Positions 1 through 64,000 of a stretch of DNA of 64,000 nt are shown one piece after another; the stretch's first letter is position 1, and each line of letters starts with the position of its first letter. Source of the DNA: Candidatus Magasanikbacteria bacterium GW2011_GWA2_56_11. Its GTDB lineage: Bacteria; Patescibacteriota; Patescibacteriia; Magasanikbacterales; UBA922. The stretch spans positions 2,000-65,999 of the forward strand of contig LCRX01000011.1 in assembly GCA_001004885.1 (NCBI GenBank). Reading direction: 5' to 3'. The notes below the pieces were generated by a model. It was given only the letters and a program-made list of their open reading frames with translations. It ran no database searches and had not been told where the DNA came from. Made by a program: the position numbers and the translations under genes.

Positions 1-79
1 AATGAGATGCGGCCGGTGCTGTTTGTGGAAGGGGACTTTTTCCATAGAATAAAAAACTTTCCCTAGTCAAGGAAAGCGA

Positions 80-265
80 ATGGAGAATAAGCCTAAGGCT
101 CCAGACCTGGTTCCTGCTCGGGAAAGAGTATATAACGAAGACCGGACTCGTCCCGTCTGGCACCCGATGGTGCTCTCTGGGCATTACCGTTGCGGCACAG
201 TAGAGGAATTGCCGCCCGACGCGGACCGCGCGCGAGCTACCTCATTTCCAGCGATATATACGTAA
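80..265 (+). CDS. hypothetical small protein (61 aa); coding status uncertain
   Basis: ORF with a weak AAGGA-like RBS upstream. No recognisable motif. Lies immediately 5' of MITE copy 1. Confidence 0.2.
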   Translation: MENKPKAPDLVPARERVYNEDRTRPVWHPMVLSGHYRCGTVEELPPDADRARATSFPAIYT

Positions 266-270
266 ATTGT

Positions 271-427
271 GAACTGACAGTGAGTTACTAACAATTCTGT
301 CCTAAGTTGAGCCGAAACATAGACTGATTTTTACGGCACCAATGTCTGAGCCTGTAAGAGCGAGTTTTGGTGCCGTAAAAATCAGTCTATGTTTGAGGCG
401 AAAAGGGGGAAACTCGCTATGAGTTCT
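271..427 (+). repeat. MITE-like repeat family 1, copy 1 (~157 bp; TIRs GAACTGAYAGTGAGTTA; internal ~30-bp-stem hairpin)
   Basis: Near-identical to 5964-6120, 25908-26064 and the reverse complement of 18971-19135. Perfect inverted repeat ccgaaacatagactgatttttacggcacc / ggtgccgtaaaaatcagtctatgttt. Confidence 0.8.
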
Positions 428-508
428 GTCTGCGCCCACTATACCAACGGTTGAGCCGTCTTGTCAAATCCTTGATTTTTTAGCTTAGTTAATGTATTTT
501 GCTGTTGT

Positions 509-1495
509 ATGTGGACAAGTATTTTGGGACAAAAAAACCGGCCGTTTCTGGCTCTCTCGCCGATGGCTGACATGACCGATTCGCCTTTTTGCCAGATAGT
601 GAGAAAAATTGGCGGCGCCGACGTGGTTTTTCGGGAAATGGTGTCGAGCGAGGCCATTGTGCGCGAAAATGTCAAAACTTTGGGAATGACAGATTTTGCC
701 GCTGCCGAGCGGCCTATAGTACAGCAGATATTCGGCTCCGACCCCGCCACCATGGCCCGGGCCGCGGCGCTTATCATGGAACACGCCGCTCCGGAAGGAA
801 TTGACATCAACATGGGGTGTCCGGTTTATAAGATTACCAGCCATTTCAACGGCTGCGCTCTTATGAAGGAGCCGGACCGGGCGGCGGCGATAATTCGCGC
901 GGTAAAGCACGCTGTCGGCCCCACGCCGTTGTCGGTAAAGATACGTCTGGGCTGGAGCGATCCGGACGAATTTAAAAAATTTATTCCCGTGATTGAAGCG
1001 GCCGGCGCGGATTTAATTGCGGTCCACGGCCGGACTAAGGCACAAGGGTACGGCGGGGCCAGCGACTGGCGGCGCATCGGCGAGGCCAAGGCTGTGGCGC
1101 GCGTGCCGGTGCTCGCGAACGGCGATATTCACCGGCCCGAACAAGTGGCGGCCGCTTTGGAGGCGACTGGCGCCGACGGCGTTTTGATCGCGCGCGGCGC
1201 TCTCGGCAACCCGTGGTTTTTTTGGGCAGTGGCGCATCCGGGAGCCAGGATTTCGCTGGGGGAGCGCGCGTCTGTAGTGCTCGAACACTCCCGGCTGCAT
1301 ATGGCGCGCTATGGCGAGCGTGGCCTCGTAACCTTTCGCAAGCATCTGGCGTGGTACTTCAAGGCCAGCCGCGTCGGAGAGGATGTGCCCGGCTTAAAGC
1401 AAATCCGCGCCGAGCTGGTGCGGGTGAGCACTTACGACGGTCTGGCGGAAATTTTGCGTCCGTTTAGCGCCAGACCCCCTCAGCCGGATAGTTAG
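509..1495 (+). CDS. dus: tRNA-dihydrouridine synthase (Dus family)
   Basis: TIM-barrel Dus hallmarks (…NMGCPV…, FMN-binding pattern); 328 aa. Confidence 0.85.
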   Translation: MWTSILGQKNRPFLALSPMADMTDSPFCQIVRKIGGADVVFREMVSSEAIVRENVKTLGMTDFAAAERPIVQQIFGSDPATMARAAALIMEHAAPEGIDINMGCPVYKITSHFNGCALMKEPDRAAAIIRAVKHAVGPTPLSVKIRLGWSDPDEFKKFIPVIEAAGADLIAVHGRTKAQGYGGASDWRRIGEAKAVARVPVLANGDIHRPEQVAAALEATGADGVLIARGALGNPWFFWAVAHPGARISLGERASVVLEHSRLHMARYGERGLVTFRKHLAWYFKASRVGEDVPGLKQIRAELVRVSTYDGLAEILRPFSARPPQPDS

Positions 1496-1639
1496 TGCGC
1501 TCTCCAAGGCCGTCTTCAGGTTCCTGGATATCGAGCTCGATCGGCTTGTTTTTCTCCGCCGGCGTGTCTGCCGACTGCCGTTTTTGGTACTCGCCGAGCG
1601 GTGTTTTTTCCCAAGCATCCGGTTTTTTGGTTTCCATAG

Positions 1640-2356
1640 TTAGGAGGTGGCTGGCGGTCGCCGTGAAAATTTAAGTTTGTACATAACAGTAAAGAATTCC
1701 CAAATGTCTTTTTTGCTCAGCTTGGACCGCCCGCGGCGCCGGTCATTGAACACCACCGGCACTTCGATGATGCTGAAGCCGGCCTGCTCGGCCCGGTAGA
1801 GCAGCTCTTCCTGGAAAGCGTAGCCGTTGCTTTTGACGGTATCCAGGGCGATAGACTTGAGAGCCTGGCTCCGGAAACAGCGGAAACCGGCGGTAACGTC
1901 GCGCACCCGGAGTCCTAAGAGCAGACGGGAAAAGAACATGGCGCCGGCGCTGGAGAGCCGTCGCCACAGGCTCCAGCCGACGATTTTACCGCCCAGAATT
2001 TTGCGCGAGCCAATGGCTAAATCGTGGTCGGCCGCGGCCGAGAGGAGACGGGGCAAATCGGCCGGATCATGGGAAAAATCCGCGTCCATTTCAAAAATAT
2101 AATCGGCGCCGAGGGCCAGGGCTTTCTTAAAGCCCGCAATATAGGCCGAGCCGAGGCCGAGTTTGCGCAGCCGCTTGACCAGGTGCACCGGATAGTCGGC
2201 GCGCATGCCCTCTACCACTTCGGCCGTTTTGTCCGGCGAGTTGTCGTCGACCACGACTATCTCGAGCTCGGGGATGCGGAGCGCGAAGATTTGGGACACC
2301 AGGGTGGCGATGTTGTCGCGTTCGTTATAGGTAGGGATGACGATAATCGGCTTCAT
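1640..2356 (-). CDS. GT2 glycosyltransferase, polyprenol/dolichol-phosphate mannosyltransferase-like
   Basis: N-terminal IVIPTYNE…VVDDNSPD and DAD motifs typical of Dpm1-like GT2 enzymes. Confidence 0.8.
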   Translation of the reverse strand: MKPIIVIPTYNERDNIATLVSQIFALRIPELEIVVVDDNSPDKTAEVVEGMRADYPVHLVKRLRKLGLGSAYIAGFKKALALGADYIFEMDADFSHDPADLPRLLSAAADHDLAIGSRKILGGKIVGWSLWRRLSSAGAMFFSRLLLGLRVRDVTAGFRCFRSQALKSIALDTVKSNGYAFQEELLYRAEQAGFSIIEVPVVFNDRRRGRSKLSKKDIWEFFTVMYKLKFSRRPPATS

Positions 2357-3207
2357 AGCGCCAGGCTTGACCGCCTTTCGGCCAGGATAACGGTATTGGC
2401 CAAAAGCCGGGCGACTGTAATCGGGCCGATGCCGCCCGGGGTCGGCGTTACATAGGCAGCTTTGAGGCGCACCTCGTTTACGTTGACGTCGCCAAACATT
2501 TTTTTCCCCACATAGTCAACCCCGGCGTCAATAACCACGGCGGACGGACTCACCATGTCGCCGCGGATCAGGTCTTTTTGGCCCACGCCGCTCACGATGA
2601 CGTCGGCGTGGAGGCATTTTTGCCGGATGTCCCGGCTGGCGCTGTTGACGGTGGTAACGCTGGCGCGCGCGTTCATCATCATGATCGCGAGCGGCCTGCC
2701 GACCAAGGCGCCGGTGCCGACGATGGTAACATTTTTCCCTGCTAGGCTAAGGCCCAGGTTTTCGAGTATAGACATAACCGCTCCCGGCGTGGGGGGAACA
2801 ATAATTTGGTCGTTCATGACCAGCTTGCCCAGATTGGCATGGGTGAGACAGTCCACGTCTACCTCCGGCAGAACCGCGTTCAATACTTCGGCCGTATAGA
2901 GCGGTTCTGGCAAGGGTAGCTGGACGACAAGGCCAGAGAGGGCCGGATCGGACTGAATTTCGTTTATGCGCTCGATGATCGCGGCGCGCCGGGTGTCTGC
3001 CGGCAGAGGGTGCAAAGCAAAATCTATCCCGATTTTTTTGGCCGCCAGGCCTTTGTGTTTGACATAAGCGGCCGATGGGGCTGATTCACCGACCAAAATA
3101 ACCGCCAGCTTGGGCACCAGGCCGCGGACTTTGAGAGCGGCTACTTTCTGCGCCGTCTCGGCGTGGATTTTTTCGGCGATTGCCCGGCCATTGATGAGGT
3201 TTGACAT
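2353..3207 (-). CDS. folD: bifunctional methylenetetrahydrofolate dehydrogenase/cyclohydrolase
   Basis: 284 aa; FolD-like N-terminus (LINGRAIAEKI…) and Rossmann GxGxxVG region. 4-nt overlap with the upstream glycosyltransferase gene. Confidence 0.9.
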   Translation of the reverse strand: MSNLINGRAIAEKIHAETAQKVAALKVRGLVPKLAVILVGESAPSAAYVKHKGLAAKKIGIDFALHPLPADTRRAAIIERINEIQSDPALSGLVVQLPLPEPLYTAEVLNAVLPEVDVDCLTHANLGKLVMNDQIIVPPTPGAVMSILENLGLSLAGKNVTIVGTGALVGRPLAIMMMNARASVTTVNSASRDIRQKCLHADVIVSGVGQKDLIRGDMVSPSAVVIDAGVDYVGKKMFGDVNVNEVRLKAAYVTPTPGGIGPITVARLLANTVILAERRSSLAL

Positions 3208-3246
3208 GCCGCTATAATAGCAAGCCAGGGTCCAAAATTCAAGTAC

Positions 3247-3274
3247 TTGCGGAGAGCGAAAAAAGTGTTAATAT
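3247..3274 (+). promoter_or_regulatory. candidate sigma70-like promoter for greA (TTGCGG-16-TAATAT), near-leaderless
   Basis: Hexamer spacing read directly; the -10 ends 6 nt before the greA ATG. Divergent region between folD and greA. Confidence 0.3.
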
Positions 3275-3280
3275 ACCTGC

Positions 3281-3784
3281 ATGCGGACGCTTAACCGAAA
3301 AGCGGAGAAAAACCGCCCAGTCAAGCCTGACGCTATCCTGACCGAGAGCAAGTTTTTGGAACTTAAGCGCCAGCTCGAGAAACTCAAAAACGCGAGCCGG
3401 CCGCAGGCAGCGTCCGAAGTCCGGCGGCTGGCTGAAATGGGGGATTTTTCGGAAAATTATGCCTACCAGATCGCCAAGGGACGGCTGCGGGGCATAAACA
3501 ACACCATTCTCAGGCTGGAACACGAGCTCCAACAGGCGACTATTATCGCGCCGCCGGCACAGACTGATACGGTGCAAGTGGGCCACGCCGTTACTGTCGA
3601 ATGCGGCGGACAAATGAAAATTTATCGAATACTGGGGTCAGCGGAGATTGACCTCGAAAAGGGGATTATTTCGCGCCACTCTCCGCTTGGGTCCGCCCTT
3701 TTGGGGCATAGAGTCGGAGAAACAATCAAGCTTAAGCTCGGGGAGAGGGAAGTTGAATACCGGGTAAAGAAAATTGAATCCTAG
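3281..3784 (+). CDS. greA: transcription elongation factor GreA
   Basis: 167 aa; N-terminal coiled-coil plus C-terminal FKBP-like domain with conserved acidic tip residues. Confidence 0.9.
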   Translation: MRTLNRKAEKNRPVKPDAILTESKFLELKRQLEKLKNASRPQAASEVRRLAEMGDFSENYAYQIAKGRLRGINNTILRLEHELQQATIIAPPAQTDTVQVGHAVTVECGGQMKIYRILGSAEIDLEKGIISRHSPLGSALLGHRVGETIKLKLGEREVEYRVKKIES

Positions 3785-3829
3785 CCAGGTCTTATCGCAG
3801 GCGGGCAGAAATTTTCGAGCGGGTCGTTG

Positions 3830-4561
3830 TTAGTTGGAACTTGGCGTATAACTGTCCGAAACGACCGCCCCGTCTTTCATGGCTATTATCCGGCTGGTTT
3901 GTTCCGCGTATTCCTGTTCGTGGGTAACCATAATAATCGTTTGGCCGGAACGGTGCAGTTCGGCGAATGTCTCGATCACGTGCCGTGCGTTTTGGGAGTC
4001 CAGGTTGGCCGTCGGCTCGTCGGCAAACAAGATGCGCGGATTGTGGGCGATAGCCCGCGCGATGGAAACGCGCTGTTGCTGGCCGCCCGACAGCTGGCTT
4101 GGCCGGTTATTTTTTTTGCCCTCGAGTCCCACTCTGGCCAGCGATTGCAGCGCCTGCCGCCGGGCGCTGCCGAGCCCCATGCCCTGCATAAGCATAGGCA
4201 GGGCGACATTGTCTATGGTGGAGAGCTCGGGCAAAAGGGCGTAGTCCTGAAACACGTACCCGAAATCTCGCAGGCGGATTTGGGTTTTTTCCGCCTCGTT
4301 GAGCTCGGAAGTATTGTGGCCGTTTACGATCACTTCTCCGGCTGTCGGCCGATCCAAAAGAGAGAGCTGGTAAAGCAGCGTGGATTTGCCGGCCCCCGAC
4401 GGGCCGACTACGGCCACGAATTCTCTGTCTTTGATTTCTATATTCAGGCTTTTGAGGGCCACGACCTGGAGTTCGCCTTGGCCGTATTTTTTTTCCAGTC
4501 CTTTGGCCTGTATCATACTTTGATCAATTAACTCTCCACCGCCGGCCTTGATGTTTGGCAC
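3830..4561 (-). CDS. ABC transporter ATP-binding protein (MacB/LolD family)
   Basis: Walker A GPSGAGKST, ABC signature LSGGQQQRV, Walker B ILFADEP. The true start is probably the MIQAKG… methionine ~45 nt inside the ORF. Confidence 0.85.
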   Translation of the reverse strand: MPNIKAGGGELIDQSMIQAKGLEKKYGQGELQVVALKSLNIEIKDREFVAVVGPSGAGKSTLLYQLSLLDRPTAGEVIVNGHNTSELNEAEKTQIRLRDFGYVFQDYALLPELSTIDNVALPMLMQGMGLGSARRQALQSLARVGLEGKKNNRPSQLSGGQQQRVSIARAIAHNPRILFADEPTANLDSQNARHVIETFAELHRSGQTIIMVTHEQEYAEQTSRIIAMKDGAVVSDSYTPSSN

Positions 4562-4607
4562 GCCGCTATGTCCGCCTCGGCGTAATTAAAAGGTGTCTGC
4601 CCGGCAG

Positions 4608-5903
4608 CTAGCGCCCGAGGATCGCGTCCAAGGTATTGCGGCGGACAATCAGCTTGGCCGGAATGTAGCCGGCAAACAATGTAACCACCACCAGGATAAT
4701 CACACGGACCGCGGCCCCGTCGGGCGTGGCTACCAAAATGCCGTCGGAAAAGGGGAAATTTATCGGATGGGCGTTGAAATAAGGTTTTAAGACGCCAAAT
4801 GTCAGGATTAGTCCCAGAAATGATCCGGACAAACCGTAAAACAGCGCCTGCAGCACATAAGAAAACTGGATGGCTTGCGGGCTGATGCCGATACCTTTCA
4901 TGATGCCGATAAATTTCCGTTTGGTAACGGCGTTGATGAAGATGACTATGAAAATGGTAATAGAGGCCACGACAAGCGCGATGGAGGAGAGGGCGTTGCC
5001 CAGAATGCCCATGGTAGTTTCAATATCGCGCAAAAAGGACGGTATGGCCTGGTCGGTGGTCTGGATCAGCGCGGCGTGCGAGCCCATAAATTCTTTGAGC
5101 TCGGAAACTAGGGCCGGCGCCCGGGCGTAGTCGCTTCTCACGGCTATCTCCTGGAATTGCTCCTGGTTGATCGGAAGCATCCGTTTGAGCTCCTTGTCGG
5201 TGATAAAAATCCGGGCCGACACCTCGTCTATTTTGCTTTTCAGAACGCCCTTGACCGTAAAATCTTTTCGGACCACGGCCCCGTCCGTGAGCGTGATCGT
5301 CAGCCGCACCCGGCTGCCGACGTCGACGTCTTTCAACAAATCCAGTCCTGGTATGTTGGCGTCGGCGAAAGACGAGTACTTCTTGAGCAGGTTGGCGCCG
5401 ATGAGAATGTAGCCTTCCTGGTCGGGGCGCAGGTTTTCGCCGTAGGCCACGAAACGGGAGAAGCGGGTCAGCGCTTCTTCGCGTCCCGGGTCTATGCCTA
5501 CCAGCCGGGCGCCGATGCGGTTGGGGCGCTCGTTTTTTTCCGGCAGGTCGCTGAGAGTCCCCAAAATTTGCGCGCTGGTGGAGTGCCGGGGAGAGACGGT
5601 AGATACCCCGGGATGGTTTTCCAGGTATGAGATCAGGGGCGCCGAGTTTTCGACGTAGCTGCGTCCGGGGGCCGGGGTGATGATGACTTCTCCGGAATAG
5701 CCTTCGCGGAATTGCTGGAAAGACCCGGCGATGAGGCCCACCAGAAGCCCGGAAACCACGACCAGGTTGAGAAAGGTGAGGACCATGATGAAAATAATGA
5801 GGCTGGTGGTGCCTTTGCCGGCGTGCCTGATTTGCCGATAGGCCAAAAACCAGCCGACCCGCAGGGCATTTTTGTACTCTTTGATTTTTTCACTGGCGGA
5901 CAT
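4608..5903 (-). CDS. ABC transporter permease, FtsX/MacB-like with large extracytoplasmic domain
   Basis: N-terminal TM helix, large loop and C-terminal FtsX 3-TM bundle. Start set at MSASEK (5903) because upstream ORF codons run into MITE copy 2. Confidence 0.8.
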   Translation of the reverse strand: MSASEKIKEYKNALRVGWFLAYRQIRHAGKGTTSLIIFIMVLTFLNLVVVSGLLVGLIAGSFQQFREGYSGEVIITPAPGRSYVENSAPLISYLENHPGVSTVSPRHSTSAQILGTLSDLPEKNERPNRIGARLVGIDPGREEALTRFSRFVAYGENLRPDQEGYILIGANLLKKYSSFADANIPGLDLLKDVDVGSRVRLTITLTDGAVVRKDFTVKGVLKSKIDEVSARIFITDKELKRMLPINQEQFQEIAVRSDYARAPALVSELKEFMGSHAALIQTTDQAIPSFLRDIETTMGILGNALSSIALVVASITIFIVIFINAVTKRKFIGIMKGIGISPQAIQFSYVLQALFYGLSGSFLGLILTFGVLKPYFNAHPINFPFSDGILVATPDGAAVRVIILVVVTLFAGYIPAKLIVRRNTLDAILGR

Positions 5904-5963
5904 GGTATGTTTTGTCAGGATAAGCTTAGCGCGCCGTGCCAATCGTATTCGGTCATTAACTAT

Positions 5964-6120
5964 GAACTGATAGTGAGTTATTAGCAATTCTCTTCTCTAA
6001 GTTGAGCCGAAACATAGACTGATTTTCGCGGCACCAATGTCTGAGCCTGTAAGAGCGAGTTTTGGGGCCGCGAAAATCAGTCTATGTTGAGGCGAAAGGG
6101 GGGAGACTCGCTGTGGGTTC
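5964..6120 (+). repeat. MITE-like repeat family 1, copy 2
   Basis: Same element as 271-427. Stem variant ttttcgcggc / gccgcgaaaa instead of tttttacggc / gccgtaaaaa. Confidence 0.8.
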
Positions 6121-6141
6121 TTTGGCTTACATGTTACTGGT

Positions 6142-6789
6142 TTAGACGCGACTGGTCAACCAGTCTTTGCCGCCTGCCACGTAGCCGGCGATGCCCGCAA
6201 TTGTACACGCCGGGATTTGGTGCCGGCGGGCGAAGTCCTTGAGTGCCGCCCCCCGTAACATGACTCCGTCAGAGCCCATTATTTCGCAAATTACTGCCGC
6301 TTCGGGCAGTCCGGCGAGTCTGGTTAGGGCAACTCCGGCCTCGGTATGGCCGAGCCGGTCGGCGAGTCCGCCCGGACGGGTGCGCAAAGGAAAGACGTGC
6401 CCGGGCCGGGTAAAATCTTCTGGCCGGGAGACGGGATCGATGAGCGCCTGGATCGTTCGCGTCCGGTCAAAGGCGGAGATACCGGTGGTCGTGGCGCGAT
6501 GGTCCACCGACAGCATCCAGGCGGTGCCGAACGGATCGTCCGGCGCTGCGGTCATCGGAGGAATTTCCAGGGCGTCGAGATAACGGCCTTCCAGGGCGAC
6601 GCAAACCAGGCCGCCGCCGGAATGCGCCAGGAAACTTACCGCCGCCGGCGTAACGCGGGATGCGGCGACCACCAGATCGGCTTCGGATTCGCGTTTGGGA
6701 TCATCGTCAAAAACTATTACCATCCGGCCGGAGGCTATCGCCGAGATGATGTCGGGAATGGGAGTATAGCTCATTTGTTTGAAATACAA
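6142..6789 (-). CDS. ribB: 3,4-dihydroxy-2-butanone 4-phosphate synthase
   Basis: 215 aa; RibB core motifs (…RESEADLV…, …HTEA…). Confidence 0.85.
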   Translation of the reverse strand: MYFKQMSYTPIPDIISAIASGRMVIVFDDDPKRESEADLVVAASRVTPAAVSFLAHSGGGLVCVALEGRYLDALEIPPMTAAPDDPFGTAWMLSVDHRATTTGISAFDRTRTIQALIDPVSRPEDFTRPGHVFPLRTRPGGLADRLGHTEAGVALTRLAGLPEAAVICEIMGSDGVMLRGAALKDFARRHQIPACTIAGIAGYVAGGKDWLTSRV

Positions 6790-6998
6790 CTGGGTGCGGC
6801 CGGAGGCGGCGCGCTTGTGTATTTTGGCTTAGTTGGCATAATTTAGGTTATCGCTAATCTTGATTTAAATCAAGTTGAAACTTGGATTCGATAAACTAAG
6901 CGTTTGGCTTGCTTCGTCCTTGTTGGTTCGGGACTAATGAGGTATCTTGGATCATCCGCCGCCTGCTTTTTTGAGTTGAATCTTACCGTCTTGGATAT

Positions 6999-7030
6999 AA
7001 AAATAATGGCTAATTTTAGCCATTATTTTC
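6999..7030. terminator. perfect 14-bp-stem hairpin (aaaataatggctaa / ttagccattatttt), likely terminator of the AT-rich islet operon
   Basis: Inverted repeat read directly; sits 3' of the 7086-7871 minus-strand gene. Confidence 0.4.
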
Positions 7031-7085
7031 GAGCTCGCATACAGGGACAGCTTCCGAATGTTTATTCAATATAATCTACTGTAAT

Positions 7086-7871
7086 CTATATAGGTTTTTT
7101 AACAATTTTTTCTGCTTGTTGGATAGCGCTCACAACCAATTCAGATGTTGTCCCTCCAAGATGGTAATCGGCATTCTTTAACACATCGTTAGTCATAACT
7201 AATAAATACATCAATGATAATCGATAAGTCTGCGCTTCGTTTTGTTTAGTCATACTTATAGCCAATAATTTACCATGTGACTCTTCCGCTAATCCTTTAT
7301 AATGAAAATACCATTGTTCTCCTCCGTTAATCTTAGAATTTTTACAAAGAGACCACATCGTTGGAAAAGGGTCTAATTCTTTTTCTTTAATAGTATTTAT
7401 GTCTGGAAATTTACCTTGAGAAAATTTATCATAATATTTTTTAAATTCCAAAGTAGCTAATTTTTCATTATTAGCTTTTTCATTATCGTAGTGTCGTTTA
7501 CATATTCTTAAGCATTCTTTTGTGGCTATTTCTTCCTGCACATCATTTTTTTGCCGAGTAAAGTACTCTAATCTGAACGTATTCTCCATGACTGTTCTTG
7601 CTGGGTAAAATGCAAATCTACGATTTTTTCCTTTTCCCAAAGAAACCGCAAAATCAACATTTTCCCAAATACTCTTTATCGTTTCATATAGATACATGTG
7701 TTTTAAAGTATCAGGGTTCTCTTTTTTGATATATTGATCAATTAGTTTAAGTTGTTCATATGCAACAGCTCTTGTAATTTTGAACGCTTTTTCAACCCGT
7801 GTCTTCCGTTGCTGTTCTGTAAGTTTACTTATCCAAAAATCTGAAAATTCATTTTGAGATAGTTGTATCAT
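7086..7871 (-). CDS. hypothetical protein (261 aa), AT-rich islet gene 2
   Basis: Strong coding asymmetry in AT-rich DNA; no recognisable family. Confidence 0.6.
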   Translation of the reverse strand: MIQLSQNEFSDFWISKLTEQQRKTRVEKAFKITRAVAYEQLKLIDQYIKKENPDTLKHMYLYETIKSIWENVDFAVSLGKGKNRRFAFYPARTVMENTFRLEYFTRQKNDVQEEIATKECLRICKRHYDNEKANNEKLATLEFKKYYDKFSQGKFPDINTIKEKELDPFPTMWSLCKNSKINGGEQWYFHYKGLAEESHGKLLAISMTKQNEAQTYRLSLMYLLVMTNDVLKNADYHLGGTTSELVVSAIQQAEKIVKKPI

Positions 7872-7882
7872 ATTTTAATGAT

Positions 7883-9058
7883 CTATATTGTTAACTTTGC
7901 TACCAAAAGTGTTACTATGTTATTCATCGATTCTATAACTAACCCTATTGTCTTTTCGTCTCTTAACACAAAACCTTTGTGTGCGTAGTTACACCGTTTT
8001 TCATACAAACGATTGAACCAAGGAAGTAAATCTGGTTTAATAGCATTAATACCTCCTATTATATATTTTTTATTATCCGATCTGATATCCTTATCTGGAA
8101 CGAATAAATGTTCTAAACAACAATATAATAATAAAATTTTAGCACCTAAATCTGGTATTTGTGAGGCCGAACTTAAAATATCTATAGTAGGTGCAACATC
8201 GTTCATGTTGTTATGTTTCCAAGGGTTTTTTAAACTTTCAAATATTTTTTTATTATCAAGCATAAATTTTTCTATTCCGCCAAACGTCCTATTATCAAGC
8301 CACATTTTAGAAAGTCCTCGATACCCAAAAGAAAGAAAAAGACATCCATCAGGTATTTTAACCCACGATTCTTTCGAGTCTTCTTCCCAACAGTAGCAAC
8401 CCTGTGAATTTTCACCCAAAAACACAGAGCTTGTTGGTGCCGTAAGCGGTACTTCATTTTGTCCAAAATCCATTTGACAATGATATACAAAGCTGGCAAT
8501 TCTCAGCATGTTCAAGAATATTCTCATGTGTGATGCAGAATACCAATAGCAATATGTTTCTGATCCAAAACTACTAAAACCAAAGGATGGGGAACAAAAA
8601 AATCTTTTTGCATCACTTTGTTCATATTTTTTAAGCCCAGGTTGCAGTTGTTTGTATTTTTTCAATAGTTCGTCGTTATCAAAAAACGGTACAAGTGGTA
8701 TATCCATTTTTTTAAATAATCCATCAAAAAATTCCTGTGGACCAACATCAGTAGAAGGATTAATAACAGGAGTGCTAAAATGACTAATTTCTGTTATTAA
8801 TACTCTCTGCTTAATAGTTTGTTCTGCTAAATCAAAATATTTATTTATCACAGATTCAATCACATCTGTTTTTGACGCCCATCTAAAAATAAAAGAAATC
8901 TCGTGAGCACTAGAATGTCCTCCGACACGCTGATAATATTCATCTTCTGAATTGACAGCAAAAAACAACTTACATTTAAATAAGCCCCGTACGACATCCA
9001 TTGGTAATATTTTTAACTTCTTTTCTTCAAAAAAGTTCACATTCTTTAAAAAGCACAC
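7883..9058 (-). CDS. hypothetical protein (391 aa) with C-terminal Rx4H (RCNYAH) HEPN-like motif, AT-rich islet gene 1
   Basis: Long ORF in low-GC DNA. C-terminal …LYEKRCNYAHKG… fits the HEPN Rx4-6H signature. The true start may be the internal M at ~9001. Confidence 0.55.
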   Translation of the reverse strand: MCFLKNVNFFEEKKLKILPMDVVRGLFKCKLFFAVNSEDEYYQRVGGHSSAHEISFIFRWASKTDVIESVINKYFDLAEQTIKQRVLITEISHFSTPVINPSTDVGPQEFFDGLFKKMDIPLVPFFDNDELLKKYKQLQPGLKKYEQSDAKRFFCSPSFGFSSFGSETYCYWYSASHMRIFLNMLRIASFVYHCQMDFGQNEVPLTAPTSSVFLGENSQGCYCWEEDSKESWVKIPDGCLFLSFGYRGLSKMWLDNRTFGGIEKFMLDNKKIFESLKNPWKHNNMNDVAPTIDILSSASQIPDLGAKILLLYCCLEHLFVPDKDIRSDNKKYIIGGINAIKPDLLPWFNRLYEKRCNYAHKGFVLRDEKTIGLVIESMNNIVTLLVAKLTI

Positions 9059-9212
9059 TTATAAGATGTCTTGGCTGATAGTATTTTTCTTGTCTATACT
9101 GATCTTTTAAGGGCATCTGCATAGCCAAAGCCACCTCTTTGTCAGCTTCACTTTCTAATTTGGAATATACTTGATCACCAATTATTTCTTTTATTTTATT
9201 TAAAAAATTCAT
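9027..9212 (-). CDS. small hypothetical protein (61 aa)
   Basis: ORF overlapping the annotated start of the 391-aa gene; coding status uncertain. Confidence 0.25.
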   Translation of the reverse strand: MNFLNKIKEIIGDQVYSKLESEADKEVALAMQMPLKDQYRQEKYYQPRHLISVLFKECELF

Positions 9213-9217
9213 AGTTT

Positions 9218-9379
9218 TTATTTATCCATTTTCTCCCTATAATCAATTTTAGATAAAACATCAAAAGCCTCAACCAAATCATCAGCACACTTCTGCGCAT
9301 CCTCAAAACTTAATTTAACGCCGGTTTTCTTTTCATATATATCCTGAAATTCTAGGACGAGTTCGTCGGAAGGAGGCAT
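9218..9379 (-). CDS. small acidic hypothetical protein (53 aa; MPPSDELVLEFQDIYEKK…), below the ORF-track size cutoff
   Basis: Hand-translated; in-frame stop 6 codons upstream of the ATG. Lies between tRNA-Gln and the islet genes. Confidence 0.3.
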   Translation of the reverse strand: MPPSDELVLEFQDIYEKKTGVKLSFEDAQKCADDLVEAFDVLSKIDYREKMDK

Positions 9380-9579
9380 ATTATTGAAGTTAATGACTAA
9401 TCCCAGTTTACTCTAAAGCCAGATCTAGTTCAATAAGTTCGAATCCTACTGAGAGTGGTGGTTAGTGCATTGCATTTTTAGCCAAAAATTTATAGTGTAA
9501 AAACCACTTCCGAACCGATTGTTTCTTCTCTCAACTAAAAAGAAAAACAGACTATTTTTAGTCTGTTTTCTAAATCGAG

Positions 9580-9650
9580 CTCGGGGCCAGGGATTCGAAC
9601 CCCGATAGGCAGAGCCAGAATCTGCAGTCCTACCATTAGACGAGCCCCGA
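9580..9650 (-). tRNA. tRNA-Gln (anticodon CTG)
   Basis: Cloverleaf folded by hand: acceptor TCGGGGC/GCCCCGA, D-stem GTCT/GGAC, anticodon stem GCAGA/TCTGC with loop TTCTGGC, T-arm CGGGG-TTCGAAT-CCCTG; 71 nt. G37 is atypical. Confidence 0.75.
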
Positions 9651-9802
9651 TTGTATCCGCCGCAGTCCGCCCGTTTGTACAGCGCTTAACATTATTTTTA
9701 TTTTGGTGATAAGCGCTTTGCCTGCCTGCGTCCATACGGACTTAGGCGGCAGGCGGGGGTGGATTGCTTTGTCTTTGTGACCTCACCGTAAATTTTACGC
9801 CG

Positions 9803-10795
9803 CTACTGGTTGATAATATAGCTTTCCTCGAAATCCTTTAGAAATCTTTCGCTCACGACTTTTACGTCCTGCCAGCGCCAGCGGTGGCTCAGAAAAACTT
9901 CCTCATTGAGAATAGCGTGGCGGCCGCCGTTCTCGATCAGATAAACCGTAGGCGCGGTTTTCGTTTTTATTAGCGAATCGTTACCCAGCCGTTTTTCGTT
10001 GAGAACGGGCGAGTAGCCTTCCTTAACCTCGGTTCCGTCCGTGAAGCCGTCGCGATCCGTGTCTTTGTCCCAGAGCTTGGTGCCATAGGAGAGCTCCTCG
10101 GATTTGCTAAGACCGTCATTGTCGCCATCCGTAAACCGGGAGTCGCTGACAGCGGGCGAGGTGAAGACCGCTACCGGCTGCCCGGTGCTGGTCTTGCCCT
10201 CGGGCACAAAATCATGCAGGGCGCTGAGCATTGTAGCATAAGGGTAGCGATAGTCAAGTCCGCGGTTAATTCCCGGTTCGTTGGTGACAAATTCCTGGCG
10301 GTCGTCGTCGTAGCCTTTGATAACCACGGTGTGATAGTCCGGGCCGCCGTTTTTGAAGTAGGGGTTTTTGAGCGCTTTGCCGTGGACCAAGGCAATCACC
10401 GGGCGGCCTTTGTCCATTTCCGCCTTAATCTGGTCCAGGGTCGGCCGGCTCACTGAGTAGGCCTCCCAGGAGTAGAAATTATTGATGATTTCGGCGATCT
10501 GGGCCGCATTGGTGTCTTTGCTAAAGCCGAGTTTGGTGTCCTCAAGATAGATAACATGCTTGATGCGGTTGACGGCTTCGTTTTTTCCGATTGTTTTTTG
10601 CCGCCCGCCGCGGTAATAAGAATCCACCATGACGGTCGCCGCCTCTTCGCAGGCGTCTTCCCAGGGTTGTTTCCAGACTCCTTGCGGGGCCTGCGACGTG
10701 TAGGGTACGTCCAGGGTGTTCGCGGCCGCGGCCGCCGGCAAGGGAACTACGCCGGAGAGAAAGGCCGTGATCAGGGCCAGGGCTTGGTAAAACAT
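9803..10795 (-). CDS. secreted protein with C39-like peptidase domain and Asp-rich TSP3-like Ca-binding repeats
   Basis: N-terminal signal peptide; …HTVVIKGYDDD… papain/C39-like region; DGDNDGLSKSEE…DKDTDRDGFTDGTE repeats. Confidence 0.55.
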   Translation of the reverse strand: MFYQALALITAFLSGVVPLPAAAAANTLDVPYTSQAPQGVWKQPWEDACEEAATVMVDSYYRGGRQKTIGKNEAVNRIKHVIYLEDTKLGFSKDTNAAQIAEIINNFYSWEAYSVSRPTLDQIKAEMDKGRPVIALVHGKALKNPYFKNGGPDYHTVVIKGYDDDRQEFVTNEPGINRGLDYRYPYATMLSALHDFVPEGKTSTGQPVAVFTSPAVSDSRFTDGDNDGLSKSEELSYGTKLWDKDTDRDGFTDGTEVKEGYSPVLNEKRLGNDSLIKTKTAPTVYLIENGGRHAILNEEVFLSHRWRWQDVKVVSERFLKDFEESYIINQ

Positions 10796-10807
10796 AGGTT
10801 TTGCGAG

Positions 10808-12385
10808 TTAATGGATGACTTCGCCGCCCAGAGCCGCCGCCAGATTTTGCAGGTCGCCACCGGCCGCGGGCTCCGCGGGCAAAGCCGACAGCGTAACCTC
10901 GAGACTAAGTCGGCTGCCCAGTATATTTTGGAGGATCGATTCCAGCGTTTGGCGGTTGGCCGGCTGCGTCAATTTTTCGTGGTGAAACGAGTGGGCTACG
11001 CGGACAGTAACCGCTCCGTGTTTGGCCTCGCAGAGCTCGGCCGATTTGAGCAAAAAAAGCAGGGACGGCGATGATGTCTCCAGTTCAGCCAAGAATTTCG
11101 GCCAGGCGGCCTGGACTTCTTCTAATGTAACTTGACGGTGGTGGACCAGATCCTTTACACGCGTCGCGAGCGTTCGTTTGGCCGGCGTTTCCGGTTCGGC
11201 GGTTGCCGCCTGTGCCTCGGCTGTCTTGGCCGGAACCGGGTGCTCCGGGGCGGGAGAGGCTTTCGTCTCCCGACTCGCGCCGGGAGACGGCTCGTCCGCG
11301 CGCGCGGCCCATTCGATAAGCAACAGTTCAAGCGGCAGCTCCGGTACGGGCGAGGAGGGTACCTCCAGGGCTCGCGCCAGGGCGCGGTCAATCAGACGCA
11401 CCGTTTCGGCCGGCCGGAGGCGGCGGGCAATCTGGCTGAGTTCATCCGCCAGCTCGCCGCTCACGTCCATTTCTTCTTCGGCCAGCTTCGGGTCGGCCTG
11501 GTAGACCAGCACCAGGCGCAGTAGCTCGACGACATCCTTTCCGAATTGCGTAAAAAAAATGCCGGTCGAAGCCAATTCGTGCAATACCCTAAGGCCGTCA
11601 GGCACGTCCGACCCAGTGAGCGCGCGCACGTAGCGCATTTGGTCTTCGAGGTTGGTGGCCGGAATAACCAGGGCCGCGTCATCCAGGGTCAGGTGTTCGC
11701 GACCGAGAGCATTGAGCTGGTCAAACAGGCTGACCGCGTCGCGGACGCAGCCTTCGCTTTTTTTGACAATGCGCGCGAGCACCGCTTCGTCCGCCCGTAC
11801 GCCCTCTGCTTCCGCCAGGGTTTTTATATATTTAATCAGAATCTTGGCCGGGACCTTCTTGAAGGTAAAGCGCTGGCAGCGCGAAACAATAGTCGCGGGC
11901 ACCTTGTAAAGCTCCGTGGTCGCCAGGACGAACACCACGTGCGGCGGCGGCTCTTCGAGCGTTTTTAGAAGCGCGTTGAAAGCCGCGGTCGAGAGCATGT
12001 GCGCCTCGTCGATGATGAATACTTTATAGCGGGCTTTCGTGGGCTTGAACTGGACGTTTTCGATGATGTTTTGCCGGACATTCTCTACGCCGGTGTGGCT
12101 GGCGGCGTCAATTTCTATCACGTCGATGGCGCGCGAGGCGCTGATTTCGGCGCAGGCGGGACATTCGTTGCAGGGTTCGGCGCTGTCCGCGGCGCGGCGT
12201 TCGCAATTGAGCGCTTTGGCCAGTACCCGCGCGGTCGTGGTTTTGCCGACCCCTCTCGGACCGGAGAATAGATAAGCGTGAGCCGCGCGGTCCAGCTTTA
12301 GCTGGTTGGTAAGCGTAGTTACCACGTGCTCCTGGGCAATGATCGTGGCGAAAAGCTGCGGCCGGTGTTTGTGGTAGAGTGCCAT
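10808..12385 (-). CDS. dnaX: DNA polymerase III subunit gamma/tau
   Basis: AAA+ Walker A GPRGVGKTT, zinc module CxxC…CxxC, sensor motifs; 525 aa. Confidence 0.9.
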   Translation of the reverse strand: MALYHKHRPQLFATIIAQEHVVTTLTNQLKLDRAAHAYLFSGPRGVGKTTTARVLAKALNCERRAADSAEPCNECPACAEISASRAIDVIEIDAASHTGVENVRQNIIENVQFKPTKARYKVFIIDEAHMLSTAAFNALLKTLEEPPPHVVFVLATTELYKVPATIVSRCQRFTFKKVPAKILIKYIKTLAEAEGVRADEAVLARIVKKSEGCVRDAVSLFDQLNALGREHLTLDDAALVIPATNLEDQMRYVRALTGSDVPDGLRVLHELASTGIFFTQFGKDVVELLRLVLVYQADPKLAEEEMDVSGELADELSQIARRLRPAETVRLIDRALARALEVPSSPVPELPLELLLIEWAARADEPSPGASRETKASPAPEHPVPAKTAEAQAATAEPETPAKRTLATRVKDLVHHRQVTLEEVQAAWPKFLAELETSSPSLLFLLKSAELCEAKHGAVTVRVAHSFHHEKLTQPANRQTLESILQNILGSRLSLEVTLSALPAEPAAGGDLQNLAAALGGEVIH

Positions 12386-12394
12386 AAAGCGTAG

Positions 12395-12423
12395 TTGACA
12401 GTGATTAGTATACCGTATATTCT
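12395..12423 (+). promoter_or_regulatory. consensus sigma70-type promoter (TTGACA-17-TATTCT) driving the SWIB gene
   Basis: Hexamers and 17-nt spacer read directly; 118 nt upstream of the 12541 start. Confidence 0.4.
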
Positions 12424-12540
12424 ACGGGCGGTAAACACAGGGCTTTTGGGCGGCGCGAGTGCCGACTATTGCCTTGAGGGCGTGGCTGTGCTATACTGTG
12501 GATAACCGTTAAGTTAATTTACTTACTCTAATCTAGTGCT

Positions 12541-12801
12541 ATGCCTAGAAAAGCCAATCCGGCGCTTTTGAAGCCGCTCAAGGTTTCGGGGGAGCTCGCG
12601 GCAGTTATCGGTCCCGGGCCGATGGCGCGCGGACAAGTGATGAAAAAAATTTGGGAATACATCAAGGCGCGTAATTTGCAGAATCCCAGCAACAAGCGCA
12701 ACATCCTGGCGGATGAAAAGCTTAAGCCGCTTTTCGCAGGCAAAGCAGAGGTCTCGATGTTCGAGATGACCAAGCTCATCTCCAAACACTTGTCCGATTA
12801 A
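12541..12801 (+). CDS. SWIB/MDM2 domain protein
   Basis: 86 aa; …LKPLFAGKAEVSMFEMTKLISKHL… matches the SWIB fold consensus. Confidence 0.8.
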   Translation: MPRKANPALLKPLKVSGELAAVIGPGPMARGQVMKKIWEYIKARNLQNPSNKRNILADEKLKPLFAGKAEVSMFEMTKLISKHLSD

Positions 12802-12880
12802 GCGGCCGCAAATAGACCAAGCAATCAAACATCCCGACTCAGTCGGGATGTTTTTAATCCGGGTTTTGGTTGCCAGCGCC

Positions 12881-13561
12881 TTAATTGCCGATAATATTTT
12901 CTACCGCGCCCCAATCGCTCGCTCCGTTTTCCGGTACGAGTAGTACGATCTGGTCGCCGGATTTGCCCTGGTAGAAGCTCACCGAGGCGGTAAGCACTTT
13001 ATAGCGGCGGCTGCCGACGGCGGCGAACCAGCGGCGGGTGTCCGGATTTTGTTCCAGGATCCCGATAACGCGGGCGCGGGCGGCCGGGCCGATTTGTTTA
13101 TAAATAAACGAACCGGAGCTGGTAATCGTGAGCTTCATAATGTCGCCCTCTACCAGCTTGGATTTGCTGGCGTAATTGGGCGGGACATGGTACTCCTGCC
13201 CGTCCGGACCGACCATTTTTTCGCCGTTGAATACTCCCTCGATGACACGCTCGCCGCCGGCCGCGGCCGTTTCGTGATAATCCGGCGCGCGGCTCGGGGC
13301 GGGGCTGCCGCCGTCTAAGAGTCGCAGCAGGGCGTCTATTTGGTCTTTTAGCGCGTACAGGCCGCGGCGAATAGCCTCTTGTTGGGGCGGAGCAGCCGGC
13401 ATATCGTCGGCGAATAGATCGCTCAGACCGGCAACCGGCAGGGACGGTAAGTCCGAGTCGGGGGGCGCCGCGGCAACCGCGCGGTCGGTTCGCTTGGAGT
13501 CCGGTTGATGGCCTTTGAATTGTTCCTCTTTATCCTGGAGGAGCGTGGCGAGGGCATCCAT
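12881..13561 (-). CDS. hypothetical protein (226 aa), last gene of the VirB4-like cluster
   Basis: Pro/Ala-rich linker followed by a beta-rich C-terminal domain; no family assigned. Confidence 0.55.
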   Translation of the reverse strand: MDALATLLQDKEEQFKGHQPDSKRTDRAVAAAPPDSDLPSLPVAGLSDLFADDMPAAPPQQEAIRRGLYALKDQIDALLRLLDGGSPAPSRAPDYHETAAAGGERVIEGVFNGEKMVGPDGQEYHVPPNYASKSKLVEGDIMKLTITSSGSFIYKQIGPAARARVIGILEQNPDTRRWFAAVGSRRYKVLTASVSFYQGKSGDQIVLLVPENGASDWGAVENIIGN

Positions 13562-13595
13562 ATGTATGGCGGGAAATTATTTTTGGGAGTAGGTT

Positions 13596-14327
13596 CTAGG
13601 CTGGTACGTCGGATATGGCTTCATCGGTCCGGGCATGCTCCTCGATATGGAATTTTTTATCAACCATAATTTTTATGGCGATGAATATGGCCATGAATAC
13701 CGAGTGTAAAATTGATTTCAAAAAAGGCGGTTGGCCGCTCAGGAGCAGAGTGAGGCTGAATCCCGCCAGTCCGACGGTGGTAACGCCGATCAAAATCGTA
13801 AAGTGCAGAATAATAATCCGTTTGTAGGGCGCGAACATCAGGGAGATAAAATCCCGGCGCTTGTACTCGCCGCCCTCGATAAAATTTTGCTGGTATGACA
13901 GGCCGTGGCTCACGAGAAAACCTACCGCCACTGCCAGCAATCCCAGCCGGTCGGCCCAGGAATTACTCTCCATGGCCAGCGCGCCAATTAGCGCGGGCAG
14001 AGCTTGAAAGAGGAAAAACCAGTAGACAAACAGGAATCCGCTGAAATGCAGGATAAAGAAAGCGGTGGCGAACACTCGCGTCTGGGTAGCGCGCGCCGGC
14101 ACCGAGTCCGGCCGGCCAGCGCCGTTTTCCGACGGCAAGTCGGGAACAGCCTCGGCGCGCAGCATCTTCAAGACCGTGTAAAATCCGATTACCGCGGTCT
14201 CCCACCAGTAGGCGTAGAGGAGTGCCAGTACGTTCCAGCGCAGGAGAACCACTCCCAAGAGGGGTATAAGATTGGCGTATACCAGTGTCCGCGCACTTTT
14301 TAAACGGCGAGTTCCGGCTGGAGTCAC
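13596..14327 (-). CDS. polytopic membrane protein (243 aa, ~6-7 TM)
   Basis: Multiple hydrophobic helices; lies immediately downstream of the VirB4-like ATPase. Confidence 0.6.
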   Translation of the reverse strand: MTPAGTRRLKSARTLVYANLIPLLGVVLLRWNVLALLYAYWWETAVIGFYTVLKMLRAEAVPDLPSENGAGRPDSVPARATQTRVFATAFFILHFSGFLFVYWFFLFQALPALIGALAMESNSWADRLGLLAVAVGFLVSHGLSYQQNFIEGGEYKRRDFISLMFAPYKRIIILHFTILIGVTTVGLAGFSLTLLLSGQPPFLKSILHSVFMAIFIAIKIMVDKKFHIEEHARTDEAISDVPA

Positions 14328-14348
14328 ACGGCGGCAGTGATAAGTAAA

Positions 14349-16814
14349 TTACAGTGTTGCCTCGATCATGTCTGTTTTGCTGTTCTGTTCGCCGCCTCCC
14401 AGCCGGGTTCGTTCCATGATCTCGGCTTCCACGATCCGGCGGTCGCGTCCGTACTTGAGGCGCGAGAGCTGCTTGATAGCGCTTCCCAGGGGTTTGTTAC
14501 CCTTTTCCGGGGGGTAGGTAAGCATGCTGAACGGTTTGGACGCTTCGTTGTCTATCAGCAGCTTGACGTAATAGGAATATTGCGGCGGGTTAAGGAGGTC
14601 GTAGGCGCCGAAAGTGGGGGCGAACTCCTTGGAGAGAATGTCGGCGTCATCCGGGCCGATGCGTCCGGTGCAGAAGGTGCCGACGTTGCCGAGGACCGCG
14701 TCGCGGATTGCGGAGCGGCCTTTGTCGTCCGTGAGCTGCCCCATGTATTGGTCCTTGCGCGTCGCCTCGTCCGAGTCGGCCCGTCCCATGGCGGCCATTT
14801 GAAGTTTGGCCACAATAATCAGTCCCAGAAGTTTGGCATTCACTTCGCCGGTCGTGCCCTTGGCCAGATTGACCAGGAGGATTTTTTCCTGGTCCATCAC
14901 CTCGCGGAAGTCAAAGCCGGATTTTTGCTGGCCCATGATGTTTCGCATCATTTCGTTTTCCACGAAACGGCCGACCTTGGAGATAAGATAGCCGAGCATC
15001 TCCGATTTGTGAAAGTCGCTCGTTTTGGCCATTTCTTTTTCCCAAAAGGCGCGCACGATCGGGTCTTTCAATTTTTTAAGGTAAATTTTTACGTAGTTGT
15101 CGTCCGTGAACATGCGCGGAATATCAATGACCGTGCCGGCGTCATTGATATCCGCCATGAGGGTGAGCATGACATTGCGCATGTTGTGCTCGAACATTGG
15201 GCCGATCATTTCCGGCGGAAAGAGCTTGTAAAAAATAGCGATCATTTCTTGCACCGCGAAATCTTTCTGGTCGTCCGTTTTGGTTTCGAGCATATTAAGC
15301 CCTATCGGCCGCTCGAGGTCCGACGGATTGAAGATGATTACGTCGTCGGCGCGATTTTTGGGCACGTGCTGCAGCACATCTTCGACCAGGTCGCCGTGCG
15401 GGTCCACAATGCAGACACCCTTGCCGTTTTTGATATCCTGCCGCGCCAGATTGGAGATGAGAACCGATTTTCCGGTACCGGATTTGCCGATAATATAAAG
15501 GTGCCGCCGGCGGTCGGCGTCTTTCATGTAAACCGGCGTGTCCGCGCCGCGGTAGGGCACATGGCCGAGCAGCAACCCGACTTTGGGCAGATTGGGCGGC
15601 GGCGGCGCGCGGCGGCCCGTGAGCCACCGGATGTTGGGCGCTTCGGTGGAGTGCAGCGGCAGATGCCAGAGGCTGGCCATTTCTTCGGTATTAACTACGA
15701 AGCCGCGGCTTTCGTGGAACGAACGGTAGATAAAATCCCGGATGACCGATTGCTGGGTGCGCGGCACGAGCGCGGAAAATTCATTGCCGTAGCGGTAGAG
15801 ATTGTACTGGCTGAAAGAATGGATGATATTGTCCAAGTTTTGCCGCGCCAGCTCCGCGTCCGCGGACACGCTGATCAGGCGCAGGGTTACTTGCAGCCCG
15901 CCTTTGGAGAGCTTTTCTTCGATGCCTTTCAACATTTCGTCTTCCATGGCCGAGAGCTGGTAGGCCGGTTTTTCGTTTTGCTTGGTCGGACTCAATTGTT
16001 CGCCTACGCCGCGCGCGACGAGGCCAAAGGCGTGCCAGAAGCGGTTTTTGTGGATGACGTTCTCGAATTTTTTCCCCTGGCGCACCTCGCGCACTATCCG
16101 CACGCCTTTGCGCCGCCACCGTTTAGGCGCTGGACGGGTGACGATTTGCACCGCGGCCGAACTGTCGGCTTCGTGAATTTTGGACAAGACGTTGAGGATG
16201 GACGACAGCGGGTCGGAGTCCATTTTTTTGTAAGTGCGAAAGGGGAGAACCGTAGTTTGCTTATTGGTCAGATAGGCGCCGACAATCTTGCTTTCGGGCG
16301 TAAAAATATTGTAATCGGTCATTTCCTCGATATGGGCATACGGGTATTGGGCGTTGATTTGCTGTTCGATAAACGCGCGGAGCTTGTGCGGCACCGCCAC
16401 GTAAAAATAGATCAAGTTTTTTTCCACGACGATTTCAAAAGCCAAATGATCGTTGCGCCCGCGCAGCCAGCTGAGAAAGCCCTGGTGCTGCTTGAGTCCG
16501 GCCACTGTCGAGAAGAGGGTTTCGGTGATGCCAATTTCTTCCTTGATTTGTTCCAGCCTGTCCTCGGCCGCCCCCTGGTTGGTGCCTTCGGAACGTTTTT
16601 CTTTCGGGACCTGGATTTGCAGTACCATCCGGTCGAACGCGTGCCGGGCTTTGTAGAGCGTGCGGGTGATGCTGCGGATCAGAAAGAGCGCGCCGGCGAC
16701 CAGGAGTATGCCCGACAGGAGGAGGATAACAGTCAAAAAATATTCTTCATTTGATAAATTGGTTGCCGGAGGCAGAGAGGCGGCGGCGAACTGGAGCATA
16801 GAGCGTGATTTCAA
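14349..16814 (-). CDS. membrane-anchored VirB4/TraC/TrbE-family (DUF87/HerA-FtsK-like) secretion ATPase
   Basis: 821 aa; N-terminal TM helix; Walker A GKSGTGKS; hydrophobic Walker-B-like stretch. This architecture is frequent in CPR T4SS/pilus-like loci. The antisense 805-aa ORF is a shadow. Confidence 0.7.
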   Translation of the reverse strand: MKSRSMLQFAAASLPPATNLSNEEYFLTVILLLSGILLVAGALFLIRSITRTLYKARHAFDRMVLQIQVPKEKRSEGTNQGAAEDRLEQIKEEIGITETLFSTVAGLKQHQGFLSWLRGRNDHLAFEIVVEKNLIYFYVAVPHKLRAFIEQQINAQYPYAHIEEMTDYNIFTPESKIVGAYLTNKQTTVLPFRTYKKMDSDPLSSILNVLSKIHEADSSAAVQIVTRPAPKRWRRKGVRIVREVRQGKKFENVIHKNRFWHAFGLVARGVGEQLSPTKQNEKPAYQLSAMEDEMLKGIEEKLSKGGLQVTLRLISVSADAELARQNLDNIIHSFSQYNLYRYGNEFSALVPRTQQSVIRDFIYRSFHESRGFVVNTEEMASLWHLPLHSTEAPNIRWLTGRRAPPPPNLPKVGLLLGHVPYRGADTPVYMKDADRRRHLYIIGKSGTGKSVLISNLARQDIKNGKGVCIVDPHGDLVEDVLQHVPKNRADDVIIFNPSDLERPIGLNMLETKTDDQKDFAVQEMIAIFYKLFPPEMIGPMFEHNMRNVMLTLMADINDAGTVIDIPRMFTDDNYVKIYLKKLKDPIVRAFWEKEMAKTSDFHKSEMLGYLISKVGRFVENEMMRNIMGQQKSGFDFREVMDQEKILLVNLAKGTTGEVNAKLLGLIIVAKLQMAAMGRADSDEATRKDQYMGQLTDDKGRSAIRDAVLGNVGTFCTGRIGPDDADILSKEFAPTFGAYDLLNPPQYSYYVKLLIDNEASKPFSMLTYPPEKGNKPLGSAIKQLSRLKYGRDRRIVEAEIMERTRLGGGEQNSKTDMIEATL

Positions 16815-17416
16815 TTTTTTGACTTTCGCTTGAGCGCCATTATTTGGTCGGCCTTTATCTTCGCCTCCTGCTCCAGAAAAAGCCGGTTGACCCCGGGCAG
16901 TATCCGCAGCCAGCTGACGAGCAGTTTAAAAATTTTTTTGATTTTAACGTGGGCCTGTTTGAGCAGAGCCCGGATCTCCCAGGCTGTCTGTTCTCCCTTT
17001 ATCTTGAATTCCTGCTGTTGAACAGGCGTGAGTACCCGGTAGGCGTCGGCCAGGCCGGCCTCCATGATATTTTCAATTTGCACTGTCAGCTCGTCGCGCA
17101 CAGCCGGGATGGCGGTCGGCTTGTTTTTCCGGCCGCGCAAACTTTGGCGCAGCCGGTTAATAGCCTCGTCCAAAAAATTATCCTTGCCGTCGGGCGGCTG
17201 GTCTGCCTGGCGTTTTTCCGATTGTTCGCCGTCGATCTGAGCCGCGGTTTCCGGCTGTGCCTCGGAGACCGGAGTTTTTTCCGGTCGGCGGTCGGCCGCG
17301 GCCGGTTCTGGGGCCGGATCGGGCGGCGTTTCGCGTGCGGCGTTCCCCAAGACCACGGGCGCTTCGGGCGGGGGCAGCGACCGTTCGGTGGACGGTAAAA
17401 AGGATGGCAAAGCCAT
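16811..17416 (-). CDS. hypothetical protein with Pro/Glu-rich N-terminus (201 aa)
   Basis: 4-nt overlap with the ATPase gene (operon); low-complexity N-terminal half; conserved-looking C-terminal helical domain. Confidence 0.5.
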   Translation of the reverse strand: MALPSFLPSTERSLPPPEAPVVLGNAARETPPDPAPEPAAADRRPEKTPVSEAQPETAAQIDGEQSEKRQADQPPDGKDNFLDEAINRLRQSLRGRKNKPTAIPAVRDELTVQIENIMEAGLADAYRVLTPVQQQEFKIKGEQTAWEIRALLKQAHVKIKKIFKLLVSWLRILPGVNRLFLEQEAKIKADQIMALKRKSKN

Positions 17417-17551
17417 ATAAAGCGTGTGTCGGGGGACCGCTAGAGGGCGGACGCAGGATTACGCAGAGTAGTATAGCAAAAAAAACTAAAATCCGGAATT
17501 GTTTCTGCTTGGCCGAAACCTATGACTTTGAATTCAGCCGCCGCGGTCGGG

Positions 17552-18940
17552 CTATTTAGCCTTTCGGACGGCTTGTCCTTCGCTGCCGTCCTCGACCAGA
17601 TAGCCGCTCGCGGCTATTTCGGCGCGCAGGCGGTCGCTTTCGTCCCAGTTTTTCCGGGCGCGGGCCGCGGCGCGCTGGTCGAGCAGCTTTTGCACCTCGG
17701 AGGGAATTATGGCCGGAGCTTCTTCTGGCTGGTGCAGGTCAAGGCCGAGCACCTTGTCGAAAGTAATGACAGTATTGAGAGTAATTTGTTTTTCTTTGAG
17801 CGCGCTCCAAAGGAGCGCCAGGGCCGCCGGCGTATTTAGATCGTCGTTCAGGGCGTCGAGCCAGTCGCGTTTTAGACTGGGGGGAGTCAGACTGTCGCGA
17901 GGGATGCGGCGCACTTCTCGGCGCAGGTTTTCGAGCCCGGTTTGCGCCGCCCTGAGCGCCTCCCAGCTAAAGCCGAGCTGTTTGCGGTAATGGGCTTGCA
18001 GCAGGAAATAGCGGTAACTGAGCGGGGAGAAGCCTTTTTCCTCGAGCGTGGCGAGCGTAATGAAGTTTTCTCCGGACTTGGCCATTTTGGTTTCGGCAAT
18101 ATTCAGAAATTCTCCGTGCAGCCAATAGCGCACCCATGGCTTGAGTCCGGTCGCCGCCTCGCTCTGGGCAATCTCGTTGGTGTGGTGCACCGCTATGTGG
18201 TCAACGCCGCCGCAGTGGATATCGAACTGCTCGCCTAGGTATTTCATGCTCATGGCCGAACATTCTATGTGCCAGCCAGGGAAGCCGGGGCGGCCGAAGG
18301 CCAGCCACTCCATCTGTCGTTTTTCTCCGGCCGGAGTGAATTTCCAGAGGGCAAAATCATGCAGGCGGCGTTTTTGCCCCATTTCCACGCGCGCGCCGGC
18401 TTTCAGGGATTGTTTTTGAAGCTGGGCCAGTTGGCCGTAACCGGGATCTTTGGCGGTATCGAAATAAATTCCGTCTTCGGTGGTATAGGTGTACCCTTTG
18501 TCAATAAGCGTCTGTACCAGGGCGATCTGCTCGGGTATGTGCTCGGTGGCGCGGCACCAGATATTGGGTTCTATGATATTGAGTTTTGCGATATCGCGCT
18601 GAAAAGCGAGGGTATAATACTCGGCGATATCCCAAGCCGATTTGCCTTCGCGCCGGGCGCCGGTTTCAATTTTGTCTTCGCCCGAGTCAGCGTCGTCGGT
18701 GAGATGCCCGACATCGGTAATATTCATGACATGCAGCACGTCGAGACCGTTGTGGCGCAGGGTTCTCTTTAGGACGTCTTCGAACACGTACGTGCGCAAA
18801 TTGCCGATATGCGCGTAATTGTACACGGTCGGCCCGCAGGTGTAGAGGCCGACATGGGAACCAGCCAGCGGCCGCAGGTCTTCAAGCGCGCGGGTGAGAG
18901 TATTGAAGAGTTTGAGCATAAGCAATAGTAAAAGCGCCAA
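17552..18940 (-). CDS. cysS: cysteine--tRNA ligase
   Basis: HIGN (HIGH-type) motif, KMAKS, and the zinc-site WHIECSAM…HHTNEIAQSEA region characteristic of CysRS. Confidence 0.9.
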   Translation of the reverse strand: MALLLLLMLKLFNTLTRALEDLRPLAGSHVGLYTCGPTVYNYAHIGNLRTYVFEDVLKRTLRHNGLDVLHVMNITDVGHLTDDADSGEDKIETGARREGKSAWDIAEYYTLAFQRDIAKLNIIEPNIWCRATEHIPEQIALVQTLIDKGYTYTTEDGIYFDTAKDPGYGQLAQLQKQSLKAGARVEMGQKRRLHDFALWKFTPAGEKRQMEWLAFGRPGFPGWHIECSAMSMKYLGEQFDIHCGGVDHIAVHHTNEIAQSEAATGLKPWVRYWLHGEFLNIAETKMAKSGENFITLATLEEKGFSPLSYRYFLLQAHYRKQLGFSWEALRAAQTGLENLRREVRRIPRDSLTPPSLKRDWLDALNDDLNTPAALALLWSALKEKQITLNTVITFDKVLGLDLHQPEEAPAIIPSEVQKLLDQRAAARARKNWDESDRLRAEIAASGYLVEDGSEGQAVRKAK

Positions 18941-18970
18941 TTGGGCGTCCCCTCCGCCAAACTATAATGG

Positions 18971-19135
18971 ACTCACAGCGAGCCCCCCCCCTTTTTCGCC
19001 GAAACATAGACTGATTTTCGCGGCCCCAAAACTCGCTCTTACAGGCTCAGACATTGGTGCCGTAAAAATCAGTCTCTGTTTCGGCTCAAGTTAGAGAATA
19101 GAATTGCTAATAACTCACTACCAGTCCAATTCAAT
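18971..19135 (-). repeat. MITE-like repeat family 1, copy 3 (inverted orientation)
   Basis: The reverse complement aligns end-to-end with copies 1, 2 and 4. Confidence 0.8.
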
Positions 19136-19299
19136 GAGAGAGCCGGGAACTGCTCACTGGCGTTAGGGGAGTATAGAAGAGTTATCCGCGGAGCGCAAGA
19201 CTTGCGTGTAGTCCCGCATTTCCGTATACTGTTTAGAACCCACCCCAGAATAACTCCTGGTTCTAAACTGGCTCATAATTATTTTTTGCGATCGCCTCT

Positions 19300-20043
19300 A
19301 TGGAATCAATCCCGGTTAAGCATCATCCCGACATCCGCTGGGTGGCGGCGGCGAGCGCCGTTATTACCGCCTTAGTGGCCGGCGGGATCATTTATTGGAA
19401 CAGCGCCATCGAAGTCCGCAACGAATTGGCGGCGGCGCGGGCCGAGAACGATGAGACGGTAGAAGGTCTGCGGGCGGAAATCGGCGGTTTGCGGCTGATT
19501 GTCGAGGGCATGAAACAAGAATTAACCGCCAAAAACGCCGGCCTCACCGCGCCCGCCGGACCAGTTACGTCTCAGGCGCTGTTTACGAGTAGACACGGTT
19601 TTTCGTTGCGCTATCCCCAGTCGTGGATCGTGGTCGACACGGCTAGCGAAGACTATGCCACCCTGGCCGAGGCGCAAAAGACTCTGGGTAATCACCTGGC
19701 ATTTTTGAGCTTTGTACCCCAATCGGCCCCGGTTGAGGGCGTGCCGGCTCACCAAGCCAAGCTCGAGCTGTGGGTGTACAGTACGCCGCCCCAAAAGGGC
19801 CTGGACGAGTGGATCGGCGCCAATCACGCGGCCAAGGATATACTGTCGGTGGCCGACCTCCAGGTCGGTCCGTTTGCGGGAAAGATGGTCGAGGCTGCGG
19901 CAGAACCAGAGGGCATCCGGGTGATTTATTTTCAGGCGCAAAGTCTTTGGGTGCAGGCAAACGTGTATCCGGAGAACACGGAGCGCCTGGAGGAAGTGAA
20001 GGCAATCCTGGCCGCCTTTGTCCCGGAAGCCGATAACCTTTGA
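19300..20043 (+). CDS. hypothetical membrane-anchored protein (247 aa)
   Basis: N-terminal TM helix, coiled-coil, then an extracytoplasmic domain. Confidence 0.6.
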   Translation: MESIPVKHHPDIRWVAAASAVITALVAGGIIYWNSAIEVRNELAAARAENDETVEGLRAEIGGLRLIVEGMKQELTAKNAGLTAPAGPVTSQALFTSRHGFSLRYPQSWIVVDTASEDYATLAEAQKTLGNHLAFLSFVPQSAPVEGVPAHQAKLELWVYSTPPQKGLDEWIGANHAAKDILSVADLQVGPFAGKMVEAAAEPEGIRVIYFQAQSLWVQANVYPENTERLEEVKAILAAFVPEADNL

Positions 20044-20048
20044 TTTTT

Positions 20049-20390
20049 ATGACTCTCCTTATCCGCTGGCTCATCAACGCGGTTACGCTTTTGGCTCTGG
20101 CCCGTTATCTGCCCGGCATTGAGGTGAACGGCTGGTACGCGGCTATCGTGGCCGCGCTGGTACTCGGGCTCGTGAACGCGCTTGTCCGCCCTGTCCTGGT
20201 TCTTCTCACGCTGCCGATTACCGTCATTACCCTGGGCCTTTTCACTCTCGTCATCAACGCCGTTTTGTTTTGGTTCGTCGCCAGCTTTGTGGACGGCTTT
20301 TCGGTGGCCGGTTTCTGGCCGGCTTTTTGGGGAGCGCTCGCCATGACTCTTGTCAGCTGGCTCGCGGGCTGGCTCCTTAAGGGCAAATAA
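20049..20390 (+). CDS. phage-holin-4_2/DUF360-family 4-TM membrane protein
   Basis: …LARYLPGIEVNGWYAAIVAALVLGLVNALVRPVLVLLTLPITVITLGLF… matches the DUF360 pattern. Start taken at the first ATG. Confidence 0.6.
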   Translation: MTLLIRWLINAVTLLALARYLPGIEVNGWYAAIVAALVLGLVNALVRPVLVLLTLPITVITLGLFTLVINAVLFWFVASFVDGFSVAGFWPAFWGALAMTLVSWLAGWLLKGK

Positions 20391-20391
20391 T

Positions 20392-20529
20392 ATGCGCAAT
20401 TATGCCTCCCGCGCCCACAAAGGGCGCACAGCCTATCGTACGCCGAGCAGCTTCAAAGCGCGGCGTCCGGAGGCAACGAAACGGCAGAAACAAAATCGCG
20501 TGGATTTAAAGCCGCCCTTGGCCAAATAG
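20392..20529 (+). CDS. small very basic protein (45 aa, MRNYASRAHKGRTAYR…), below the ORF-track cutoff
   Basis: Hand-translated; starts 1 nt after the upstream stop; ribosomal-protein-like composition. Confidence 0.25.
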   Translation: MRNYASRAHKGRTAYRTPSSFKARRPEATKRQKQNRVDLKPPLAK

Positions 20530-20578
20530 CTGGCGCCCTATGGGGCATTTTTATCAGTCCACGATTTAATTTTAAATT

Positions 20579-21268
20579 ATGCCCAGTATTCCGAAAATTC
20601 TCTCTGTCGGCGGTTCCATCATCATTCCGAAGACCGGCTTTGACATCGCGTTTTTAAAGCGCTTCCGCGCTCTTATCCTAAGCCGAGTAAAAAAAGGCGA
20701 GCGTTTCGTACTGGTAACGGGCGGCGGAGCGACTTGCCGGCAGTACCAGGAAGCGGCGGCGCAGGTGCGGAAACTCACGCCCGACGATCTGGACTGGATG
20801 GGGATTTACACCACTATTTATAACGCCCAGTTTGTCCGGCTTTTGTTTAAAGAATACGCCTATCCGGAAATAATCACGAACCCGCACCGGAAAGTAAACA
20901 CCGCCAAGCCGATTATCATGGCGGCCGGCGAAAAGCCCGGCGCTTCGAGCGACATTGACGCGGTGGAACTGGCCCATACGTATGGAGCCAAGGAAGTCTT
21001 CAACCTTTCTAACGTGGAGTATGTTTATGACCGCGATCCGAATAAGTACCACGATGCAGTCCGGATCGAGGCCATTGATTGGGCCAGTTTCCGCCGGGAT
21101 ATCGTCGGCACGAAATGGGTTCCGGGATTCAACGCGCCTTTTGACCCGACGGCGAGCGCCAAGGCGCAGAAATACGGTTTGAAAGTCTCGATTGTGCGCG
21201 GTACCGATTTGCCGGAAGTGGCCAAGGCTCTGCGGGGCAGGAAATTCCGGGGAACGGTAATCAGCTGA
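20579..21268 (+). CDS. pyrH: uridylate (UMP) kinase, archaeal-type amino-acid-kinase fold
   Basis: …SVGGSII…VTGGG… and overall similarity to archaeal PyrH (229 aa) rather than bacterial UMPK. Confidence 0.65.
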   Translation: MPSIPKILSVGGSIIIPKTGFDIAFLKRFRALILSRVKKGERFVLVTGGGATCRQYQEAAAQVRKLTPDDLDWMGIYTTIYNAQFVRLLFKEYAYPEIITNPHRKVNTAKPIIMAAGEKPGASSDIDAVELAHTYGAKEVFNLSNVEYVYDRDPNKYHDAVRIEAIDWASFRRDIVGTKWVPGFNAPFDPTASAKAQKYGLKVSIVRGTDLPEVAKALRGRKFRGTVIS

Positions 21269-21299
21269 TCGGAGCCTCGGCGCCAGGCTGCATTGATGA

Positions 21300-21327
21300 G
21301 CTAAGCCACCCGCCACGGGTGGCTTAG
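21300..21327 (+). terminator. hairpin aagccacccg/cgggtggctt downstream of pyrH
   Basis: 10-bp stem read directly; no strong U-tract. Confidence 0.3.
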
Positions 21328-21419
21328 GTTTGCCTTGCGGGTACCTTCACTGTTCCTGCGTTTGGCGGCTTTGGCGAGCCTTGAAAGCCGGTATGAAATA
21401 GAGTAGTGTAGAGCTACGT

Positions 21420-23264
21420 ATGTCTGATACCCAACTAATAAAAGACAAACTGGATATTGTAGACCTTATCGGCGAGTACGTGCAGCTCAAACCGGCGGGC
21501 GTAAACCACAAAGGGCTCTGTCCGTTTCACCACGAGAAGTCGCCGTCATTTATGGTCAACCGCGAGCGCCAGAGCTGGCACTGTTTCGGCTGCAGCAAAG
21601 GCGGAGATGCTTTTACTTTTGTCGAGGAAATGGAGGGCATGGAGTTTGTCGAGGCGCTTAAGTACCTCGCCAACCGTGCGGGCGTAGCCTTGTCCGCGGC
21701 GGAAAAAAATTCGGTCGAAACCAGTCAGCGCAACCGCCTCAAGGAAATCAACCGCGAGGCAGCCCGCTTTTTCCATAATTTTTTGCTTAAAATGGAGGCG
21801 GCCCGGCCGGCGCGCGAGTACCTGGCGGGGCGCGCTCTTGGGGAAGAGACTCTCGAGGAGTGGCAGATCGGATTTGTGCCGGACCAGTGGGATCTTTTGA
21901 CCAAGTATCTGCTCAAAAAGGGTTACAGCATAGACGACCTCGTGGCCTCCGGCCTTACCATCAAGCGCGATAGCGCCGACCAGGCGAGCGGACGCGGTTT
22001 TTATGACCGCTTCCGCGGCCGTATCATGTTTCCGATTTGGGACATCCACGACTCTGTTGTCGGATTCACCGGCCGCGTGCTGGTGGAAACCGAACATTCG
22101 GGCGGCAAATACGTGAACACGCCGCAGTCGCCGGTCTACGACAAGTCGCGCGTGGTTTTCGGTTTGAACCGCGCGAAGAAAGAAATCAAGGCGAAGAATT
22201 TAATCGTCGTGGTGGAAGGCCAAATGGATGTGATTGCCTGCCACCAGTCGGGAATGAAAAACGTGGTGGCATCGAGCGGAACCGCGCTGACCGCGGACCA
22301 GATAGCCCTGCTCAAGCGCTACGCATCTGCCCTGGCGATTGCTTTCGACGCGGATGCCGCCGGACAGAATGCGGCTAAACGCGGCATTGACCTGGCCCGC
22401 GAGGCTGGACTCTCGGTACGCGTGATCCGTATTCCGCCGGGAGCGGGCAAGGATCCGGACGAGTGCCTGCGCCAGAGTCCGGCAGTCTGGGAGCGCGCGG
22501 TGGCCGAGGCCGAGGATATTATGGCCTGGTATTTGCAGCGCGCTTTGGGCAACAATGTTTTCTCCGATGCGCGATCCAAGCAGCTGGCCGTGAACGAGGT
22601 GATGGCCGAGATCGTCCGCATTCCCTATGCCGTGGAGCGCGATCACTGGCTGAAAGTGCTTTCCGAGCGCACCGGTGAAGAAGTGCAGGTGCTGCGGGAA
22701 AACATGTCCGAGCTCAAAAAAAGTCTCCGCTCTGCGTCGGTCCCTGGCCGTTCCGGTGCGCCCGTCTTGGCGGCGCCCAAGGCTGACTTTCCTAATCGCG
22801 GCCGTTTAGCCTTTTCTTTCGAGCGGCTGCTCGCGTTGGTACTGAAGTTTCCGCCGCTCTTGCCCGGCGCTATCAGCCAACTGTCCGCCTTGCCCGCTCT
22901 CGAAGCGGCCGTGGCTTCTTTGCCCGGGGCTGGACCACTTTACGCCGCGCTCAAAAAAGACTATACTACAAACAATTCTTTTGACATTGATAAACTCCGT
23001 ACGATTCAGACCGAGACAAGCGCGGAGCCGGTGGCCGATGTTCTCCTCATGAAAGCCGATGTGGACTATTTTGGCGTTGGGCAGGCAGAGGCGGCCATAG
23101 AGGCGCGACGCTTGTTGGCGCTTATCCACGATGAATGGTTGCGGGAGCGCCGGCGCGTGCTGCAGGGCCGATTGCGGGAGGCAGAATCAGCCGGAGACAG
23201 CGAACGTGTGGCCGCGCTGTTGCTTGAGTCTCAGGATCTAATGCGTAGCGGCGGGGCCGAGTAG
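21420..23264 (+). CDS. dnaG: DNA primase
   Basis: Zinc ribbon CPFHHEKSPSF…CFGC and a TOPRIM region. Confidence 0.9.
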   Translation: MSDTQLIKDKLDIVDLIGEYVQLKPAGVNHKGLCPFHHEKSPSFMVNRERQSWHCFGCSKGGDAFTFVEEMEGMEFVEALKYLANRAGVALSAAEKNSVETSQRNRLKEINREAARFFHNFLLKMEAARPAREYLAGRALGEETLEEWQIGFVPDQWDLLTKYLLKKGYSIDDLVASGLTIKRDSADQASGRGFYDRFRGRIMFPIWDIHDSVVGFTGRVLVETEHSGGKYVNTPQSPVYDKSRVVFGLNRAKKEIKAKNLIVVVEGQMDVIACHQSGMKNVVASSGTALTADQIALLKRYASALAIAFDADAAGQNAAKRGIDLAREAGLSVRVIRIPPGAGKDPDECLRQSPAVWERAVAEAEDIMAWYLQRALGNNVFSDARSKQLAVNEVMAEIVRIPYAVERDHWLKVLSERTGEEVQVLRENMSELKKSLRSASVPGRSGAPVLAAPKADFPNRGRLAFSFERLLALVLKFPPLLPGAISQLSALPALEAAVASLPGAGPLYAALKKDYTTNNSFDIDKLRTIQTETSAEPVADVLLMKADVDYFGVGQAEAAIEARRLLALIHDEWLRERRRVLQGRLREAESAGDSERVAALLLESQDLMRSGGAE

Positions 23265-23354
23265 CCCGTGGGACCAAATTGACGGCAGGCAATTGCCCAG
23301 GCGGCAGGACTTTCTTTCCGGCGCCGGCAGTTGTTCGTTGTTAATTTTCAACCA

Positions 23355-24713
23355 ATGGCAAAAAAGACGCGTACAACCAAACACGCCGCGCCGCCCAAAC
23401 GGGCGCATGCGGCCAAAAGGGCAGTATCCAAAGCTGCTAAGCGCACCAAGGCAAAGGAGAAACAGACTCCAGCAAAACGCAACCATACGCGAACCCGGAC
23501 CGCCAAGCAGGGCGTTCGTCCGGTTCGTCTCCCGGAGCGCTGGCACGTCGTTAGGCGTCCGCCCCCGGGCAAGCCAGAGGCGGCCGAAATCAAGCCGCCG
23601 GAAGAGCCGATTATCGCTCCCATCGAGGAGGGGATTAACCGGTTGGTAGCCAAGGGCAGAAACCGCGGGTTTCTGACGGAAAAAGAAATTTTAGGGCTTT
23701 TCCCCCGGCTCGAGCACTACGTGCCTGTTTACGAGCATTTTGTCAACCTCCTCGACAAGAATAGCATCTCGATTGTGGCCGTAGCCGACGGCCTCTTGGG
23801 GATGGAATTGCGGCGGGACGAAATCATCACCGGATTGCAGGGCGAACAGCCGGACGTAGAAGAGGGCTATTTCGATCTAGGCAGCATTTCGCAGGATTCG
23901 ATTCAAATGTACCTGCGTGAAATCGGCAAGGTGCCGCTTTTGACGATGGAAGAAGAAATTGCCCTGGCCAAGCGCAAGGAGCGCGGCGACAAGGACGCGG
24001 AACGCCGCATGATAGAGGCCAATTTGCGTCTGGTAGTGTCTATCGCCAAAAAATTCGTGGGCAAAAGCCTGTCGCTTTTGGACCTGATTCAGGAAGGCAA
24101 CATCGGCCTTTTCCGCGCGGTGAAGAAATTCGATTACCGTAAGGGATATAAGTTTTCCACTTACGCGACTTGGTGGATCCGCCAGGCCATTACGCGCGCC
24201 CTGGCCGACCATTCCCGCACCATCCGCATCCCGGTACACATGGTCGAAACCATCAACCGGCTGCAGCAGGTGGAGAGGCGCTTGTTGCAGGATTTGGGTC
24301 GCGATCCGACGCCCGAAGAGATCGCCGCGGAAATGGGCGAAGAAGTGGACAAGGTCAAACATATAATCAAGATTTCACAGGACACGGTGTCTCTCGAAAC
24401 TTCTGTCGGCGATGACGAGGACGAGGACTCGTCGCTCTCGGATTTTATCGAAGACGTCAAAAACATCAGTCCTTCGCAGGCGGCGGGCGTGGAGCTGCTC
24501 AAGGGCTATATTCAGGACGCTATCGAGGGCCTGTCGCCGCGCGAGCGCAAGATTCTGGAAATGCGTTTTGGACTGGTGGACGGCGTTACCCACACGCTCG
24601 AGGAGGTGGGCAAGGAGTTTGGCGTTACGCGCGAGCGCATCCGCCAGATAGAAGCCAAGGCGCTCGACAAGATCAAGGAGTTCGGCGTGGTAGACAAGCT
24701 CCGCGACTACTAA
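23355..24713 (+). CDS. rpoD: RNA polymerase sigma factor RpoD (sigma-70) with basic N-terminal extension
   Basis: Regions 1.2-4 present (…[15 protein letters not shown]…, …[15 protein letters not shown]…, region 4 HTH). Confidence 0.9.
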
Positions 24714-24718
24714 GCCTT

Positions 24719-25267
24719 ATGTCCAATCCCTTTCAGAAAGACTTGGCGGAAAATGAAATCGGCCGGCTGGCCGAGGACCAAAAAGCGGCCGTTAAGCGCA
24801 TGTTTAAGGCGCGCCGCCTTACAGGGTGGGGCATCGCGCTCCTTGACGGCCTGTTCGCTCTTCCCGCGGTGGCTTTGGCCCTGCGGGCGGTGGATGCGAT
24901 CAATTTTGCGGTCTTGGGCAGCGCGGCTTTGGCGTTGGTCGCGCTGGCGGCCTACGGAGCGGCCATGGTCTACACTAGCCGGGCAGCCGAGCGCTCGGCG
25001 CTCGCGGCCGAAGTAAAAACAGTGAGCGGCATCCCTCTTAAGTACGATTACACCGTGCCGATCAAGGTGCCCGGACCGTCCAACCTGCCCATTACGCATT
25101 TTCTGCGCCTCAAAAACGGCTGGCTCAAGATAGACGGCGTCTCTTACGGCGTCTTGCCCAGTTCGCTCTACCAGGAGATTTCCGGGGAAAAATCGGCGAC
25201 CTTCTATTACATACCGGCCGGCGGCGTTGGCTTCAAAAAACGGCTCATTGTCAATTTTCTTCCTTGA
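24719..25267 (+). CDS. hypothetical membrane protein (182 aa)
   Basis: Two TM helices; starts 5 nt after rpoD. Confidence 0.5.
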   Translation: MSNPFQKDLAENEIGRLAEDQKAAVKRMFKARRLTGWGIALLDGLFALPAVALALRAVDAINFAVLGSAALALVALAAYGAAMVYTSRAAERSALAAEVKTVSGIPLKYDYTVPIKVPGPSNLPITHFLRLKNGWLKIDGVSYGVLPSSLYQEISGEKSATFYYIPAGGVGFKKRLIVNFLP

Positions 25268-25298
25268 GCCGTTCGGATTAGCTTGTGTTGTCCGGCCG

Positions 25299-25880
25299 CT
25301 ACAACAGCCGGCTCGCCACCTCGGGCCAGTTTATTGCCCGGAAAAAAGCGGAGATGTAGTCTGCCCGCCTGATGCCGTAGTCGAGCATGTAAGCGTGCTC
25401 GAAGACGTCCATCACCAAAAGAGGACTCGTGCCGGCCAAGTGCCCGGCGTCGTGTTCGTTTATCCAGATATTGAACAGCCGGCCGCTTCTGGCATCATGG
25501 GCGAGCACCGCCCAGCCGATGCCGCGCATGGCGCCGACGGCCCGGAAGTCTTTTTCCCAGTTTTCGTGCGAGCCAAACTCAGAGGCGATTTTTTGGGCGA
25601 GGGGAGATGACATGTCGAGCGCCGCCGGTTCTTTCGTCATGTTATCGAAGTAGTACTCGTGCAGCCGCATGCCGTTGAATTCCCAGCCAAAGCGGCGGGT
25701 TAATTCCGCGTACTCCGGCGTGTCAGTTTTTCCGGCCTGGAGCATTTCGTCGAGGAGGGAATTAATTTTATTGGCATTCATGACGTATCCTTGGTAGAGG
25801 GTAAAATGATTTTTCAGCATCGTGTCGCTGAAGCCGGGCAGAGGCAACAGCTGGTCGAAGTTTTTTGGTTGGTAGTTCAT
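25299..25880 (-). CDS. sodA: Fe/Mn superoxide dismutase
   Basis: SOD motifs (…HH..YF…, DVWEHAYY-like WEHAYMLDY). Start set at MNYQPK because upstream ORF codons run into MITE copy 4. Confidence 0.9.
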   Translation of the reverse strand: MNYQPKNFDQLLPLPGFSDTMLKNHFTLYQGYVMNANKINSLLDEMLQAGKTDTPEYAELTRRFGWEFNGMRLHEYYFDNMTKEPAALDMSSPLAQKIASEFGSHENWEKDFRAVGAMRGIGWAVLAHDARSGRLFNIWINEHDAGHLAGTSPLLVMDVFEHAYMLDYGIRRADYISAFFRAINWPEVASRLL

Positions 25881-25907
25881 ATTTTTTATTATTTTTTGCG
25901 ACGGATT

Positions 25908-26064
25908 GGACTGATAGTGAGTTATCAGCAATTCTCTCCTAAGTTGAGCCGAAACATAGACTGATTTTCGCGGCACCAATGTCTGAGCCTGTAAGAGCGA
26001 GTTTTGGTGCCGCGAAAATCAGTCTATGTTTCGGCGAAAAAGGGGGAAACTTGCTATGAGTTCA
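25908..26064 (+). repeat. MITE-like repeat family 1, copy 4
   Basis: Perfect 30-bp stem with the cg/cg variant. Confidence 0.8.
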
Positions 26065-26287
26065 TTCTAAAATTTAGTATATATTGACGAGGCGTAGCCA
26101 GTCAACGGCCGCCGTTGGTCATCGTGATCGCTGTATTGTCCACATTGTCGCTCGAATGTTATTGTGCTACACTAGGACTCATCTCAAAACCCATTCGGGA
26201 GTATGGCAGGCGAAAAATCCTGGGCTGTAGCCAAGCGTGACAGCAGAACCGGGATGACCATTTTTTGTTATTTACTCTAACTTATAG

Positions 26288-27181
26288 TTGACTATGTCGC
26301 AACCGCACTTGGAACATCGGCCGGAGATGGAGCATCGAGAGCCGTCAGCGCCGAGGCCGGAGAGTCCGGCGCGATCTGTTTTTAGCGTTTTGACGCCTGG
26401 CCAGACGTTTGCCGTCGGGCTTGTGGGCGGCGTTATGGTCCTGTGTACGATAGGTTTTTTTGTCCTGTTGTCCGTACTTTTGAGCGGTTCCGGCAGACTT
26501 AGTCTGGGAAATAGCGCCGACGGTGCTACCCCGGGCACTGTAACTCCGGGTACTGCGGCCCCGTCCGGCGGTTCCGGCCCCAAGCTGGTTGACATTGCCA
26601 AGGATGTCGGTTTGAATGTCGGCAAGTTTACCAAGTGCGTCCAGGACAAAAAGTTCGCCAGCGCCGTGCAGGCGGACGAGGCCGATGCCCAGAAAATCGG
26701 GGCTCAGGGGACTCCATTTTCCGTGGTCATGGGTCCCAAGGGCGACGCCATCGTTATCGAGGGGGCCTACCCCTACCAGACGGTTGAGGCCGCCATTAAA
26801 AAGCTTAAAGGCGAGAAATTCGAGCTTGAGCCGGGTATTCCGGCCCCGCCCGAGCCGACCACTGGCCTGGCTATCCGCGCTGTCGGCGCCGACGAACCGG
26901 TGAAGGGCAATCAGAACGCCAAGATTACTATCGTGGAATATTCCGACTTTGAGTGTCCTTTCTGCAAACGCTATCACGATACCATGGCTCAGATCATCGC
27001 CAAATACGGCAACGAGGTACGCTGGGTCTACCGGCATTTGCCTCTCGACAGCCTGCACCGCAAGGCGCGCACCGAGGCCTTGGCCGCCGAGTGCGCCGGG
27101 GAGCAGGGAAAATTCTGGGAATTTACCGACCAGGTTTTTGCGGTAACACCGTCCAATGACGGCATTGATATCACGATCTAG
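26288..27181 (+). CDS. DsbA-like thioredoxin-fold oxidoreductase, membrane-anchored
   Basis: TM anchor, Gly/Pro-rich linker, CPFC active site in a DsbA-like domain. Confidence 0.75.
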   Translation: MTMSQPHLEHRPEMEHREPSAPRPESPARSVFSVLTPGQTFAVGLVGGVMVLCTIGFFVLLSVLLSGSGRLSLGNSADGATPGTVTPGTAAPSGGSGPKLVDIAKDVGLNVGKFTKCVQDKKFASAVQADEADAQKIGAQGTPFSVVMGPKGDAIVIEGAYPYQTVEAAIKKLKGEKFELEPGIPAPPEPTTGLAIRAVGADEPVKGNQNAKITIVEYSDFECPFCKRYHDTMAQIIAKYGNEVRWVYRHLPLDSLHRKARTEALAAECAGEQGKFWEFTDQVFAVTPSNDGIDITI

Positions 27182-27191
27182 CCGGCGCCGT

Positions 27192-27773
27192 ATGCCCGAT
27201 AACGAACACCCAAAAGGTCGGGAGCAGGTAGCGCCGGTTCCGGAGCTAACAGCGGCCGAGTTGGACAGTCTGTGTTTTGCCGCCAACCCAGAGGACCTCA
27301 AGATCGCGCGAGATTTGTGCGCGGCAAAAGGAATCCCCGAGGGGAAGCTTAGCGCTCACATTAGGGTGGCAGGCAAGGATGTGTTTATCGACACGACCGC
27401 GGACGGTTTCGGTACTGTGCTTACCGCTGACGCTCTCGATGCCGGGGTAGCGGCGGACGAACCGTGGTTGAATCCTCATGTACGTCGAGCGGTGCGAGAA
27501 CAGGGTAAACAAGACAATTTACCGCCCGCGGACGATGAATTTACCCTGGAACAGGCAAAAACGCCTCAGGTGGGCGGCCGGGTTTTTTATGCGCCGGCCG
27601 GCAGTGAGACAATTTACCAGGGCCTAATCCGCGAGGTGAAGCCCGATTACGGCGATCCCGGAGTTCTGGGAATAAAATTGGAGTTGGTAGATTCGCAGCA
27701 AACCGTCTGGGTTTCCTGGGATAAATGCGTGCCGCTCCAAACAGAAATGCCCTATTTGGCTTCTAAGAAATGA
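27192..27773 (+). CDS. hypothetical protein
   Basis: ORF 27156-27773; likely start MPDNEH; no family assigned. Confidence 0.45.
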   Translation: MPDNEHPKGREQVAPVPELTAAELDSLCFAANPEDLKIARDLCAAKGIPEGKLSAHIRVAGKDVFIDTTADGFGTVLTADALDAGVAADEPWLNPHVRRAVREQGKQDNLPPADDEFTLEQAKTPQVGGRVFYAPAGSETIYQGLIREVKPDYGDPGVLGIKLELVDSQQTVWVSWDKCVPLQTEMPYLASKK

Positions 27774-27836
27774 TTTTATTACCCTGATACGTTTTAGTCC
27801 CAATACCGGCGCCTTTATTCTGAAGGGGGCCGGTTT

Positions 27837-28733
27837 TTATTTCATTAGCAGCGCCAGGCCTTCGAAGCCGCGGCCGAAGAAGTTAGTTTTAAATTCGGAC
27901 AGAAAGTTGTCCATGACGTGCTTGGTTGCCGGGTCTTTTATCTTGGCTGTAAGCACCAGAATGTGCTGGTCGACAAACGCGCTCCGGTAATCGGCTCCGG
28001 CAGACGGGCGGTAGCAGTAGTGTTCCAGGTAAAATTGATGGTCCATCTGGTCCATGATTTTTCCGATCACCGCCTCGTCGCTGTCGCCGTGTTCGAACTC
28101 CTCCCAGAGCGCTTTTAATTCTTCTCGGCCGGTTTCTTCCAGATAACCGCCCAAAAGGTCTATGGCCCGCTCGGCGATGCGGTCCTTGGCTTCGCGGAGG
28201 TCCGGGTACCGGCGGTTTAGCGGACCGGAAATGTCGCCGCCGAAGAGCTCGCCCAGATCGTGTATAAGCGCCATAATAACTAGCCTGGAGACATTTATCT
28301 GCCCTCCGGCGCGTTCGATCTCCCGGGCTATAAAATAGGCCGAGAGCGCGGTGGTGTAGTGGTGTTCGGCCAAAGTCGCCGTCTGGCTGAGCTTAAGGCC
28401 GGCAGTGAGATAACCGGTAAGCGGCTGCTCCTTGGTGAGCTGCAGAAGCGAAAACAGCCGGACGAGATTCGACACGTCGCACTTTATTTCCGGCATATTT
28501 TCCGGCGTTTGTTCCTTAATCTCAGCGAACCGCGGCACCTTTTGTCCGTCCGGCAGCTCGACCTCTTCACTAAACATTTTGAGCGGCCGCACGCACCAGC
28601 GCCACTTGGGGTCTGTGTCATAGAGTGCTTCGTAGAGCACCATGGGCTCTTCGCTCTCGGAGTGGGTGGCGACGCGGTGGAGGCGGTAAAGGCCGCCCCG
28701 GTAGTGGCGGTAAATACCGGGTGTAATATCCAT
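27837..28733 (-). CDS. DUF1653-HD domain fusion phosphohydrolase
   Basis: N-terminal YRHYRGGLYR…DPKWRWCVRP (DUF1653-like); C-terminal HD motif …IHDLGELFGGD…. Confidence 0.65.
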   Translation of the reverse strand: MDITPGIYRHYRGGLYRLHRVATHSESEEPMVLYEALYDTDPKWRWCVRPLKMFSEEVELPDGQKVPRFAEIKEQTPENMPEIKCDVSNLVRLFSLLQLTKEQPLTGYLTAGLKLSQTATLAEHHYTTALSAYFIAREIERAGGQINVSRLVIMALIHDLGELFGGDISGPLNRRYPDLREAKDRIAERAIDLLGGYLEETGREELKALWEEFEHGDSDEAVIGKIMDQMDHQFYLEHYCYRPSAGADYRSAFVDQHILVLTAKIKDPATKHVMDNFLSEFKTNFFGRGFEGLALLMK

Positions 28734-28893
28734 AGTTTTGGCAGATAATATTCACTATCCTACTCTAATTGCCGGCACGGCGCAACTGGCCGTTTTTTTT
28801 AAGTAATCGACTTACTGGCCGCAGCAGAAGTATTGACAAGATATTGTTTTGGGCGTACTTTCATCTTGTTTCGTACACACAGGGGGACATACC

Positions 28894-29223
28894 ATGGGGA
28901 CATCGTCTTGGCGGGGCATTGTTACGGCCTGCGTGCTGCTTGGCATGGCTCTGGTCATGGTCTTTACCAGGCTGGGCAGAGGCGGTTCGGCAGAGAGTGT
29001 AGATGCTTGTACGCTGGCCTGCGCCCATGTGGCCGCCTGCGGCGGCTGCATCAAAAACCATGACGGCGCGTGCGTGTCCGCCAGCCAGTGCCACCGGAAT
29101 TGCGCCAGCGAGGCAGAACGGCGAGTAGCGATGTGCGTCGCTGGTCTCTCGACTTGCGACCCTGGCGCCATCAGCCGCTGTTTCGAAAGCCTCGAAACAG
29201 AGCCTCTGTCCGGCTCTGACTGA
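28894..29223 (+). CDS. small secreted Cys-rich protein (~110 aa, 12 Cys)
   Basis: AGGGGGA RBS 7 nt upstream of the ATG; signal/TM segment; Cys spacing suggests disulfide- or metal-binding. Confidence 0.45.
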   Translation: MGTSSWRGIVTACVLLGMALVMVFTRLGRGGSAESVDACTLACAHVAACGGCIKNHDGACVSASQCHRNCASEAERRVAMCVAGLSTCDPGAISRCFESLETEPLSGSD

Positions 29224-29264
29224 CAACTTCCACCCGGCATCAACTGAGACTCTAACCATTTGGA

Positions 29265-29335
29265 GTCTAAGAGGAGGCGCGGGTGGTTTTTGTTTCGCAG
29301 GCATCGGTGCCATTCTTAACCAAAAACCACCCTGC
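29265..29335. terminator. long imperfect hairpin (ggaggcgcgggtggttttt … aaaaaccaccctgcctcc) between convergent genes
   Basis: ~18-bp stem with one bulge, read directly. Confidence 0.35.
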
Positions 29336-29405
29336 CTCCTGCCCGAATCAAGAAGTTTTCTTGGCTCGGGCAGATGGGGTGGTCGGTGGTACAGGCCGGG
29401 CCTGT

Positions 29406-29651
29406 CTAGCGGAACAAAGTTCCGCAGTGGGTGCAGATGTAGCCATCAGAGGTTTCACGGCCGCACTTCGAGCAGCTAAGCTGCCAACCCTGGCTGGCGG
29501 CCGGCGGCGAATCGCGCCCGGCGCCCGACGGGGAAGCGGCCGGGAGCGGGTACTTCTGGCGGTGTTCGCGCGGCCCAGAATCGCGCCGCTTACCCTTCCT
29601 TCCGCCGCCATCCGCGGACCTTTCCTGGTGGCCCTTGTTGTGTTTTGCCAT
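29406..29651 (-). CDS. small basic protein with C-terminal zinc ribbon (CSKCG…CTHCG)
   Basis: GGAG RBS; Lys/Arg-rich N-terminus plus CxxC-12-CxxC. Confidence 0.5.
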   Translation of the reverse strand: MAKHNKGHQERSADGGGRKGKRRDSGPREHRQKYPLPAASPSGAGRDSPPAASQGWQLSCSKCGRETSDGYICTHCGTLFR

Positions 29652-29764
29652 TGCCCACTCCTTGATGGTTTTACATATTCAACAACAATATTAGTTTGAA
29701 GTCAAGCGGCGGCGACGGCCATGGGTAAGGACAACTGGCCGCTAATGGGCTATAATAGCCTTGT

Positions 29765-30622
29765 ATGTCTTTCTCCCTCCCGGCTGAAATAAACTTTACC
29801 ACCTTGGCTATCTTTTCGGCGCTTTTTGGCGGACTGGCGAATATTTTCGTCAAGCGCGTGGTCGAGCGCGTCCGGCCGGAATACGCGCTGGCGCCGGGTT
29901 TTCTTTTTATAGCCGCCAGTCTGGCTTTATTTTCTCCCTGGTTTTATTCTTTTTCCGCGACGCGAGAAGCCATCGGGGCGATCTTTCTGGTGATACTCAT
30001 TGACGGCATTGCCAATTACTATTATTTCAAAACCTTTGTCCAGTCGGAGGTGTCAATCGCGACCCCGCTCCTTTCGGTGGCGCCGCTGTTTACTTTCGTT
30101 TTTGGCTGGTTTTTTTTGGCCGAAGCGGTGTCGGCGCCCAAACTGGCGGCGGCCGTCTGTATTGTCGTCCTGCTCGTGATTTTTTCTTGGGACCGCCGAG
30201 ATATTCGCCGCTTCGAGCGCGGCACTCTGGCTCCGGCAATTATCTCGGCCGTCCTGTTCGGGGCTTCGGCTATCCCGGCCAAGTACCTGTTGTCCACTCT
30301 CGGGGCCCTTAACGCGCCGACACTCTATATGTTTCGCGCTCTGGCTATTGGCGCGGTGCTCAGCCTCGTGTACCGGCGCGCTTACGCCACCATTAAACAA
30401 GGCGATTACCGGTTTATTTTTCTCCAGGCCGCCATGGCCATCGGGCAGTGGCTGTTATTGTACAGCGCCCTGTCGCGGGGAGAGTCGGGCATTACGGTAA
30501 CCCTGGCCAACACTGTCCCTATATTCACATTTATTTTCGGCGCGCTTTTTCTGCGTGAACGGATTACCGTAAAAAAGGTTGTGGCGACGGCGCTCGTGAT
30601 AGGATTGGTGCTCGTAGTTTGA
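29765..30622 (+). CDS. EamA/DMT-family transporter
   Basis: 10-TM topology with duplicated EamA halves. Confidence 0.8.
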   Translation: MSFSLPAEINFTTLAIFSALFGGLANIFVKRVVERVRPEYALAPGFLFIAASLALFSPWFYSFSATREAIGAIFLVILIDGIANYYYFKTFVQSEVSIATPLLSVAPLFTFVFGWFFLAEAVSAPKLAAAVCIVVLLVIFSWDRRDIRRFERGTLAPAIISAVLFGASAIPAKYLLSTLGALNAPTLYMFRALAIGAVLSLVYRRAYATIKQGDYRFIFLQAAMAIGQWLLLYSALSRGESGITVTLANTVPIFTFIFGALFLRERITVKKVVATALVIGLVLVV

Positions 30623-30849
30623 TTGAGAGTCAACGCCCGGCGGCCCCACCAGACGCTTGGCTACGTCCCGCCCATCAATTTTCATTTTAAATACCACAAA
30701 GTGTTACCGATGTACCCGTCTAGTACAATGGCTTGACACCTTACCTCAACAGTGCTAATTTTGTTGCGGAAACCGCGTGTTCTATTGCGCGCTGGTTGCA
30801 ACGATGACAAGGGGATTGCTGCCCTGTCCAGCTCGACGACTACCCGTAT

Positions 30850-31683
30850 GTGGAGTTCATGCGGGCGGTTGACGAGGTCGCGGACGGGCTCCTCCACTAC
30901 GGCTGTGTCTTCTTCGAGGCGCACGATCGTCCGTTCCTGGATCCGTACGAGTGGCTCGCACTCGTCGAGCTCCTGAACCAGGATTTCCTCGCCCGAGGGG
31001 GCGAGGAGTGGTCCGAGCCGCGGTCGGCGGCCATGGCCATGTTCCAGCGCATCGACGAGGCCGAACGCTGCGCCCAGGCGCGCCGGAAGCTCAGCCGTCT
31101 GCCCCGCGACGTGCTCGAGACCATGGCCGCGCATCTCGAGGACAGGGCCCGGAAGATGTTCGCCGTCCGGCGGCAGACCCTCCAGTCCTGGCACGATGGG
31201 CAGACGCTCATCATCGAGTTCTCCCGCGGATTCGGCCTCGGGATGCCGGACGACCCGCCCAGGGGGTACGAGGCTGCCCTGCGGCAGCTTCATCCATCCA
31301 TCCTGGCCGAGGCCTCGATCCTGTACGTGAGTGTAGACCCGGCGGAGTCGCGGCGCAAGAACGCGGAACGCGCGGTGCCGCCTCCCGGCTGCACCGACAC
31401 GGGCATCTACCACGGCGTCCCGACGAGCGTCATGCTCGGCGAGTACGCGCGCGACGACATGAGCCGCCTCATCGAAGAAGGCGGACACGGCGACCTGATC
31501 GTGATCCCGGCGCACGGCATGCACCATCATCTGCCGGTGGCCGTCCTCGACAACAGGCGCGACCTGACCACCTTCGTGCGCGGAGACCCCAAGGACTGGC
31601 CCGCGGACAAGGCCCTCGTCCTGCACACCGCCCTTCGGGAAGCCCTGCGCCCCCTGCCCCGCAGGCAAGGCTGTTCATTCTGA
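30850..31683 (+). CDS. hypothetical protein encoded in a ~68% GC islet (GTG start)
   Basis: Followed by terminator hairpin ccccgaggcg…cgcctcgggg at ~31715-31745; antisense ORFs are shadows. Confidence 0.4.
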   Translation: MEFMRAVDEVADGLLHYGCVFFEAHDRPFLDPYEWLALVELLNQDFLARGGEEWSEPRSAAMAMFQRIDEAERCAQARRKLSRLPRDVLETMAAHLEDRARKMFAVRRQTLQSWHDGQTLIIEFSRGFGLGMPDDPPRGYEAALRQLHPSILAEASILYVSVDPAESRRKNAERAVPPPGCTDTGIYHGVPTSVMLGEYARDDMSRLIEEGGHGDLIVIPAHGMHHHLPVAVLDNRRDLTTFVRGDPKDWPADKALVLHTALREALRPLPRRQGCSF

Positions 31684-31821
31684 TCTTTCTTCGGGATTGA
31701 CGACGCCAGACCATCCCACTCCCCGAGGCGATAAATATTGCCGCCTCGGGGAGATGGTTTTGCCAAATTAAAACCACCCATATAAGTATGGGTGGTTTTA
31801 ATTCCAATGAAGAATCCCAAT

Positions 31822-31897
31822 TGGTGACCCGGGTGGGGATCGAACCCACGACCGTTGGCTTAAAAGGCCACTGCTCTACCAGCTGAGCTACCGGGTC
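31822..31897 (-). tRNA. tRNA-Lys (anticodon TTT), CCA encoded
   Basis: Acceptor GACCCGG/CCGGGTC, anticodon loop CTTTTAA, T-arm GTGGG-TTCGATC-CCCAC; 76 nt. Confidence 0.9.
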
Positions 31898-31903
31898 TAA
31901 GAG

Positions 31904-31960
31904 AGAATTGATAGTGAGTTATCAGCAATTCCCTTTCCTAAGTCGAGCCGAAACATGGTT
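31904..31960 (+). repeat. truncated copy of MITE-like family 1 (left ~55 bp only)
   Basis: gaattgatagtgagttatcagcaattccctttcctaagtcgagccgaaacat matches the left end of the element, then diverges. Confidence 0.5.
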
Positions 31961-32008
31961 ATGGTATACTAAGGCTCATCAACTGTCAACTATCCCAAGC
32001 TGCGCAGT

Positions 32009-34684
32009 ATGAATTTTCACGCCCAAAGTATAGCACAGGTTTTGGCCGCGGTGCAAGGCGCCAGCCAGGGTTTGGCCGCCGGCGAAGCGCAGGAGCGCCT
32101 GCGGCGGTACGGAGCGAACATTCTGCCCCGTTCTCTCCGGCATGCCGGAGCCCTTAAAATTTTCTTTTCGCAATTCAAAAGTCCGCTTATCAGCCTGCTC
32201 ATCGCAGCCGGCTTCGTGAGCGCTATTTTGGGTGAGGTGCCGGACACAATCGTCATCGCCATTACGGCGGCCATGAATGTGGCGGTCGGATTTTTTCAGG
32301 AGTACAAAGCCAATAACGCGCTAAGCAAACTTCAAGAGCTGGTGCAGTATTCGGCGCTGGTCGTGCGCGGCGGCAGCCTGGAGCGCGTGAGGAGCGAACA
32401 GCTGGTAGTGGGCGACGTCATTCTGCTCGAAGCCGGGGACAAAGTCCCGGCCGATGCCAGGCTTATCGAGAGCCTGGATTTGGAGGTTAACGAAGCTCCG
32501 CTGACCGGCGAGTCTGAACCGGTCAAAAAACAGACGCGCAAGGTGGCCCTGGAGGCGGTTCTGGCCGAGCGCACGAACATGGTTTATCACGGCACTCTAG
32601 TGGCCAACGGCCGCGGCCGGGCAGTGGTGGCGGCGACCGGCCGCGCGACCGAAATTGGCCGCATAGCGGAACTGGTGCGAAAAACCGAGGAGCAAGTTAC
32701 GCCTCTGCAGCGCGCTCTATCGAATTTGAGCCGCCGGATCGGGTACGCGGTCCTCGCCCTGTCGGCGGCAATCTTTGTTTTGGGCCTTATCCGCGCGCCA
32801 GGGGCATACTCGTACCTGGAGCTTTTTAAGGTCGCGGTCGCGATCGCGGTGGCGGCAATTCCCGAGGGGCTGCCGATTTCGTTAACCGTTATTTTAGCCG
32901 TCGGCATGCAATACCTGGTCAAGCGCCAGGCGCTCGTGCGCCGCTTGCTGGCCGCGGAAACGCTCGGCTCGGTAAGCGTGATTTGTACCGACAAGACCGG
33001 CACCCTCACGGAGGGGATTATGCGTGTTACCAGGGTTATCACGGCGCGCGAACAGTTTGACCGCGATGAACTGGCGACCTTGCGCCAGCGTCCCGAGGAC
33101 CGGCACCGCGACGCTTTATTGGCGTTGCGCATCGCCGTCTTGGCCAACAACGCCGTGGTTCAACCGGGCCGGGACGGCGCGTCCGTTTATCTGGGGGATA
33201 CGACCGAGACAGCGCTGGCCGAACAGGGGCAGAGCGCCGGACTGGATAAAGACATATTGGATAAAGCGTTTATGCGCCTGGCCGAAGTACCGTTCGACAG
33301 CCGCCGCAAGTTTATGGCCACCTTGCACCGTGTAGACCACGAAACTGCGCTTTATGCCAAGGGCGCTTTCGAGGCCCTGCTGCCGCGTTTGGGATTTTAC
33401 GAAGAAAACGGTCGGCCCAAGAAATTGAGTCCCCGGCAGCTGGAGTGGTTTTTGGGCCAGGAAGCGGAATTTTCCGGGCAGGGTCTGCGCGTGTTAGCCG
33501 TGGCCTACAAGCTCTGTCCGCTCGACAAAAAGACGCTCGCCGACAGCGATGTTGATGATTTGACGTTAGTGGGCTTTATCGCCCTTTCCGACCCGCTGCG
33601 CGTCGACGTCAAAAACACGATCGAACGGGCCAAGAGCGCCGGCATCCGCGTGGTGATGATAACCGGCGACCACGAACGCACGGCCGAGGCGATTGGACGC
33701 GAACTCGGCCTAGTCGCTGATACCAAAAGCGTCCTTAACGGCAAGTACCTGAAAGAAACGTCCGACGCCGAGCTGTCTTCTTTGATCGAGCGGATAAACG
33801 TGTTTGCCCGTATCGACCCGGCCGACAAAATCCGTATCGTGCAGGCTTGGCAAAAACAGGGCCAAATCGTCGCCATGACCGGCGACGGCGTAAACGACAG
33901 TCCGGCGCTCAAGGCGGCGGACATTGGCGTGGCCGTCGGTTCGGGCACGGATATCGCCAAGCAGATAGCCGACTTGGTACTCCTGGACGACCGCTTTAGC
34001 ACCATTATCGCGGCGGTCGAAGAGGGAAGGCGCATTTACCAGAATATTCAGAAAGTGCTCCTGTACCTTTTGTCATTCAGCCTGGCAGAGGTAGCCCTGA
34101 TCGCCGTGAGCCTCGCGGCCGGGTGGCCGCTGGCGCTTTTGCCCGCGCAGATACTCTGGCTAAATTTGGTGCAAGACACGTTCCCGGCGGTTTCCCTGGC
34201 CTTTGACGCCGGCGATCCGGAGAATATGAAAGATTTGCCGCGCCCCAAAGGAACAAGGGTCCTAACGCCGGCACTCGCGAAGTTCGTGGCTCTCGTGATT
34301 GGCGCCTCGAGCATCCTGCTTATCGTCACCTATGGCCTGGCTTACCGGATTACCCAAGACGAGGTGTTTACGCGCACGATAGTTTTTGCCGCCTTGGGAG
34401 TGGTTTCGCTCTTTGTGGTTTACCCGGTCAGGAGTCTGCGCCGGGGCGTGTGGCAAATAGCAGTATTCTCGAACCGTTACTTGACCGCGGCCGTGCTTTT
34501 TGGGATAGTGATGCTGGTCGCCGCTATCTACCTGCCGCCGCTGCAGACGCTTTTGGGCACGGTACCCTTGCCGCTTACGGCCTGGGGTATAATTGCCGCC
34601 CTCGCGTTGGCGGCCATTGGTCTTATCGAGGCCGGCAAGCGGCTGCTCTCCGGGCGCCTGGCAGCCGAAGCCAAGCGGCGCTAA
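32009..34684 (+). CDS. P-type cation-transporting ATPase (type IIA/Ca2+-like)
   Basis: Cation_ATPase_N, DKTGTLT phosphorylation site, TGES, GDGVNDSPALKAADIG. Confidence 0.9.
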   Translation: MNFHAQSIAQVLAAVQGASQGLAAGEAQERLRRYGANILPRSLRHAGALKIFFSQFKSPLISLLIAAGFVSAILGEVPDTIVIAITAAMNVAVGFFQEYKANNALSKLQELVQYSALVVRGGSLERVRSEQLVVGDVILLEAGDKVPADARLIESLDLEVNEAPLTGESEPVKKQTRKVALEAVLAERTNMVYHGTLVANGRGRAVVAATGRATEIGRIAELVRKTEEQVTPLQRALSNLSRRIGYAVLALSAAIFVLGLIRAPGAYSYLELFKVAVAIAVAAIPEGLPISLTVILAVGMQYLVKRQALVRRLLAAETLGSVSVICTDKTGTLTEGIMRVTRVITAREQFDRDELATLRQRPEDRHRDALLALRIAVLANNAVVQPGRDGASVYLGDTTETALAEQGQSAGLDKDILDKAFMRLAEVPFDSRRKFMATLHRVDHETALYAKGAFEALLPRLGFYEENGRPKKLSPRQLEWFLGQEAEFSGQGLRVLAVAYKLCPLDKKTLADSDVDDLTLVGFIALSDPLRVDVKNTIERAKSAGIRVVMITGDHERTAEAIGRELGLVADTKSVLNGKYLKETSDAELSSLIERINVFARIDPADKIRIVQAWQKQGQIVAMTGDGVNDSPALKAADIGVAVGSGTDIAKQIADLVLLDDRFSTIIAAVEEGRRIYQNIQKVLLYLLSFSLAEVALIAVSLAAGWPLALLPAQILWLNLVQDTFPAVSLAFDAGDPENMKDLPRPKGTRVLTPALAKFVALVIGASSILLIVTYGLAYRITQDEVFTRTIVFAALGVVSLFVVYPVRSLRRGVWQIAVFSNRYLTAAVLFGIVMLVAAIYLPPLQTLLGTVPLPLTAWGIIAALALAAIGLIEAGKRLLSGRLAAEAKRR

Positions 34685-34736
34685 ACAACCGGCGTTTTGC
34701 CTTTTTAGGTTTGTTAATCTATTTACTAACCTGTCT

Positions 34737-35312
34737 ATGATGCTCCAAAAGACCTATATCGAGACCGTGCGCCAACATTTGCTGGATTACGCGGCCAAGC
34801 GCCGCGAAGTAATCAAAACCACGGGCGACGCTCTGCACCACGCCAAGCGCGCTATTTTCGCTCTGCAGCGTGATGACCGGGACGAAGCGCAGGCTAAACT
34901 AAAGGACGTGGAGGCGATTTTCAAAACCTTGAACCAGACCTACAAAAAGAATCCGCTGGTTCTGGCCGAAGGGTCATACGCGGCCGCGCTCGAGGAGTAC
35001 GTCGAGGCCAAGCTTCTCTACGGTTTCCTGACGACGGGCAAGATCGGGCCGATCAGGGAATTGCCGGTACCCGACGAATCCTATGTGGCCGGGCTCTGCG
35101 ACGTGCCGGGAGAACTGTACCGGTACGCCATCAAATCCGCGACCGAACGCGACTACGCGATGGCCAAAAAATGCGCTGAAATGGCGAGTGAGATTATTGG
35201 CGAGCTCATAGAATTCAACCTGACCAGTTATTTGCGCACCAAGTTTGACCAGGCCAAACAGGCGCTGCACAAGCTCGAACAAGTCGTCTACGAGGTATCG
35301 TTGCGCGATTAG
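34737..35312 (+). CDS. all-helical hypothetical protein, possibly translin-family
   Basis: Start moved to MMLQKT (34737), as the ORF-track start overlaps the ATPase gene. Helical heptads only; family call is tentative. Confidence 0.4.
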   Translation: MMLQKTYIETVRQHLLDYAAKRREVIKTTGDALHHAKRAIFALQRDDRDEAQAKLKDVEAIFKTLNQTYKKNPLVLAEGSYAAALEEYVEAKLLYGFLTTGKIGPIRELPVPDESYVAGLCDVPGELYRYAIKSATERDYAMAKKCAEMASEIIGELIEFNLTSYLRTKFDQAKQALHKLEQVVYEVSLRD

Positions 35313-35336
35313 CCGGCGGGAGCCCGGACAAAAAAT

Positions 35337-36743
35337 ATGCTCAGGCAACTTATAAAACGTTTTTTGCCGCGGAGAGTCGCCAATTTTAGGCATTTTTTTT
35401 ACGCCTGGTGGGGGGCCGTTAAATACCGCCATCCCTCGCGCGAGATGCTTGTTATTGGCGTAACCGGCACCAGCGGCAAGTCATCTACCATCTTTTTTTT
35501 GCGCCAGCTTTTGGAGCAGGCCGGTTATATCGTCGGGTCGCTCTCGACCATTGATTTTTACATCGCCGGCGACAACCGGCTCAATGATCAGAAAATGACC
35601 ATGCTCGGCAAGACGCAGATTCAGAAGTACTTGCGCGAAATGGCGGACAAGGGCTGCCAAGTCGCCATTGTCGAGACCACTTCGGAGGGCCGCGTCCAGC
35701 ACCGGCACCGGTTTATCGCTTACGATATCATGGTTTTGACCAATCTGTATCCGGAACATATCGAGTCCCACGGCAGCTTTGCCAAGTACAAACAGGCCAA
35801 ATTGGACATATTTCGGCATGCCTCCACCTATTACCTTTCGCGCAAAGTGGCGGAGCGGGTCGGCTTTCCCGCGCTCGCGAAAGACTGCTGCAGCGAGCTG
35901 AAAAAAATCGCGCTCGTAAACGGCGATAGCGAGTATGCCGGCGAGTTTTTGCAAACGCCAATGTTTGACGAACGCTATACGTTCGGCCAGTCTGAAACGC
36001 CGCCCGCCGCCGCGGTCGCCGGTTCGTTCGTGGCCCGCTCCGTGAGCTCAGACCGGGATGGGCTCCATTTTGTGGTAGAGCAGTACCGTCTTGAGCCCGA
36101 ACTGTACGGCGAACATAACGTTATGAACATCCTGGCGGCTATCGGCGTCGCCCGCCTTTTGGGCGCGGATTGGCCGGCCATCCAAAAGGGCGTGCACGCG
36201 CTCAAGAATGCTCCGGGCAGAAATGAGCTGATCACCGAGGCTGAGGAGCTTGGTTTCAAAGTAATCGTTGACTACGCGTTTGAACCCCAAGCCATGGCAG
36301 CGCTTTATCGCGTGGCGGAGCTATTGCAGCCGGCGCGCGTGATCCACGTTTTTGGCTCTACCGGGGGCGGACGCGACGTGGCCAGGCGGTTTACCGTCGG
36401 CGCCCTGGCCGGGCAAAAAGCCGATATTTGCATTGTTACCGACGAGGATCCGTATGACGACGATCCGCAAAAGATTATCGCCGATGTCGCGAGCGCCGTC
36501 GCGAGCGCCGGCAAACGCGACGGCGTTGACCTTTTCCGGATTCTCGACCGCCGGCTCGCCATTCAAAAAGCCATTGCGCTGGCGGACCGGGGCGATTTGG
36601 TGTTGGTTACCGGCAAGGGCAGCGAGCAGGCCATGTGTGTCGGCGCCGGGAAAAAAATTCCCTGGGACGACCGGCAGGCGGTAAGGGAGGCGATCCGGGA
36701 GAGGGCGGCGGCCGCGAACGGCGGTCAGCCGGCGCAAAAATAA
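35337..36743 (+). CDS. Mur ligase family protein (MurE/MurF-like)
   Basis: P-loop VIGVTGTSGKSST plus central and C-terminal Mur ligase domains. Confidence 0.8.
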   Translation: MLRQLIKRFLPRRVANFRHFFYAWWGAVKYRHPSREMLVIGVTGTSGKSSTIFFLRQLLEQAGYIVGSLSTIDFYIAGDNRLNDQKMTMLGKTQIQKYLREMADKGCQVAIVETTSEGRVQHRHRFIAYDIMVLTNLYPEHIESHGSFAKYKQAKLDIFRHASTYYLSRKVAERVGFPALAKDCCSELKKIALVNGDSEYAGEFLQTPMFDERYTFGQSETPPAAAVAGSFVARSVSSDRDGLHFVVEQYRLEPELYGEHNVMNILAAIGVARLLGADWPAIQKGVHALKNAPGRNELITEAEELGFKVIVDYAFEPQAMAALYRVAELLQPARVIHVFGSTGGGRDVARRFTVGALAGQKADICIVTDEDPYDDDPQKIIADVASAVASAGKRDGVDLFRILDRRLAIQKAIALADRGDLVLVTGKGSEQAMCVGAGKKIPWDDRQAVREAIRERAAAANGGQPAQK

Positions 36744-36809
36744 TTCCCGGCCAGTATTGGTTTCTTTTGGCTCCGAATCGTCCGGTTTTTGGCATTTTAG
36801 AAGTGTTCT

Positions 36810-37520
36810 ATGCCCTCCATGATCAGCGTCGTTATCCCAGTTTTTAACCGGATAGACATCCTTAAAGATACTCTGGATTCGATCGCGCGTCAGACATATC
36901 CGGAAATCGAAGTCATTGTGGTCGACGACGGCAGCCGGCCGCCGGTAGAGCTTCAGGAATTTGAAGCGAGCGGCAGTCCGTTTAAAAAATTGATTCGTCA
37001 GGAAAACCAAGGCGCGCCCGCGGCGCGCAACCGGGGGTTCGACGAGTCGCGCGGCGAGTACGTCATTTTTTGGGATGCGGATATTATTGCCGAGCCGGAT
37101 ATGCTGAAAAAAATGTCCGCGGCTCTTGCCGTTCACCCCGAGGCCGCCTACGCCTATTGCGACTATTACTTCGGCCGGCACCGTATGCCGGCCGGTCCGT
37201 TTGCGGCCGACCGGCTGCGGCGGCAGAACTACATCGCGGTAACAGCCCTTATCCGCCGGGAAGCGTTCCCGCGCTATGACCAGGCCATCCGCCGGTTTCA
37301 GGATTGGGATTTGTGGTTGACGATGCTAGAGGCCGGCAATACCGGCGTCTATGTGCCGGGATATTTGTACCGCGCCGTTCCGCACCGTTCGGGCATCAGT
37401 ACCTGGTTGCCGGCCATGGCTTATCGGGCGCCCTGGAGATGGCTGCCGGGGTGGCGCGGCCGGGTGCGCGAGTACGAACGGGCGCGGGAGATAATTATCC
37501 GCAAGCATGGCCTGGCCTAA
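36810..37520 (+). CDS. GT2 glycosyltransferase
   Basis: ISVVIPVFNR…VVDDGS and DxD motifs. Confidence 0.8.
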   Translation: MPSMISVVIPVFNRIDILKDTLDSIARQTYPEIEVIVVDDGSRPPVELQEFEASGSPFKKLIRQENQGAPAARNRGFDESRGEYVIFWDADIIAEPDMLKKMSAALAVHPEAAYAYCDYYFGRHRMPAGPFAADRLRRQNYIAVTALIRREAFPRYDQAIRRFQDWDLWLTMLEAGNTGVYVPGYLYRAVPHRSGISTWLPAMAYRAPWRWLPGWRGRVREYERAREIIIRKHGLA

Positions 37521-38879
37521 ACTGGCCGCCGGGCGCCCAATACTCTCTCAGAGAGGGCGTGCGCGTCGCCGACCAGGTTCTCCGGCTTGGTTACGGCGGC
37601 TATAGTGAGAGCCAGAAAGACAATCCCGAAAACATGCGTCAAGGCTGGCGCGGTAACGGTAATCACGAGGAGAGAGGCGAGAGCAGACAGCAGGCCAATG
37701 TGCCAGTCCGGCGCGGGGACAGAGCGCCGGATTTTTTTTGTTATTTCGTAGACAATCAGCGCTATGAGCGCCAAATACCACCCGGTGCCGATTAACCCCA
37801 ATTCGGCTGCCAGCTCGAGATAGCCCCAGTCGAACTGGCGCGTAGTTACAGATTCGTAAGTAACCGGATCGGTATAGGTAAGACTGGCCCCGAAGCCGTG
37901 GCCGGTGAGCGGTCTTTCAGCGATAAGCTGCCGGATCGGACGGAGCAGTCGCAGGCGCGTAGCCGCGCTGGTTTCGATATTGGGTTCAACAATGCTCGCG
38001 AAACGGAAGCCGAGTATTTCGAGGCCGAAACTCTGTCCGCGGCTGGCCACGCCGTTGAGTGCCGCCAATATGCCGACGAGTACCAATGCCGCCAAAGCGG
38101 TTTCCTTGAGCCAGGGGAGCAGGCGATGGCGATATTTTAGAATCAGCGCGCCGGCAATAAGTCCCAGGAAATAGCCCCGGGAAAAATTCAGGACGAGAAC
38201 CAATGAGCCAAGCGCGTAAAGAACGCGCCACAGGGTCTGGAGGCGTCCGGGCCGCATTGAGAGCGACAACATAACCAGCGCGAGCGGCGGGATGATGTAC
38301 GAAAGCGGCGTAGGTAAATAGAGAGAGCAGCGAGGAACTGACAAGAAAAGCCAAAACCAGGCGGATAAGGGTTTCGCGTTCCCGGGCCCGCTCCAACAGG
38401 TGGTGCGCCGGCAGCATGAGCGCCAAAAAAACAAAAGGAAGAGCGTCGGCTATGACTGTCCCGGCGCCATGCTGCCGGGATATGCCCATTCCGGAGGAAA
38501 AGACGGCGATAGAGAATAGCGGCAACGCCAGGTAATAGAGCGCGTGGGGAATGCGGAGTCGGTGGCGGGCTCGCTCATAGACGGCGAAAAAACTCCAGAG
38601 CAAAAGAAATGTTAGCACTGTTAAGGTGCGTAGCGACAATCCGAAAAATTCCAGCATATGTCCCGATCCGCCGAGGAAAATTTCTCCGAGAAGCATGAGC
38701 CAGGCGTATTCTCTTTGTCTGAAGAACACCACGCCGAATACGCACAGCCAGATAAAGACCAGCACCGCCTGCGCGTAAGGGCGGTCCGATAGACCGTACG
38801 AGAGCAGCCGGACGGCCGCGAAAATAGCCAGAAAGCTTGTTGTCTGTAGCGAAAAAAAAATGGAGCGCGCAGAGGGCAT
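37517..38879 (-). pseudogene. O-antigen ligase/polymerase (Wzy_C)-family membrane protein split by a frameshift near 38300-38325
   Basis: ORFs 37986-38879 and 37517-38434 overlap by ~450 nt; each is TM-like only on one side of ~38300. Joined length (~450 aa) fits the WaaL/Wzy family, and the …RLLRPIRQLIAERPLTGHGFG… motif is present. Confidence 0.5.
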
Positions 38880-38917
38880 GGCAATAAAAGTTTTACCCCG
38901 GGAGGGCGGAGTGGGTT

Positions 38918-39838
38918 CTAAATAAGCGTGGCTCCTTGGAACTGGGCGCCGTAACCGGACAGGAATTCCTGGGCCGTGAGCGGACGTTTGCCTTCGAGTT
39001 GGAGGGAGCTAATTTCCAAGGCGTGTCCGCCGCAGCCGACATGCAACGTACCGGCCTCAGTGCTGGCGGCACCAGCCGGCAGCCGGCGGGAACTGGGCTT
39101 GAGGTCCAGGATTTTTAGCCGCTGGCCGTTCCAGGTGGTCCAAACACCAGGCCAGGGATGGTAGGCCCGGTATTGGTTATAAATTTCAGCGGTTCCAGAC
39201 TGCCAATTAATCCGGCCGCTGTCGCGGTCTAATTTGGGCGCGTACGAGGCCTGCGTTTCGTCCTGCGGCCGCGGTTTGATCTCGCCGGAGAGGTACCGGG
39301 GCAATGTCTCGAGGAGCAGGTCGCGGCCTGTGAGCGCCAATTTTTTGTCCATAATTTGGTAGGTGTCATCGGGTTCGATACCCACTTGGCGTTGGGCCAG
39401 GATAGGCCCGGTATCGAGGCCGGCGTCCATAAGCATGACAGTAACTCCGGTAACTGTTTCGCCGCGCAGTATGGCCGCCTGTATGGGGGCGGCGCCGCGG
39501 TATTTGGGCAACAGAGAAGTGTGCACGTTCAGCGTTCCAAAACGCGGGCAATCGAGCACCGGCTGGGGGATGATAAGCCCGTACTGGGCCACGATATGCA
39601 CATCGGCGGCGGGCAAGGAGACGCCGGCGGACTTAAGCGAAGCGGTTTGGATGACGTCGAGGCCGCGGGCGCGCGCGAAGTTTTTGACGGGCGGAGCCTG
39701 AAGTTGGCCCGAGCGCCCGGCCGGGCGGTCGGGCTGGGTAACAACCGCGATGACCGCCAACCGCGGGTCGGCCGCCAGCCCATCGAGAATGGTAACGGCA
39801 AATTCGTGCGTGCCAAAAAAAATGCTTTTTACTTTCAT
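38918..39838 (-). CDS. fmt: methionyl-tRNA formyltransferase
   Basis: Formyl-transferase N- and C-domains; ATGA overlap with def. Confidence 0.9.
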   Translation of the reverse strand: MKVKSIFFGTHEFAVTILDGLAADPRLAVIAVVTQPDRPAGRSGQLQAPPVKNFARARGLDVIQTASLKSAGVSLPAADVHIVAQYGLIIPQPVLDCPRFGTLNVHTSLLPKYRGAAPIQAAILRGETVTGVTVMLMDAGLDTGPILAQRQVGIEPDDTYQIMDKKLALTGRDLLLETLPRYLSGEIKPRPQDETQASYAPKLDRDSGRINWQSGTAEIYNQYRAYHPWPGVWTTWNGQRLKILDLKPSSRRLPAGAASTEAGTLHVGCGGHALEISSLQLEGKRPLTAQEFLSGYGAQFQGATLI

Positions 39839-40410
39839 ACCGGCTGGCGATTTTTCTTCATGACTTCCCAGGTAAGGCCGCGCTCGGCCTTTGTCGGGTG
39901 TTCGACTTCGTAGATATCCTTGGCCCGGTCAATAAATAATATGCCGTCGAGGTGGTCTACTTCGTGCTGGATGACCCGGGCAAAGAAATTGTGCGCCTCG
40001 AACTCTATCGTCTCCCCCTGTTGGGTGAGAGCGGTTACCAGGATGTCTTTATGGCGTTTGACCGTGCCATAATAGCCGGGCACGGACAGGCAGCCTTCGG
40101 TATCGGCAGTGGTTTTTTTGGACAGGCGGCGGTAGCTGGGATTCACCAGCACTAAATCCGTTTCGTCGGTGGTCTCTTGGTTGTCGTCTCCCGGGCGCTC
40201 GTCCCGGTGCAGGGCGTACTTGCCGATAACGCAGACCCGGATATTGTTGCCGGCCTGCGGCGCTGCCAGACCGATGCCGTCGTAATGGTACATGGCCGGT
40301 ATGAGAGCGGCGATGAAACGCTGCGTTTCGGGCAGGAGGACAAACCGGCGGTCGATTTCGCGGGAACGTTCGCGCAGGCTGGGCGCGGGGATAGTAACAA
40401 TAGGCAGCAT
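39835..40410 (-). CDS. def: peptide deformylase
   Basis: GIGLAAPQ, EGCLSVPG and HEVDHLDG motifs. Confidence 0.9.
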   Translation of the reverse strand: MLPIVTIPAPSLRERSREIDRRFVLLPETQRFIAALIPAMYHYDGIGLAAPQAGNNIRVCVIGKYALHRDERPGDDNQETTDETDLVLVNPSYRRLSKKTTADTEGCLSVPGYYGTVKRHKDILVTALTQQGETIEFEAHNFFARVIQHEVDHLDGILFIDRAKDIYEVEHPTKAERGLTWEVMKKNRQPV

Positions 40411-40411
40411 A

Positions 40412-42310
40412 CTAGGACGACAAAATGCTCAGAGGGTCGGGGTCAACTTTCCAGTCCGGAGGAATTAGGTTATTGATCATCATAACATCATCATACCACG
40501 ACTCTCGGTTTAGTTTAATCACAAATCCATACCAGTAGGCGCGGCGTAAATACGCCGGCTGCAGGGCAAAAGGACCATTTAGTGTAGCGGTTTTACCCTG
40601 GTCTGTCAACGTTCGTTCAATCGTCCGCGCCAATTCGGTCGCCGCCGTCTCGGCCCGGCGTTTGTCCGGATCCCCGTGCAGGTAGCGGACCAGAAAATTG
40701 TAGGGAGGATAGCGCATGCTCCGGCGGTAATTGAGTTCGGTGCGGTACAGGCGTTCCGGATCGAGCAGCGATTTGAAAACCAGGTGGTCGGGCCGCCGCG
40801 TGGGTATGATAAGCCTGGCCGCGGGATGTTTCCGGTACTGGATTTCCTGGATCCGGTGCCAGGCCGACTCGCTGGCGGTATAATCCGGCCAGGCCAGTTC
40901 CATGTCCGCATCCAATAGGGCGATAAGGCGGGTATTTTCGGGATGGATATGCGCGAGCACGGCGTCAGTGCCGACCAAAACACGGGGGCCCGGAGCAACT
41001 GCGGCCGGCGGCCGGCGGCCGGCTTCCACCCGGATAACTTGTATTCCGCGCGGTTCCACCAGCGTTTTCACCGCCGCTTCGACGCGCTCGAGGCCGGCGC
41101 CGCAATGAATGATAAGCGGGGAACGACAGCGCGCGCAAACAAGCGGCACCGGGAGGCGCAGCGCGTTGTAGTAACATACAAGCTCCTTTCGCGCGGCCTC
41201 GTAGACGAGCGGCAACCCGCACTCCGGGCAGCGTTCCGTGTGCCCGCAGTCGCGGCACAGAAAAAGGCGGTCAAAACCGCGGCGGTTGAGCACCACAATC
41301 GCGTCTTCGGCGCCGGAGTCTGCGCCTAGCTCGGACAGCGCCAACTCGATAGCCGGATGGTATGGCGCTTCGGGACGCGGCCGCCCCGACTCATGAACAA
41401 TTTCCGGCGGCCGTTTTCCGTACCAGTCTGTCGTCGCCCTGGCGGTATCCGGGTTTTTGCGGTCAAAGGCGATAGTGGATCCGGCGTACAAGCCTTTGTG
41501 AACGGAAAAGTAGCTGCTAAAACTGGGCGAGTAGCTCATCTCGACGTAGCTTATGCCAGCCTGCCGGGCGATGAACTGAGCGCAGTGTTTGGCGTGCCAG
41601 CGGGGCGTCTGATCCCAGTTTTTGTGGTGCGGGCTGTGTTCGTGGTCGATGACAATGGTTGCCAGATACGGGAGAACAGGTAAAAACAGCGCGTCGCGCG
41701 TGCCTATGATCAGGTCGAACTCCCCCCGCGCGATGGCGTACCAGCGTTCGAATTGCTCTTTGGGCGTCAGGTCCGCCGACCAGGTTAAGATTTTCAGTCC
41801 GGGAGAGGTTAATTCGCGGCGCAATTCCTGTATCTGGCGCGCTTCGGGTACGAGGACAAGAGCCGGCGCCGCGGAAAATCCGGCAATGGCCTCAAGACGC
41901 TCGGCCGGCGCGCGATACCACACATAGGCGGGTGGCGGGGCGGTGGCGCCGGCTCGCTCCAGTCTTGGCGTCAATTTGGCGCGCCGCAATTTGGCTTTTT
42001 GCAAGGGCGGCAGATACATTTTGGCGAACACGCTTGGGCTTACGCCGTATATCCGGGAGAAGACGTCTATATTTTCGAGTTCGGAAGCCAGGAGCAGCGG
42101 CCCGGGGCACGCCAAACCCAGAAGCGGGCGGCTGTCCGGAACCGCGGAGTGCGCTTTCAGGCGCCGGACCAGTCCTAGGATTTCCTGCCGCCGGAAGGGA
42201 ATGCGTACCAGCTGCCCGGCGGCCGGTTCGGCCATATCCAAAGGCAGCGCGTAATCCAGAGAGGAGATCGTCTTGGGCAGGCGGGCAAGGGGAATGATTT
42301 CGGCGAACAC
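40412..42310 (-). CDS. priA: primosomal protein N' (PriA helicase)
   Basis: DEHH helicase motifs and a Cys-rich zinc module (CRDCGH…CPECG…). Confidence 0.9.
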   Translation of the reverse strand: MFAEIIPLARLPKTISSLDYALPLDMAEPAAGQLVRIPFRRQEILGLVRRLKAHSAVPDSRPLLGLACPGPLLLASELENIDVFSRIYGVSPSVFAKMYLPPLQKAKLRRAKLTPRLERAGATAPPPAYVWYRAPAERLEAIAGFSAAPALVLVPEARQIQELRRELTSPGLKILTWSADLTPKEQFERWYAIARGEFDLIIGTRDALFLPVLPYLATIVIDHEHSPHHKNWDQTPRWHAKHCAQFIARQAGISYVEMSYSPSFSSYFSVHKGLYAGSTIAFDRKNPDTARATTDWYGKRPPEIVHESGRPRPEAPYHPAIELALSELGADSGAEDAIVVLNRRGFDRLFLCRDCGHTERCPECGLPLVYEAARKELVCYYNALRLPVPLVCARCRSPLIIHCGAGLERVEAAVKTLVEPRGIQVIRVEAGRRPPAAVAPGPRVLVGTDAVLAHIHPENTRLIALLDADMELAWPDYTASESAWHRIQEIQYRKHPAARLIIPTRRPDHLVFKSLLDPERLYRTELNYRRSMRYPPYNFLVRYLHGDPDKRRAETAATELARTIERTLTDQGKTATLNGPFALQPAYLRRAYWYGFVIKLNRESWYDDVMMINNLIPPDWKVDPDPLSILSS

Positions 42311-42404
42311 AAGCGCTAACGATAAGATAAATACAGCCGCCGTCGCCGGCGGCCATTATTGTCCGTAATCAATCTAGGGAGAGGATTTTGGGGATAGACC
42401 GGAA

Positions 42405-43196
42405 TTAAAAAACAAAATTTCCGGCTAAATAGCCGACTCCGAACGGTGCTTCGTAGCTGTAGGTCTTAAAGGAGAAGTCCATGTTTTTCAGCACCCCCAA
42501 AAGGATCAGGATGGAGCGGTAGCCGCATTGCTCGGCCTGCGCGACCAGTGTTTCGTCCAAGGAGGCCACCCCGACCGTATTGCGCGCCTGCAAAAGTTCT
42601 ATCATGGCGGCATCGAATTTTTCTCCGGACGGGTGGTATCCGGCGGGTGAATCCTTGGTGAGCGTGTGCGACAGGTCGCCCGAGGCAATAAGGGCTATGC
42701 GCTTGTCAGTGTCCATGATGCATTCTTTGAGCAGTTCACCGAAAGCCAGGTGCTCCTTGGGATCCAAGTGGCTGTAGCCGATCGGCAGTACTTTTATATC
42801 CGGTAGGTGGTTGGCGAGAAAGAAAAGGGGGACGCTCACTCCGTAATCAACCCGCTCTTCGCTTACGAGGCGCAGGGCGATTGCTTTGGTATTGCCGCCG
42901 TGCCCCAGACGGGCGGCCAGATCCGGGTAGCCCTTCCAGGTTTTTTGGGTCGTAATATCGCCAAATTCCGCGAAATTGGACACAAACTGCGTGTGGGCAT
43001 TGACCGAGAAAGCATCCGGAAAAAGGCTGGAATGCGGCGAGATGATGATGATGGCGTGCGGACGCGACAAGTACAGTTCTTCTTCGAGTTTGAGCAGAGA
43101 GTTTTTGGTCTGCTCGAGTTTGGCCGCGGCTTCCTTGCCGATATTCGGAATAAGAACCGGCGGGTGCGGGGTAACCGCCGCAAAGGCTAGGGACAT
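42405..43196 (-). CDS. class III extradiol dioxygenase subunit B-like (LigB/MEMO1 family)
   Basis: …ISPHSS…, …GDLSHTL… metal-binding His pattern typical of PF02900. Confidence 0.65.
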   Translation of the reverse strand: MSLAFAAVTPHPPVLIPNIGKEAAAKLEQTKNSLLKLEEELYLSRPHAIIIISPHSSLFPDAFSVNAHTQFVSNFAEFGDITTQKTWKGYPDLAARLGHGGNTKAIALRLVSEERVDYGVSVPLFFLANHLPDIKVLPIGYSHLDPKEHLAFGELLKECIMDTDKRIALIASGDLSHTLTKDSPAGYHPSGEKFDAAMIELLQARNTVGVASLDETLVAQAEQCGYRSILILLGVLKNMDFSFKTYSYEAPFGVGYLAGNFVF

Positions 43197-43201
43197 AGAA
43201 A

Positions 43202-45535
43202 TTAGAAGGTAGCGGCTGCCCAGTTGGCCAGTTTTTCTGGTTCGCTGTAGCGGCTCGCGTAGTCGGGATTGCCCAGCGTGATTATTATAAATTGCCGGCC
43301 GTCAGTCCGGCGTTCGATAACCATCGCGAGCCCGTATCCGGACTCATAGAGATACCCGGTTTTGCTGGCCAGGATAGTATACGGCAAATTATTCTGGAGC
43401 ACCAGCCGGTTGCTGTTATCGTCGCTGTGCCGGGGTTTGCCGTCGAGGTCGGTTACTTCCTCGTATTCGTACTGCTTGGTTGCCAGAAAGCGCCGGATTT
43501 CCGGGTTGGCGAAGGCTTTGACAAACACAGTCAGATATTCGCGCGCCGTGCTCTGGTTGCCCAAATCGTAGCCAGAGGTGTCGGTAAAATAGGTTTTGCT
43601 GAGCCCCCAGCCTCTGGCTGTTTCGTTCATGCGTTTCACAAACGCGCTCTCGTCGGGAGATACTGCCTGGGCCAGCATGCGCGCCGGGGTATTGAGCGAG
43701 GATACCAAAAGCGAATACAAAAGATCGCTGTTCTTGACTTGTTCGCCGGCGGTAATCCGGAATAGATGCTGATAGGGGGCGGTGTGTTTTTCCGGGACAA
43801 AGGTGGAAGCCTCGTGGAGGTTGATCCCTTCGGCAAACAGCCTTTCCGCCGTCATGACCTTGGTGAACGAAGCCAACGGACGGGGCACGTCAATATTTTT
43901 ACCGGCCAGTATGGCGGTCGCTCCGTTTTGGTAAGAGGCGACGAGAAAGGCGTCGATTGGCGTCTGGAATCCCGGTCCCTCAGAGGTAGCGGCCGAGGGC
44001 GCGGTAGCGATCATTTTGCCGGTCTCGGGGAAGACCGCCGGTCCGGAGGCCGGAGCCGTATAGTAAAGGAGATTCGAGCCGGCCGGAGTCTCGGTCGCTG
44101 CTGCCGGTTTGGCAATATCGGGTACCGGCAGCTGGCTTTGGGGCGCGGCGGGAGGCGTAGCCGACGCTTCCGGATTTTTATTCAGGTAAACAGGCTCTCC
44201 CGGCAGGTGGATATCGGCCGTTAACTCCGATACCCAGACAACGTTATTCCATTTATAGCCGAGAGCGGTGAACACCTCTTCGGAGGTGATGTGCCGGCGC
44301 TTGCCGGCCTCGATAGCGAAAATTTTTCCGGTTAGTTTAACGCCCATGAGCGTACCGTCGGGGAATGTCATGAGTCCGCCGTGGGTTAGCCCCGATAGAT
44401 CTTGGGCTGTGCCCGGTTCCGGCTTTTGTTTGGGAAATCTCACCTCGGCGATGGCCGGATCTGTCAGCGGGTAGTAGATCCCGTCCTTGATAAAATACAT
44501 GGCCCCGGTCTGGGCGAGCTTGATGAGCCGTCCGGCCGGGTACTGGCTGTCCGTGGTTACTGGTTTGCCAAGCGGGTAGGCCGCTACTTCTTCGGTGCCG
44601 ATAATGACAATTTCGTCCGGATGGTAGCCAAAATCTTTGACCAGGCCGGCCGCGGCAAACGGCCGCAACGTATCGTCGTCCAAAAGGTAGTAGGTGTCGC
44701 CGGCCCGTAAAACGGAATAGTTCGGGAAGTTGATCGCCCGTCCTTCCGGATAACGTGCCAGGTGATCGGCCGGCACGGCTACTATAAGGTTGGGGTTGTA
44801 GCGGGAGGCCAGTACGGACATACTTGCGATCGGCCGTTTTTTACCGTCTTCCACCAGGTAAACCATGGGCGTCTCCAGGCCTTTTATGAGCGTGCCGTTG
44901 GGGTACGACTGGTTGAACCAGCTGCTCCACAGTTTCCAAAAATTTTGGTTGCCGTGCAGATGCGGGGTATAGGTGTAAAGAAAGGCCGTGGCGAAATTGG
45001 CCGGGACGACAGGCGTATTGTCTATTTTGTATTCCGTATTCGGGCGCTTGATCCAGTTTTCTTTTTTGACGTTGTCATAGTACCAGCGCATGATGCCCGC
45101 GGCCGAATCTACCTGGTGGGCAAAGCCTTTGTATTTCTGCAAAGCCGGGTCGTTCGTGTCGCAGCTGTCGCACACTCCGTAGCCGGTGGCCCAGTCTATC
45201 TGGCGCTGGGTTGGATCTGGGTCGGAGACCAGGCTTTGTTCTTTCTGCAGTTTAACCAGCAAATACTTGGGGCTGATAGCATACTGCCGCGCCGCGCGAT
45301 AAATTATTTCTCCGGCCCGCCGGCGGTTGCCTTCTGTATCTTCGGTAATGTAGTCGGAAAGGAAACTGCCCTTGGCGCGCAGAAACTGATTGATCTCGGC
45401 CCGGCCCAGGCTTTGCCAGTCCTGGAGTTCTTCGTCGGAGATGATAAAGTTTGGGTTGAAGCTGGCGGCGAGAAGCGCGCTTGGGGTTAGCGACAAAAAT
45501 ACTAAAAATACCGATAGGAGAGTTTTGGTAGGCAT
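43202..45535 (-). CDS. D-alanyl-D-alanine carboxypeptidase (peptidase S11) with long N-terminal extracytoplasmic region
   Basis: Signal peptide; C-terminal SxxK (ASFTKVMT), SxN and KTG-like motifs. Confidence 0.75.
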   Translation of the reverse strand: MPTKTLLSVFLVFLSLTPSALLAASFNPNFIISDEELQDWQSLGRAEINQFLRAKGSFLSDYITEDTEGNRRRAGEIIYRAARQYAISPKYLLVKLQKEQSLVSDPDPTQRQIDWATGYGVCDSCDTNDPALQKYKGFAHQVDSAAGIMRWYYDNVKKENWIKRPNTEYKIDNTPVVPANFATAFLYTYTPHLHGNQNFWKLWSSWFNQSYPNGTLIKGLETPMVYLVEDGKKRPIASMSVLASRYNPNLIVAVPADHLARYPEGRAINFPNYSVLRAGDTYYLLDDDTLRPFAAAGLVKDFGYHPDEIVIIGTEEVAAYPLGKPVTTDSQYPAGRLIKLAQTGAMYFIKDGIYYPLTDPAIAEVRFPKQKPEPGTAQDLSGLTHGGLMTFPDGTLMGVKLTGKIFAIEAGKRRHITSEEVFTALGYKWNNVVWVSELTADIHLPGEPVYLNKNPEASATPPAAPQSQLPVPDIAKPAAATETPAGSNLLYYTAPASGPAVFPETGKMIATAPSAATSEGPGFQTPIDAFLVASYQNGATAILAGKNIDVPRPLASFTKVMTAERLFAEGINLHEASTFVPEKHTAPYQHLFRITAGEQVKNSDLLYSLLVSSLNTPARMLAQAVSPDESAFVKRMNETARGWGLSKTYFTDTSGYDLGNQSTAREYLTVFVKAFANPEIRRFLATKQYEYEEVTDLDGKPRHSDDNSNRLVLQNNLPYTILASKTGYLYESGYGLAMVIERRTDGRQFIIITLGNPDYASRYSEPEKLANWAAATF

Positions 45536-45655
45536 AGACTAGCAGTATACCACACAAGGCGGTTTAGTGCCGAAGGCTGACGCGCGGTATTACACAGGCT
45601 GCTGTGTGGCGTCCAATTCAGGGATTCCTGTATGCGGGGGTTGTATTAATGCGCC

Positions 45656-45767
45656 GGGACTAAAAGCGAGCAGCCAACTTGTTTTTAACGGCTGCGGAGG
45701 GATACCCGCTGCGCTCTCGCACTCGTCCTCGCCGTTAAAAACAAGTTGGCTGCTCGCTTTTAGTCCC
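45656..45767. repeat. giant hairpin repeat family 2, copy 1 (perfect 37-bp stem, 38-nt conserved loop)
   Basis: gggactaaaagcgagcagccaacttgtttttaacggc-[loop]-gccgttaaaaacaagttggctgctcgcttttagtccc, in the divergent dac/rsmI intergenic region. Confidence 0.75.
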
Positions 45768-45848
45768 TGGTTGTTTCTTTTTGCCCTTTACATTCCGTTG
45801 TTACTTTTTTGTATTGCCTTTTTTGCCTTAATTTGCTAACATTTTACT

Positions 45849-46571
45849 ATGCCGTACGGAACCCTGTACATCGTCGCCACCCCGATTGGCAATCTCGGGG
45901 ATATTACGGCGCGCGCGCTCGAAACGCTGCGTTCTGCCGATATTATTTTGTGCGAAGACACCAGGGTTACCCGCAAGCTCCTCACGCATTTTAGCATCGA
46001 GAGGCCGACCAAGAGCTATCACCAGCATAGCAGCGAGCGGGTGGTCGGCGAGATTCGCGCTTTATTGGCCGGCGGCAGTAATTTGGCCCTGGTAACCGAT
46101 GCCGGCACGCCCGGTATCAGCGACCCGGGCAGTTGGCTGGTCTCGCGGCTAACGGAGGGCGATAATGTGCCGGTCGTGCCCATCCCTGGCCCGTCAGCCG
46201 TGGCCGCGGCGTTGTCCGTGTCCGGGTTTCCGGCCGATAAATTTTTATTTTTGGGTTTTCCGCCGCACAAAAAAGGGCGGACGGCTTTTTTTCGCGAGGT
46301 GGCAGAGGCCAGGCACACGACCGTGTTTTACGAATCGGGCCACCGAATAAAAAAAGCTCTGGGGGAGCTGTCAGTGGCGCTTAACGCCAGGCGCAGACTG
46401 TGCGTCTGCCGGGAGTTGACCAAGAAATTCGAGAGTATTTATCGCGGCGCGGCCGGAGACATTGCCCGGAGGGATATTTCGGAAAAAGGCGAATTTGTGG
46501 TCGTGGTGGCGGGGAATGGGGGAACCTCGGACGGGATGGTGGCTGACCAAACTGCGGTTGAAAACCTCTAG
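45849..46571 (+). CDS. rsmI: 16S rRNA (cytidine1402-2'-O)-methyltransferase
   Basis: TLYIVATPIGNLGDIT N-terminus; tetrapyrrole-methylase fold. Confidence 0.85.
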   Translation: MPYGTLYIVATPIGNLGDITARALETLRSADIILCEDTRVTRKLLTHFSIERPTKSYHQHSSERVVGEIRALLAGGSNLALVTDAGTPGISDPGSWLVSRLTEGDNVPVVPIPGPSAVAAALSVSGFPADKFLFLGFPPHKKGRTAFFREVAEARHTTVFYESGHRIKKALGELSVALNARRRLCVCRELTKKFESIYRGAAGDIARRDISEKGEFVVVVAGNGGTSDGMVADQTAVENL

Positions 46572-46823
46572 ACCTGGAGACGCGAGACCCTCCGTCTGGT
46601 CAGTTTTCCTACCCGCCCGAGGTTAAGGATGCCGGCTGTCCGGCTCCTGGTCTGGATCCGCGCGAACGTTTATGAGAAGCGACGCGCTGCCCCTAGCCGC
46701 AAGCGAAGCCTGCGATTGCAGGGCACGCCCTTTGAGGGCGAGGATCGAGAAACAGCCGGCTGTTCCAGGCACTAATATAACTCTGGTTTGATTATTTGTC
46801 CACAAGCCAGGTGTAAACCTAAT

Positions 46824-48344
46824 ATGCCCAAGCCGTACTACATTACTACCACCCTGCCCTACGTGAACGCCGAACCGCATATCGGTTTCGCGCTGGAGAT
46901 TGTCCAGGCAGACGCTCTGGCGCGCTATCGCCGTCTTTTTGGAGACCAGGTCGTATTCAACACCGGCACCGATGAGCACGGTTTGAAGATTTACCGCCAA
47001 GCGCTGGCGCGGGGCCAGGATCCACAGGCCTACTGCGACGGGTACGCGGCCAAGTTTAACGCGCTCCAGGAGGCGCTCAACCTAAGTTACACCAATTTTA
47101 TCCGGACGACGGATCCGTATCACGTCGCGGCCGCGCAGGAGTTTTGGCGCCGGTGCCTGGCGCAGGGCGACATTTATAAAAAGAATTACCAGGTAAAATA
47201 TTGCGTCGGTTGCGAGCTCGAAAAGACCGAGTCCGAATTGGTTGACAATCGGTGCCCGATCCATCCTAAACTCGAAATCGAACTTATAGACGAGGAGAAT
47301 TATTTTTTCCGCTGGTCCAAATACCGGGGAGCTCTTTTGGCGCTTTACGCCGAGCGGCCGGATTTTGTCGTGCCGGCCAACCGTCTCGAAGAAATCCGAA
47401 AGTTCGTTGAGCGCGGTCTCGAGGACTTTAGCATCTCGCGGCTCAAGGCCAAAATGCCGTGGGGCGTGCCAGTGCCCGATGATGCCGATCACGTGATGTA
47501 CGTCTGGTTCGACGCGCTCGTGAACTATATCTCGACCCTGGGGTGGCCCGCCGACGCGGAAACTGAGGCGGGCGACGCCAGTGTTTTTGAGCGGTTTTGG
47601 CCGGGTGTGCAGGTGGCCGGCAAGGACAATTTGCGCCAGCAGTCGGCCATGTGGCCGGCGATGCTTATGTCTGCCCGGCTCCCGGCTTCAAAACAGATAT
47701 TTATCCATGGCTTTATCACGAGCGAGGGCCAAAAGATGAGCAAAAGCCTAGGTAATGTGGTTGACCCCTACGCTGTGGTCGCCAAATACGGCACTGACGC
47801 GGTGCGCTATTATCTGTTGGGTGGGCTGCCGTCGTACGACGACGGCGACTGGTCCGAGGCGCGCTTGGCCGAGTTTTACACCGCTCATCTGGCCAACGGC
47901 GTCGGCAATCTCACCGCCCGGGTTTTGACCATGGCAGAGAAGTACGGCCAGGGAAAAATTCCCGCCAGGGCGCCGGATGCCTTGGCCACGGCCGGTTTTT
48001 GGTCAGAGTACGATGCCGCCCTCGCGGCTTACAAATTTGAAGAGGCGGTGGCGGCTGTAAACAAATTCGTCGCGCGCCTTGACACCCTGATTTCCAGCGA
48101 GAAACCGTGGGAAAAAGCCAAAGCCCTAGAAGACATTTCCGGATTGATTTACCAGCTGAGCGAAGGTTTGCGGCAGGTCGGTTTGGCTATACTGCCGCTC
48201 ATGCCGGTAGCCGGAGAGAAGATTCTCTACCAGCTGGGAATCGCGGTCCGGGCACTGGGAAATTTGGCCGTAGAAAGGGAATGGGGAGGGCTAGCGCCGG
48301 GTAGCGCTGTCAAACGGGGCGACATCCTATTCCCCAGGTTGTGA
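46824..48344 (+). CDS. metG: methionine--tRNA ligase
   Basis: HIGF (HIGH-type), KMSKS and a zinc knuckle. Start moved to MPKPYY. Confidence 0.9.
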
Positions 48345-48456
48345 TTCTTTATTGGGTAGCGCATCCCCGCCGGGGCTATACTCTATTGGCTGTCTTTAAA
48401 CGTTTTATATAAACTGTCCCGGATGAAAAAAATTCATTCCGGTAAAGTTATTTAAT

Positions 48457-48993
48457 ATGTCTCTCTTCGATGTCGTTCTCCTCATCGTCATCGGCGGGTT
48501 CGCTCTTTTTGGACTTTGGTTTGGCCTCATCCATACGCTGGGTTCGCTCTTCGGAACCATTGTCGGCGCGTATATAGCCAGCCGCTATTATCAGCCTCTG
48601 GCCGACTGGCTTATCAAGGTAACTGGCTGGCCGGAAAACACCGCCCGGGTGGTGATGTTTATTCTGGCCTTCATTATTATCGCCCGCCTGGTAGGTTTTG
48701 CCTTTTGGATCGTGGACAAACTTTTGAGTATCATCACGCGCCTGCCTTTTATATCTTCGATCAACCGTATTTTGGGCCTGTTCCTGGGTCTGCTCGAAGG
48801 AGTCCTCACGATCGGTCTTCTGTTTTATTTTGTCGAACGTTTTCCGGTTTCGGAAAAACTTATGACCCTCTTAGCCGCCTCGCAGGTGGCGCCGTACGCG
48901 AGCAAAATGGCGAACTTGCTTGTCCCGCTTTTGCCGGACGCCTTACAGCTCTTGAAGTCCACCGTGGATTACGTGCAGAACAAGGTGCTATGA
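48457..48993 (+). CDS. cvpA: CvpA-family membrane protein
   Basis: 4-TM small protein with the CvpA pattern; TGA overlaps the tatD ATG. Confidence 0.65.
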   Translation: MSLFDVVLLIVIGGFALFGLWFGLIHTLGSLFGTIVGAYIASRYYQPLADWLIKVTGWPENTARVVMFILAFIIIARLVGFAFWIVDKLLSIITRLPFISSINRILGLFLGLLEGVLTIGLLFYFVERFPVSEKLMTLLAASQVAPYASKMANLLVPLLPDALQLLKSTVDYVQNKVL

Positions 48994-49844
48994 TCATTGA
49001 CACTCACTGCCACATTCAGTTTAGGGGACTCGACACCGACCGGGAGGCGGTAATCGCCCGCGGGCGGCAAAAGGGTTTGATCTTGAATCTCGTCGGCACG
49101 CAAAAAGATACCAGTCGGCGCGCGGTGGAGCTCTCCAGGCAGCATCCGGACATGTACGCTACTATCGGGACGCACCCCAACCATTTGTTTCCCACGCACA
49201 TAGACGAGGAAGAGAGCCATTTTATGTCGCGCGAGGAAGATTTCGACGAGGAATACTACGGTAATTTGTACCAGACCGCTCCCAACAAGATTATCGGGGT
49301 GGGGGAAACCGGGCTCGACCTTTATCACCTGCCGGCGGATATTCCGCTCGAAACAATTTTGTCCAAGCAGAAAGAAGTGTTTGTCAAACACGTGAATTTC
49401 GCGCTCAAATACGGCTTGGCGCTAGTCATTCATGTCCGTGAGGCGCACGAACAAATGATCGAGTTGCTCGCGTCGCTTCCGGCTCTTCCCCGGGCCACGG
49501 TTCATTGCTACACCGGCAACTGGGCGCTGGCGCAAAAATACCTGGACTTTGGCTTTTATATCGGTTTTACCGGCGTCATCACTTTTCCGCCGAAAAAATT
49601 GGATCCGGCGCCGCAACTCGCCTTGCTCGAAGCGGTAGAAAAAATACCTCTGGAGCGCGTAGTAGTGGAAACGGACGCGCCTTACCTGGCGCCGCAGGCC
49701 TACCGGGGGCAGCGCTCAGAGCCCTGGATGACGGCAGAGGTAATTAAAAAAATCGCCGCGGTGCGCGGTTTGGATTACGCGGCGGTTGAACAAGCCGTGT
49801 TTGAGAACTCGCTGCGTTTGTTTGCCAAAATCAAAGTGGCGTAG
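48990..49844 (+). CDS. tatD: TatD-family metal-dependent DNase
   Basis: IDTHCH…, …GETGLD…, VIHVREAH motifs. The 442-aa ORF-track extension is spurious. Confidence 0.85.
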   Translation: MIIDTHCHIQFRGLDTDREAVIARGRQKGLILNLVGTQKDTSRRAVELSRQHPDMYATIGTHPNHLFPTHIDEEESHFMSREEDFDEEYYGNLYQTAPNKIIGVGETGLDLYHLPADIPLETILSKQKEVFVKHVNFALKYGLALVIHVREAHEQMIELLASLPALPRATVHCYTGNWALAQKYLDFGFYIGFTGVITFPPKKLDPAPQLALLEAVEKIPLERVVVETDAPYLAPQAYRGQRSEPWMTAEVIKKIAAVRGLDYAAVEQAVFENSLRLFAKIKVA

Positions 49845-49849
49845 AATAA

Positions 49850-51929
<2,080 letters not shown>

Positions 51930-52194
51930 GCGTCGTTATAGTAATGAATATTTTCCGGCTTTTTAATAAGCCAAATATTCTCTATAACAGGGTCGTGAAT
52001 GGGAATACCCGATGAAGAAAGTCGCCTTTACGTGTTTAGTAGAGCCAAGTTTCTTCATCGGGGCTACAAAATCTTTTCATCCCTATCTCGCGACCCCTAA
52101 CCTCTCTTGGTGGACCGGCGGTTTACCTTCACAGCCCCGCCGTCGGTCCACCTTGCCCACCTTCAGGCCGTTTGTAAAAATGGATTGAAGATGA

Positions 52195-52227
52195 AAAACG
52201 ACCCTGTCCGGGTCGTTTTGATTTTGA
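52195..52227 (+). terminator. intrinsic terminator (aaaacgaccc-tgtcc-gggtcgtttt + T-rich tail)
   Basis: 10-bp GC-containing stem followed by ttttgattttg. Would end a ~295-nt transcript from the 51901 promoter. Confidence 0.45.
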
Positions 52228-52472
52228 TTGGGGAGGCGGATGTTCCACCTCCGTTTTGGCCCGAATTTCCGGGCCTTGGGGCCGCCGCCGTCGGCATCTG
52301 TCTGCGTATCCCCATTGAACACAGACAGACGTCCCCCGCGCCCTTCACGGCGGGTTGATTCCCCATTTTTCCGACGGCGGCGGCCCGAGCCTCGGCGCTC
52401 AGCGGCACTGGGTCGTAGTGCCGGAGCACACGAAGTCAACAGTATACTGCTCAGCAAGCGTGCGGTCAATAG

Positions 52473-52498
52473 AAAAACAGCCCTGCGGGGCTGTTTTT
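52473..52498. terminator. bidirectional hairpin aaaaacagccc-tgcg-gggctgttttt
   Basis: 11-bp stem with A/T-rich flanks, inside the gene-free region. Confidence 0.4.
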
Positions 52499-52809
52499 GT
52501 GGATGTGGGGGCGGTACCGATATGGGGGTACCGCGTCTCCTTGTGTTCCAGGCGTTGCCGCCGGCGTCGAGCCACCCCGAGGGGTGAAGTCAGCAGTCGA
52601 GCGGTGAGCGCTCGCGGCGGGACTGCTGAAAACAGTAGTTGCTGTGGCTCAAGACGCCGGCGGCGGCCTATGACCTCGGACAAAAAGGGGGGAGGGTAAC
52701 TTTTCTTTTTGGCCTTATTGGAACATCCGTAGTATAGCTCATCCGCCAGAGTTTGTAAAGCGCCCCGGCAGTTGAGTTTTCCGTCGCAGTTTAGTACAAT
52801 AACGGCACT

Positions 52810-53106
52810 ATGAAACTTACCCCAGAGGAAATCGAGTCGGTGGCGGTTCTGGCCCGGCTGTCTTTGACTGAGACGGAAAAAACTATGTATGCCGAGCAGC
52901 TGTCGGCGGTTTTGGAGTATGTGGAGCGTCTGGGCGAAGTTGATACCGACCAGGTGCCGGAGACCTGCCAGGTAACTGGGTTAGAAGACGTTACCCGCGA
53001 AGATAAGGTTCGCGACTGTGAGCCAGGCATCCGGCAGAAATTGATCGCCGCCTTTCCGGAAAATGACGACAATTACCTTAGGGTGAAGGCGGTTTTTGAA
53101 GGTTAG
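52810..53106 (+). CDS. gatC: Asp/Glu-tRNA amidotransferase subunit C
   Basis: 98 aa; LTPEEIESVAVLARLSLTE… GatC signature. Confidence 0.85.
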   Translation: MKLTPEEIESVAVLARLSLTETEKTMYAEQLSAVLEYVERLGEVDTDQVPETCQVTGLEDVTREDKVRDCEPGIRQKLIAAFPENDDNYLRVKAVFEG

Positions 53107-53128
53107 AAACTGCACGTATGTTTTCCCC

Positions 53129-53237
53129 GAGCGAGCGGCGGCTGGCAAATATGTTTTTAGCGGCTGCGGAGGAATACCCGTTGCGCTCTCGCACTCGTCC
53201 TCGCCGCTAAAAACAGATTACCCGGCACCGCTCGCTC
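53129..53237. repeat. giant hairpin repeat family 2, copy 2 (stem degenerate in middle; loop 36/38 identical to copy 1)
   Basis: gagcgagcggcggctggcaaatatgtttttagcggc-[loop]-gccgctaaaaacagattacccggcaccgctcgctc, in the gatC-gatA spacer. Confidence 0.7.
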
Positions 53238-53258
53238 GGAAAATTAGTCATAGCAGCT

Positions 53259-54689
53259 ATGAATCTTAACGAACTTACCATTGTCCAAGCCCGCTCCGGA
53301 CTGGACAAAAAAGAGTTCTCGGCGGTGGAATTAGCCGCGGCGTGTTTAGCGCGCATTGACGAGCGCAACCCGGCTCTGAATGCCTTTATTACCGTTTCCC
53401 ATGAAACGGCGCTCGAAGAAGCCAAAAAAGCCGATGAACAGATAGCCCGCGGACAAGCTGGCGCGCTGACAGGCATACCGTTCGCGGTCAAGGACGCTAT
53501 TTGTACCCAAGATACGCGCTCCACCGGAGCGGCCACGATTCTTTCGCAGTACGTGCCGCCGTTTGATGCTACAGTGATTGCGAAACTGCGCGCCGAGGGG
53601 GCGGTCTTGCTCGGCAAAAATAATTGCGACGCGTTCGGCCACGGCGCGAGCAACGAAAACTCGATGTACGGGCCGGTGAAAAATCCTCACGACGAAACCC
53701 GGGTCGCGGGCGGATCGAGCGGCGGCTCGGCCGCTGCCGTGGCCGACCAGATGTGCGTGTTTGCTATCGGCGAAGACACGGGCGGTTCTATCCGCCAGCC
53801 GGCCAGTTTTTGCGGCCTCGTCGGCCTGCGTCCCACTTATGGCCGCAATTCGCGTTACGGCATTATGCCGATGGCGAGTTCCCTCGACACTGTCGGCCCG
53901 CTGGCCAAAACGGTCGCGGACGCGGCTATCCTGATGGAGATTATGGCCGGCCGCGACGAGCGTGACGCCACGACCGTGCCCGACGCGGTGCCACCTTACG
54001 GCGAAGAGATAAAAAAATCGGTCAAGGGGCTGCGCGTGGGCATCCCCAGGGAATACTTCGAAATGGAGGGCATAGAGGAAGAGACCAAACGCATCGTACT
54101 GCAGAAAATCGAGTCGCTCAAAGAGCTGGGTTGCACGCTCCGCGAGGTGAGCCTGCCCCACACCAAGTATGCGATCGCGGTTTATTATATTATCGTGCCG
54201 AGCGAAGACAGCTCGAACCTGGCGCGGCTAGACGGCATACGCTACGGCACGCGCACTCCGGCCGGTTCGCTCTACGACACCTATGCCCGGTCGCGCGCCG
54301 AAGGCTTCCCCGAAGAAGTCAAACGCCGTCTGATGATCGGAACCTACGCCCTGTCGGCCGGCTATTACGACGCCTACTACCGCCAGGCGCAAAAAGTGCG
54401 CACGCTCATCGCCCGGGAATTTGACGCTGTCTTTGCCCAGGTTGACGTCCTGGCCACGCCGACGTCGCCGTTTCCGGCTTTTAAGCTGGGCGCCAAAAAA
54501 GACGACGTGCTGGCGATGTATTTGGCCGACATTTTCGCCGTTCCGGCCTCTGTCGCCGGTATTCCGGGCCTGTCGGTTCCGGCCGGCAAAACGGCCGCTG
54601 GTCTGCCGGTCGGATTGCAGCTTATCGGGCCGCGGCTGGGTGAAAGCGCGGTTTTGCGGGCGGGACATCACCTGGAGACCACCATCTAA
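53259..54689 (+). CDS. gatA: Glu-tRNA(Gln) amidotransferase subunit A
   Basis: Amidase signature GGSSGGSAAAVA, catalytic Ser-cisSer-Lys pattern. Confidence 0.9.
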   Translation: MNLNELTIVQARSGLDKKEFSAVELAAACLARIDERNPALNAFITVSHETALEEAKKADEQIARGQAGALTGIPFAVKDAICTQDTRSTGAATILSQYVPPFDATVIAKLRAEGAVLLGKNNCDAFGHGASNENSMYGPVKNPHDETRVAGGSSGGSAAAVADQMCVFAIGEDTGGSIRQPASFCGLVGLRPTYGRNSRYGIMPMASSLDTVGPLAKTVADAAILMEIMAGRDERDATTVPDAVPPYGEEIKKSVKGLRVGIPREYFEMEGIEEETKRIVLQKIESLKELGCTLREVSLPHTKYAIAVYYIIVPSEDSSNLARLDGIRYGTRTPAGSLYDTYARSRAEGFPEEVKRRLMIGTYALSAGYYDAYYRQAQKVRTLIAREFDAVFAQVDVLATPTSPFPAFKLGAKKDDVLAMYLADIFAVPASVAGIPGLSVPAGKTAAGLPVGLQLIGPRLGESAVLRAGHHLETTI

Positions 54690-54712
54690 CAGTCAATTTA
54701 CTTAAACCAGCT

Positions 54713-56122
54713 ATGAAAAAAGACACTATCCGCAAAATGCAGGAGCAGGCCAGCCATGTTTTTGGCTACGCCCTGCGCGAGGGCGATTACCGCGAGCCGT
54801 GGCAGATATTCCGGATCATGGCTGAGTTTGTCGAAGGCTATCAGTTTCTGTCGCAATTAAAAAACGAAGTTACGATTCTCGGCTCGGCGCGGATTCCCGA
54901 CGGGCACGAATTTTGCCGGGCGGCGCGCGAGCTCGCGCGGCTTTTGGGCCAGGCCGGTTTTACTGTCATTACCGGCGGCGGCCCGGGCATTATGGAGGCG
55001 GCTAATCGGGGAGCCAAGGAGGGCGGGGGAGAGTCTATCGGGCTCAACATCCAGCTGCCGTTCGAGCAGGTGATCAATCCGTACGTTACCAAATCCACTT
55101 CGTTTCACTATTTTTTTACCCGCAAGGTAATGCTCACCTCGCCGGCAAACGCGTTCGTGTATTTTCCGGGCGGCTTTGGCACGATGGACGAATTTTTCGA
55201 GGTGGCCGACCTGATGGAGCTGGGGCTTATGAGCCGCACGCCGATGGTACTGGTCGGGCGCAAGTTCTGGACGCCGCTGATGGAGTTTTTGCGCGCCAAA
55301 GCCTGTCCTTTCGGCTCGGTGCCCGAGGCGGACGTGGCGTCGTGGAAGATCGAGGACGATCCGGCGCAGGCGTTCGCGCACTTGAAAGAGGTCAAAGACG
55401 TCGTCCGGCCTTGCGAACTGGATTCGAATAACTTTCAGTGCCAGGGCAACATAGACTGGCGCATTTTCCGTATCATGGCCGAGCTGGTGGAAGGCTTCGA
55501 GTTTGTTACGAACCTGCAACACCGGGCAGTAACCGTTTTGGGAACCAAAGGGGTTAACCCCGGCACTTCGTATTATGACTCGGCGTACAATCTCGGTTCG
55601 ATTCTCGCCGGAGAGGGTTACGCGGTTATTACCGGCGGCCAGAAAGGCATTGCCGAGGCGGTAAACCAGGGGGCTTTCGAAAACGGCGGGGAGTCTATCG
55701 GCATTACCATGCGGATGAAAGGGGCGGTCAAGAGCAATCCGTACCTGACCAAGACCATCGGCTTCGATTTTCCGTTCACCCGCAAGCTGGCCGTGACCAC
55801 GCCGACCAAGGCTTTCGTGTTCTATCCGGGCGGCTTTGGCACGCTGCACCAGCTGTTTGAAGTGCTGACCTTGATCCAGACCAAAAAAATGCGTAAAGTG
55901 CCGGTGATTCTGATGGATCACGATTTCTGGCAGCCGCTGCACGAATTTATCAAAGAGGCGATGGTAACGGAGCTCGAGACCATTGCCGACGAGGATGACG
56001 AACTGTACCAGATAGTGGACAGCGAAGAGAGCGTGCTGCGCGTGATCGCGGATTTTGAATCGCGCCAGGCGCCGGTCTTGCTCGACCTGCCGGGCAGCGG
56101 ACTCTCGCCGGTGAAAGCGTAA
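54713..56122 (+). CDS. tandem-duplicated LOG/TIGR00730-family (Rossmann lysine-decarboxylase-like) protein
   Basis: Two complete repeats, each with GGGxGxMEA and PGGFGT(M/L) motifs (residues ~60-230 and ~270-450). Confidence 0.75.
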   Translation: MKKDTIRKMQEQASHVFGYALREGDYREPWQIFRIMAEFVEGYQFLSQLKNEVTILGSARIPDGHEFCRAARELARLLGQAGFTVITGGGPGIMEAANRGAKEGGGESIGLNIQLPFEQVINPYVTKSTSFHYFFTRKVMLTSPANAFVYFPGGFGTMDEFFEVADLMELGLMSRTPMVLVGRKFWTPLMEFLRAKACPFGSVPEADVASWKIEDDPAQAFAHLKEVKDVVRPCELDSNNFQCQGNIDWRIFRIMAELVEGFEFVTNLQHRAVTVLGTKGVNPGTSYYDSAYNLGSILAGEGYAVITGGQKGIAEAVNQGAFENGGESIGITMRMKGAVKSNPYLTKTIGFDFPFTRKLAVTTPTKAFVFYPGGFGTLHQLFEVLTLIQTKKMRKVPVILMDHDFWQPLHEFIKEAMVTELETIADEDDELYQIVDSEESVLRVIADFESRQAPVLLDLPGSGLSPVKA

Positions 56123-56129
56123 ACGATCT

Positions 56130-56894
56130 ATGTTTCCGTGGTTTCAATACACTGTCATTTATCTCGGCCCCATTCCGATCCGCGTCTGGGGCCTTTTCGT
56201 CGCGGCCGGGATGCTAGTCGCGCTGACTATTATTTATCGTCGGGGACGCCGGCTGGGAATGAACGGCGAACATTTACTCGATCACGCGCTCTGGATGATA
56301 GTATTAGGAATTATTTTCGCCCGGTTGTTCCATGTATTTTTCTACGAACCGGCCTACTTCCTGGCGCAGCCGGCAGAGATGGTGAAAATTTGGCACGGCG
56401 GCCTGTCGTCGTACGGCGGTTTTTTGGGGGCGGTGCTGGGTTTCCTCTGGTATGCCAAACGCCGCGGCGTGGGCAAAACTTCGTGGATCAAAATCGCGGA
56501 CCTCATGAGTTTTGCCGCGCTTTTTGGCTGGATCGTCGGGCGGCTGGGCTGCGTGATGATCCACGACCACCTGGGCCGGCCGTGCAACTGCTGGCTGGCT
56601 ATCCAGACGCCCGACGGGCCGCGGCTGGAGATGTCTATACTCGAGATACTGGGCCTGCTGCCGCTGGCGGCCGTGTTCGTGATCGCGCGCCAACAAAAGA
56701 AACCCGACGGCTGGTTTTTGGGCGTGATGCTGGTTTACTACGGCCTTCTGCGCTTTACGCTCGATTTTTACCGCGCCGTAGACTTGCCGAACTCCGATGC
56801 CCGTTACCTAGGGTTGACTCCGGCGCAGTATTTTAGTATTATTATGGCGGGTTTTGGGATCTCGCTGCTCCTCAAAATCAGGCAGAAAACCTAG
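56130..56894 (+). CDS. lgt: prolipoprotein diacylglyceryl transferase
   Basis: 7-TM Lgt topology with conserved Y/H/R and …GRLGC… signature region. Confidence 0.85.
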   Translation: MFPWFQYTVIYLGPIPIRVWGLFVAAGMLVALTIIYRRGRRLGMNGEHLLDHALWMIVLGIIFARLFHVFFYEPAYFLAQPAEMVKIWHGGLSSYGGFLGAVLGFLWYAKRRGVGKTSWIKIADLMSFAALFGWIVGRLGCVMIHDHLGRPCNCWLAIQTPDGPRLEMSILEILGLLPLAAVFVIARQQKKPDGWFLGVMLVYYGLLRFTLDFYRAVDLPNSDARYLGLTPAQYFSIIMAGFGISLLLKIRQKT

Positions 56895-56897
56895 CTT

Positions 56898-57368
56898 ATG
56901 GAGTTTAAAATTTACGCCAGCGCCGTTATTGAGCAGAACGGCCGAATATTGTTGGTGCAGGAGGGGAAGGCAGATAACTTTGAGAAGTGGAACCTGCCCT
57001 GCGGCCACCTGGAATTGGCCGAAATGCCGCTAGACGGCGCCAAGCGTGAGACATTTGAGGAAACGGCGCTCACGATTGAGGTTACCGGATTTCTCGGAGT
57101 CTATAGCTCTGTCGGCGCGAATCATTCGATCCGGTTCGTCTATTGTTCAAACGAATTCGCCGGCGAGGCAAAGCCGGGCGACGAGATATTGGCCGTAAAG
57201 TGGTTTGAGCCGGTCGAACTCCGGAACTTGGATGAACAGCGGTTCGTCAGCCCGCTTGTACTTGAGGCCGCCGTCGCTGATTACGTTAACGGTCGCCAGT
57301 TTCCGGCCACGGTTGTGCGCAAGATAACAATGGACAACAAAATTAAGTACCATGGAGAGGTCGCATAG
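56898..57368 (+). CDS. NUDIX hydrolase
   Basis: Nudix box G(x5)E(x7)REVFEETAL-like (…GGHLELAEMPLDGAKRETFEETAL…). Confidence 0.8.
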   Translation: MEFKIYASAVIEQNGRILLVQEGKADNFEKWNLPCGHLELAEMPLDGAKRETFEETALTIEVTGFLGVYSSVGANHSIRFVYCSNEFAGEAKPGDEILAVKWFEPVELRNLDEQRFVSPLVLEAAVADYVNGRQFPATVVRKITMDNKIKYHGEVA

Positions 57369-57442
57369 TTGGCCTAGTGCGCACGCTTGGAAAGCGTGTA
57401 TACCGAAAGGTATCGAGGGTTCGAATCCCTCCCTCTCCGCCC
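57354..57442 (+). tRNA. tRNA-Ser (anticodon GGA), long variable arm
   Basis: Acceptor GGAGAGG/CCTCTCC, 3-bp D-stem, anticodon loop TTGGAAA, variable hairpin TATACCGAAAGGTATC, T-arm GAGGG-TTCGAAT-CCCTC. The 3' terminus reads GCCCA. Confidence 0.85.
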
Positions 57443-57461
57443 ATTTCGGTCGCGAACGAAA

Positions 57462-58490
57462 CTAGGAATCTTGGCTCTGCTTAGCCAAGGCTGAGGGCGC
57501 CGTGCACCTGTCGTCCGGCTCGGGTAGCCCGGGTGTTGCCCACCCGTTGCCCAAGAATGGTACATCCGGTGCCACAAGCACACGGACCGCTTCGTACAGC
57601 GAAGACGGCGCGAGGTGAGCATAGCGTTCGGTGACTTGGACCGTGCTGTGTCCTAGGAGAATCTGCACGGAGCGAATCGGTACTCCGCGCGAGACGAGCT
57701 GCGACGCGAATGTGTGCCTCAGTACGTGCCAGCCTATCGGGCGGACACCTGCCCGGGCACACGCCCGGTACAGGAGTTTCGATGTGGTCGCCTCAGGAAT
57801 CGGCGTTCCGTCCCGACGAGGGAAGACGAGTCCGGATGTGCCCCGCCGGCTATCGAGAGCGCTCGCGAGGTCCGGGGCCATCGGGATGTGGCGAATGCGG
57901 TTGTTCTTCGGCGTTCCAAGAATCCCGCGCACGATGGACCGCTGCACTGTTATCAGGTGCGTCGTGAAAGTAATGTCGCGCCATTCGAGCGCGGTCAGCT
58001 CGCCTCGGCGCATTCCCGTGCGCAGTGCGCAGAGGATCATCGCGTGGGTCTGCGCATCTGGTGCTGCCGCGAGCAGCCGAGTGCAGTCCTCCGGGCTTAG
58101 ATAGTTGTCTTTGGGAGGAGCGGTCTTGAGCCAGTGCATGCGAGGGCTCCGCTCGAGTTCCTCCCACTCCTCTGCAGCGGATAGGGCGGCATGGAGTACC
58201 GTTAGATGGTTGTTGATCGTCTTCGCGCACAGGCCGTCAGCCAGGCGGTCTGCCTTGTAGCGCTCGATCCGCGCGAGAGTGATCTCGGCCAAGACTAGCG
58301 ACCCGAAAGCAGGAACGAGGTACCGGGCGAGGATGCCCTCCTTGGCGCGCACCGTTGACGGGCGGTTGTTCGTGCGAGCGTAGATGGTCATCCAGCGTGC
58401 CGAAAAGGGCCCGAACTGGATCAGGTCTTGTGCGCGCCGTTCAAGTGGCTCTCCGCGCGCCAGGCGTCCTCGTCTTGGGGGGCGAGCCAT
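57462..58490 (-). CDS. int: tyrosine-type site-specific recombinase/integrase
   Basis: R…HxxR…Y catalytic pattern (WHVLRHTFAS, LLGHSTVQVTERYAHL); adjacent to tRNA-Ser. Confidence 0.85.
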   Translation of the reverse strand: MARPPRRGRLARGEPLERRAQDLIQFGPFSARWMTIYARTNNRPSTVRAKEGILARYLVPAFGSLVLAEITLARIERYKADRLADGLCAKTINNHLTVLHAALSAAEEWEELERSPRMHWLKTAPPKDNYLSPEDCTRLLAAAPDAQTHAMILCALRTGMRRGELTALEWRDITFTTHLITVQRSIVRGILGTPKNNRIRHIPMAPDLASALDSRRGTSGLVFPRRDGTPIPEATTSKLLYRACARAGVRPIGWHVLRHTFASQLVSRGVPIRSVQILLGHSTVQVTERYAHLAPSSLYEAVRVLVAPDVPFLGNGWATPGLPEPDDRCTAPSALAKQSQDS

Positions 58491-58851
58491 CGGTTGCGGG
58501 AGCTCCCGTCGACGACGGCGGCGCGCAGTCGCCCGCGGCGCCCGGGCCCTCGTCGCCCGACAGTGCCGACGCCTCCGGCTCGGGCTCGTCGTCGAAGAGC
58601 CCTCGCAGCTTCTCGGAGCTCGAGCCGAACAGCATCTTCCTCAGCCGCCGGATCGAGGCCCCCTTGGTCTCCAACTCCCGGGTCAACGTGGTCAGGGTCC
58701 CTACAGCGCCTGCAAGCGTCTGATGGTCCTCGTCGCTCAGCACTGGGCGGACACGCTCGACGATGGCATCCAGATCCTCGGCGGAGACCTCCTTGCGCAC
58801 GGCCGGCCGCGGCGGCGGGCGCTTCTGGTCCGGCTTCTTCGTTCGCTTCAT
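58444..58851 (-). pseudogene. IS66-family transposase (TnpC) N-terminal fragment
   Basis: Tail of ORF 58441-59730 reads MKRTKKPDQ…LRKMLFGSSSEKL…, the leucine-zipper / FGxxSEK motif of IS66 TnpC N-termini. No zinc-finger or DDE region follows. It runs into the integrase gene. Confidence 0.45.
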
Positions 58852-59726
58852 CCCACCCCCGACAGCCGCTCCCGGAAGTCTCCGGTCAGCGGGTAGCCCA
58901 TCACCTCTTTGAGCGGACGGTTCGCTTGATGCGTCTGGTCGTCCTTGCCGCGGCCCGTGGTCAGGCCGAGGCGGACCCAGTTCGCCGCTCGATAGCACGT
59001 GCCCTTGAAGCGGCCCGGATCCACGAAGGTCTCCAGCCAGTAGACGGGATGTCCATACAGCCGCTCCCACTCCCGGGGCACCCGCTGGGCCATCTGACCG
59101 AGCAGGTGCGAGGCCAGGTGCTTGACCTCGACCCACGGAAGGATCAGGAATCGGCTGTTGTAGGCCAACAAGCGGATGTTGGCGCGGCGTGCCGCCCCGG
59201 ACCACCCGATGTACTGGTCGCGCGGACCCAGGTGACGCGGCGCCGAGCTCCACGTCAGGCACGCCAGGGGCCGGCCTCCGGCGCTCACCAGGAACTTCAG
59301 GTGCTCCCCGACGGGTTGCACGTAGCCCAGGTAGTGGTGGCCCTCCAGCAGGCCGTCGAACATGGGCTCGCTCTCGCTGCGCCGCACCTGCTCGAAGCTC
59401 AGCTCGCCCAGCTCCGAGAGCCGGCAGCGGACAGGCGTCTGGTCGACCGTCACCGGCCGACGACGCACGCGCCGGGCCAAGGGATTGGGTGGCACCTGCC
59501 GCACCGCCGGAAGCTCGATGTGGCCGCCACGGTGCAGCTCCAGCATCAGCCCGCGGCAGACCATGTCGCGAAGGCAGCCGTTGGTCTGCCTCCAGTCCCA
59601 GGCTTCGCAGAGCTTCGTCGACAGCACGCGCCGACTGGCGGAGGGGTGGGCCGCGATCAGCTCCTGGATGAAGCCGACCTCCTGCCGTGTGACCGTCCGC
59701 CCTCGATACTCGATGACCGCATCCAT
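58848..59726 (-). CDS. DUF4338-like protein (tentative; same Pfam family as Druantia DruA)
   Basis: ~293 aa from MDAVIEY; motif …VYWLETFVDPGRFKGTCYRAANW… recalled as DUF4338-like. Its TGA overlaps the ATG of the TnpC fragment (ATGA). Confidence 0.4.
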   Translation of the reverse strand: MDAVIEYRGRTVTRQEVGFIQELIAAHPSASRRVLSTKLCEAWDWRQTNGCLRDMVCRGLMLELHRGGHIELPAVRQVPPNPLARRVRRRPVTVDQTPVRCRLSELGELSFEQVRRSESEPMFDGLLEGHHYLGYVQPVGEHLKFLVSAGGRPLACLTWSSAPRHLGPRDQYIGWSGAARRANIRLLAYNSRFLILPWVEVKHLASHLLGQMAQRVPREWERLYGHPVYWLETFVDPGRFKGTCYRAANWVRLGLTTGRGKDDQTHQANRPLKEVMGYPLTGDFRERLSGVG

Positions 59727-60007
59727 GCACCGCGAGTACCGTTGGTGCGACTGGAACGCAAGAAGAAAAGCGACGTCATGTTCACGCGGCCGGAGCCACC
59801 CGTCGCCACACCGCCGCCGCATTCGTTTGGCTCGGATCGCCGCCACACAGCAGCACCTGGAGCTCGTGCGCCTGCAGCGCGGTGACCGGCTCCGGCCCGC
59901 AGCACCGAGCGGCAGACCTGGGCCATCCCGTCGATGCCGCGCCGAAAGTCCACCGGCTGGATGGCCACCAGCACCCGCATCTGCGGCGTGATCTGGATCA
60001 CCGGCCG
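59727..60007 (-). pseudogene. IS66 Orf2 (TnpB)-like fragment, degenerate
   Basis: …PVIQITPQMRVLVAIQPVDFRRGIDGMAQVCRSVL… matches the IS66 TnpB N-terminal consensus. Downstream sequence is out of frame or degenerate. Confidence 0.4.
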
Positions 60008-60441
60008 CGGCTCCAGAACGCCCGCGCTAGCCCGACCACGTCCACCGCGGTCCCCGCGCCCAGTCGCACCATCATATGCGCCCCGTCGCCGCTCGACAGC
60101 TCGACGACGATCCCGGCGTCGCTCCGCGGGGTCCACGGCGAAGTCCCGACCTCGCCGAGGAGCTGCGCCCCCTCCAACTCCACGAACGTGCCAGGCAGGG
60201 CCACGCCCGTGCTCTTCGAACCCTGGCCCTCGCCGAGCCGACTCTTGAGGGAGCCGTAGCCCACATCCACGAACTGCGAGACCCGGTACACACCGAGCCT
60301 GCGCGCAAGCGCGACCGCCTCCTCCCAGAGCGGCTCCGGCATCCGCACGCCCCTCCGCCGATGCCGCCGCCAGTCGGCGACTGCACGACGAGCTGCCTCG
60401 AGCCGCTGCTCGAGCACGCCGGCGTCCTTCGTCCCTCGCAT
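59998..60441 (-). CDS. IS66 Orf1 (TnpA)-like HTH protein (tentative)
   Basis: 147 aa; helix-turn-helix-like …PEPLWEEAVALARRLGVYRVSQFVDVGYGSL…; sits immediately 5' of the TnpB-like fragment, as in IS66 elements. Confidence 0.3.
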   Translation of the reverse strand: MRGTKDAGVLEQRLEAARRAVADWRRHRRRGVRMPEPLWEEAVALARRLGVYRVSQFVDVGYGSLKSRLGEGQGSKSTGVALPGTFVELEGAQLLGEVGTSPWTPRSDAGIVVELSSGDGAHMMVRLGAGTAVDVVGLARAFWSRGR

Positions 60442-62084
60442 GGCAGGTGATCCCTCCGAAACGTCCTGGCGGAGAGACTACCCGGCTCTCAACGGCAGTT
60501 CATGCAGGCCTGCCGAACGGACACCCCTGGCCGCGATCGCGGTCGCTGTTCGGGTGCACATGAAGGCGAAGCCGAGTCCAGACGCGGGCGGCCAGCCGAA
60601 GCCGCCCGGCGACCCGACCCCGGGCGACGAACGCCCACCCGAGCCGCCGAAGCCCTGGCAGCACCCGTACGCGTAATCCGAATGGGCGAAGGCTGGCGGG
60701 AGCCATGCGCTGGCTATCGCGCCGCCGAGTTCGCGCAGATGACCGCGACGCTGCTGGCACCGGCGGGACCCTCGACGCAACGAACCGAGGGCCCGGACGA
60801 TCCGTGACGGCGAGTCGGAGCGCGGGATTTCGCTTGCGGCTGGTGAGGCAGCGGCGGAAGATCGGTCCGTGGTCTCCGCCCGAGGAAAGGAGGTGGTGCA
60901 GTAACCCGAAGGTGCTGAATCGGGTGCATGCCAACGAGGGTGGATAGCTTGCACCGGCACGACCGCATGTCGTGCGGACTCGGTCGTGTGTCGCCCATCC
61001 GCGTCGGAGGGCGACGGCGGCTGTGCTTGTTCTGCGCCGCTTTCACGACGAGCCGGTGCTCCCTAAGACGTGCAACGCGTCCGAGGTCGCCCTATTGAGC
61101 TGCCGGGGGCGACGATCTCGCTCGTATCCCGTGACCGGACACACTCGGCACGGCCACGAGTTCGGCACTCCACCTTCCTGGCCGCTACACCAGCCCGAAA
61201 GCGCTACGGCGTCTCTATGCGCTGGCGGGTGTTGAGCCGCTGGGTTTGCCTCCAGGCAACTGCCGTGGGTGAGCCCGCGCGGGAGACGCTGCGCGCGCCG
61301 ACGATGGCGCGGACCGAGTGCGCTCGATCGGACGGGGAGCCGGCGGCCCCAGGAAGAGCGCCGGCAAGTTCTTGACCTGGCCCAGCCAGGGAATCGGTGC
61401 TCGCGATGGGCAGGCAGGAGGTGACTTCCACGCTGACCACGTGACACGAGCCAACACGGCGCCGCCGAGCGCTGATGCACTCCCGGCAGCGGGCTTCCTG
61501 CTTGCTCACGAGCACCGAGCACAAGATCTCGCGGCCTTCCTGCCGGAGGGCGTCACGGCCGACGCGCACGAAAACCAGCACCTGGGTAGGTGCTGGTGAG
61601 TAGTTTGGGGGCTGGTCCACGCGGTCGTCTGACCAGAATCAGAGGGATCTCGCCGCAGGCGGCGAACCCGTGCGCCCGGGCCTCCGGTACCGCCTGGCTT
61701 CGCTGGGTGGGACGGCGCGCCTGATGTGAGTAGAAGTCACACCAGGCGCGGCCGGCTGGACAAGCGTGTGCGCACGAGCGCCCTGGTAACCATCCCCGGG
61801 GGCATGCGGTTGAGCCTGAACGAACCAGGCCCGTCCTGGGTGTGCACGTGGAATCGCCTGGCGCAGCTTCGTAACGATAGCACATTGCGCCAAAAATGTC
61901 AATGATTCCATCAGTCTCGCTCGCGGCTGGCTGGAGGGACCGGAGTTGCGCGGCGTCGCGGGCAAGCCGGTTCAGTGCATCGTGTACGGCGAGAGGCCGG
62001 AGCAGCACCGATAGATGCCACGGTGACTGGAAGGGCGGGCAGCTCGTGGTAGGCCGCGATGAGGGTTCGAAGCCAGTCCCTGAG

Positions 62085-62123
62085 AGCCCGCACTGAATAC
62101 TTAGTATCGGAAGACCCGAGTGC
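62085..62123 (+). repeat. 38-bp direct repeat A flanking the Fic cassette
   Basis: cccgcactgaatacttagtatcggaagacccgagtgc; 37/38 identical to 63326-63363. Confidence 0.7.
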
Positions 62124-62131
62124 AGTCCGTT

Positions 62132-63184
62132 TTATATTTTTTTATATCTGGTCGTTCGTCCCTGTCCGATCCGTTCGATCCTTTTCAAGCGCAATAAAAC
62201 ATCGAGCGCCTGTGAAACCGTCGGTCTGGCAACCTTTGTTGCATGTACAATTTCAAGCGGCGTTGTCTCTACCACAGTTTCAAGATAGCGCCACACCAGA
62301 AGCTGCTTCGGAGACAATAATTTTTCGATATTCTCTCGGGAGAGCAAATCGATAGCTTGCTCTGCTTGGGCAAGTGAAATTTTTAGAAAAAAATCAAGCC
62401 ATGCGGTGACATTTTCCGCGTCAGTATTCAGCGTTTTTTGGCTTTTCCGTAAGGCGATGTAATACTCCGTTTTCGCTTCCTCAATCAATTTTTCGTGGGA
62501 GACATACGGCACGTATGCATACCCGACGCGGAGCATGAGCAGATTCGCGAGGATGCGCGACAGTCGGCCGTTGCCATCCTGGAATGGGTGGATTGCCAGA
62601 AATTCTACAAGAAAATTTCCGATAATAACGAGCGGGTGCACTTCTTTCATCGTGAGAGCTTTGATTGTCGAATCCACCAATTCCTGCATGCGCTTTGGCG
62701 TGAGATACGCCGGGGTTGTTTCAAAAATCACCGCAATCGGCTTGCCGTCCTCGTCATACATCTCCACGGTATTTTCTCCTTTTTTATACTCGCCACGATG
62801 TCTCTCGTCTTTGGACGAATACTTGAGCAGCTCCTTATGCAAATGTTTAATCGTGCTTTCGGTAAAGGGAATGTGCTTCCAAGAATTAAAGATATTTTCC
62901 AATAATTCATAGTATCCCTTCACCTCTTGCTGATCGCGGTCGGCAAATTTTTTTATCGAGAGACCCCGCATTAATTTTTCCACGTCCTCATCGGACATCC
63001 TTGCTCCTTCAATACGCGTTGATGCTCCGGTAGAGGTAATCAAAACCGAGCGCTTCAATCTGCCAAGGGCTTGCGGGTTTAATTTCGCGCCGCCGATCCA
63101 TTGACCTTTGAGATGGTCAATTTGACTGATGAGCGCCCATATGGACTCTGGTGTGTGAGAAATTCTTTTATTGAAGTTAAGCAT
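62132..63184 (-). CDS. fic: Fic/DOC-family protein, class II (N-terminal inhibitory SxxxEG motif) with C-terminal winged helix
   Basis: Fic motif HPFQDGNGRLSR; inhibitory motif STRIEG near the N-terminus; ~42% GC. Confidence 0.85.
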   Translation of the reverse strand: MLNFNKRISHTPESIWALISQIDHLKGQWIGGAKLNPQALGRLKRSVLITSTGASTRIEGARMSDEDVEKLMRGLSIKKFADRDQQEVKGYYELLENIFNSWKHIPFTESTIKHLHKELLKYSSKDERHRGEYKKGENTVEMYDEDGKPIAVIFETTPAYLTPKRMQELVDSTIKALTMKEVHPLVIIGNFLVEFLAIHPFQDGNGRLSRILANLLMLRVGYAYVPYVSHEKLIEEAKTEYYIALRKSQKTLNTDAENVTAWLDFFLKISLAQAEQAIDLLSRENIEKLLSPKQLLVWRYLETVVETTPLEIVHATKVARPTVSQALDVLLRLKRIERIGQGRTTRYKKI

Positions 63185-63325
63185 AGTTAATCTTATGTAT
63201 TAACTATATGAGATTATATATGATTGACAGACGCACGTCAAGGCGATTAAATTTGATTAATGATTTTCTCTCAAACATTAGCCAAAATGAGGGCGGGGCG
63301 ACCCGAGTAGTTCGAGCCCACTAGT

Positions 63326-63363
63326 CTCCGCACTGAATACTTAATATCGGAAGACCCGAGTGC
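63326..63363 (+). repeat. 38-bp direct repeat B flanking the Fic cassette
   Basis: ccgcactgaatacttaatatcggaagacccgagtgc. Confidence 0.7.
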
Positions 63364-63780
63364 CGCTCGGGTTTCCTCCCCTCGTCCGTCCACCCGTCGG
63401 TGGCGTACCAGTTTCGCGGTTGGTATTCCGTTGAGAAATAATTTATATCCACAGGGATATTAAGAGGCAAGGTCTTGATAGTCTTTGTGGCTCTCCCTTC
63501 TGTGGTTCTAATAATTTGCCTAGTTTTAGCCTTTACACTGGGTACTACTAACTAATATATTTTCTCCGATTATCCATTTCAGAAAAAATCAGCCACCCGT
63601 CTGTCTTGACAAAAGATGGTTTTTAGTGTAGAATATTTTATTCGGTATTATGCCGATGTTGTTCCTTCCAACCGCTTAGCCGCTCGGATTAGGCGTTCTC
63701 TGTATCAGATAATCTGGTGCCAAGAGCGCCTGACCCGCGCCCTAGGCAAGCGCGACCCAAACCGTAGAAGGACCAGAACC

Positions 63781-63980
63781 GTGAAGACCTCCATCGTGAT
63801 CGCCCTGGCCACCTCCCTGCTCGTCGCCGCTCCGGCCCTCGCCGGAGGGAACGGCACCGTCCACAAGCGGACCGTGCTCGAGGGCACGACGTGCACGGCG
63901 GACGCGGGCTGCAAGGAGCTCACGAAGCTCCCGCAAGTGACGAGCGCCAAGTGCATCAAGACGGGCAAGTACAAGGGCAA
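63781..63980 (+). CDS. 5' part of a secreted Cys-containing protein gene (GTG start, truncated by window end)
   Basis: AAGGA RBS-like; signal peptide VKTSIVIALATSLLVAAPALA; four Cys in the mature part. Confidence 0.35.
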
Positions 63981-64000
63981 GTGCTACATCCAGTGGGACG

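Follow-up and report, generated by a model that had tools for sequence, protein, structure and literature searches.

A DUF4338 ('DruA-like') gene, found here in a decayed island next to a tRNA-Ser gene, is a regular fourth gene, tightly conserved, in a very widespread IS66 subgroup that apparently has not been described so far. The window, i.e. the whole stretch of 64,000 nucleotides that was analyzed, contains the island at positions 57444-62087, and this segment is real but decayed foreign DNA. Very probably it is the relic of an integrative element that targeted the 3' end of the tRNA-Ser gene, came from a high-GC donor, and carried a dead four-gene IS66-family insertion sequence (IS). That degree of confidence applies to the explanation as a whole; within it, the mechanism of DUF4338 is something we only infer.

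Table 1. Features of the island and its boundaries in window coordinates
Feature	Position	Strand	Basis or remark
tRNA-Ser(GGA), integration site, attL side	57353..57443	+	ARAGORN; Rfam tRNA, 56 bits
Tyrosine integrase, ~40 N-terminal codons missing	57462..58490	-	Pfam Phage_integrase, E 7e-30
tnpC' ORF, 136 aa	58441..58851	-	TnpC N-terminal remnant; tblastn against intact TnpC
DUF4338 ('DruA-like') gene, 292 aa from ATG, intact	58848..59726	-	PF14236
tnpB 3' fragment, residues ~87-119 of IS66 Orf2	59788..59886	-	tblastn, 67% identity, E 1.7e-8
Join differing between public assemblies	59892..59893		blastn of L096, L097, L098, and L099 against the window
tnpB 5' fragment, residues 1-34, with ...MRVLVAIQPVDFRRGIDGMAQV...	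59900..60001	-	tblastn, 70% identity, E 3.5e-13
orf1, 147 aa, opening gene of the IS, in the position of IS66 tnpA	59998..60441	-	tblastn
Left terminal inverted repeat (IRL)	60499..60524	-	GTGTCCGTTCGGCAGGCCTGCATGAA; same ~26-nt sequence in intact elements
Gene-poor stretch outside the IS	60525..62060		~1.5 kb, 66-71% GC, no assignable gene
Distal island boundary	62061..62123	+	degenerate tRNA-Ser 3'-end copy GAGGGTTCGAAGCCAGTCCCTGAGAGCCCGC, then 36-nt direct repeat

The genomic context of DUF4338 was surveyed at 80 loci from species-representative genomes. Intact relatives had the gene order IRL-orf1-tnpB-DUF4338-tnpC-IRR within a total of approximately 3.4-4 kb. The four-gene order was seen in metagenome contigs, where the copy closest to that of the window showed 88% protein and 82% DNA identity. 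In the genomic loci, tnpC was located directly 3' of DUF4338 in 77 of 80 cases and tnpB upstream of it in approximately 71, and the DUF4338 stop codon overlapped the tnpC start codon in 71 (ATGA, 55; GTGA, 16). The 4-bp overlaps of intact relatives were those of orf1/tnpB and DUF4338/tnpC, and the spacing from tnpB to DUF4338 was about 50-60 bp; the statement of the first-pass annotation that ATGA is the usual tnpB-tnpC junction does not fit these elements. The loci belonged to Acidobacteriota, Planctomycetota, Gemmatimonadota, Myxococcota, Desulfobacterota, Pseudomonadota, Actinomycetota, Bacteroidota, Fibrobacterota, and Kiritimatiellota, and four-gene elements thus occur in at least ten phyla. 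Element copies in the same genome were identical or nearly so (100%, 99.98%, and 97.7%). Multi-copy elements ended in GTGTCCTTTCGGCAAGCGTGCATGAA-type inverted repeats of approximately 26 bp, and 8-bp target duplications were found (CATTAACC, CGATCATG, GAACGGCG, GTTTCAGC, and CCAGGTCC). When median identity to one reference element was compared, DUF4338 (65%) was the best-conserved protein of the element, followed by TnpB (59%), TnpC (53%), and Orf1 (30%). As judged from gene order and codon overlap, the DUF4338 gene is fixed in the operon and translationally coupled to the transposase gene by ATGA or GTGA. The earlier suggestion of an unusual IS66 architecture therefore pointed in the right direction, but its wording as cargo or insertion was wrong, because the position and overlap counts are those of a fixed core gene. 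An intact element would transpose in the IS66 manner, by means of the DDE transposase TnpC, inverted repeats of ~26 bp, and 8-bp target duplications.

The GC content of the window increased from about 0.55-0.58 before the island to 0.62-0.64 across the integrase and 0.68-0.73 across 58.2-62.0 kb, and fell to 0.43-0.49 beyond 62.1 kb. This profile and the ARAGORN assignment of tRNA-Ser bore out the foreign high-GC DNA noticed in the first-pass annotation, as did the Pfam match for the tyrosine integrase said to abut the tRNA. The T-arm 11-mer of tRNA-Ser, GAGGGTTCGAA (57415-57425), is repeated at the distal end of the island and occurs exactly twice in the window, compared with 0.07 expected occurrences. 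At this end, the first copy of the 36-nt direct repeat (62088-62123) follows the degenerate tRNA-Ser 3' end. In another sample (L104), the same 36-nt repeat comes after 21 nt that exactly match the tRNA-Ser 3' end, and different DNA then follows; L104 represents an alternative allele of this att position. The tRNA-Ser site varies in the population, L104 having other DNA at the distal boundary and L096 diverging within the IS. Homology of the integrase ORF to full-length relatives of 360-380 aa starts only at 58472; the nearest relative shows 57% identity, the BLASTP alignment begins at residue 41 of relative P0242, and the gene is called as 309 aa with its start at 58391 in other assemblies. 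Between 60.5 and 62.1 kb, the longest ORFs had no Pfam match, and neither an Rfam family nor a plasmid match was found. The Cys-cluster suspected there gained no support from Pfam, in which the ORF at 61204-61620 matched no family. The codon-position GC spread of this stretch was 0.02-0.19 (weak periodicity) versus 0.34-0.47 in the IS genes. It is probably the decayed or non-coding rest of the integrated element that the IS had entered.

The window copy of the IS and its breakpoints were mapped by alignment with intact elements, a comparison proposed in the first-pass annotation. IRL, orf1, and the DUF4338 ORF have survived intact. The ~26-nt IRL sequence stands 60-110 bp 5' of orf1 in four intact elements (L001, L003, L004, and L007) and corresponds to the exact ends of identical multi-copy elements with 8-bp target duplications. 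The orf1 product aligned over its full length with those of intact elements (36-38% identity, E 5e-15, tblastn) and has an HTH-like sequence pattern but no HMM family; neither it nor 26 relatives (27 orf1 proteins aligned) matched Pfam. The two tnpB fragments are in different frames, and the 3' fragment and DUF4338 are contiguous in each of the three assemblies compared. The sequence TCAT at 58848-58851 of the plus strand is ATGA on the minus strand; therefore, the TGA stop codon of DUF4338 overlaps the ATG of tnpC'. The tnpC' product aligned with residues 9-120 of an intact IS66 TnpC (49% identity over 112 aa, E 2e-21, tblastn), in agreement with the coupling to a TnpC N-terminal fragment claimed earlier. 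The remnant of residues ~9-120 corresponds to 58848-58534, and DNA homology with L007, the nearest intact copy, stops at ~58575; nothing is left of the zinc-finger and DDE parts or of the right inverted repeat. A single deletion would have joined tnpC, kept to approximately residue 120, with the 5'-truncated integrase gene. All Pfam and NCBIfam IS66 matches of the tnpB and tnpC fragments were sub-threshold (E 0.015-0.036), including TnpB_IS66 on the tnpB 5' fragment (E 0.015, 27 residues only) and LZ_Tnp_IS66 on tnpC' (E 0.015). Because orf1 in addition has no family, the assignment rests on homology to intact elements. The IS66 motifs of the first-pass annotation thus fell short of HMM thresholds and held up as homologues of the subgroup, and the tblastn alignments confirmed its Orf1-like ORF and decayed TnpB. 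With tnpC cut, tnpB broken, and the right end gone, the window copy is dead and cannot move. Its earlier completeness is not demonstrable because the right inverted repeat is absent.

Independent assemblies and samples contain both outer junctions of the island (99.8-100% identity). The stretch from tRNA-Ser through the integrase and tnpC' to DUF4338 is 100% identical in two other assemblies, in one of them on a k141 contig, and the transition from the Fic region into the high-GC DNA recurs in four further samples. The high-GC segment is accordingly very unlikely to be an assembly or binning chimera foreign to a Candidate Phyla Radiation (CPR) genome; it also lies between the tRNA and a degenerate repeat of the tRNA 3' end, and the att position has an alternative allele. 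What favors a chimera is the sharp compositional contrast, the ends of several contigs at 61667-61755, and the disagreement of three assemblies exactly at 59892/59893, where one of them switches to unrelated high-GC genes (reductase, glyoxalase, and GGDEF protein). The worry about chimerism raised beforehand was thus refuted for both outer junctions and was justified for this internal join. Relative to L007, the window is without 137 bp of tnpB there. Scaffold_761 (ERZ28564302) agrees with the window between 63592 and 59893; its next 153 bp hold the tnpB middle that the window is lacking, with a TAG in frame, and the scaffold terminates approximately at the start of the DUF4338-bearing contigs. 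It is nearly an even question whether only this join is wrong, the apparent 137-bp deletion arising from misassembly or strain variation and tnpB being in truth a full-length gene with a premature TAG. The tnpB middle on scaffold_761 and the end of contig L097 at 59892 are in line with such an error, whereas the window contig and scaffold_3888 each continue differently, and short GC-rich microhomology flanks the deletion, as in real deletions. The identity of the element is unchanged in either case because tnpB is inactivated under both readings. orf1, IRL, and the 60.5-62.1-kb stretch are linked to DUF4338 by the window contig alone, the orf1-bearing scaffold of the other assembly stopping just short of the DUF4338-bearing stretch.

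The DUF4338 protein passed the Pfam model PF14236, now called DruA, with an E value of 2.3e-27 (96 bits; cut-off 27), so that the family proposed for a gene of 293 aa was correct. This match and an adjoining defence-type Fic gene (PADLOC SoFic, E 9e-41) speak for a type I Druantia relic taken up as IS66 cargo or inserted in the IS. Such an origin is extremely improbable and has largely been refuted already, because the gene has the same place in 77 of the 80 genomic elements, which represent many phyla, and because the start/stop overlap is conserved in 71; moreover, no other protein of the element is as well conserved as DUF4338, whereas cargo would be sporadic. The PADLOC DruA models did not match the window protein, and neither a DruE-size ORF nor any other Druantia component was found within the window. 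The captured defence gene of the first-pass annotation is not supported on these grounds and because the neighbors of the relatives are IS genes. At least 8000 homologues have the same length, the family comprises 13,258 representatives of 50%-identity clusters, and the window protein keeps 116 of the 117 positions that are invariant in 17 relatives. Its integrity among broken neighbors could reflect recent decay or host selection. Retention of the gene by the CPR host under selection (exaptation), which would account for its being the sole intact gene, is unlikely: the full-length ORF and the invariant residues agree with it, as does the damage to tnpB, tnpC, and the integrase, but Orf1 and IRL are intact too, and recent decay therefore accounts equally well for the intact DUF4338. 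In addition, the tRNA-Ser site is variable in the population (L104 and L096).

A role of a fixed fourth gene in transposition is supported by association with other elements. In a sister clade, a DUF4338 protein of the same length (35-40% identity) is encoded with a 4-bp overlap with the start of a Tn5-like transposase gene, whose product has the domains Tnp_DNA_bind, DDE_Tnp_1, and Dimer_Tnp_Tn5; these elements are 2.36 kb long and bounded by inverted repeats. Furthermore, in-frame fusions of DUF4338 to Tn5-like, IS66, and IS630-like DDE transposases were found. The sister clade shows the same partnership with an unrelated transposase, and together with the fusions it suggests that DUF4338 participates in transposition.

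An AF2 model of the DUF4338 protein (pLDDT 83) has an N-terminal wHTH-like domain and a GNAT domain. A sequence-only search for PDB relatives found none. In Foldseek searches against the PDB, Mom (8bv8) was the top match with both models (E 9e-4 and 2e-6); the better model gave 72 matches with E<=1e-3, and among the matches listed all were GNAT-superfamily enzymes. Phage Mu Mom, an enzyme with a GNAT fold, modifies adenine at N6 in dsDNA with the use of Gly-tRNA-Gly (PMC13219725, PDB 8bv8). Profile-profile alignment of DUF4338 with 10 phage Mom homologues gave an E value of 5e-4, and the invariant DUF4338 residues H131/Y132, R192, S206, and Y245 aligned with Mom H58/Y59, R111, S124, and Y159, which are essential or important (PMC13219725). 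The similarity is modest (hhalign probability 31%; Foldseek target-normalised TM 0.57). Several of the shared positions matter in GNATs generally. From these models, we infer a DNA-binding wHTH domain joined to a Mom-like GNAT acyl- or aminoacyl-transferase domain. The protein would work with the transposase at the transposition complex, where covalent modification of DNA at the element ends or the target would be its likeliest action, and modification of the transposase or a host factor a less likely one; either would benefit the element rather than host defence. It is rather doubtful that the GNAT domain instead acetylates a protein (transposase or nucleoid protein) or, like the TacT/AtaT toxins, a charged tRNA, and not DNA. 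After Mom, most Foldseek matches were protein or small-molecule N-acetyltransferases (RimI, Naa, and SpeG), and the shared Tyr and cofactor-loop residues are general GNAT features. On the other hand, Mom ranks first with both models, the H-Y dyad and Arg/Ser pair fall on essential Mom residues, and the N-terminal wHTH as well as fusions right before the transposase DNA-binding domain put the enzyme on DNA.

The window island resembles tRNA-targeting integrative islands in its tyrosine integrase at a tRNA 3' end, its distal copy of that end, and a site filled by different DNA in other strains. It differs in having a degenerate distal repeat and an integrase without its N-terminal ~40 residues; being just ~4.6 kb long and mainly IS debris, the island is a relic and not a functional element. 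With DruA of the type I Druantia anti-phage system (DruABCDE), the DUF4338 protein shares the PF14236 domain, but it was missed by the PADLOC DruA models, has no DruB-E neighbors, and is encoded among transposition genes inside inverted-repeat-bounded mobile elements. The IS66 family reportedly has the architecture tnpA-tnpB-tnpC (IS66 and IS679). The four-gene subgroup shares with these canonical members a DDE_Tnp_IS66 transposase, TnpC, with an N-terminal leucine-zipper region, an upstream Orf2/TnpB (PF05717) whose gene is overlapped by 4 bp by a small first ORF, ~26-bp terminal inverted repeats, and 8-bp target duplications. It differs from them in the extra 292-aa DUF4338 between tnpB and tnpC, coupled to tnpC, in a first ORF without any Pfam family, HTH_Tnp_1 included, and in inverted repeats that start with GTGTC, those of canonical IS66 starting with GTAAGCG. 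In IS50/Tn5-type elements of the IS4 family, the likeness is the sister DUF4338 directly 5' of a Tn5-like transposase gene with a 4-bp overlap; classical IS50 is not known to have such an upstream gene, and the window element belongs to the IS66-coupled and not the Tn5-coupled DUF4338 clade. In structure, phage Mu Mom matches the DUF4338 domain best, and the counterparts of its key residues are conserved; both proteins are encoded by DDE-transposing elements and combine a GNAT core with an HTH-type module. However, their sequence identity is ~19%, the HTH of DUF4338 is an N-terminal domain and not an insertion, and Mom D149 aligns with a variable position in DUF4338.

The high-GC island at tRNA-Ser (57444-62087) lies in a Candidate Phyla Radiation (CPR) genome, Candidatus Magasanikbacteria. 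The first-pass annotation had described high-GC DNA at this tRNA, an integrase and a series of genes on the minus strand, and the GC profile, the tRNA call and, for the integrase and the DUF4338 gene, Pfam agreed with this description. GC content was 0.55-0.58 before the island, 0.62-0.64 in the integrase gene, 0.68-0.73 at 58.2-62.0 kb and 0.43-0.49 past 62.1 kb. The integrase gene stops 19 nt away from the tRNA end, and the 11-mer GAGGGTTCGAA of the T-arm occurs at only two sites in the window (0.07 expected), position 57415 in the tRNA and position 62061 just inside the GC boundary. A tyrosine integrase at a tRNA 3' end and a distal direct repeat of that end, as in tRNA-targeting islands, were both present. 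The att direct repeat was absent from the top families of a generic repeat finder, and surfaced through comparison with another assembly and a targeted 11-mer search. Relatives of the integrase are 360-380 aa long, and the homology of the window protein starts at 58472, corresponding to their residue 41. Because of this 5' truncation, the island is probably immobile. In a search for an integrase donor, the plasmid relatives were distant, and the relatives with 50-57% identity came from mixed phyla and pointed to no particular donor lineage.

Features of the tRNA-Ser island and of the IS66-type copy within it (window positions)
Feature	Position	Strand	Remark
tRNA-Ser(GGA)	57353-57443		integration site
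Tyrosine integrase	57462-58490	minus	Pfam E 7e-30
136-aa ORF (tnpC')	58441-58851	minus	TnpC residues ~9-120 only
292-aa DUF4338 ORF	58848-59726	minus	PF14236 (DruA/DUF4338) E 2.3e-27
Two TnpB fragments	between the DUF4338 ORF and the 147-aa ORF	minus	tblastn to intact TnpB
147-aa ORF (orf1)	59998-60441	minus	full length compared with relatives
Left inverted repeat (IRL)	60499-60524		comparison with intact elements

Window positions 48848-59892, which take in CPR housekeeping genes, tRNA-Ser, the integrase, tnpC' and the DUF4338 gene, were found at 100% identity in two other public assemblies, one of them as a k=141 contig. On the far side, the Fic gene that follows the island is present on five further contigs, four of which, from other samples, cross 62087 and reach 330-420 bp into the high-GC DNA. 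Furthermore, one sample contains an alternative allele in which an exact 21-nt copy of the tRNA-Ser 3' end precedes the same downstream sequence and is followed by different DNA; this allele is another occupant of the same att site. The recurrence of the outer junctions in other assemblies and samples, together with the tRNA-end repeats and the alternative allele, indicates that both outer junctions are real and that the tRNA-Ser site is an integration hotspot.

Chimerism of the contig had been raised in the first-pass annotation. An assembly chimera of the whole island was rejected on the recurrence of the outer junctions, and the concern held for one internal join, 59892/59893, which differs among the four sequences compared. 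At this point the window lacks 137 bp of tnpB. In another public assembly (ERZ28564302), scaffold_761 carries the missing middle of tnpB past 59893 and then ends, and scaffold_3888 continues past 59892 with reductase, glyoxalase and GGDEF genes instead of tnpB; a further contig stops at the join. The tnpB middle of scaffold_761 (L098, 10550-10702) has an in-frame TAG (KVLV*DGQGFW) where relatives have Tyr or Phe, so that tnpB is a pseudogene in that assembly too and is inactivated under the window reading as well as the scaffold_761 reading. The 4.1-kb continuation of scaffold_3888 (L096, 1-4135; 60-71% GC), encoding a Fer2/NAD-binding reductase, a glyoxalase, a hypothetical protein and a GGDEF protein, may be a mis-join, a larger variant of the island or an insertion into tnpB. 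The linkage of orf1, the IRL and the 60.5-62.1-kb stretch to the DUF4338 gene runs across this join and is putative and not secure. A Cys-cluster gene proposed earlier at 61.2-61.6 kb was rejected; the surrounding stretch, 60525-62060, had no match in Pfam, Rfam or PLSDB (blastn) and showed weak codon periodicity.

Other anomalies were seen in the same window. A 1.24-kb cassette at 62088-63363 contains a single Fic gene (62132-63184, minus strand; PADLOC SoFic, E 9e-41) and is flanked by a 36-nt direct repeat with one mismatch (62088-62123 and 63328-63363). A degenerate sequence resembling a tRNA 3' end, not the same one in the two cases, stands before each copy of the repeat, and a contig from another assembly (L104) spans exactly one repeat unit. 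The cassette resembles an additional element that has no integrase and entered this tRNA-Ser att site in tandem. At 63592/63593, all four other contigs spanning the point, from three assemblies, have an extra 98 bp that the window lacks; the window contig has here either undergone a short deletion or been left with a gap in assembly. In addition, GC drops to 0.36-0.44 at 6000-10000 beside tRNA-Gln (9579-9650), which may be another tRNA-associated island.

Compared with intact elements, the IS66-type copy in the island retains the IRL (60524-60499), a full-length orf1 and an intact DUF4338 gene. The 292-aa product of the latter, which had been tentatively assigned to DUF4338 as a 293-aa protein, matched PF14236 with 96.4 bits over profile positions 50-224 of 297, and differs at 1 of the 117 positions that are invariant in 17 relatives. 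The reported overlap of its stop codon with the start of the TnpC fragment was also found (58848-58851, TCAT on the plus strand and ATGA on the coding strand). The tnpB debris consists of two pieces in different frames, residues 1-34 and ~87-119, separated by the 137-bp gap. Its homology to intact TnpB was clear by tblastn (E 3.5e-13 and 1.7e-8), and its HMM matches were sub-threshold (E 0.015 and 0.036; PF05717/NF033819), as were all IS66-specific HMM matches in the window (E 0.015-0.036). The IS66 debris of the first-pass annotation therefore stands by homology to intact elements, and on HMMs alone the assignment would have fallen to the refuting condition that the annotation itself had named. 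The window TnpC has no DDE domain and no PF03050 match, and only the left inverted repeat is kept, the right one being missing. The integrase homology begins at 58472 and the tnpC homology extends to ~58534; a single deletion with its breakpoint between these positions thus joined the 5'-truncated integrase to the 3'-truncated tnpC. The window copy is immobile, a remnant of an IS66-family member rather than a functional one. The window feature itself is ordinary, a dead IS within a relic island.

At least 8000 DUF4338 homologues of almost exactly the same length and ~70% identity were found, most of them on contigs of 1-5 kb, the pattern left by a repeat at which assemblies break. On longer contigs the operon was invariant: orf1 (~140 aa), TnpB_IS66 (~120 aa), DUF4338 (292 aa) and a DDE_Tnp_IS66 transposase (500-580 aa). 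A survey with one genome per species gave at least 576 loci, of which 80 were kept for analysis. These came from Acidobacteriota, Planctomycetota, Gemmatimonadota, Myxococcota, Desulfobacterota, Pseudomonadota, Actinomycetota, Bacteroidota, Fibrobacterota and Kiritimatiellota, and included the isolate Edaphobacter aggregans DSM 19364. The neighbours of DUF4338 in the 80 loci were orf1, tnpB and tnpC, with tnpC directly 3' of DUF4338 in 77 and tnpB 5' of it in about 71. The DUF4338 stop codon overlapped the tnpC start as ATGA in 55/80 loci and as GTGA in 16/80. Median identity to one reference element was 30% for Orf1, 59% for TnpB, 65% for DUF4338 and 53% for TnpC. From the conserved overlap and the highest identity, it is apparent that the DUF4338 gene is a core component of the element under strong constraint and not cargo.

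Multi-copy units of 3432, 3955 and 4689 bp were found, whose copies are 97.7-100% identical within genomes and have terminal inverted repeats of ~26 bp, of the type GTGTCCTTTCGGCAAGCGTGCATGAA. The 3432-bp unit is that of Desulfosarcina (L056, L058 and L059). These ends were defined by comparison of multi-copy elements; an inverted-repeat finder did not pick them out. Five 8-bp target duplications flank identical or near-identical copies, so that the relatives have both the ends and the duplications of the IS66 family, whose definition reportedly comes from Han et al. 2001 and Gourbeyre et al. 2010. PF03050 was present in the TnpC of the intact relatives, and their tnpB genes matched PF05717 in full. 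The orf1 gene is conserved at 130-150 aa with a 4-bp overlap with tnpB; its product matched no Pfam family in any of 27 members and nothing in a PDB profile search. Inverted repeats, 8-bp duplications and near-identical copies are hallmarks of an active IS66-family element, and the intact element works as one.

Several loci departed from this organization. In L001 (4809-7680) and L002 (3134-6005), three consecutive tyrosine recombinase genes (recombinase-in-trio) interrupt the 3' end of tnpC; the L001 element is otherwise intact, with its right inverted repeat at 8202, after the trio. The window tnpC is likewise interrupted by a tyrosine recombinase gene, by either coincidence or targeting. 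One copy in a Bryobacterales contig (L021, CAVTWI010000001.1) has a direct duplication of 21 bp, GGAGCTACGCGATCTATGGTC, on either side and not the usual 8 bp, and the L059 copy had no matching duplication at its flanks. In three Burkholderiales metagenome-assembled genomes (L026, L035 and L049), tnpB and orf1 lie downstream of DUF4338-tnpC and are encoded on the other strand. Two loci with close DUF4338 homologues (L010 and L025) had no detectable tnpB or tnpC in the following 2.5 kb, and DUF4338 may here work with another family of transposases. Among PLSDB plasmids, DUF4338 homologues occurred only in records of Candidatus Thiodictyon syntrophicum: one on plasmid pTs485 (L088, 282572-283450) lies within a nest of IS91, IS4 and integrase genes splitting a DUF2235 gene, and the second match coincides with an annotated ISAs1 family transposase gene.

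An exhaustive profile search gave 13,258 cluster representatives (50% identity) at E<=1e-3 and 2,309 at E<=1e-30. A sister clade of the same length and 35-40% identity shares the motifs HYLGY, RD..IGW, N.RFL.LPW, LAS, ETFV and CYRAANW..G.T.GRG with the IS66-coupled proteins. Its gene lies immediately 5' of a Tn5-like transposase gene with a 4-bp overlap, in elements of 2363-2365 bp that have inverted repeats and occur as identical copies in different contexts. In-frame fusions among the best 150 of the 13,258 matches joined DUF4338 to a following Tn5-like transposase, an IS66 DDE transposase to a following DUF4338, and DUF4338 to a following IS630-like DDE_3 transposase. These results show a recurring partnership of DUF4338 with unrelated transposases, and in every context examined DUF4338 was a transposon gene. 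Among the same best 150 matches, the 594-aa protein P0460 combines the DUF4338 module with the catalytic domain of an adenylate/guanylate cyclase; as a fusion without a transposase, it gives a hint that the module may be used in signalling or defence.

A first AlphaFold2 (AF2) model of the DUF4338 protein, from 18 close homologues, was poor (pLDDT 68) and was rebuilt with both clades in the alignment (pLDDT 83). The model comprises a wHTH-like domain (1-66), a basic linker and a domain with the GNAT fold (99-292), in agreement with the published assignment of DUF4338 as a GNAT domain (PMC10853773). Foldseek against the PDB ranked the phage Mu enzyme Mom (8bv8) first with both models (E 9e-4 and 2e-6), followed by GNAT acetyltransferases; of 72 matches at E<=1e-3, all listed ones were GNAT-superfamily enzymes. 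On the predicted structure, DUF4338 is thus shown to have a GNAT fold. The GNAT enzyme Mom modifies N6-adenine in dsDNA by means of Gly-tRNA-Gly, and its H58, Y59, R111, S124, D149, R151 and Y159 are important or essential for activity (PMC13219725). An hhalign comparison of 36 DUF4338 proteins with 10 phage Mom homologues gave E 5e-4 at a probability of 31% over 133 columns, and at this probability H131/Y132, R192, S206, D236 and Y245 of DUF4338 align with H58/Y59, R111, S124, D149 and Y159 of Mom. All of these are invariant across both IS-coupled clades except D236, which is variable, and R239 is one position off Mom R151. No signal between DUF4338 and Mom was obtained by single-sequence or global hhalign, the Mom family alignment being needed. 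The DUF4338 profile had no match in a sequence-only PDB search, and the protein had none in NCBIfam.

The coupling, the fusions and the wHTH domain suggest that the DUF4338 protein works together with the transposase in the transposition complex, and its chemistry may resemble that of Mom, namely acyl or aminoacyl transfer onto DNA. The benefit to the element could be marking of ends or targets, protection of transposon DNA, or regulation. A serious alternative is that this GNAT acetylates protein and not DNA. The broad proposition, that DUF4338 proteins are Mom-like DNA modifiers with dedicated DDE transposase partners (IS66, Tn5-like IS4 and IS630-like; coupled or fused), that many ISs mark their own ends or targets, and that Druantia DruA was recruited from them, is one we consider doubtful as a whole. 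If true, it would define a new class of transposase accessory protein and would bear on the regulation of transposition and possibly on transposon-based tools. The Mom-like fold and the conservation of Mom key residues provide a testable biochemical hypothesis, acyl or aminoacyl transfer onto DNA, for DruA, for which no assigned function was found.

A different reading of the window gene, as a captured defence gene, had been offered in the first-pass annotation as one of two alternatives. A Druantia remnant was rejected: only the Pfam domain is shared, no PADLOC family, the DruA models included, matched the protein at E<=0.01, and its neighbours are IS genes. The window had no ORF of at least 1000 aa (longest, 891 aa) that could correspond to the DruE-like helicase (DUF1998) sought elsewhere in it, and no Druantia match, DruB-D included, was found among its largest ORFs. 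A Pfam "DruA" match is not by itself sufficient to call a defence gene. The literature searched contained nothing linking DUF4338 to IS66 or tying it to transposons, and co-occurrence of "drua" and IS66 came without mention of DUF4338, and a paper on YprA helicases contained no information about DruA; ISfinder or TnPedia may already catalogue the elements. The window copy is junk, yet it points to a general pattern, in which a widespread IS66 subgroup has four genes and DUF4338 is the most strongly conserved of their products.

This four-gene architecture is a variant of the IS66 kind, and is of real interest for work on Druantia DruA and on accessory functions of transposases. The DUF4338 domain is common to the present element and to DruA of Druantia type I, whereas the operon of DruB, DruC, DruD and DruE is absent here. 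The closest structural relative of DUF4338 is Mom, and the protein is a candidate member of the Mom-like functional class.

Follow-up and report, generated by a model that had tools for sequence, protein, structure and literature searches.

Defence systems that consist of one gene, SoFic among them, are widely disseminated, and the means by which such small genes move is mostly unexplained. Proteins of the SoFic type carry an inhibitory helix, and the mobile elements of Patescibacteria, the host group of the gene described below, are poorly known. SoFic has been described as a single-gene anti-phage defence system built on a class II Fic protein (Millman et al., bioRxiv 10.1101/2022.05.11.491447; regulation in PMC12249575). 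The wild-type EcSofic protein is a toxin whose action is countered by a 47-aa protein encoded downstream (PMC12249575).

For the DNA around such a gene, the closest described systems are elements found at the 3' ends of RNA genes. Cis-mobilizable elements (CIMEs) keep attL and attR sites without integration or transfer genes and are mobilised in cis by an element with the same att site (PMC5704250); as Pavlovic 2004 and Bellanger 2011 are cited in PMC5704250, they vary in content and have arisen by decay of integrative conjugative or mobilizable elements. The ssrA-specific islands of Dehalococcoides stand in tandem and are bounded by 20-bp repeats of the ssrA 3' end, with a short conserved motif that does not match the target gene directly upstream of each repeat; most units contain a serine recombinase DsiB module and some have no integration module (PMC3146451), the integrase-less units being interpreted as cis-mobilizable elements (PMC3146451; PMC5704250).

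Here we describe a Patescibacteria locus in which a predicted defence gene is accompanied by two conserved element ends and a copy of a tRNA target, without a recombinase. It lies in a 64-kb stretch of DNA, referred to as the window (Table 1). We think it probable, with moderate confidence, that positions 62061-63363 are a 1.24-kb integrase-less islet, one of several foreign modules that have accumulated in tandem at the tRNA-Ser(GGA) 3' end, and this judgement covers the islet, the tandem array, the two-ended element family and the proposed history together.

Table 1. Features of the Fic islet and its surroundings in the window.
Feature	Position	Strand	Details
tRNA-Ser(GGA), integration hotspot anchor	57353..57443	+	ARAGORN; Rfam 56 bits
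Tyrosine recombinase (phage-integrase family)	57462..58490	-	Pfam Phage_integrase 7.2e-30; separate high-GC island
Junction of integrase/DruA-like island with truncated IS66 and Fic cassette	59892..59893	.	GGTGACCGGCTC joined to CGGCCCGCAGCACC
J1, degenerate tRNA-Ser 3'-end remnant	62061..62091	+	GAGGGTTCGAA..CCCGC; left of cassette
Left direct repeat	62088..62123	+	Last 4 nt of tRNA remnant and 32-nt trailer
Trailer, left copy	62092-62123		ACTGAATACTTAGTATCGGAAGACCCGAGTGC; tRNA-proximal end of Fic element
Fic ORF, 350 aa	62132-63184	-	Pfam Fic (PF02661) 6.6e-15
Parts of the SoFic-type class II Fic gene			STRIEG, residue 55; HPFQDGNGRLSR, residue 199; C-terminal winged-helix-like tail
Promoter and operator-like repeats	63186..63241	-	ATCATATATAATCTCATATAG..ATAAGAT, overlapping -10 box and leader
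Fic promoter	63241-63213	-	TTGACG-17-TATAAT; promoter scan
Box B, conserved distal arm	63274..63310	+	AACATTAGCCAAAATG-N5-GGGGCGACCCGAGTAG, directly 5' of tRNA remnant
J2, tRNA-Ser-like 3' fragment	63311..63331	+	TTCGAGCCCACTAGTCTCCGC
Right direct repeat	63328..63363	+	Second trailer copy, 63332-63363
Hairpin	63349..63376	+	GGAAGACCCGAG-TGCCG-CTCGGGTTTCC; right trailer end and flank; missing at left copy

A distant SoFic relative is the sole gene of the cassette

The only ORF between the two repeats encodes the Fic protein, and both motifs that an earlier note on this DNA had read in it were confirmed. The HxFx(D/E)GNGRxxR catalytic motif of class II Fic/Doc (Fido) proteins is intact, and the same polypeptide has the inhibitory (S/T)xxxE(G/N) motif on the N-terminal side of its Fic core, where STRIEG aligns with the corresponding stretch of PDB 8uqu (PDB match 1.2e-34). 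As to the fold, the sequence evidence is decisive. The PADLOC SoFic profile PDLC03963 matched at 9.4e-41, with residues 44-347 aligned to profile positions 53-349 of 361, and profile searches gave weak HTH matches. The NCBIfam SoFic equivalog NF046030 matched partially with 44.2 bits against a cut-off of 550 bits, indicating a distant relative rather than an orthologue of S. oneidensis SoFic, and PDB SoFic chains matched at just 3e-4. Judged by these matches, the protein can be assigned to the SoFic-type class II Fic proteins, a single-gene anti-phage type already known. It resembles SoFic in the nearly full-length profile match, the intact catalytic motif, the inhibitory motif ahead of the core, the DNA-binding-like C-terminal tail and the position of a single gene in a variable, defence-rich neighbourhood, whereas it differs in its distant relationship, its Patescibacteria host and the lack of room for an AS1-like antitoxin gene.

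The gap between the Fic stop codon and the repeat is 8 nt in length, too small for such an antitoxin gene in the cassette. The proposal that this Fic needs no antitoxin has to be qualified: the chain does have the inhibitory motif and the cassette no space for a small gene, but EcSofic, a protein of this type, is neutralised by a separate small protein (PMC12249575). With that precedent, phage protection and AMPylation-dependent toxicity might be expected of the window protein by analogy. It would most likely act as an abortive-infection toxin held off by the N-terminal inhibitory helix and by autorepression via the C-terminal DNA-binding tail.

The GC content is 45.9% in the Fic ORF and 45.0% in the cassette, compared with 57.1% in the host and 67.9% in the neighbouring island; the foreign composition suspected earlier is therefore real, while the figure of about 42% was too low. 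A promoter belonging to the cassette itself, likewise suspected, was found upstream of Fic, and a like layout of promoter and repeats is kept upstream of the Fic homologues L007, L094, L095, L097, L098, L099, L101 and L103. These observations support a module of foreign origin, distinct in composition, in which one gene is driven by a promoter of its own. The putative operator of the Fic element has the sequence ATCTCATAT.

Each repeat joins a tRNA-Ser remnant to a trailer

The two direct repeats are 36 nt in length with one mismatch (35/36 identical). They had been described as 37/38 identical at 62085-62123 and 63326-63363; the repeats stand, and the identity does not, the two bases added by these coordinates being mismatches. 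Their 27-nt core occurs just twice in the window while shuffles expect 0 occurrences, and the repeats are no assembly artefact because they were seen in at least 7 independent assemblies (including L001-L005, L316 and L317). A larger tandem duplication, raised earlier as a possible origin, was ruled out by the unique sequence between and outside the repeats.

The repeats are composite junctions, in each of which a tRNA-Ser 3'-end remnant is followed by the 32-nt trailer; the trailer ends in GACCCGAGTGC, with a family pattern of ..TATCGGAAGACCCGAGTGC. J1 and the tRNA-Ser T-arm have an 11-mer in common, J2 agrees with the last 21 nt of tRNA-Ser at 14/21 positions in the same register from the T-loop to the discriminator base, and the variant contig L006, whose left flank is unrelated, has at the J1 position an exact tRNA-Ser 3' end (21/21) that leads into the same trailer and then into Fic. 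Thus, the direct repeats hold the 3' end of the target tRNA, and the att-like character ascribed to them can be tied to it through L006 and the register of J2. The T-loop-like extensions reported before each repeat are accordingly real but weak, and comparison of J1 with J2 found no significant mutual similarity, both being degenerate.

The stem of the right-hand hairpin appears in the minimum-free-energy and centroid folds, while the whole junction folds no better than shuffles. This bears on the suggestion that the unit is an integron-type gene cassette with attC sites. Like integron cassettes, it has one gene a unit, units in series and recombination sites between them, and a tyrosine recombinase lies less than 5 kb from the repeat-flanked gene in the window. 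However, the junction folds gave z values of -0.6 to -1.2 on both strands, an E-value scan of Rfam returned no relevant match, the repeats are direct copies instead of imperfect palindromes, and the gene has its own promoter. The recombinase is far below the Xer and IntI cut-offs (TIGR02249, 54.5 bits against 265; NF011946, 34.9 bits against 435), and its link with the cassette is itself doubtful (see below). With no attC structure, IntI, attI or Pc and with tRNA-derived sites, the integron reading is refuted on the features tested (attC fold, Rfam, IntI score and own promoter), and we give it almost no credence.

Trailer and box B mark the two ends of an element family

Homologues of the trailer were found directly 3' of real tRNAs beside Fic at L007, L094, L095, L098 and L103. 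Other tRNAs of these loci (L007, L094 and L095) are without it, and this restriction to tRNAs adjoining Fic indicates that the trailer belongs to the element and not to the host. A profile built from six trailers gave new matches at the tRNA-Ser(TGA) of L103/L104 (1.4e-9) and at two sites in L098, and among viral contigs it matched L185 (2.6e-10), where the trailer also follows a tRNA end. When a relaxed trailer pattern was run on the viral contigs, 10 of the 11 matches were chance (about 14 had been estimated beforehand) and L185 was the sole real one.

The promoter-side end of the element is marked by box B (AACATTAGCCAAAATG..GGGGCGACCC), which is kept in the window, L099 and L103 (alignment A3) at a conserved distance from the Fic ATG of roughly 107-112 nt, as counted by eye. 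The box B pattern was dropped as a search tool in viral contigs, being too unspecific with more than 120 matches. A tRNA lies within 600 nt in 6 of 19 close Fic homologues (p about 5e-4), and in 9/10 cases it is the tRNA 3' end that faces Fic, the tRNA being mostly tRNA-Ser. No cargo proteins common to different elements were found, and Fic is the sole constant gene of the family. An integrase was absent from within or near the elements of L094, L095, L098, L099 and L103 over several kb, and neither the Fic element of the window nor these five related elements encodes an integrase beside the att site. A simple search for tRNA 3' repeats across Fic in relatives found none, since the distal tRNA copies are degenerate and are revealed just by the conserved arms. 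These features point to a family of integrase-less elements whose ends are defined and whose targets are the 3' ends of tRNAs, in most cases tRNA-Ser. The same gene family occupies other loci in relatives, so the Fic gene is not vertically inherited at the window locus, the alternative that the earlier note had left standing. Nothing relevant came from the literature on direct repeats around Fic, on its integration at tRNAs or on the 'mobile mystery protein'.

At L099 and L103 a native terminator, and no trailer, comes after the distal tRNA fragment, and these loci would represent the simple single-element state. Because the terminator stands there in the trailer's place, the arrangement in the window is taken to be a tandem of two junctions, as expected from successive integrations. 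From this comparison, the right repeat is accordingly less well explained as a mere duplicate produced by Fic insertion than as the terminus of a neighbour that is older and of the same family. Trailers across genomes are about 60-70% alike, judged by eye on alignment A2, compared with 35/36 within the window, which speaks against this reading unless the older element was a very close relative or the crossover itself ran through the long identity.

The distal ends of L099 and L103 without a trailer would also be consistent with the repeats being no att pair but the tRNA-proximal ends of two neighbours, of which the older lies to the right of the Fic element, with the 1.24-kb unit an immobile fixed remnant; the unit has no recombinase, and no circle or empty site was found. 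Against this, two direct 36-nt repeats beside tRNA remnants are substrates for site-specific or homologous deletion regardless of their origin, att sites without mobility genes are the defining state of cis-mobilizable elements (PMC5704250), and the end of L006 at 63326 suggests population heterogeneity. We consider such a fixed remnant unlikely.

The islet that we favour resembles CIMEs in that it is bounded on both sides by att-like sites, is devoid of genes for integration or transfer, and stands in tandem with other islands at a tRNA 3' end. By contrast, its family shows the same minimal content (Fic and promoter) and two conserved ends in several genomes. No integrase-bearing parent element of the Fic family was found, and the adjacent integrase island has different ends. 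The Dehalococcoides ssrA islands likewise stand in tandem between repeats of a tRNA-like gene's 3' end, some of them without an integration module, and box B corresponds to the motif upstream of their repeats; in the window, by contrast, the repeat continues for 32 nt beyond the tRNA into the element itself, and an integration module was not found for this family.

Occupancy of the tRNA-Ser hotspot and an unsupported join

In L089, a 5.6-kb restriction-modification island bounded by CCGCC lies between tRNA-Ser and the integrase. Occupancy of the hotspot thus varies between assemblies, with other islands at the same tRNA-Ser. The GACCCGAGT motif, which occurs as paired boxes around the tRNA fragment of the Fic element, was not found in the island of the window integrase, and this integrase is no evident partner of the Fic cassette.

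The cassette had been placed directly beside an integrase/IS66 island. A truncated IS66 element does adjoin it in every assembly, but its proximity to the integrase depends on one join, between 59892 and 59893. Agreement of L088 and L090 with the window stops at 59892, where they diverge or end, while that of L001, L316 and L317 begins at 59893, to the left of which these contigs run on into IS66 tnpB (Pfam TnpB_IS66 6.9e-26). Among the other assemblies no support for the join was found, and the alternatives contradict it; it is possibly a misjoin or a rare variant. The physical link between the cassette and tRNA-Ser, which depends on this join, is therefore doubtful, and this tells against the favoured islet.

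A proposed history of the islet

For the favoured islet, we propose that a circle in which box B, a copy of the tRNA 3' end and the trailer were joined recombined at the tRNA 3' end (Campbell-type integration), and that this would have displaced a prior tRNA 3' end to which an earlier member of the family had already contributed its trailer. The outcome would be two near-identical direct trailers, each after a tRNA-Ser 3' remnant, and later islands at the same tRNA-Ser may have pushed the Fic cassette away from the tRNA. Recombination between the two junctions would yield a 1,240-bp circle, released by a recombinase in trans or by RecA. The predicted circle junction runs through box B, the tRNA fragment, the trailer and AGTCCGTTTTATA (..CACTAGTCTCCGCACTGAATACTTA[A/G]TATCGGAAGACCCGAGTGCAGTCCGTTTTATATT), and the predicted deletion junction through the sequence left of J1, the trailer and CGCTCGGGTTTCC (..CTGAGAGCCCGCACTGAATACTTA[A/G]TATCGGAAGACCCGAGTGCCGCTCGGGTTTCC).

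The earlier note had suggested looking for a circular or excised junction and for empty sites. A metagenome scan (JGI) for an empty site or another repeat context returned just the same locus (L087), and looking up the right-hand neighbour, a Cys-rich secreted protein, led to no contigs but short ones that do not reach the junction; in neither was there an excised circle, an empty site or a single-copy trailer at an unoccupied tRNA-Ser. We therefore infer, rather than observe, the mobility of the cassette and its recombinase. Presence/absence data come from L006, in which the left neighbour differs, and from the other islands at the same tRNA in L089. In addition, L006 ends exactly at the left border of the right repeat, which suggests population heterogeneity at that point. 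If confirmed, the proposed history would provide a concrete vehicle for defence-gene exchange with defined att sequences and a predicted circle, would make trailer and box B a search image for more elements and for a helper, and would account for some of the hypervariability that these genomes show downstream of tRNA-Ser.

Repeat-flanked Fic genes in other phyla

Single Fic genes between 31-60-nt repeats of a housekeeping gene's 3' end were also found in other phyla, with housekeeping genes as neighbours and no integrases next to them. A transposon or insertion sequence with target-site duplication was rejected for the family: the cassette has no transposase and no terminal inverted repeats, the repeats vary in length (31-60 nt) across homologous loci, and the copies at L020 differ just synonymously.

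At that locus the final 45 nt of an erpA/iscA-like gene are present twice, with 5 differences between the copies, all synonymous, which argues that one copy evolved as coding sequence in another host. Such copies would suit integration by homologous recombination, in which a fragment or circle with a target 3'-end copy enters via RecA without a site-specific recombinase; the 31-60-nt repeats are close to the RecA minimum and the elements are all without a recombinase. However, trailer, box B and the paired GACCCGAGT boxes resemble protein-binding sites of a site-specific system, and the J1 and J2 tRNA fragments are too diverged from the resident tRNA to pair efficiently. We regard integration by RecA alone as improbable.

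A further alternative is a self-sufficient minimal element in which the Fic-wHTH protein, alone or with host factors, drives both insertion into and excision from the 3' ends of tRNA or protein genes. Fic is present in every family member, always at a fixed distance beside box B, and the five relatives without an integrase within several kb and the repeat-flanked genes of other phyla would agree with such a role, as would one locus where a second Fic gene has its own perfect 31-nt repeat and the operator-like repeats of L020 and L012, which would flank the repeat on either side in a circle. Nevertheless, we know of no case of a Fic enzyme cutting or joining DNA, and by its sequence the window protein is an ordinary SoFic-type AMP-transferase. 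The GACCCGAGT boxes show no likeness to the operator repeats, and repeats of this kind occur at just 1/28 Fic loci in viral contigs. In L016, repeat-flanked single genes belong to another family, AAA_14-DUF4143, so the mechanism need not involve Fic. A Fic-driven mechanism is thus very improbable in our estimate.

More tentatively than the islet itself, SoFic-type Fic genes might form a widespread class of recombinase-less minimal integrative elements, 1.2-3.7 kb in length, that hold a copy of the target gene's 3' end and move between genomes; in the strongest version, the Fic-wHTH protein itself may take part in recombination. In this broader reading, tRNA-Ser and other tRNAs would be the targets in Patescibacteria, and tRNA-Ala or genes of the erpA, ftsK and mur types those in other phyla.

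The repeat-bounded Fic cassette

The cassette at positions 62061-63363 is probably an att-bounded islet without an integrase, forming part of a tandem array at a tRNA-Ser. A repeat finder returned one strong direct repeat on either side of the Fic gene (36 nt, one mismatch), confirming the repeats of the earlier note, although its 37/38 identity was slightly generous in that the two added bases are mismatches. The 27-nt repeat core occurs only twice in the 64 kb, both times at the repeats, and never in shuffled sequences. Because the same arrangement is seen in at least seven independently assembled groundwater-metagenome contigs (L001-L005, L316 and L317), it is not an assembly artefact.

Features of the cassette and its surroundings (window positions)
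Feature	Position	Strand	Remark
tRNA-Gln	9579-9650	minus
tRNA-Ser(GGA)	57353-57443
DruA/DUF4338 ORF	58848-59846		match 2.3e-27
IS66 part	59893-60136		truncated tnpB; unannotated ORFs follow to ~61680, where several contigs break
J1, left tRNA-Ser remnant	62061-62091
Left repeat	62088-62123		trailer 62092-62123
Fic ORF	62132-63184	minus	350 aa; Pfam Fic match
Operator-like repeats	63186-63225
Box B	63274-63310
J2, right tRNA-Ser remnant	63311-63331
Right repeat	63328-63363		trailer 63332-63363

Remnants of the tRNA-Ser(GGA) 3' end precede both repeats. J1 carries the T-arm 11-mer GAGGGTTCGAA of this tRNA, J2 (TTCGAGCCCACTAGTCTCCGC) agrees with its last 21 nt at 14 of 21 positions in the same register, and in contig L006 an exact 21-nt tRNA-Ser 3' end is fused to the left repeat and Fic, with unrelated flank beyond; these matches bear out the tRNA-T-loop-like extensions noticed previously, weak as they are in the window. 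Compared with each other, J1 and J2 showed no significant similarity. The motif GACCCGAGT has three copies in the window, all at cassette junctions, where it flanks the J2 tRNA fragment on both sides. The junctions folded no better than shuffled sequences and had no Rfam match, so that the integron-like alternative of the earlier note was rejected; an integron cassette is scarcely credible here.

An excised circle and an empty site, the check put forward earlier, were sought in a metagenome scan and the contigs of the locus, and neither was found; nor did a search for a cognate recombinase of the cassette find one. For this reason we infer mobility from anatomy and comparison only. A spread driven by RecA is improbable, and participation of the Fic-wHTH protein itself in recombination is more improbable still.

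Conserved ends of an element family

Judged from sequence comparison, the 32-nt trailer, which is the part of each repeat beyond the tRNA end, is not host sequence. A trailer homologue (consensus TGACAATTTnnTATCGnnnAGACCCGAGTGCC) stands directly after a real tRNA adjoining close Fic homologues in three other loci (tRNA-Ser CGA in L007 and L094, tRNA-Trp in L095), and no trailer was found behind the other tRNAs of these loci and of the window. A search profile built from six trailers gave a new independent match beside tRNA-Ser(TGA) in L103/L104 (1.4e-9), two sites in L098, one of them adjoining tRNA-Ser(GGA), and a match in IMG/VR contig L185, where a tRNA-Ser-like 3' end is followed by a near-identical trailer and other cargo. 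The window and loci L099 and L103 also share a further conserved arm, box B (AACATTAGCCAAAATG-N5-GGGGCGACCC-N3-G), which has the Fic promoter on one side and the distal tRNA fragment on the other. In L099 and L103 a native terminator follows the distal tRNA fragment, and their order of tRNA, trailer, cargo, Fic, box B, tRNA fragment and host flank is read as the simple state. The window has a second trailer where these loci have the terminator, which suggests that, when the Fic element integrated, an older member of its family was already in place next to the site. In another reading, which we consider unlikely, the cassette is a fixed remnant and its right repeat is part of the neighbouring element alone. 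The tRNA-Ser remnants, together with trailer and box B ends shared with other genomes, support and refine the att-like reading of the earlier note.

This att-bounded islet resembles cis-mobilizable elements (PMC5704250) and, in Dehalococcoides, the ssrA islands that lie in tandem (PMC3146451); in the latter, too, every repeat is accompanied by a conserved motif and some units lack an integration module. Unlike both precedents, the islet shares its minimal content and two ends with elements of other genomes, and no parent element is seen.

Related elements carry conflict-system genes as cargo (L103 5334-7490 and L099 5068-5679; TOTE-type primase-helicase, PRiA4_ORF3 protein). In L185 (1-6809; IMG/VR UViG_3300004210_000377) the trailer is followed by genes for a metallo-beta-lactamase-fold protein, a Cas2-like protein, an M78 peptidase and a C5 methylase, and a large serine recombinase lies beside a terminase 5.4 kb away; this contig may point the way to a helper element.

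tRNAs and flanking repeats at other Fic loci

A tRNA lies within 600 nt of Fic in six of 19 close homologues (p about 5e-4, assuming 50 tRNAs per Mb), and its 3' end points towards Fic in nine of the ten tRNA-adjacent cases. tRNA-Ser is the commonest at such loci, Alphaproteobacteria included, and none of the tRNA-adjacent elements checked contains an integrase. For 69 loci, the window among them, 800 nt upstream of Fic were compared with 800 nt downstream; eight loci had flanking direct repeats (31-60 nt, 89-100% identity), as against 4 of 218 shifted control positions (Fisher p = 0.0017). The control matches were one second Fic gene with a perfect 31-nt repeat, two AAA_14-DUF4143 genes and one paralogous-gene similarity. 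A second Fic gene in L012 (2927-3976) has its own perfect 31-nt repeat, and among viral contigs only 1 of 28 Fic loci has flanking repeats. Such single-gene units are not restricted to Fic, since paralogous AAA_14-DUF4143 ATPase genes in L016 (1679-3521 and 7071-8722) each lie between 28-30-nt direct repeats.

These flanking repeats are locus-specific and equal the 3' end of the adjoining gene or tRNA (tRNA-Ala in L070, an erpA/iscA-like gene in L020, an ftsK-like gene in L080, a Mur-ligase gene in L012). In other phyla, single Fic genes with flanking repeats of 31-60 nt occur in L020, L080, L012, L070, L057, L074, L084 and L141; their neighbours are housekeeping genes, with no integrase nearby. 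Between the two L020 copies there are five differences, every one of them synonymous, and the stop codon is retained in both; hence one of them must have a history as coding sequence elsewhere. L020 agrees with Campbell-type integration of an element bearing the 3' end of its target and disagrees with a fresh target duplication.

The Fic gene and its promoter

As the earlier note had proposed, the Fic protein has the catalytic motif (HPFQDGNGRLSR, residue 199) and the inhibitory STRIEG (residue 55). The PADLOC SoFic profile matches it nearly end to end (9.4e-41), and the nearest solved structure is the Fido-domain protein 8uqu (1.2e-34). By NCBIfam it is classed as no orthologue of Shewanella oneidensis SoFic, because it scores 44 bits, under the cut-off of 550. 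Anti-phage activity as a single-gene system has been reported for SoFic, a class II Fic protein; wild-type EcSofic is toxic and neutralised by a 47-aa protein encoded downstream (PMC12249575). In the window only 8 nt separate the Fic stop codon from the left repeat, leaving no small gene downstream. A small conserved ORF (..H(E/K)xF(L/M)I(A/T)HKMFVKV..), absent from the window cassette, follows Fic in L094 (6162-6311) and L103 (5063-5350), and may be a counterpart of the EcSofic AS1 antitoxin. Homologues at 72-79% identity abound in Patescibacteria (Uhrbacteria, Komeilibacteria, Kerfeldbacteria), and remoter ones spread over many phyla.

A promoter scan found the consensus promoter TTGACG-17-TATAAT upstream of Fic, in agreement with the earlier claim that the gene has its own. 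GC content is 45.9% in the Fic ORF, 57.1% in the host and 67.9% at 57444-62087; low GC relative to the host is thus borne out, but not the ~42% first given.

Operator-like short repeats, consisting of two copies of ATCTCATAT and then an inverted copy, lie across the -10 box and the leader, and suggest that Fic may be autoregulated through its C-terminal winged helix. Such repeats also lie upstream of Fic in L007, L094, L095, L097, L099, L103, L020 and L012, with lineage-specific equivalents including CTCACAT and ATGGGTG; L020 and L012 have another copy downstream of Fic, just within the right repeat.

The tRNA-Ser hotspot and the neighbouring island

In contigs with the NUDIX gene and tRNA-Ser, the occupants downstream of the tRNA vary. 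The integrase island follows tRNA-Ser in L088, L090 and L091. L089, from another sample, has a further island of 5.6 kb between tRNA-Ser and integrase (10545-16199, corresponding to window 57441/57442); it is bounded by CCGCC, contains a gene for type IIG restriction-modification and lacks an integrase. The right arm of this island, GTTTCGG..TTTCGGGACACCAYCACCGCC, is found again at L001 5426-5462, past the window's right end, adjoining an HTH_17 and small Fic/Doc gene pair.

Five contigs contradict the window at 59892|59893, where the integrase/DruA-like island is joined to the truncated IS66: at 59892 L088 runs on into other genes and L090 stops, and leftward of 59893 L001, L316 and L317 go into IS66 tnpB (Pfam TnpB_IS66, 6.9e-26). 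The source assembly is probably chimeric at this point or else contains a rare rearrangement. Accordingly, of the integrase/IS66 island described as adjacent, the truncated IS66 solidly adjoins the cassette, but adjacency to the integrase is not solid. The ORF at 58848-59846, previously grouped with IS66, was ruled out as its transposase by the DruA/DUF4338 match. In L088 the 8-nt stretch CGGCCCGC is found again close to the breakpoint.

At 63592-63593 nearly all other assemblies of the locus have 98 nt (GTCTGTACATTACTCC..GGTACGGTGCC) that are missing from the window, and L316 has a 111-nt variant. The site, AT-rich and non-coding, is upstream of a gene for a Cys-rich secreted protein, and either a deletion or the insertion of a small mobile sequence could explain the difference. 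Elsewhere, positions 7000-9600 (GC 32-40%, two ORFs of unknown function of 261 and 391 aa) abut the tRNA-Gln 3' end; a repeat of this end was sought there and none was found, and the segment may be another integrase-less islet.
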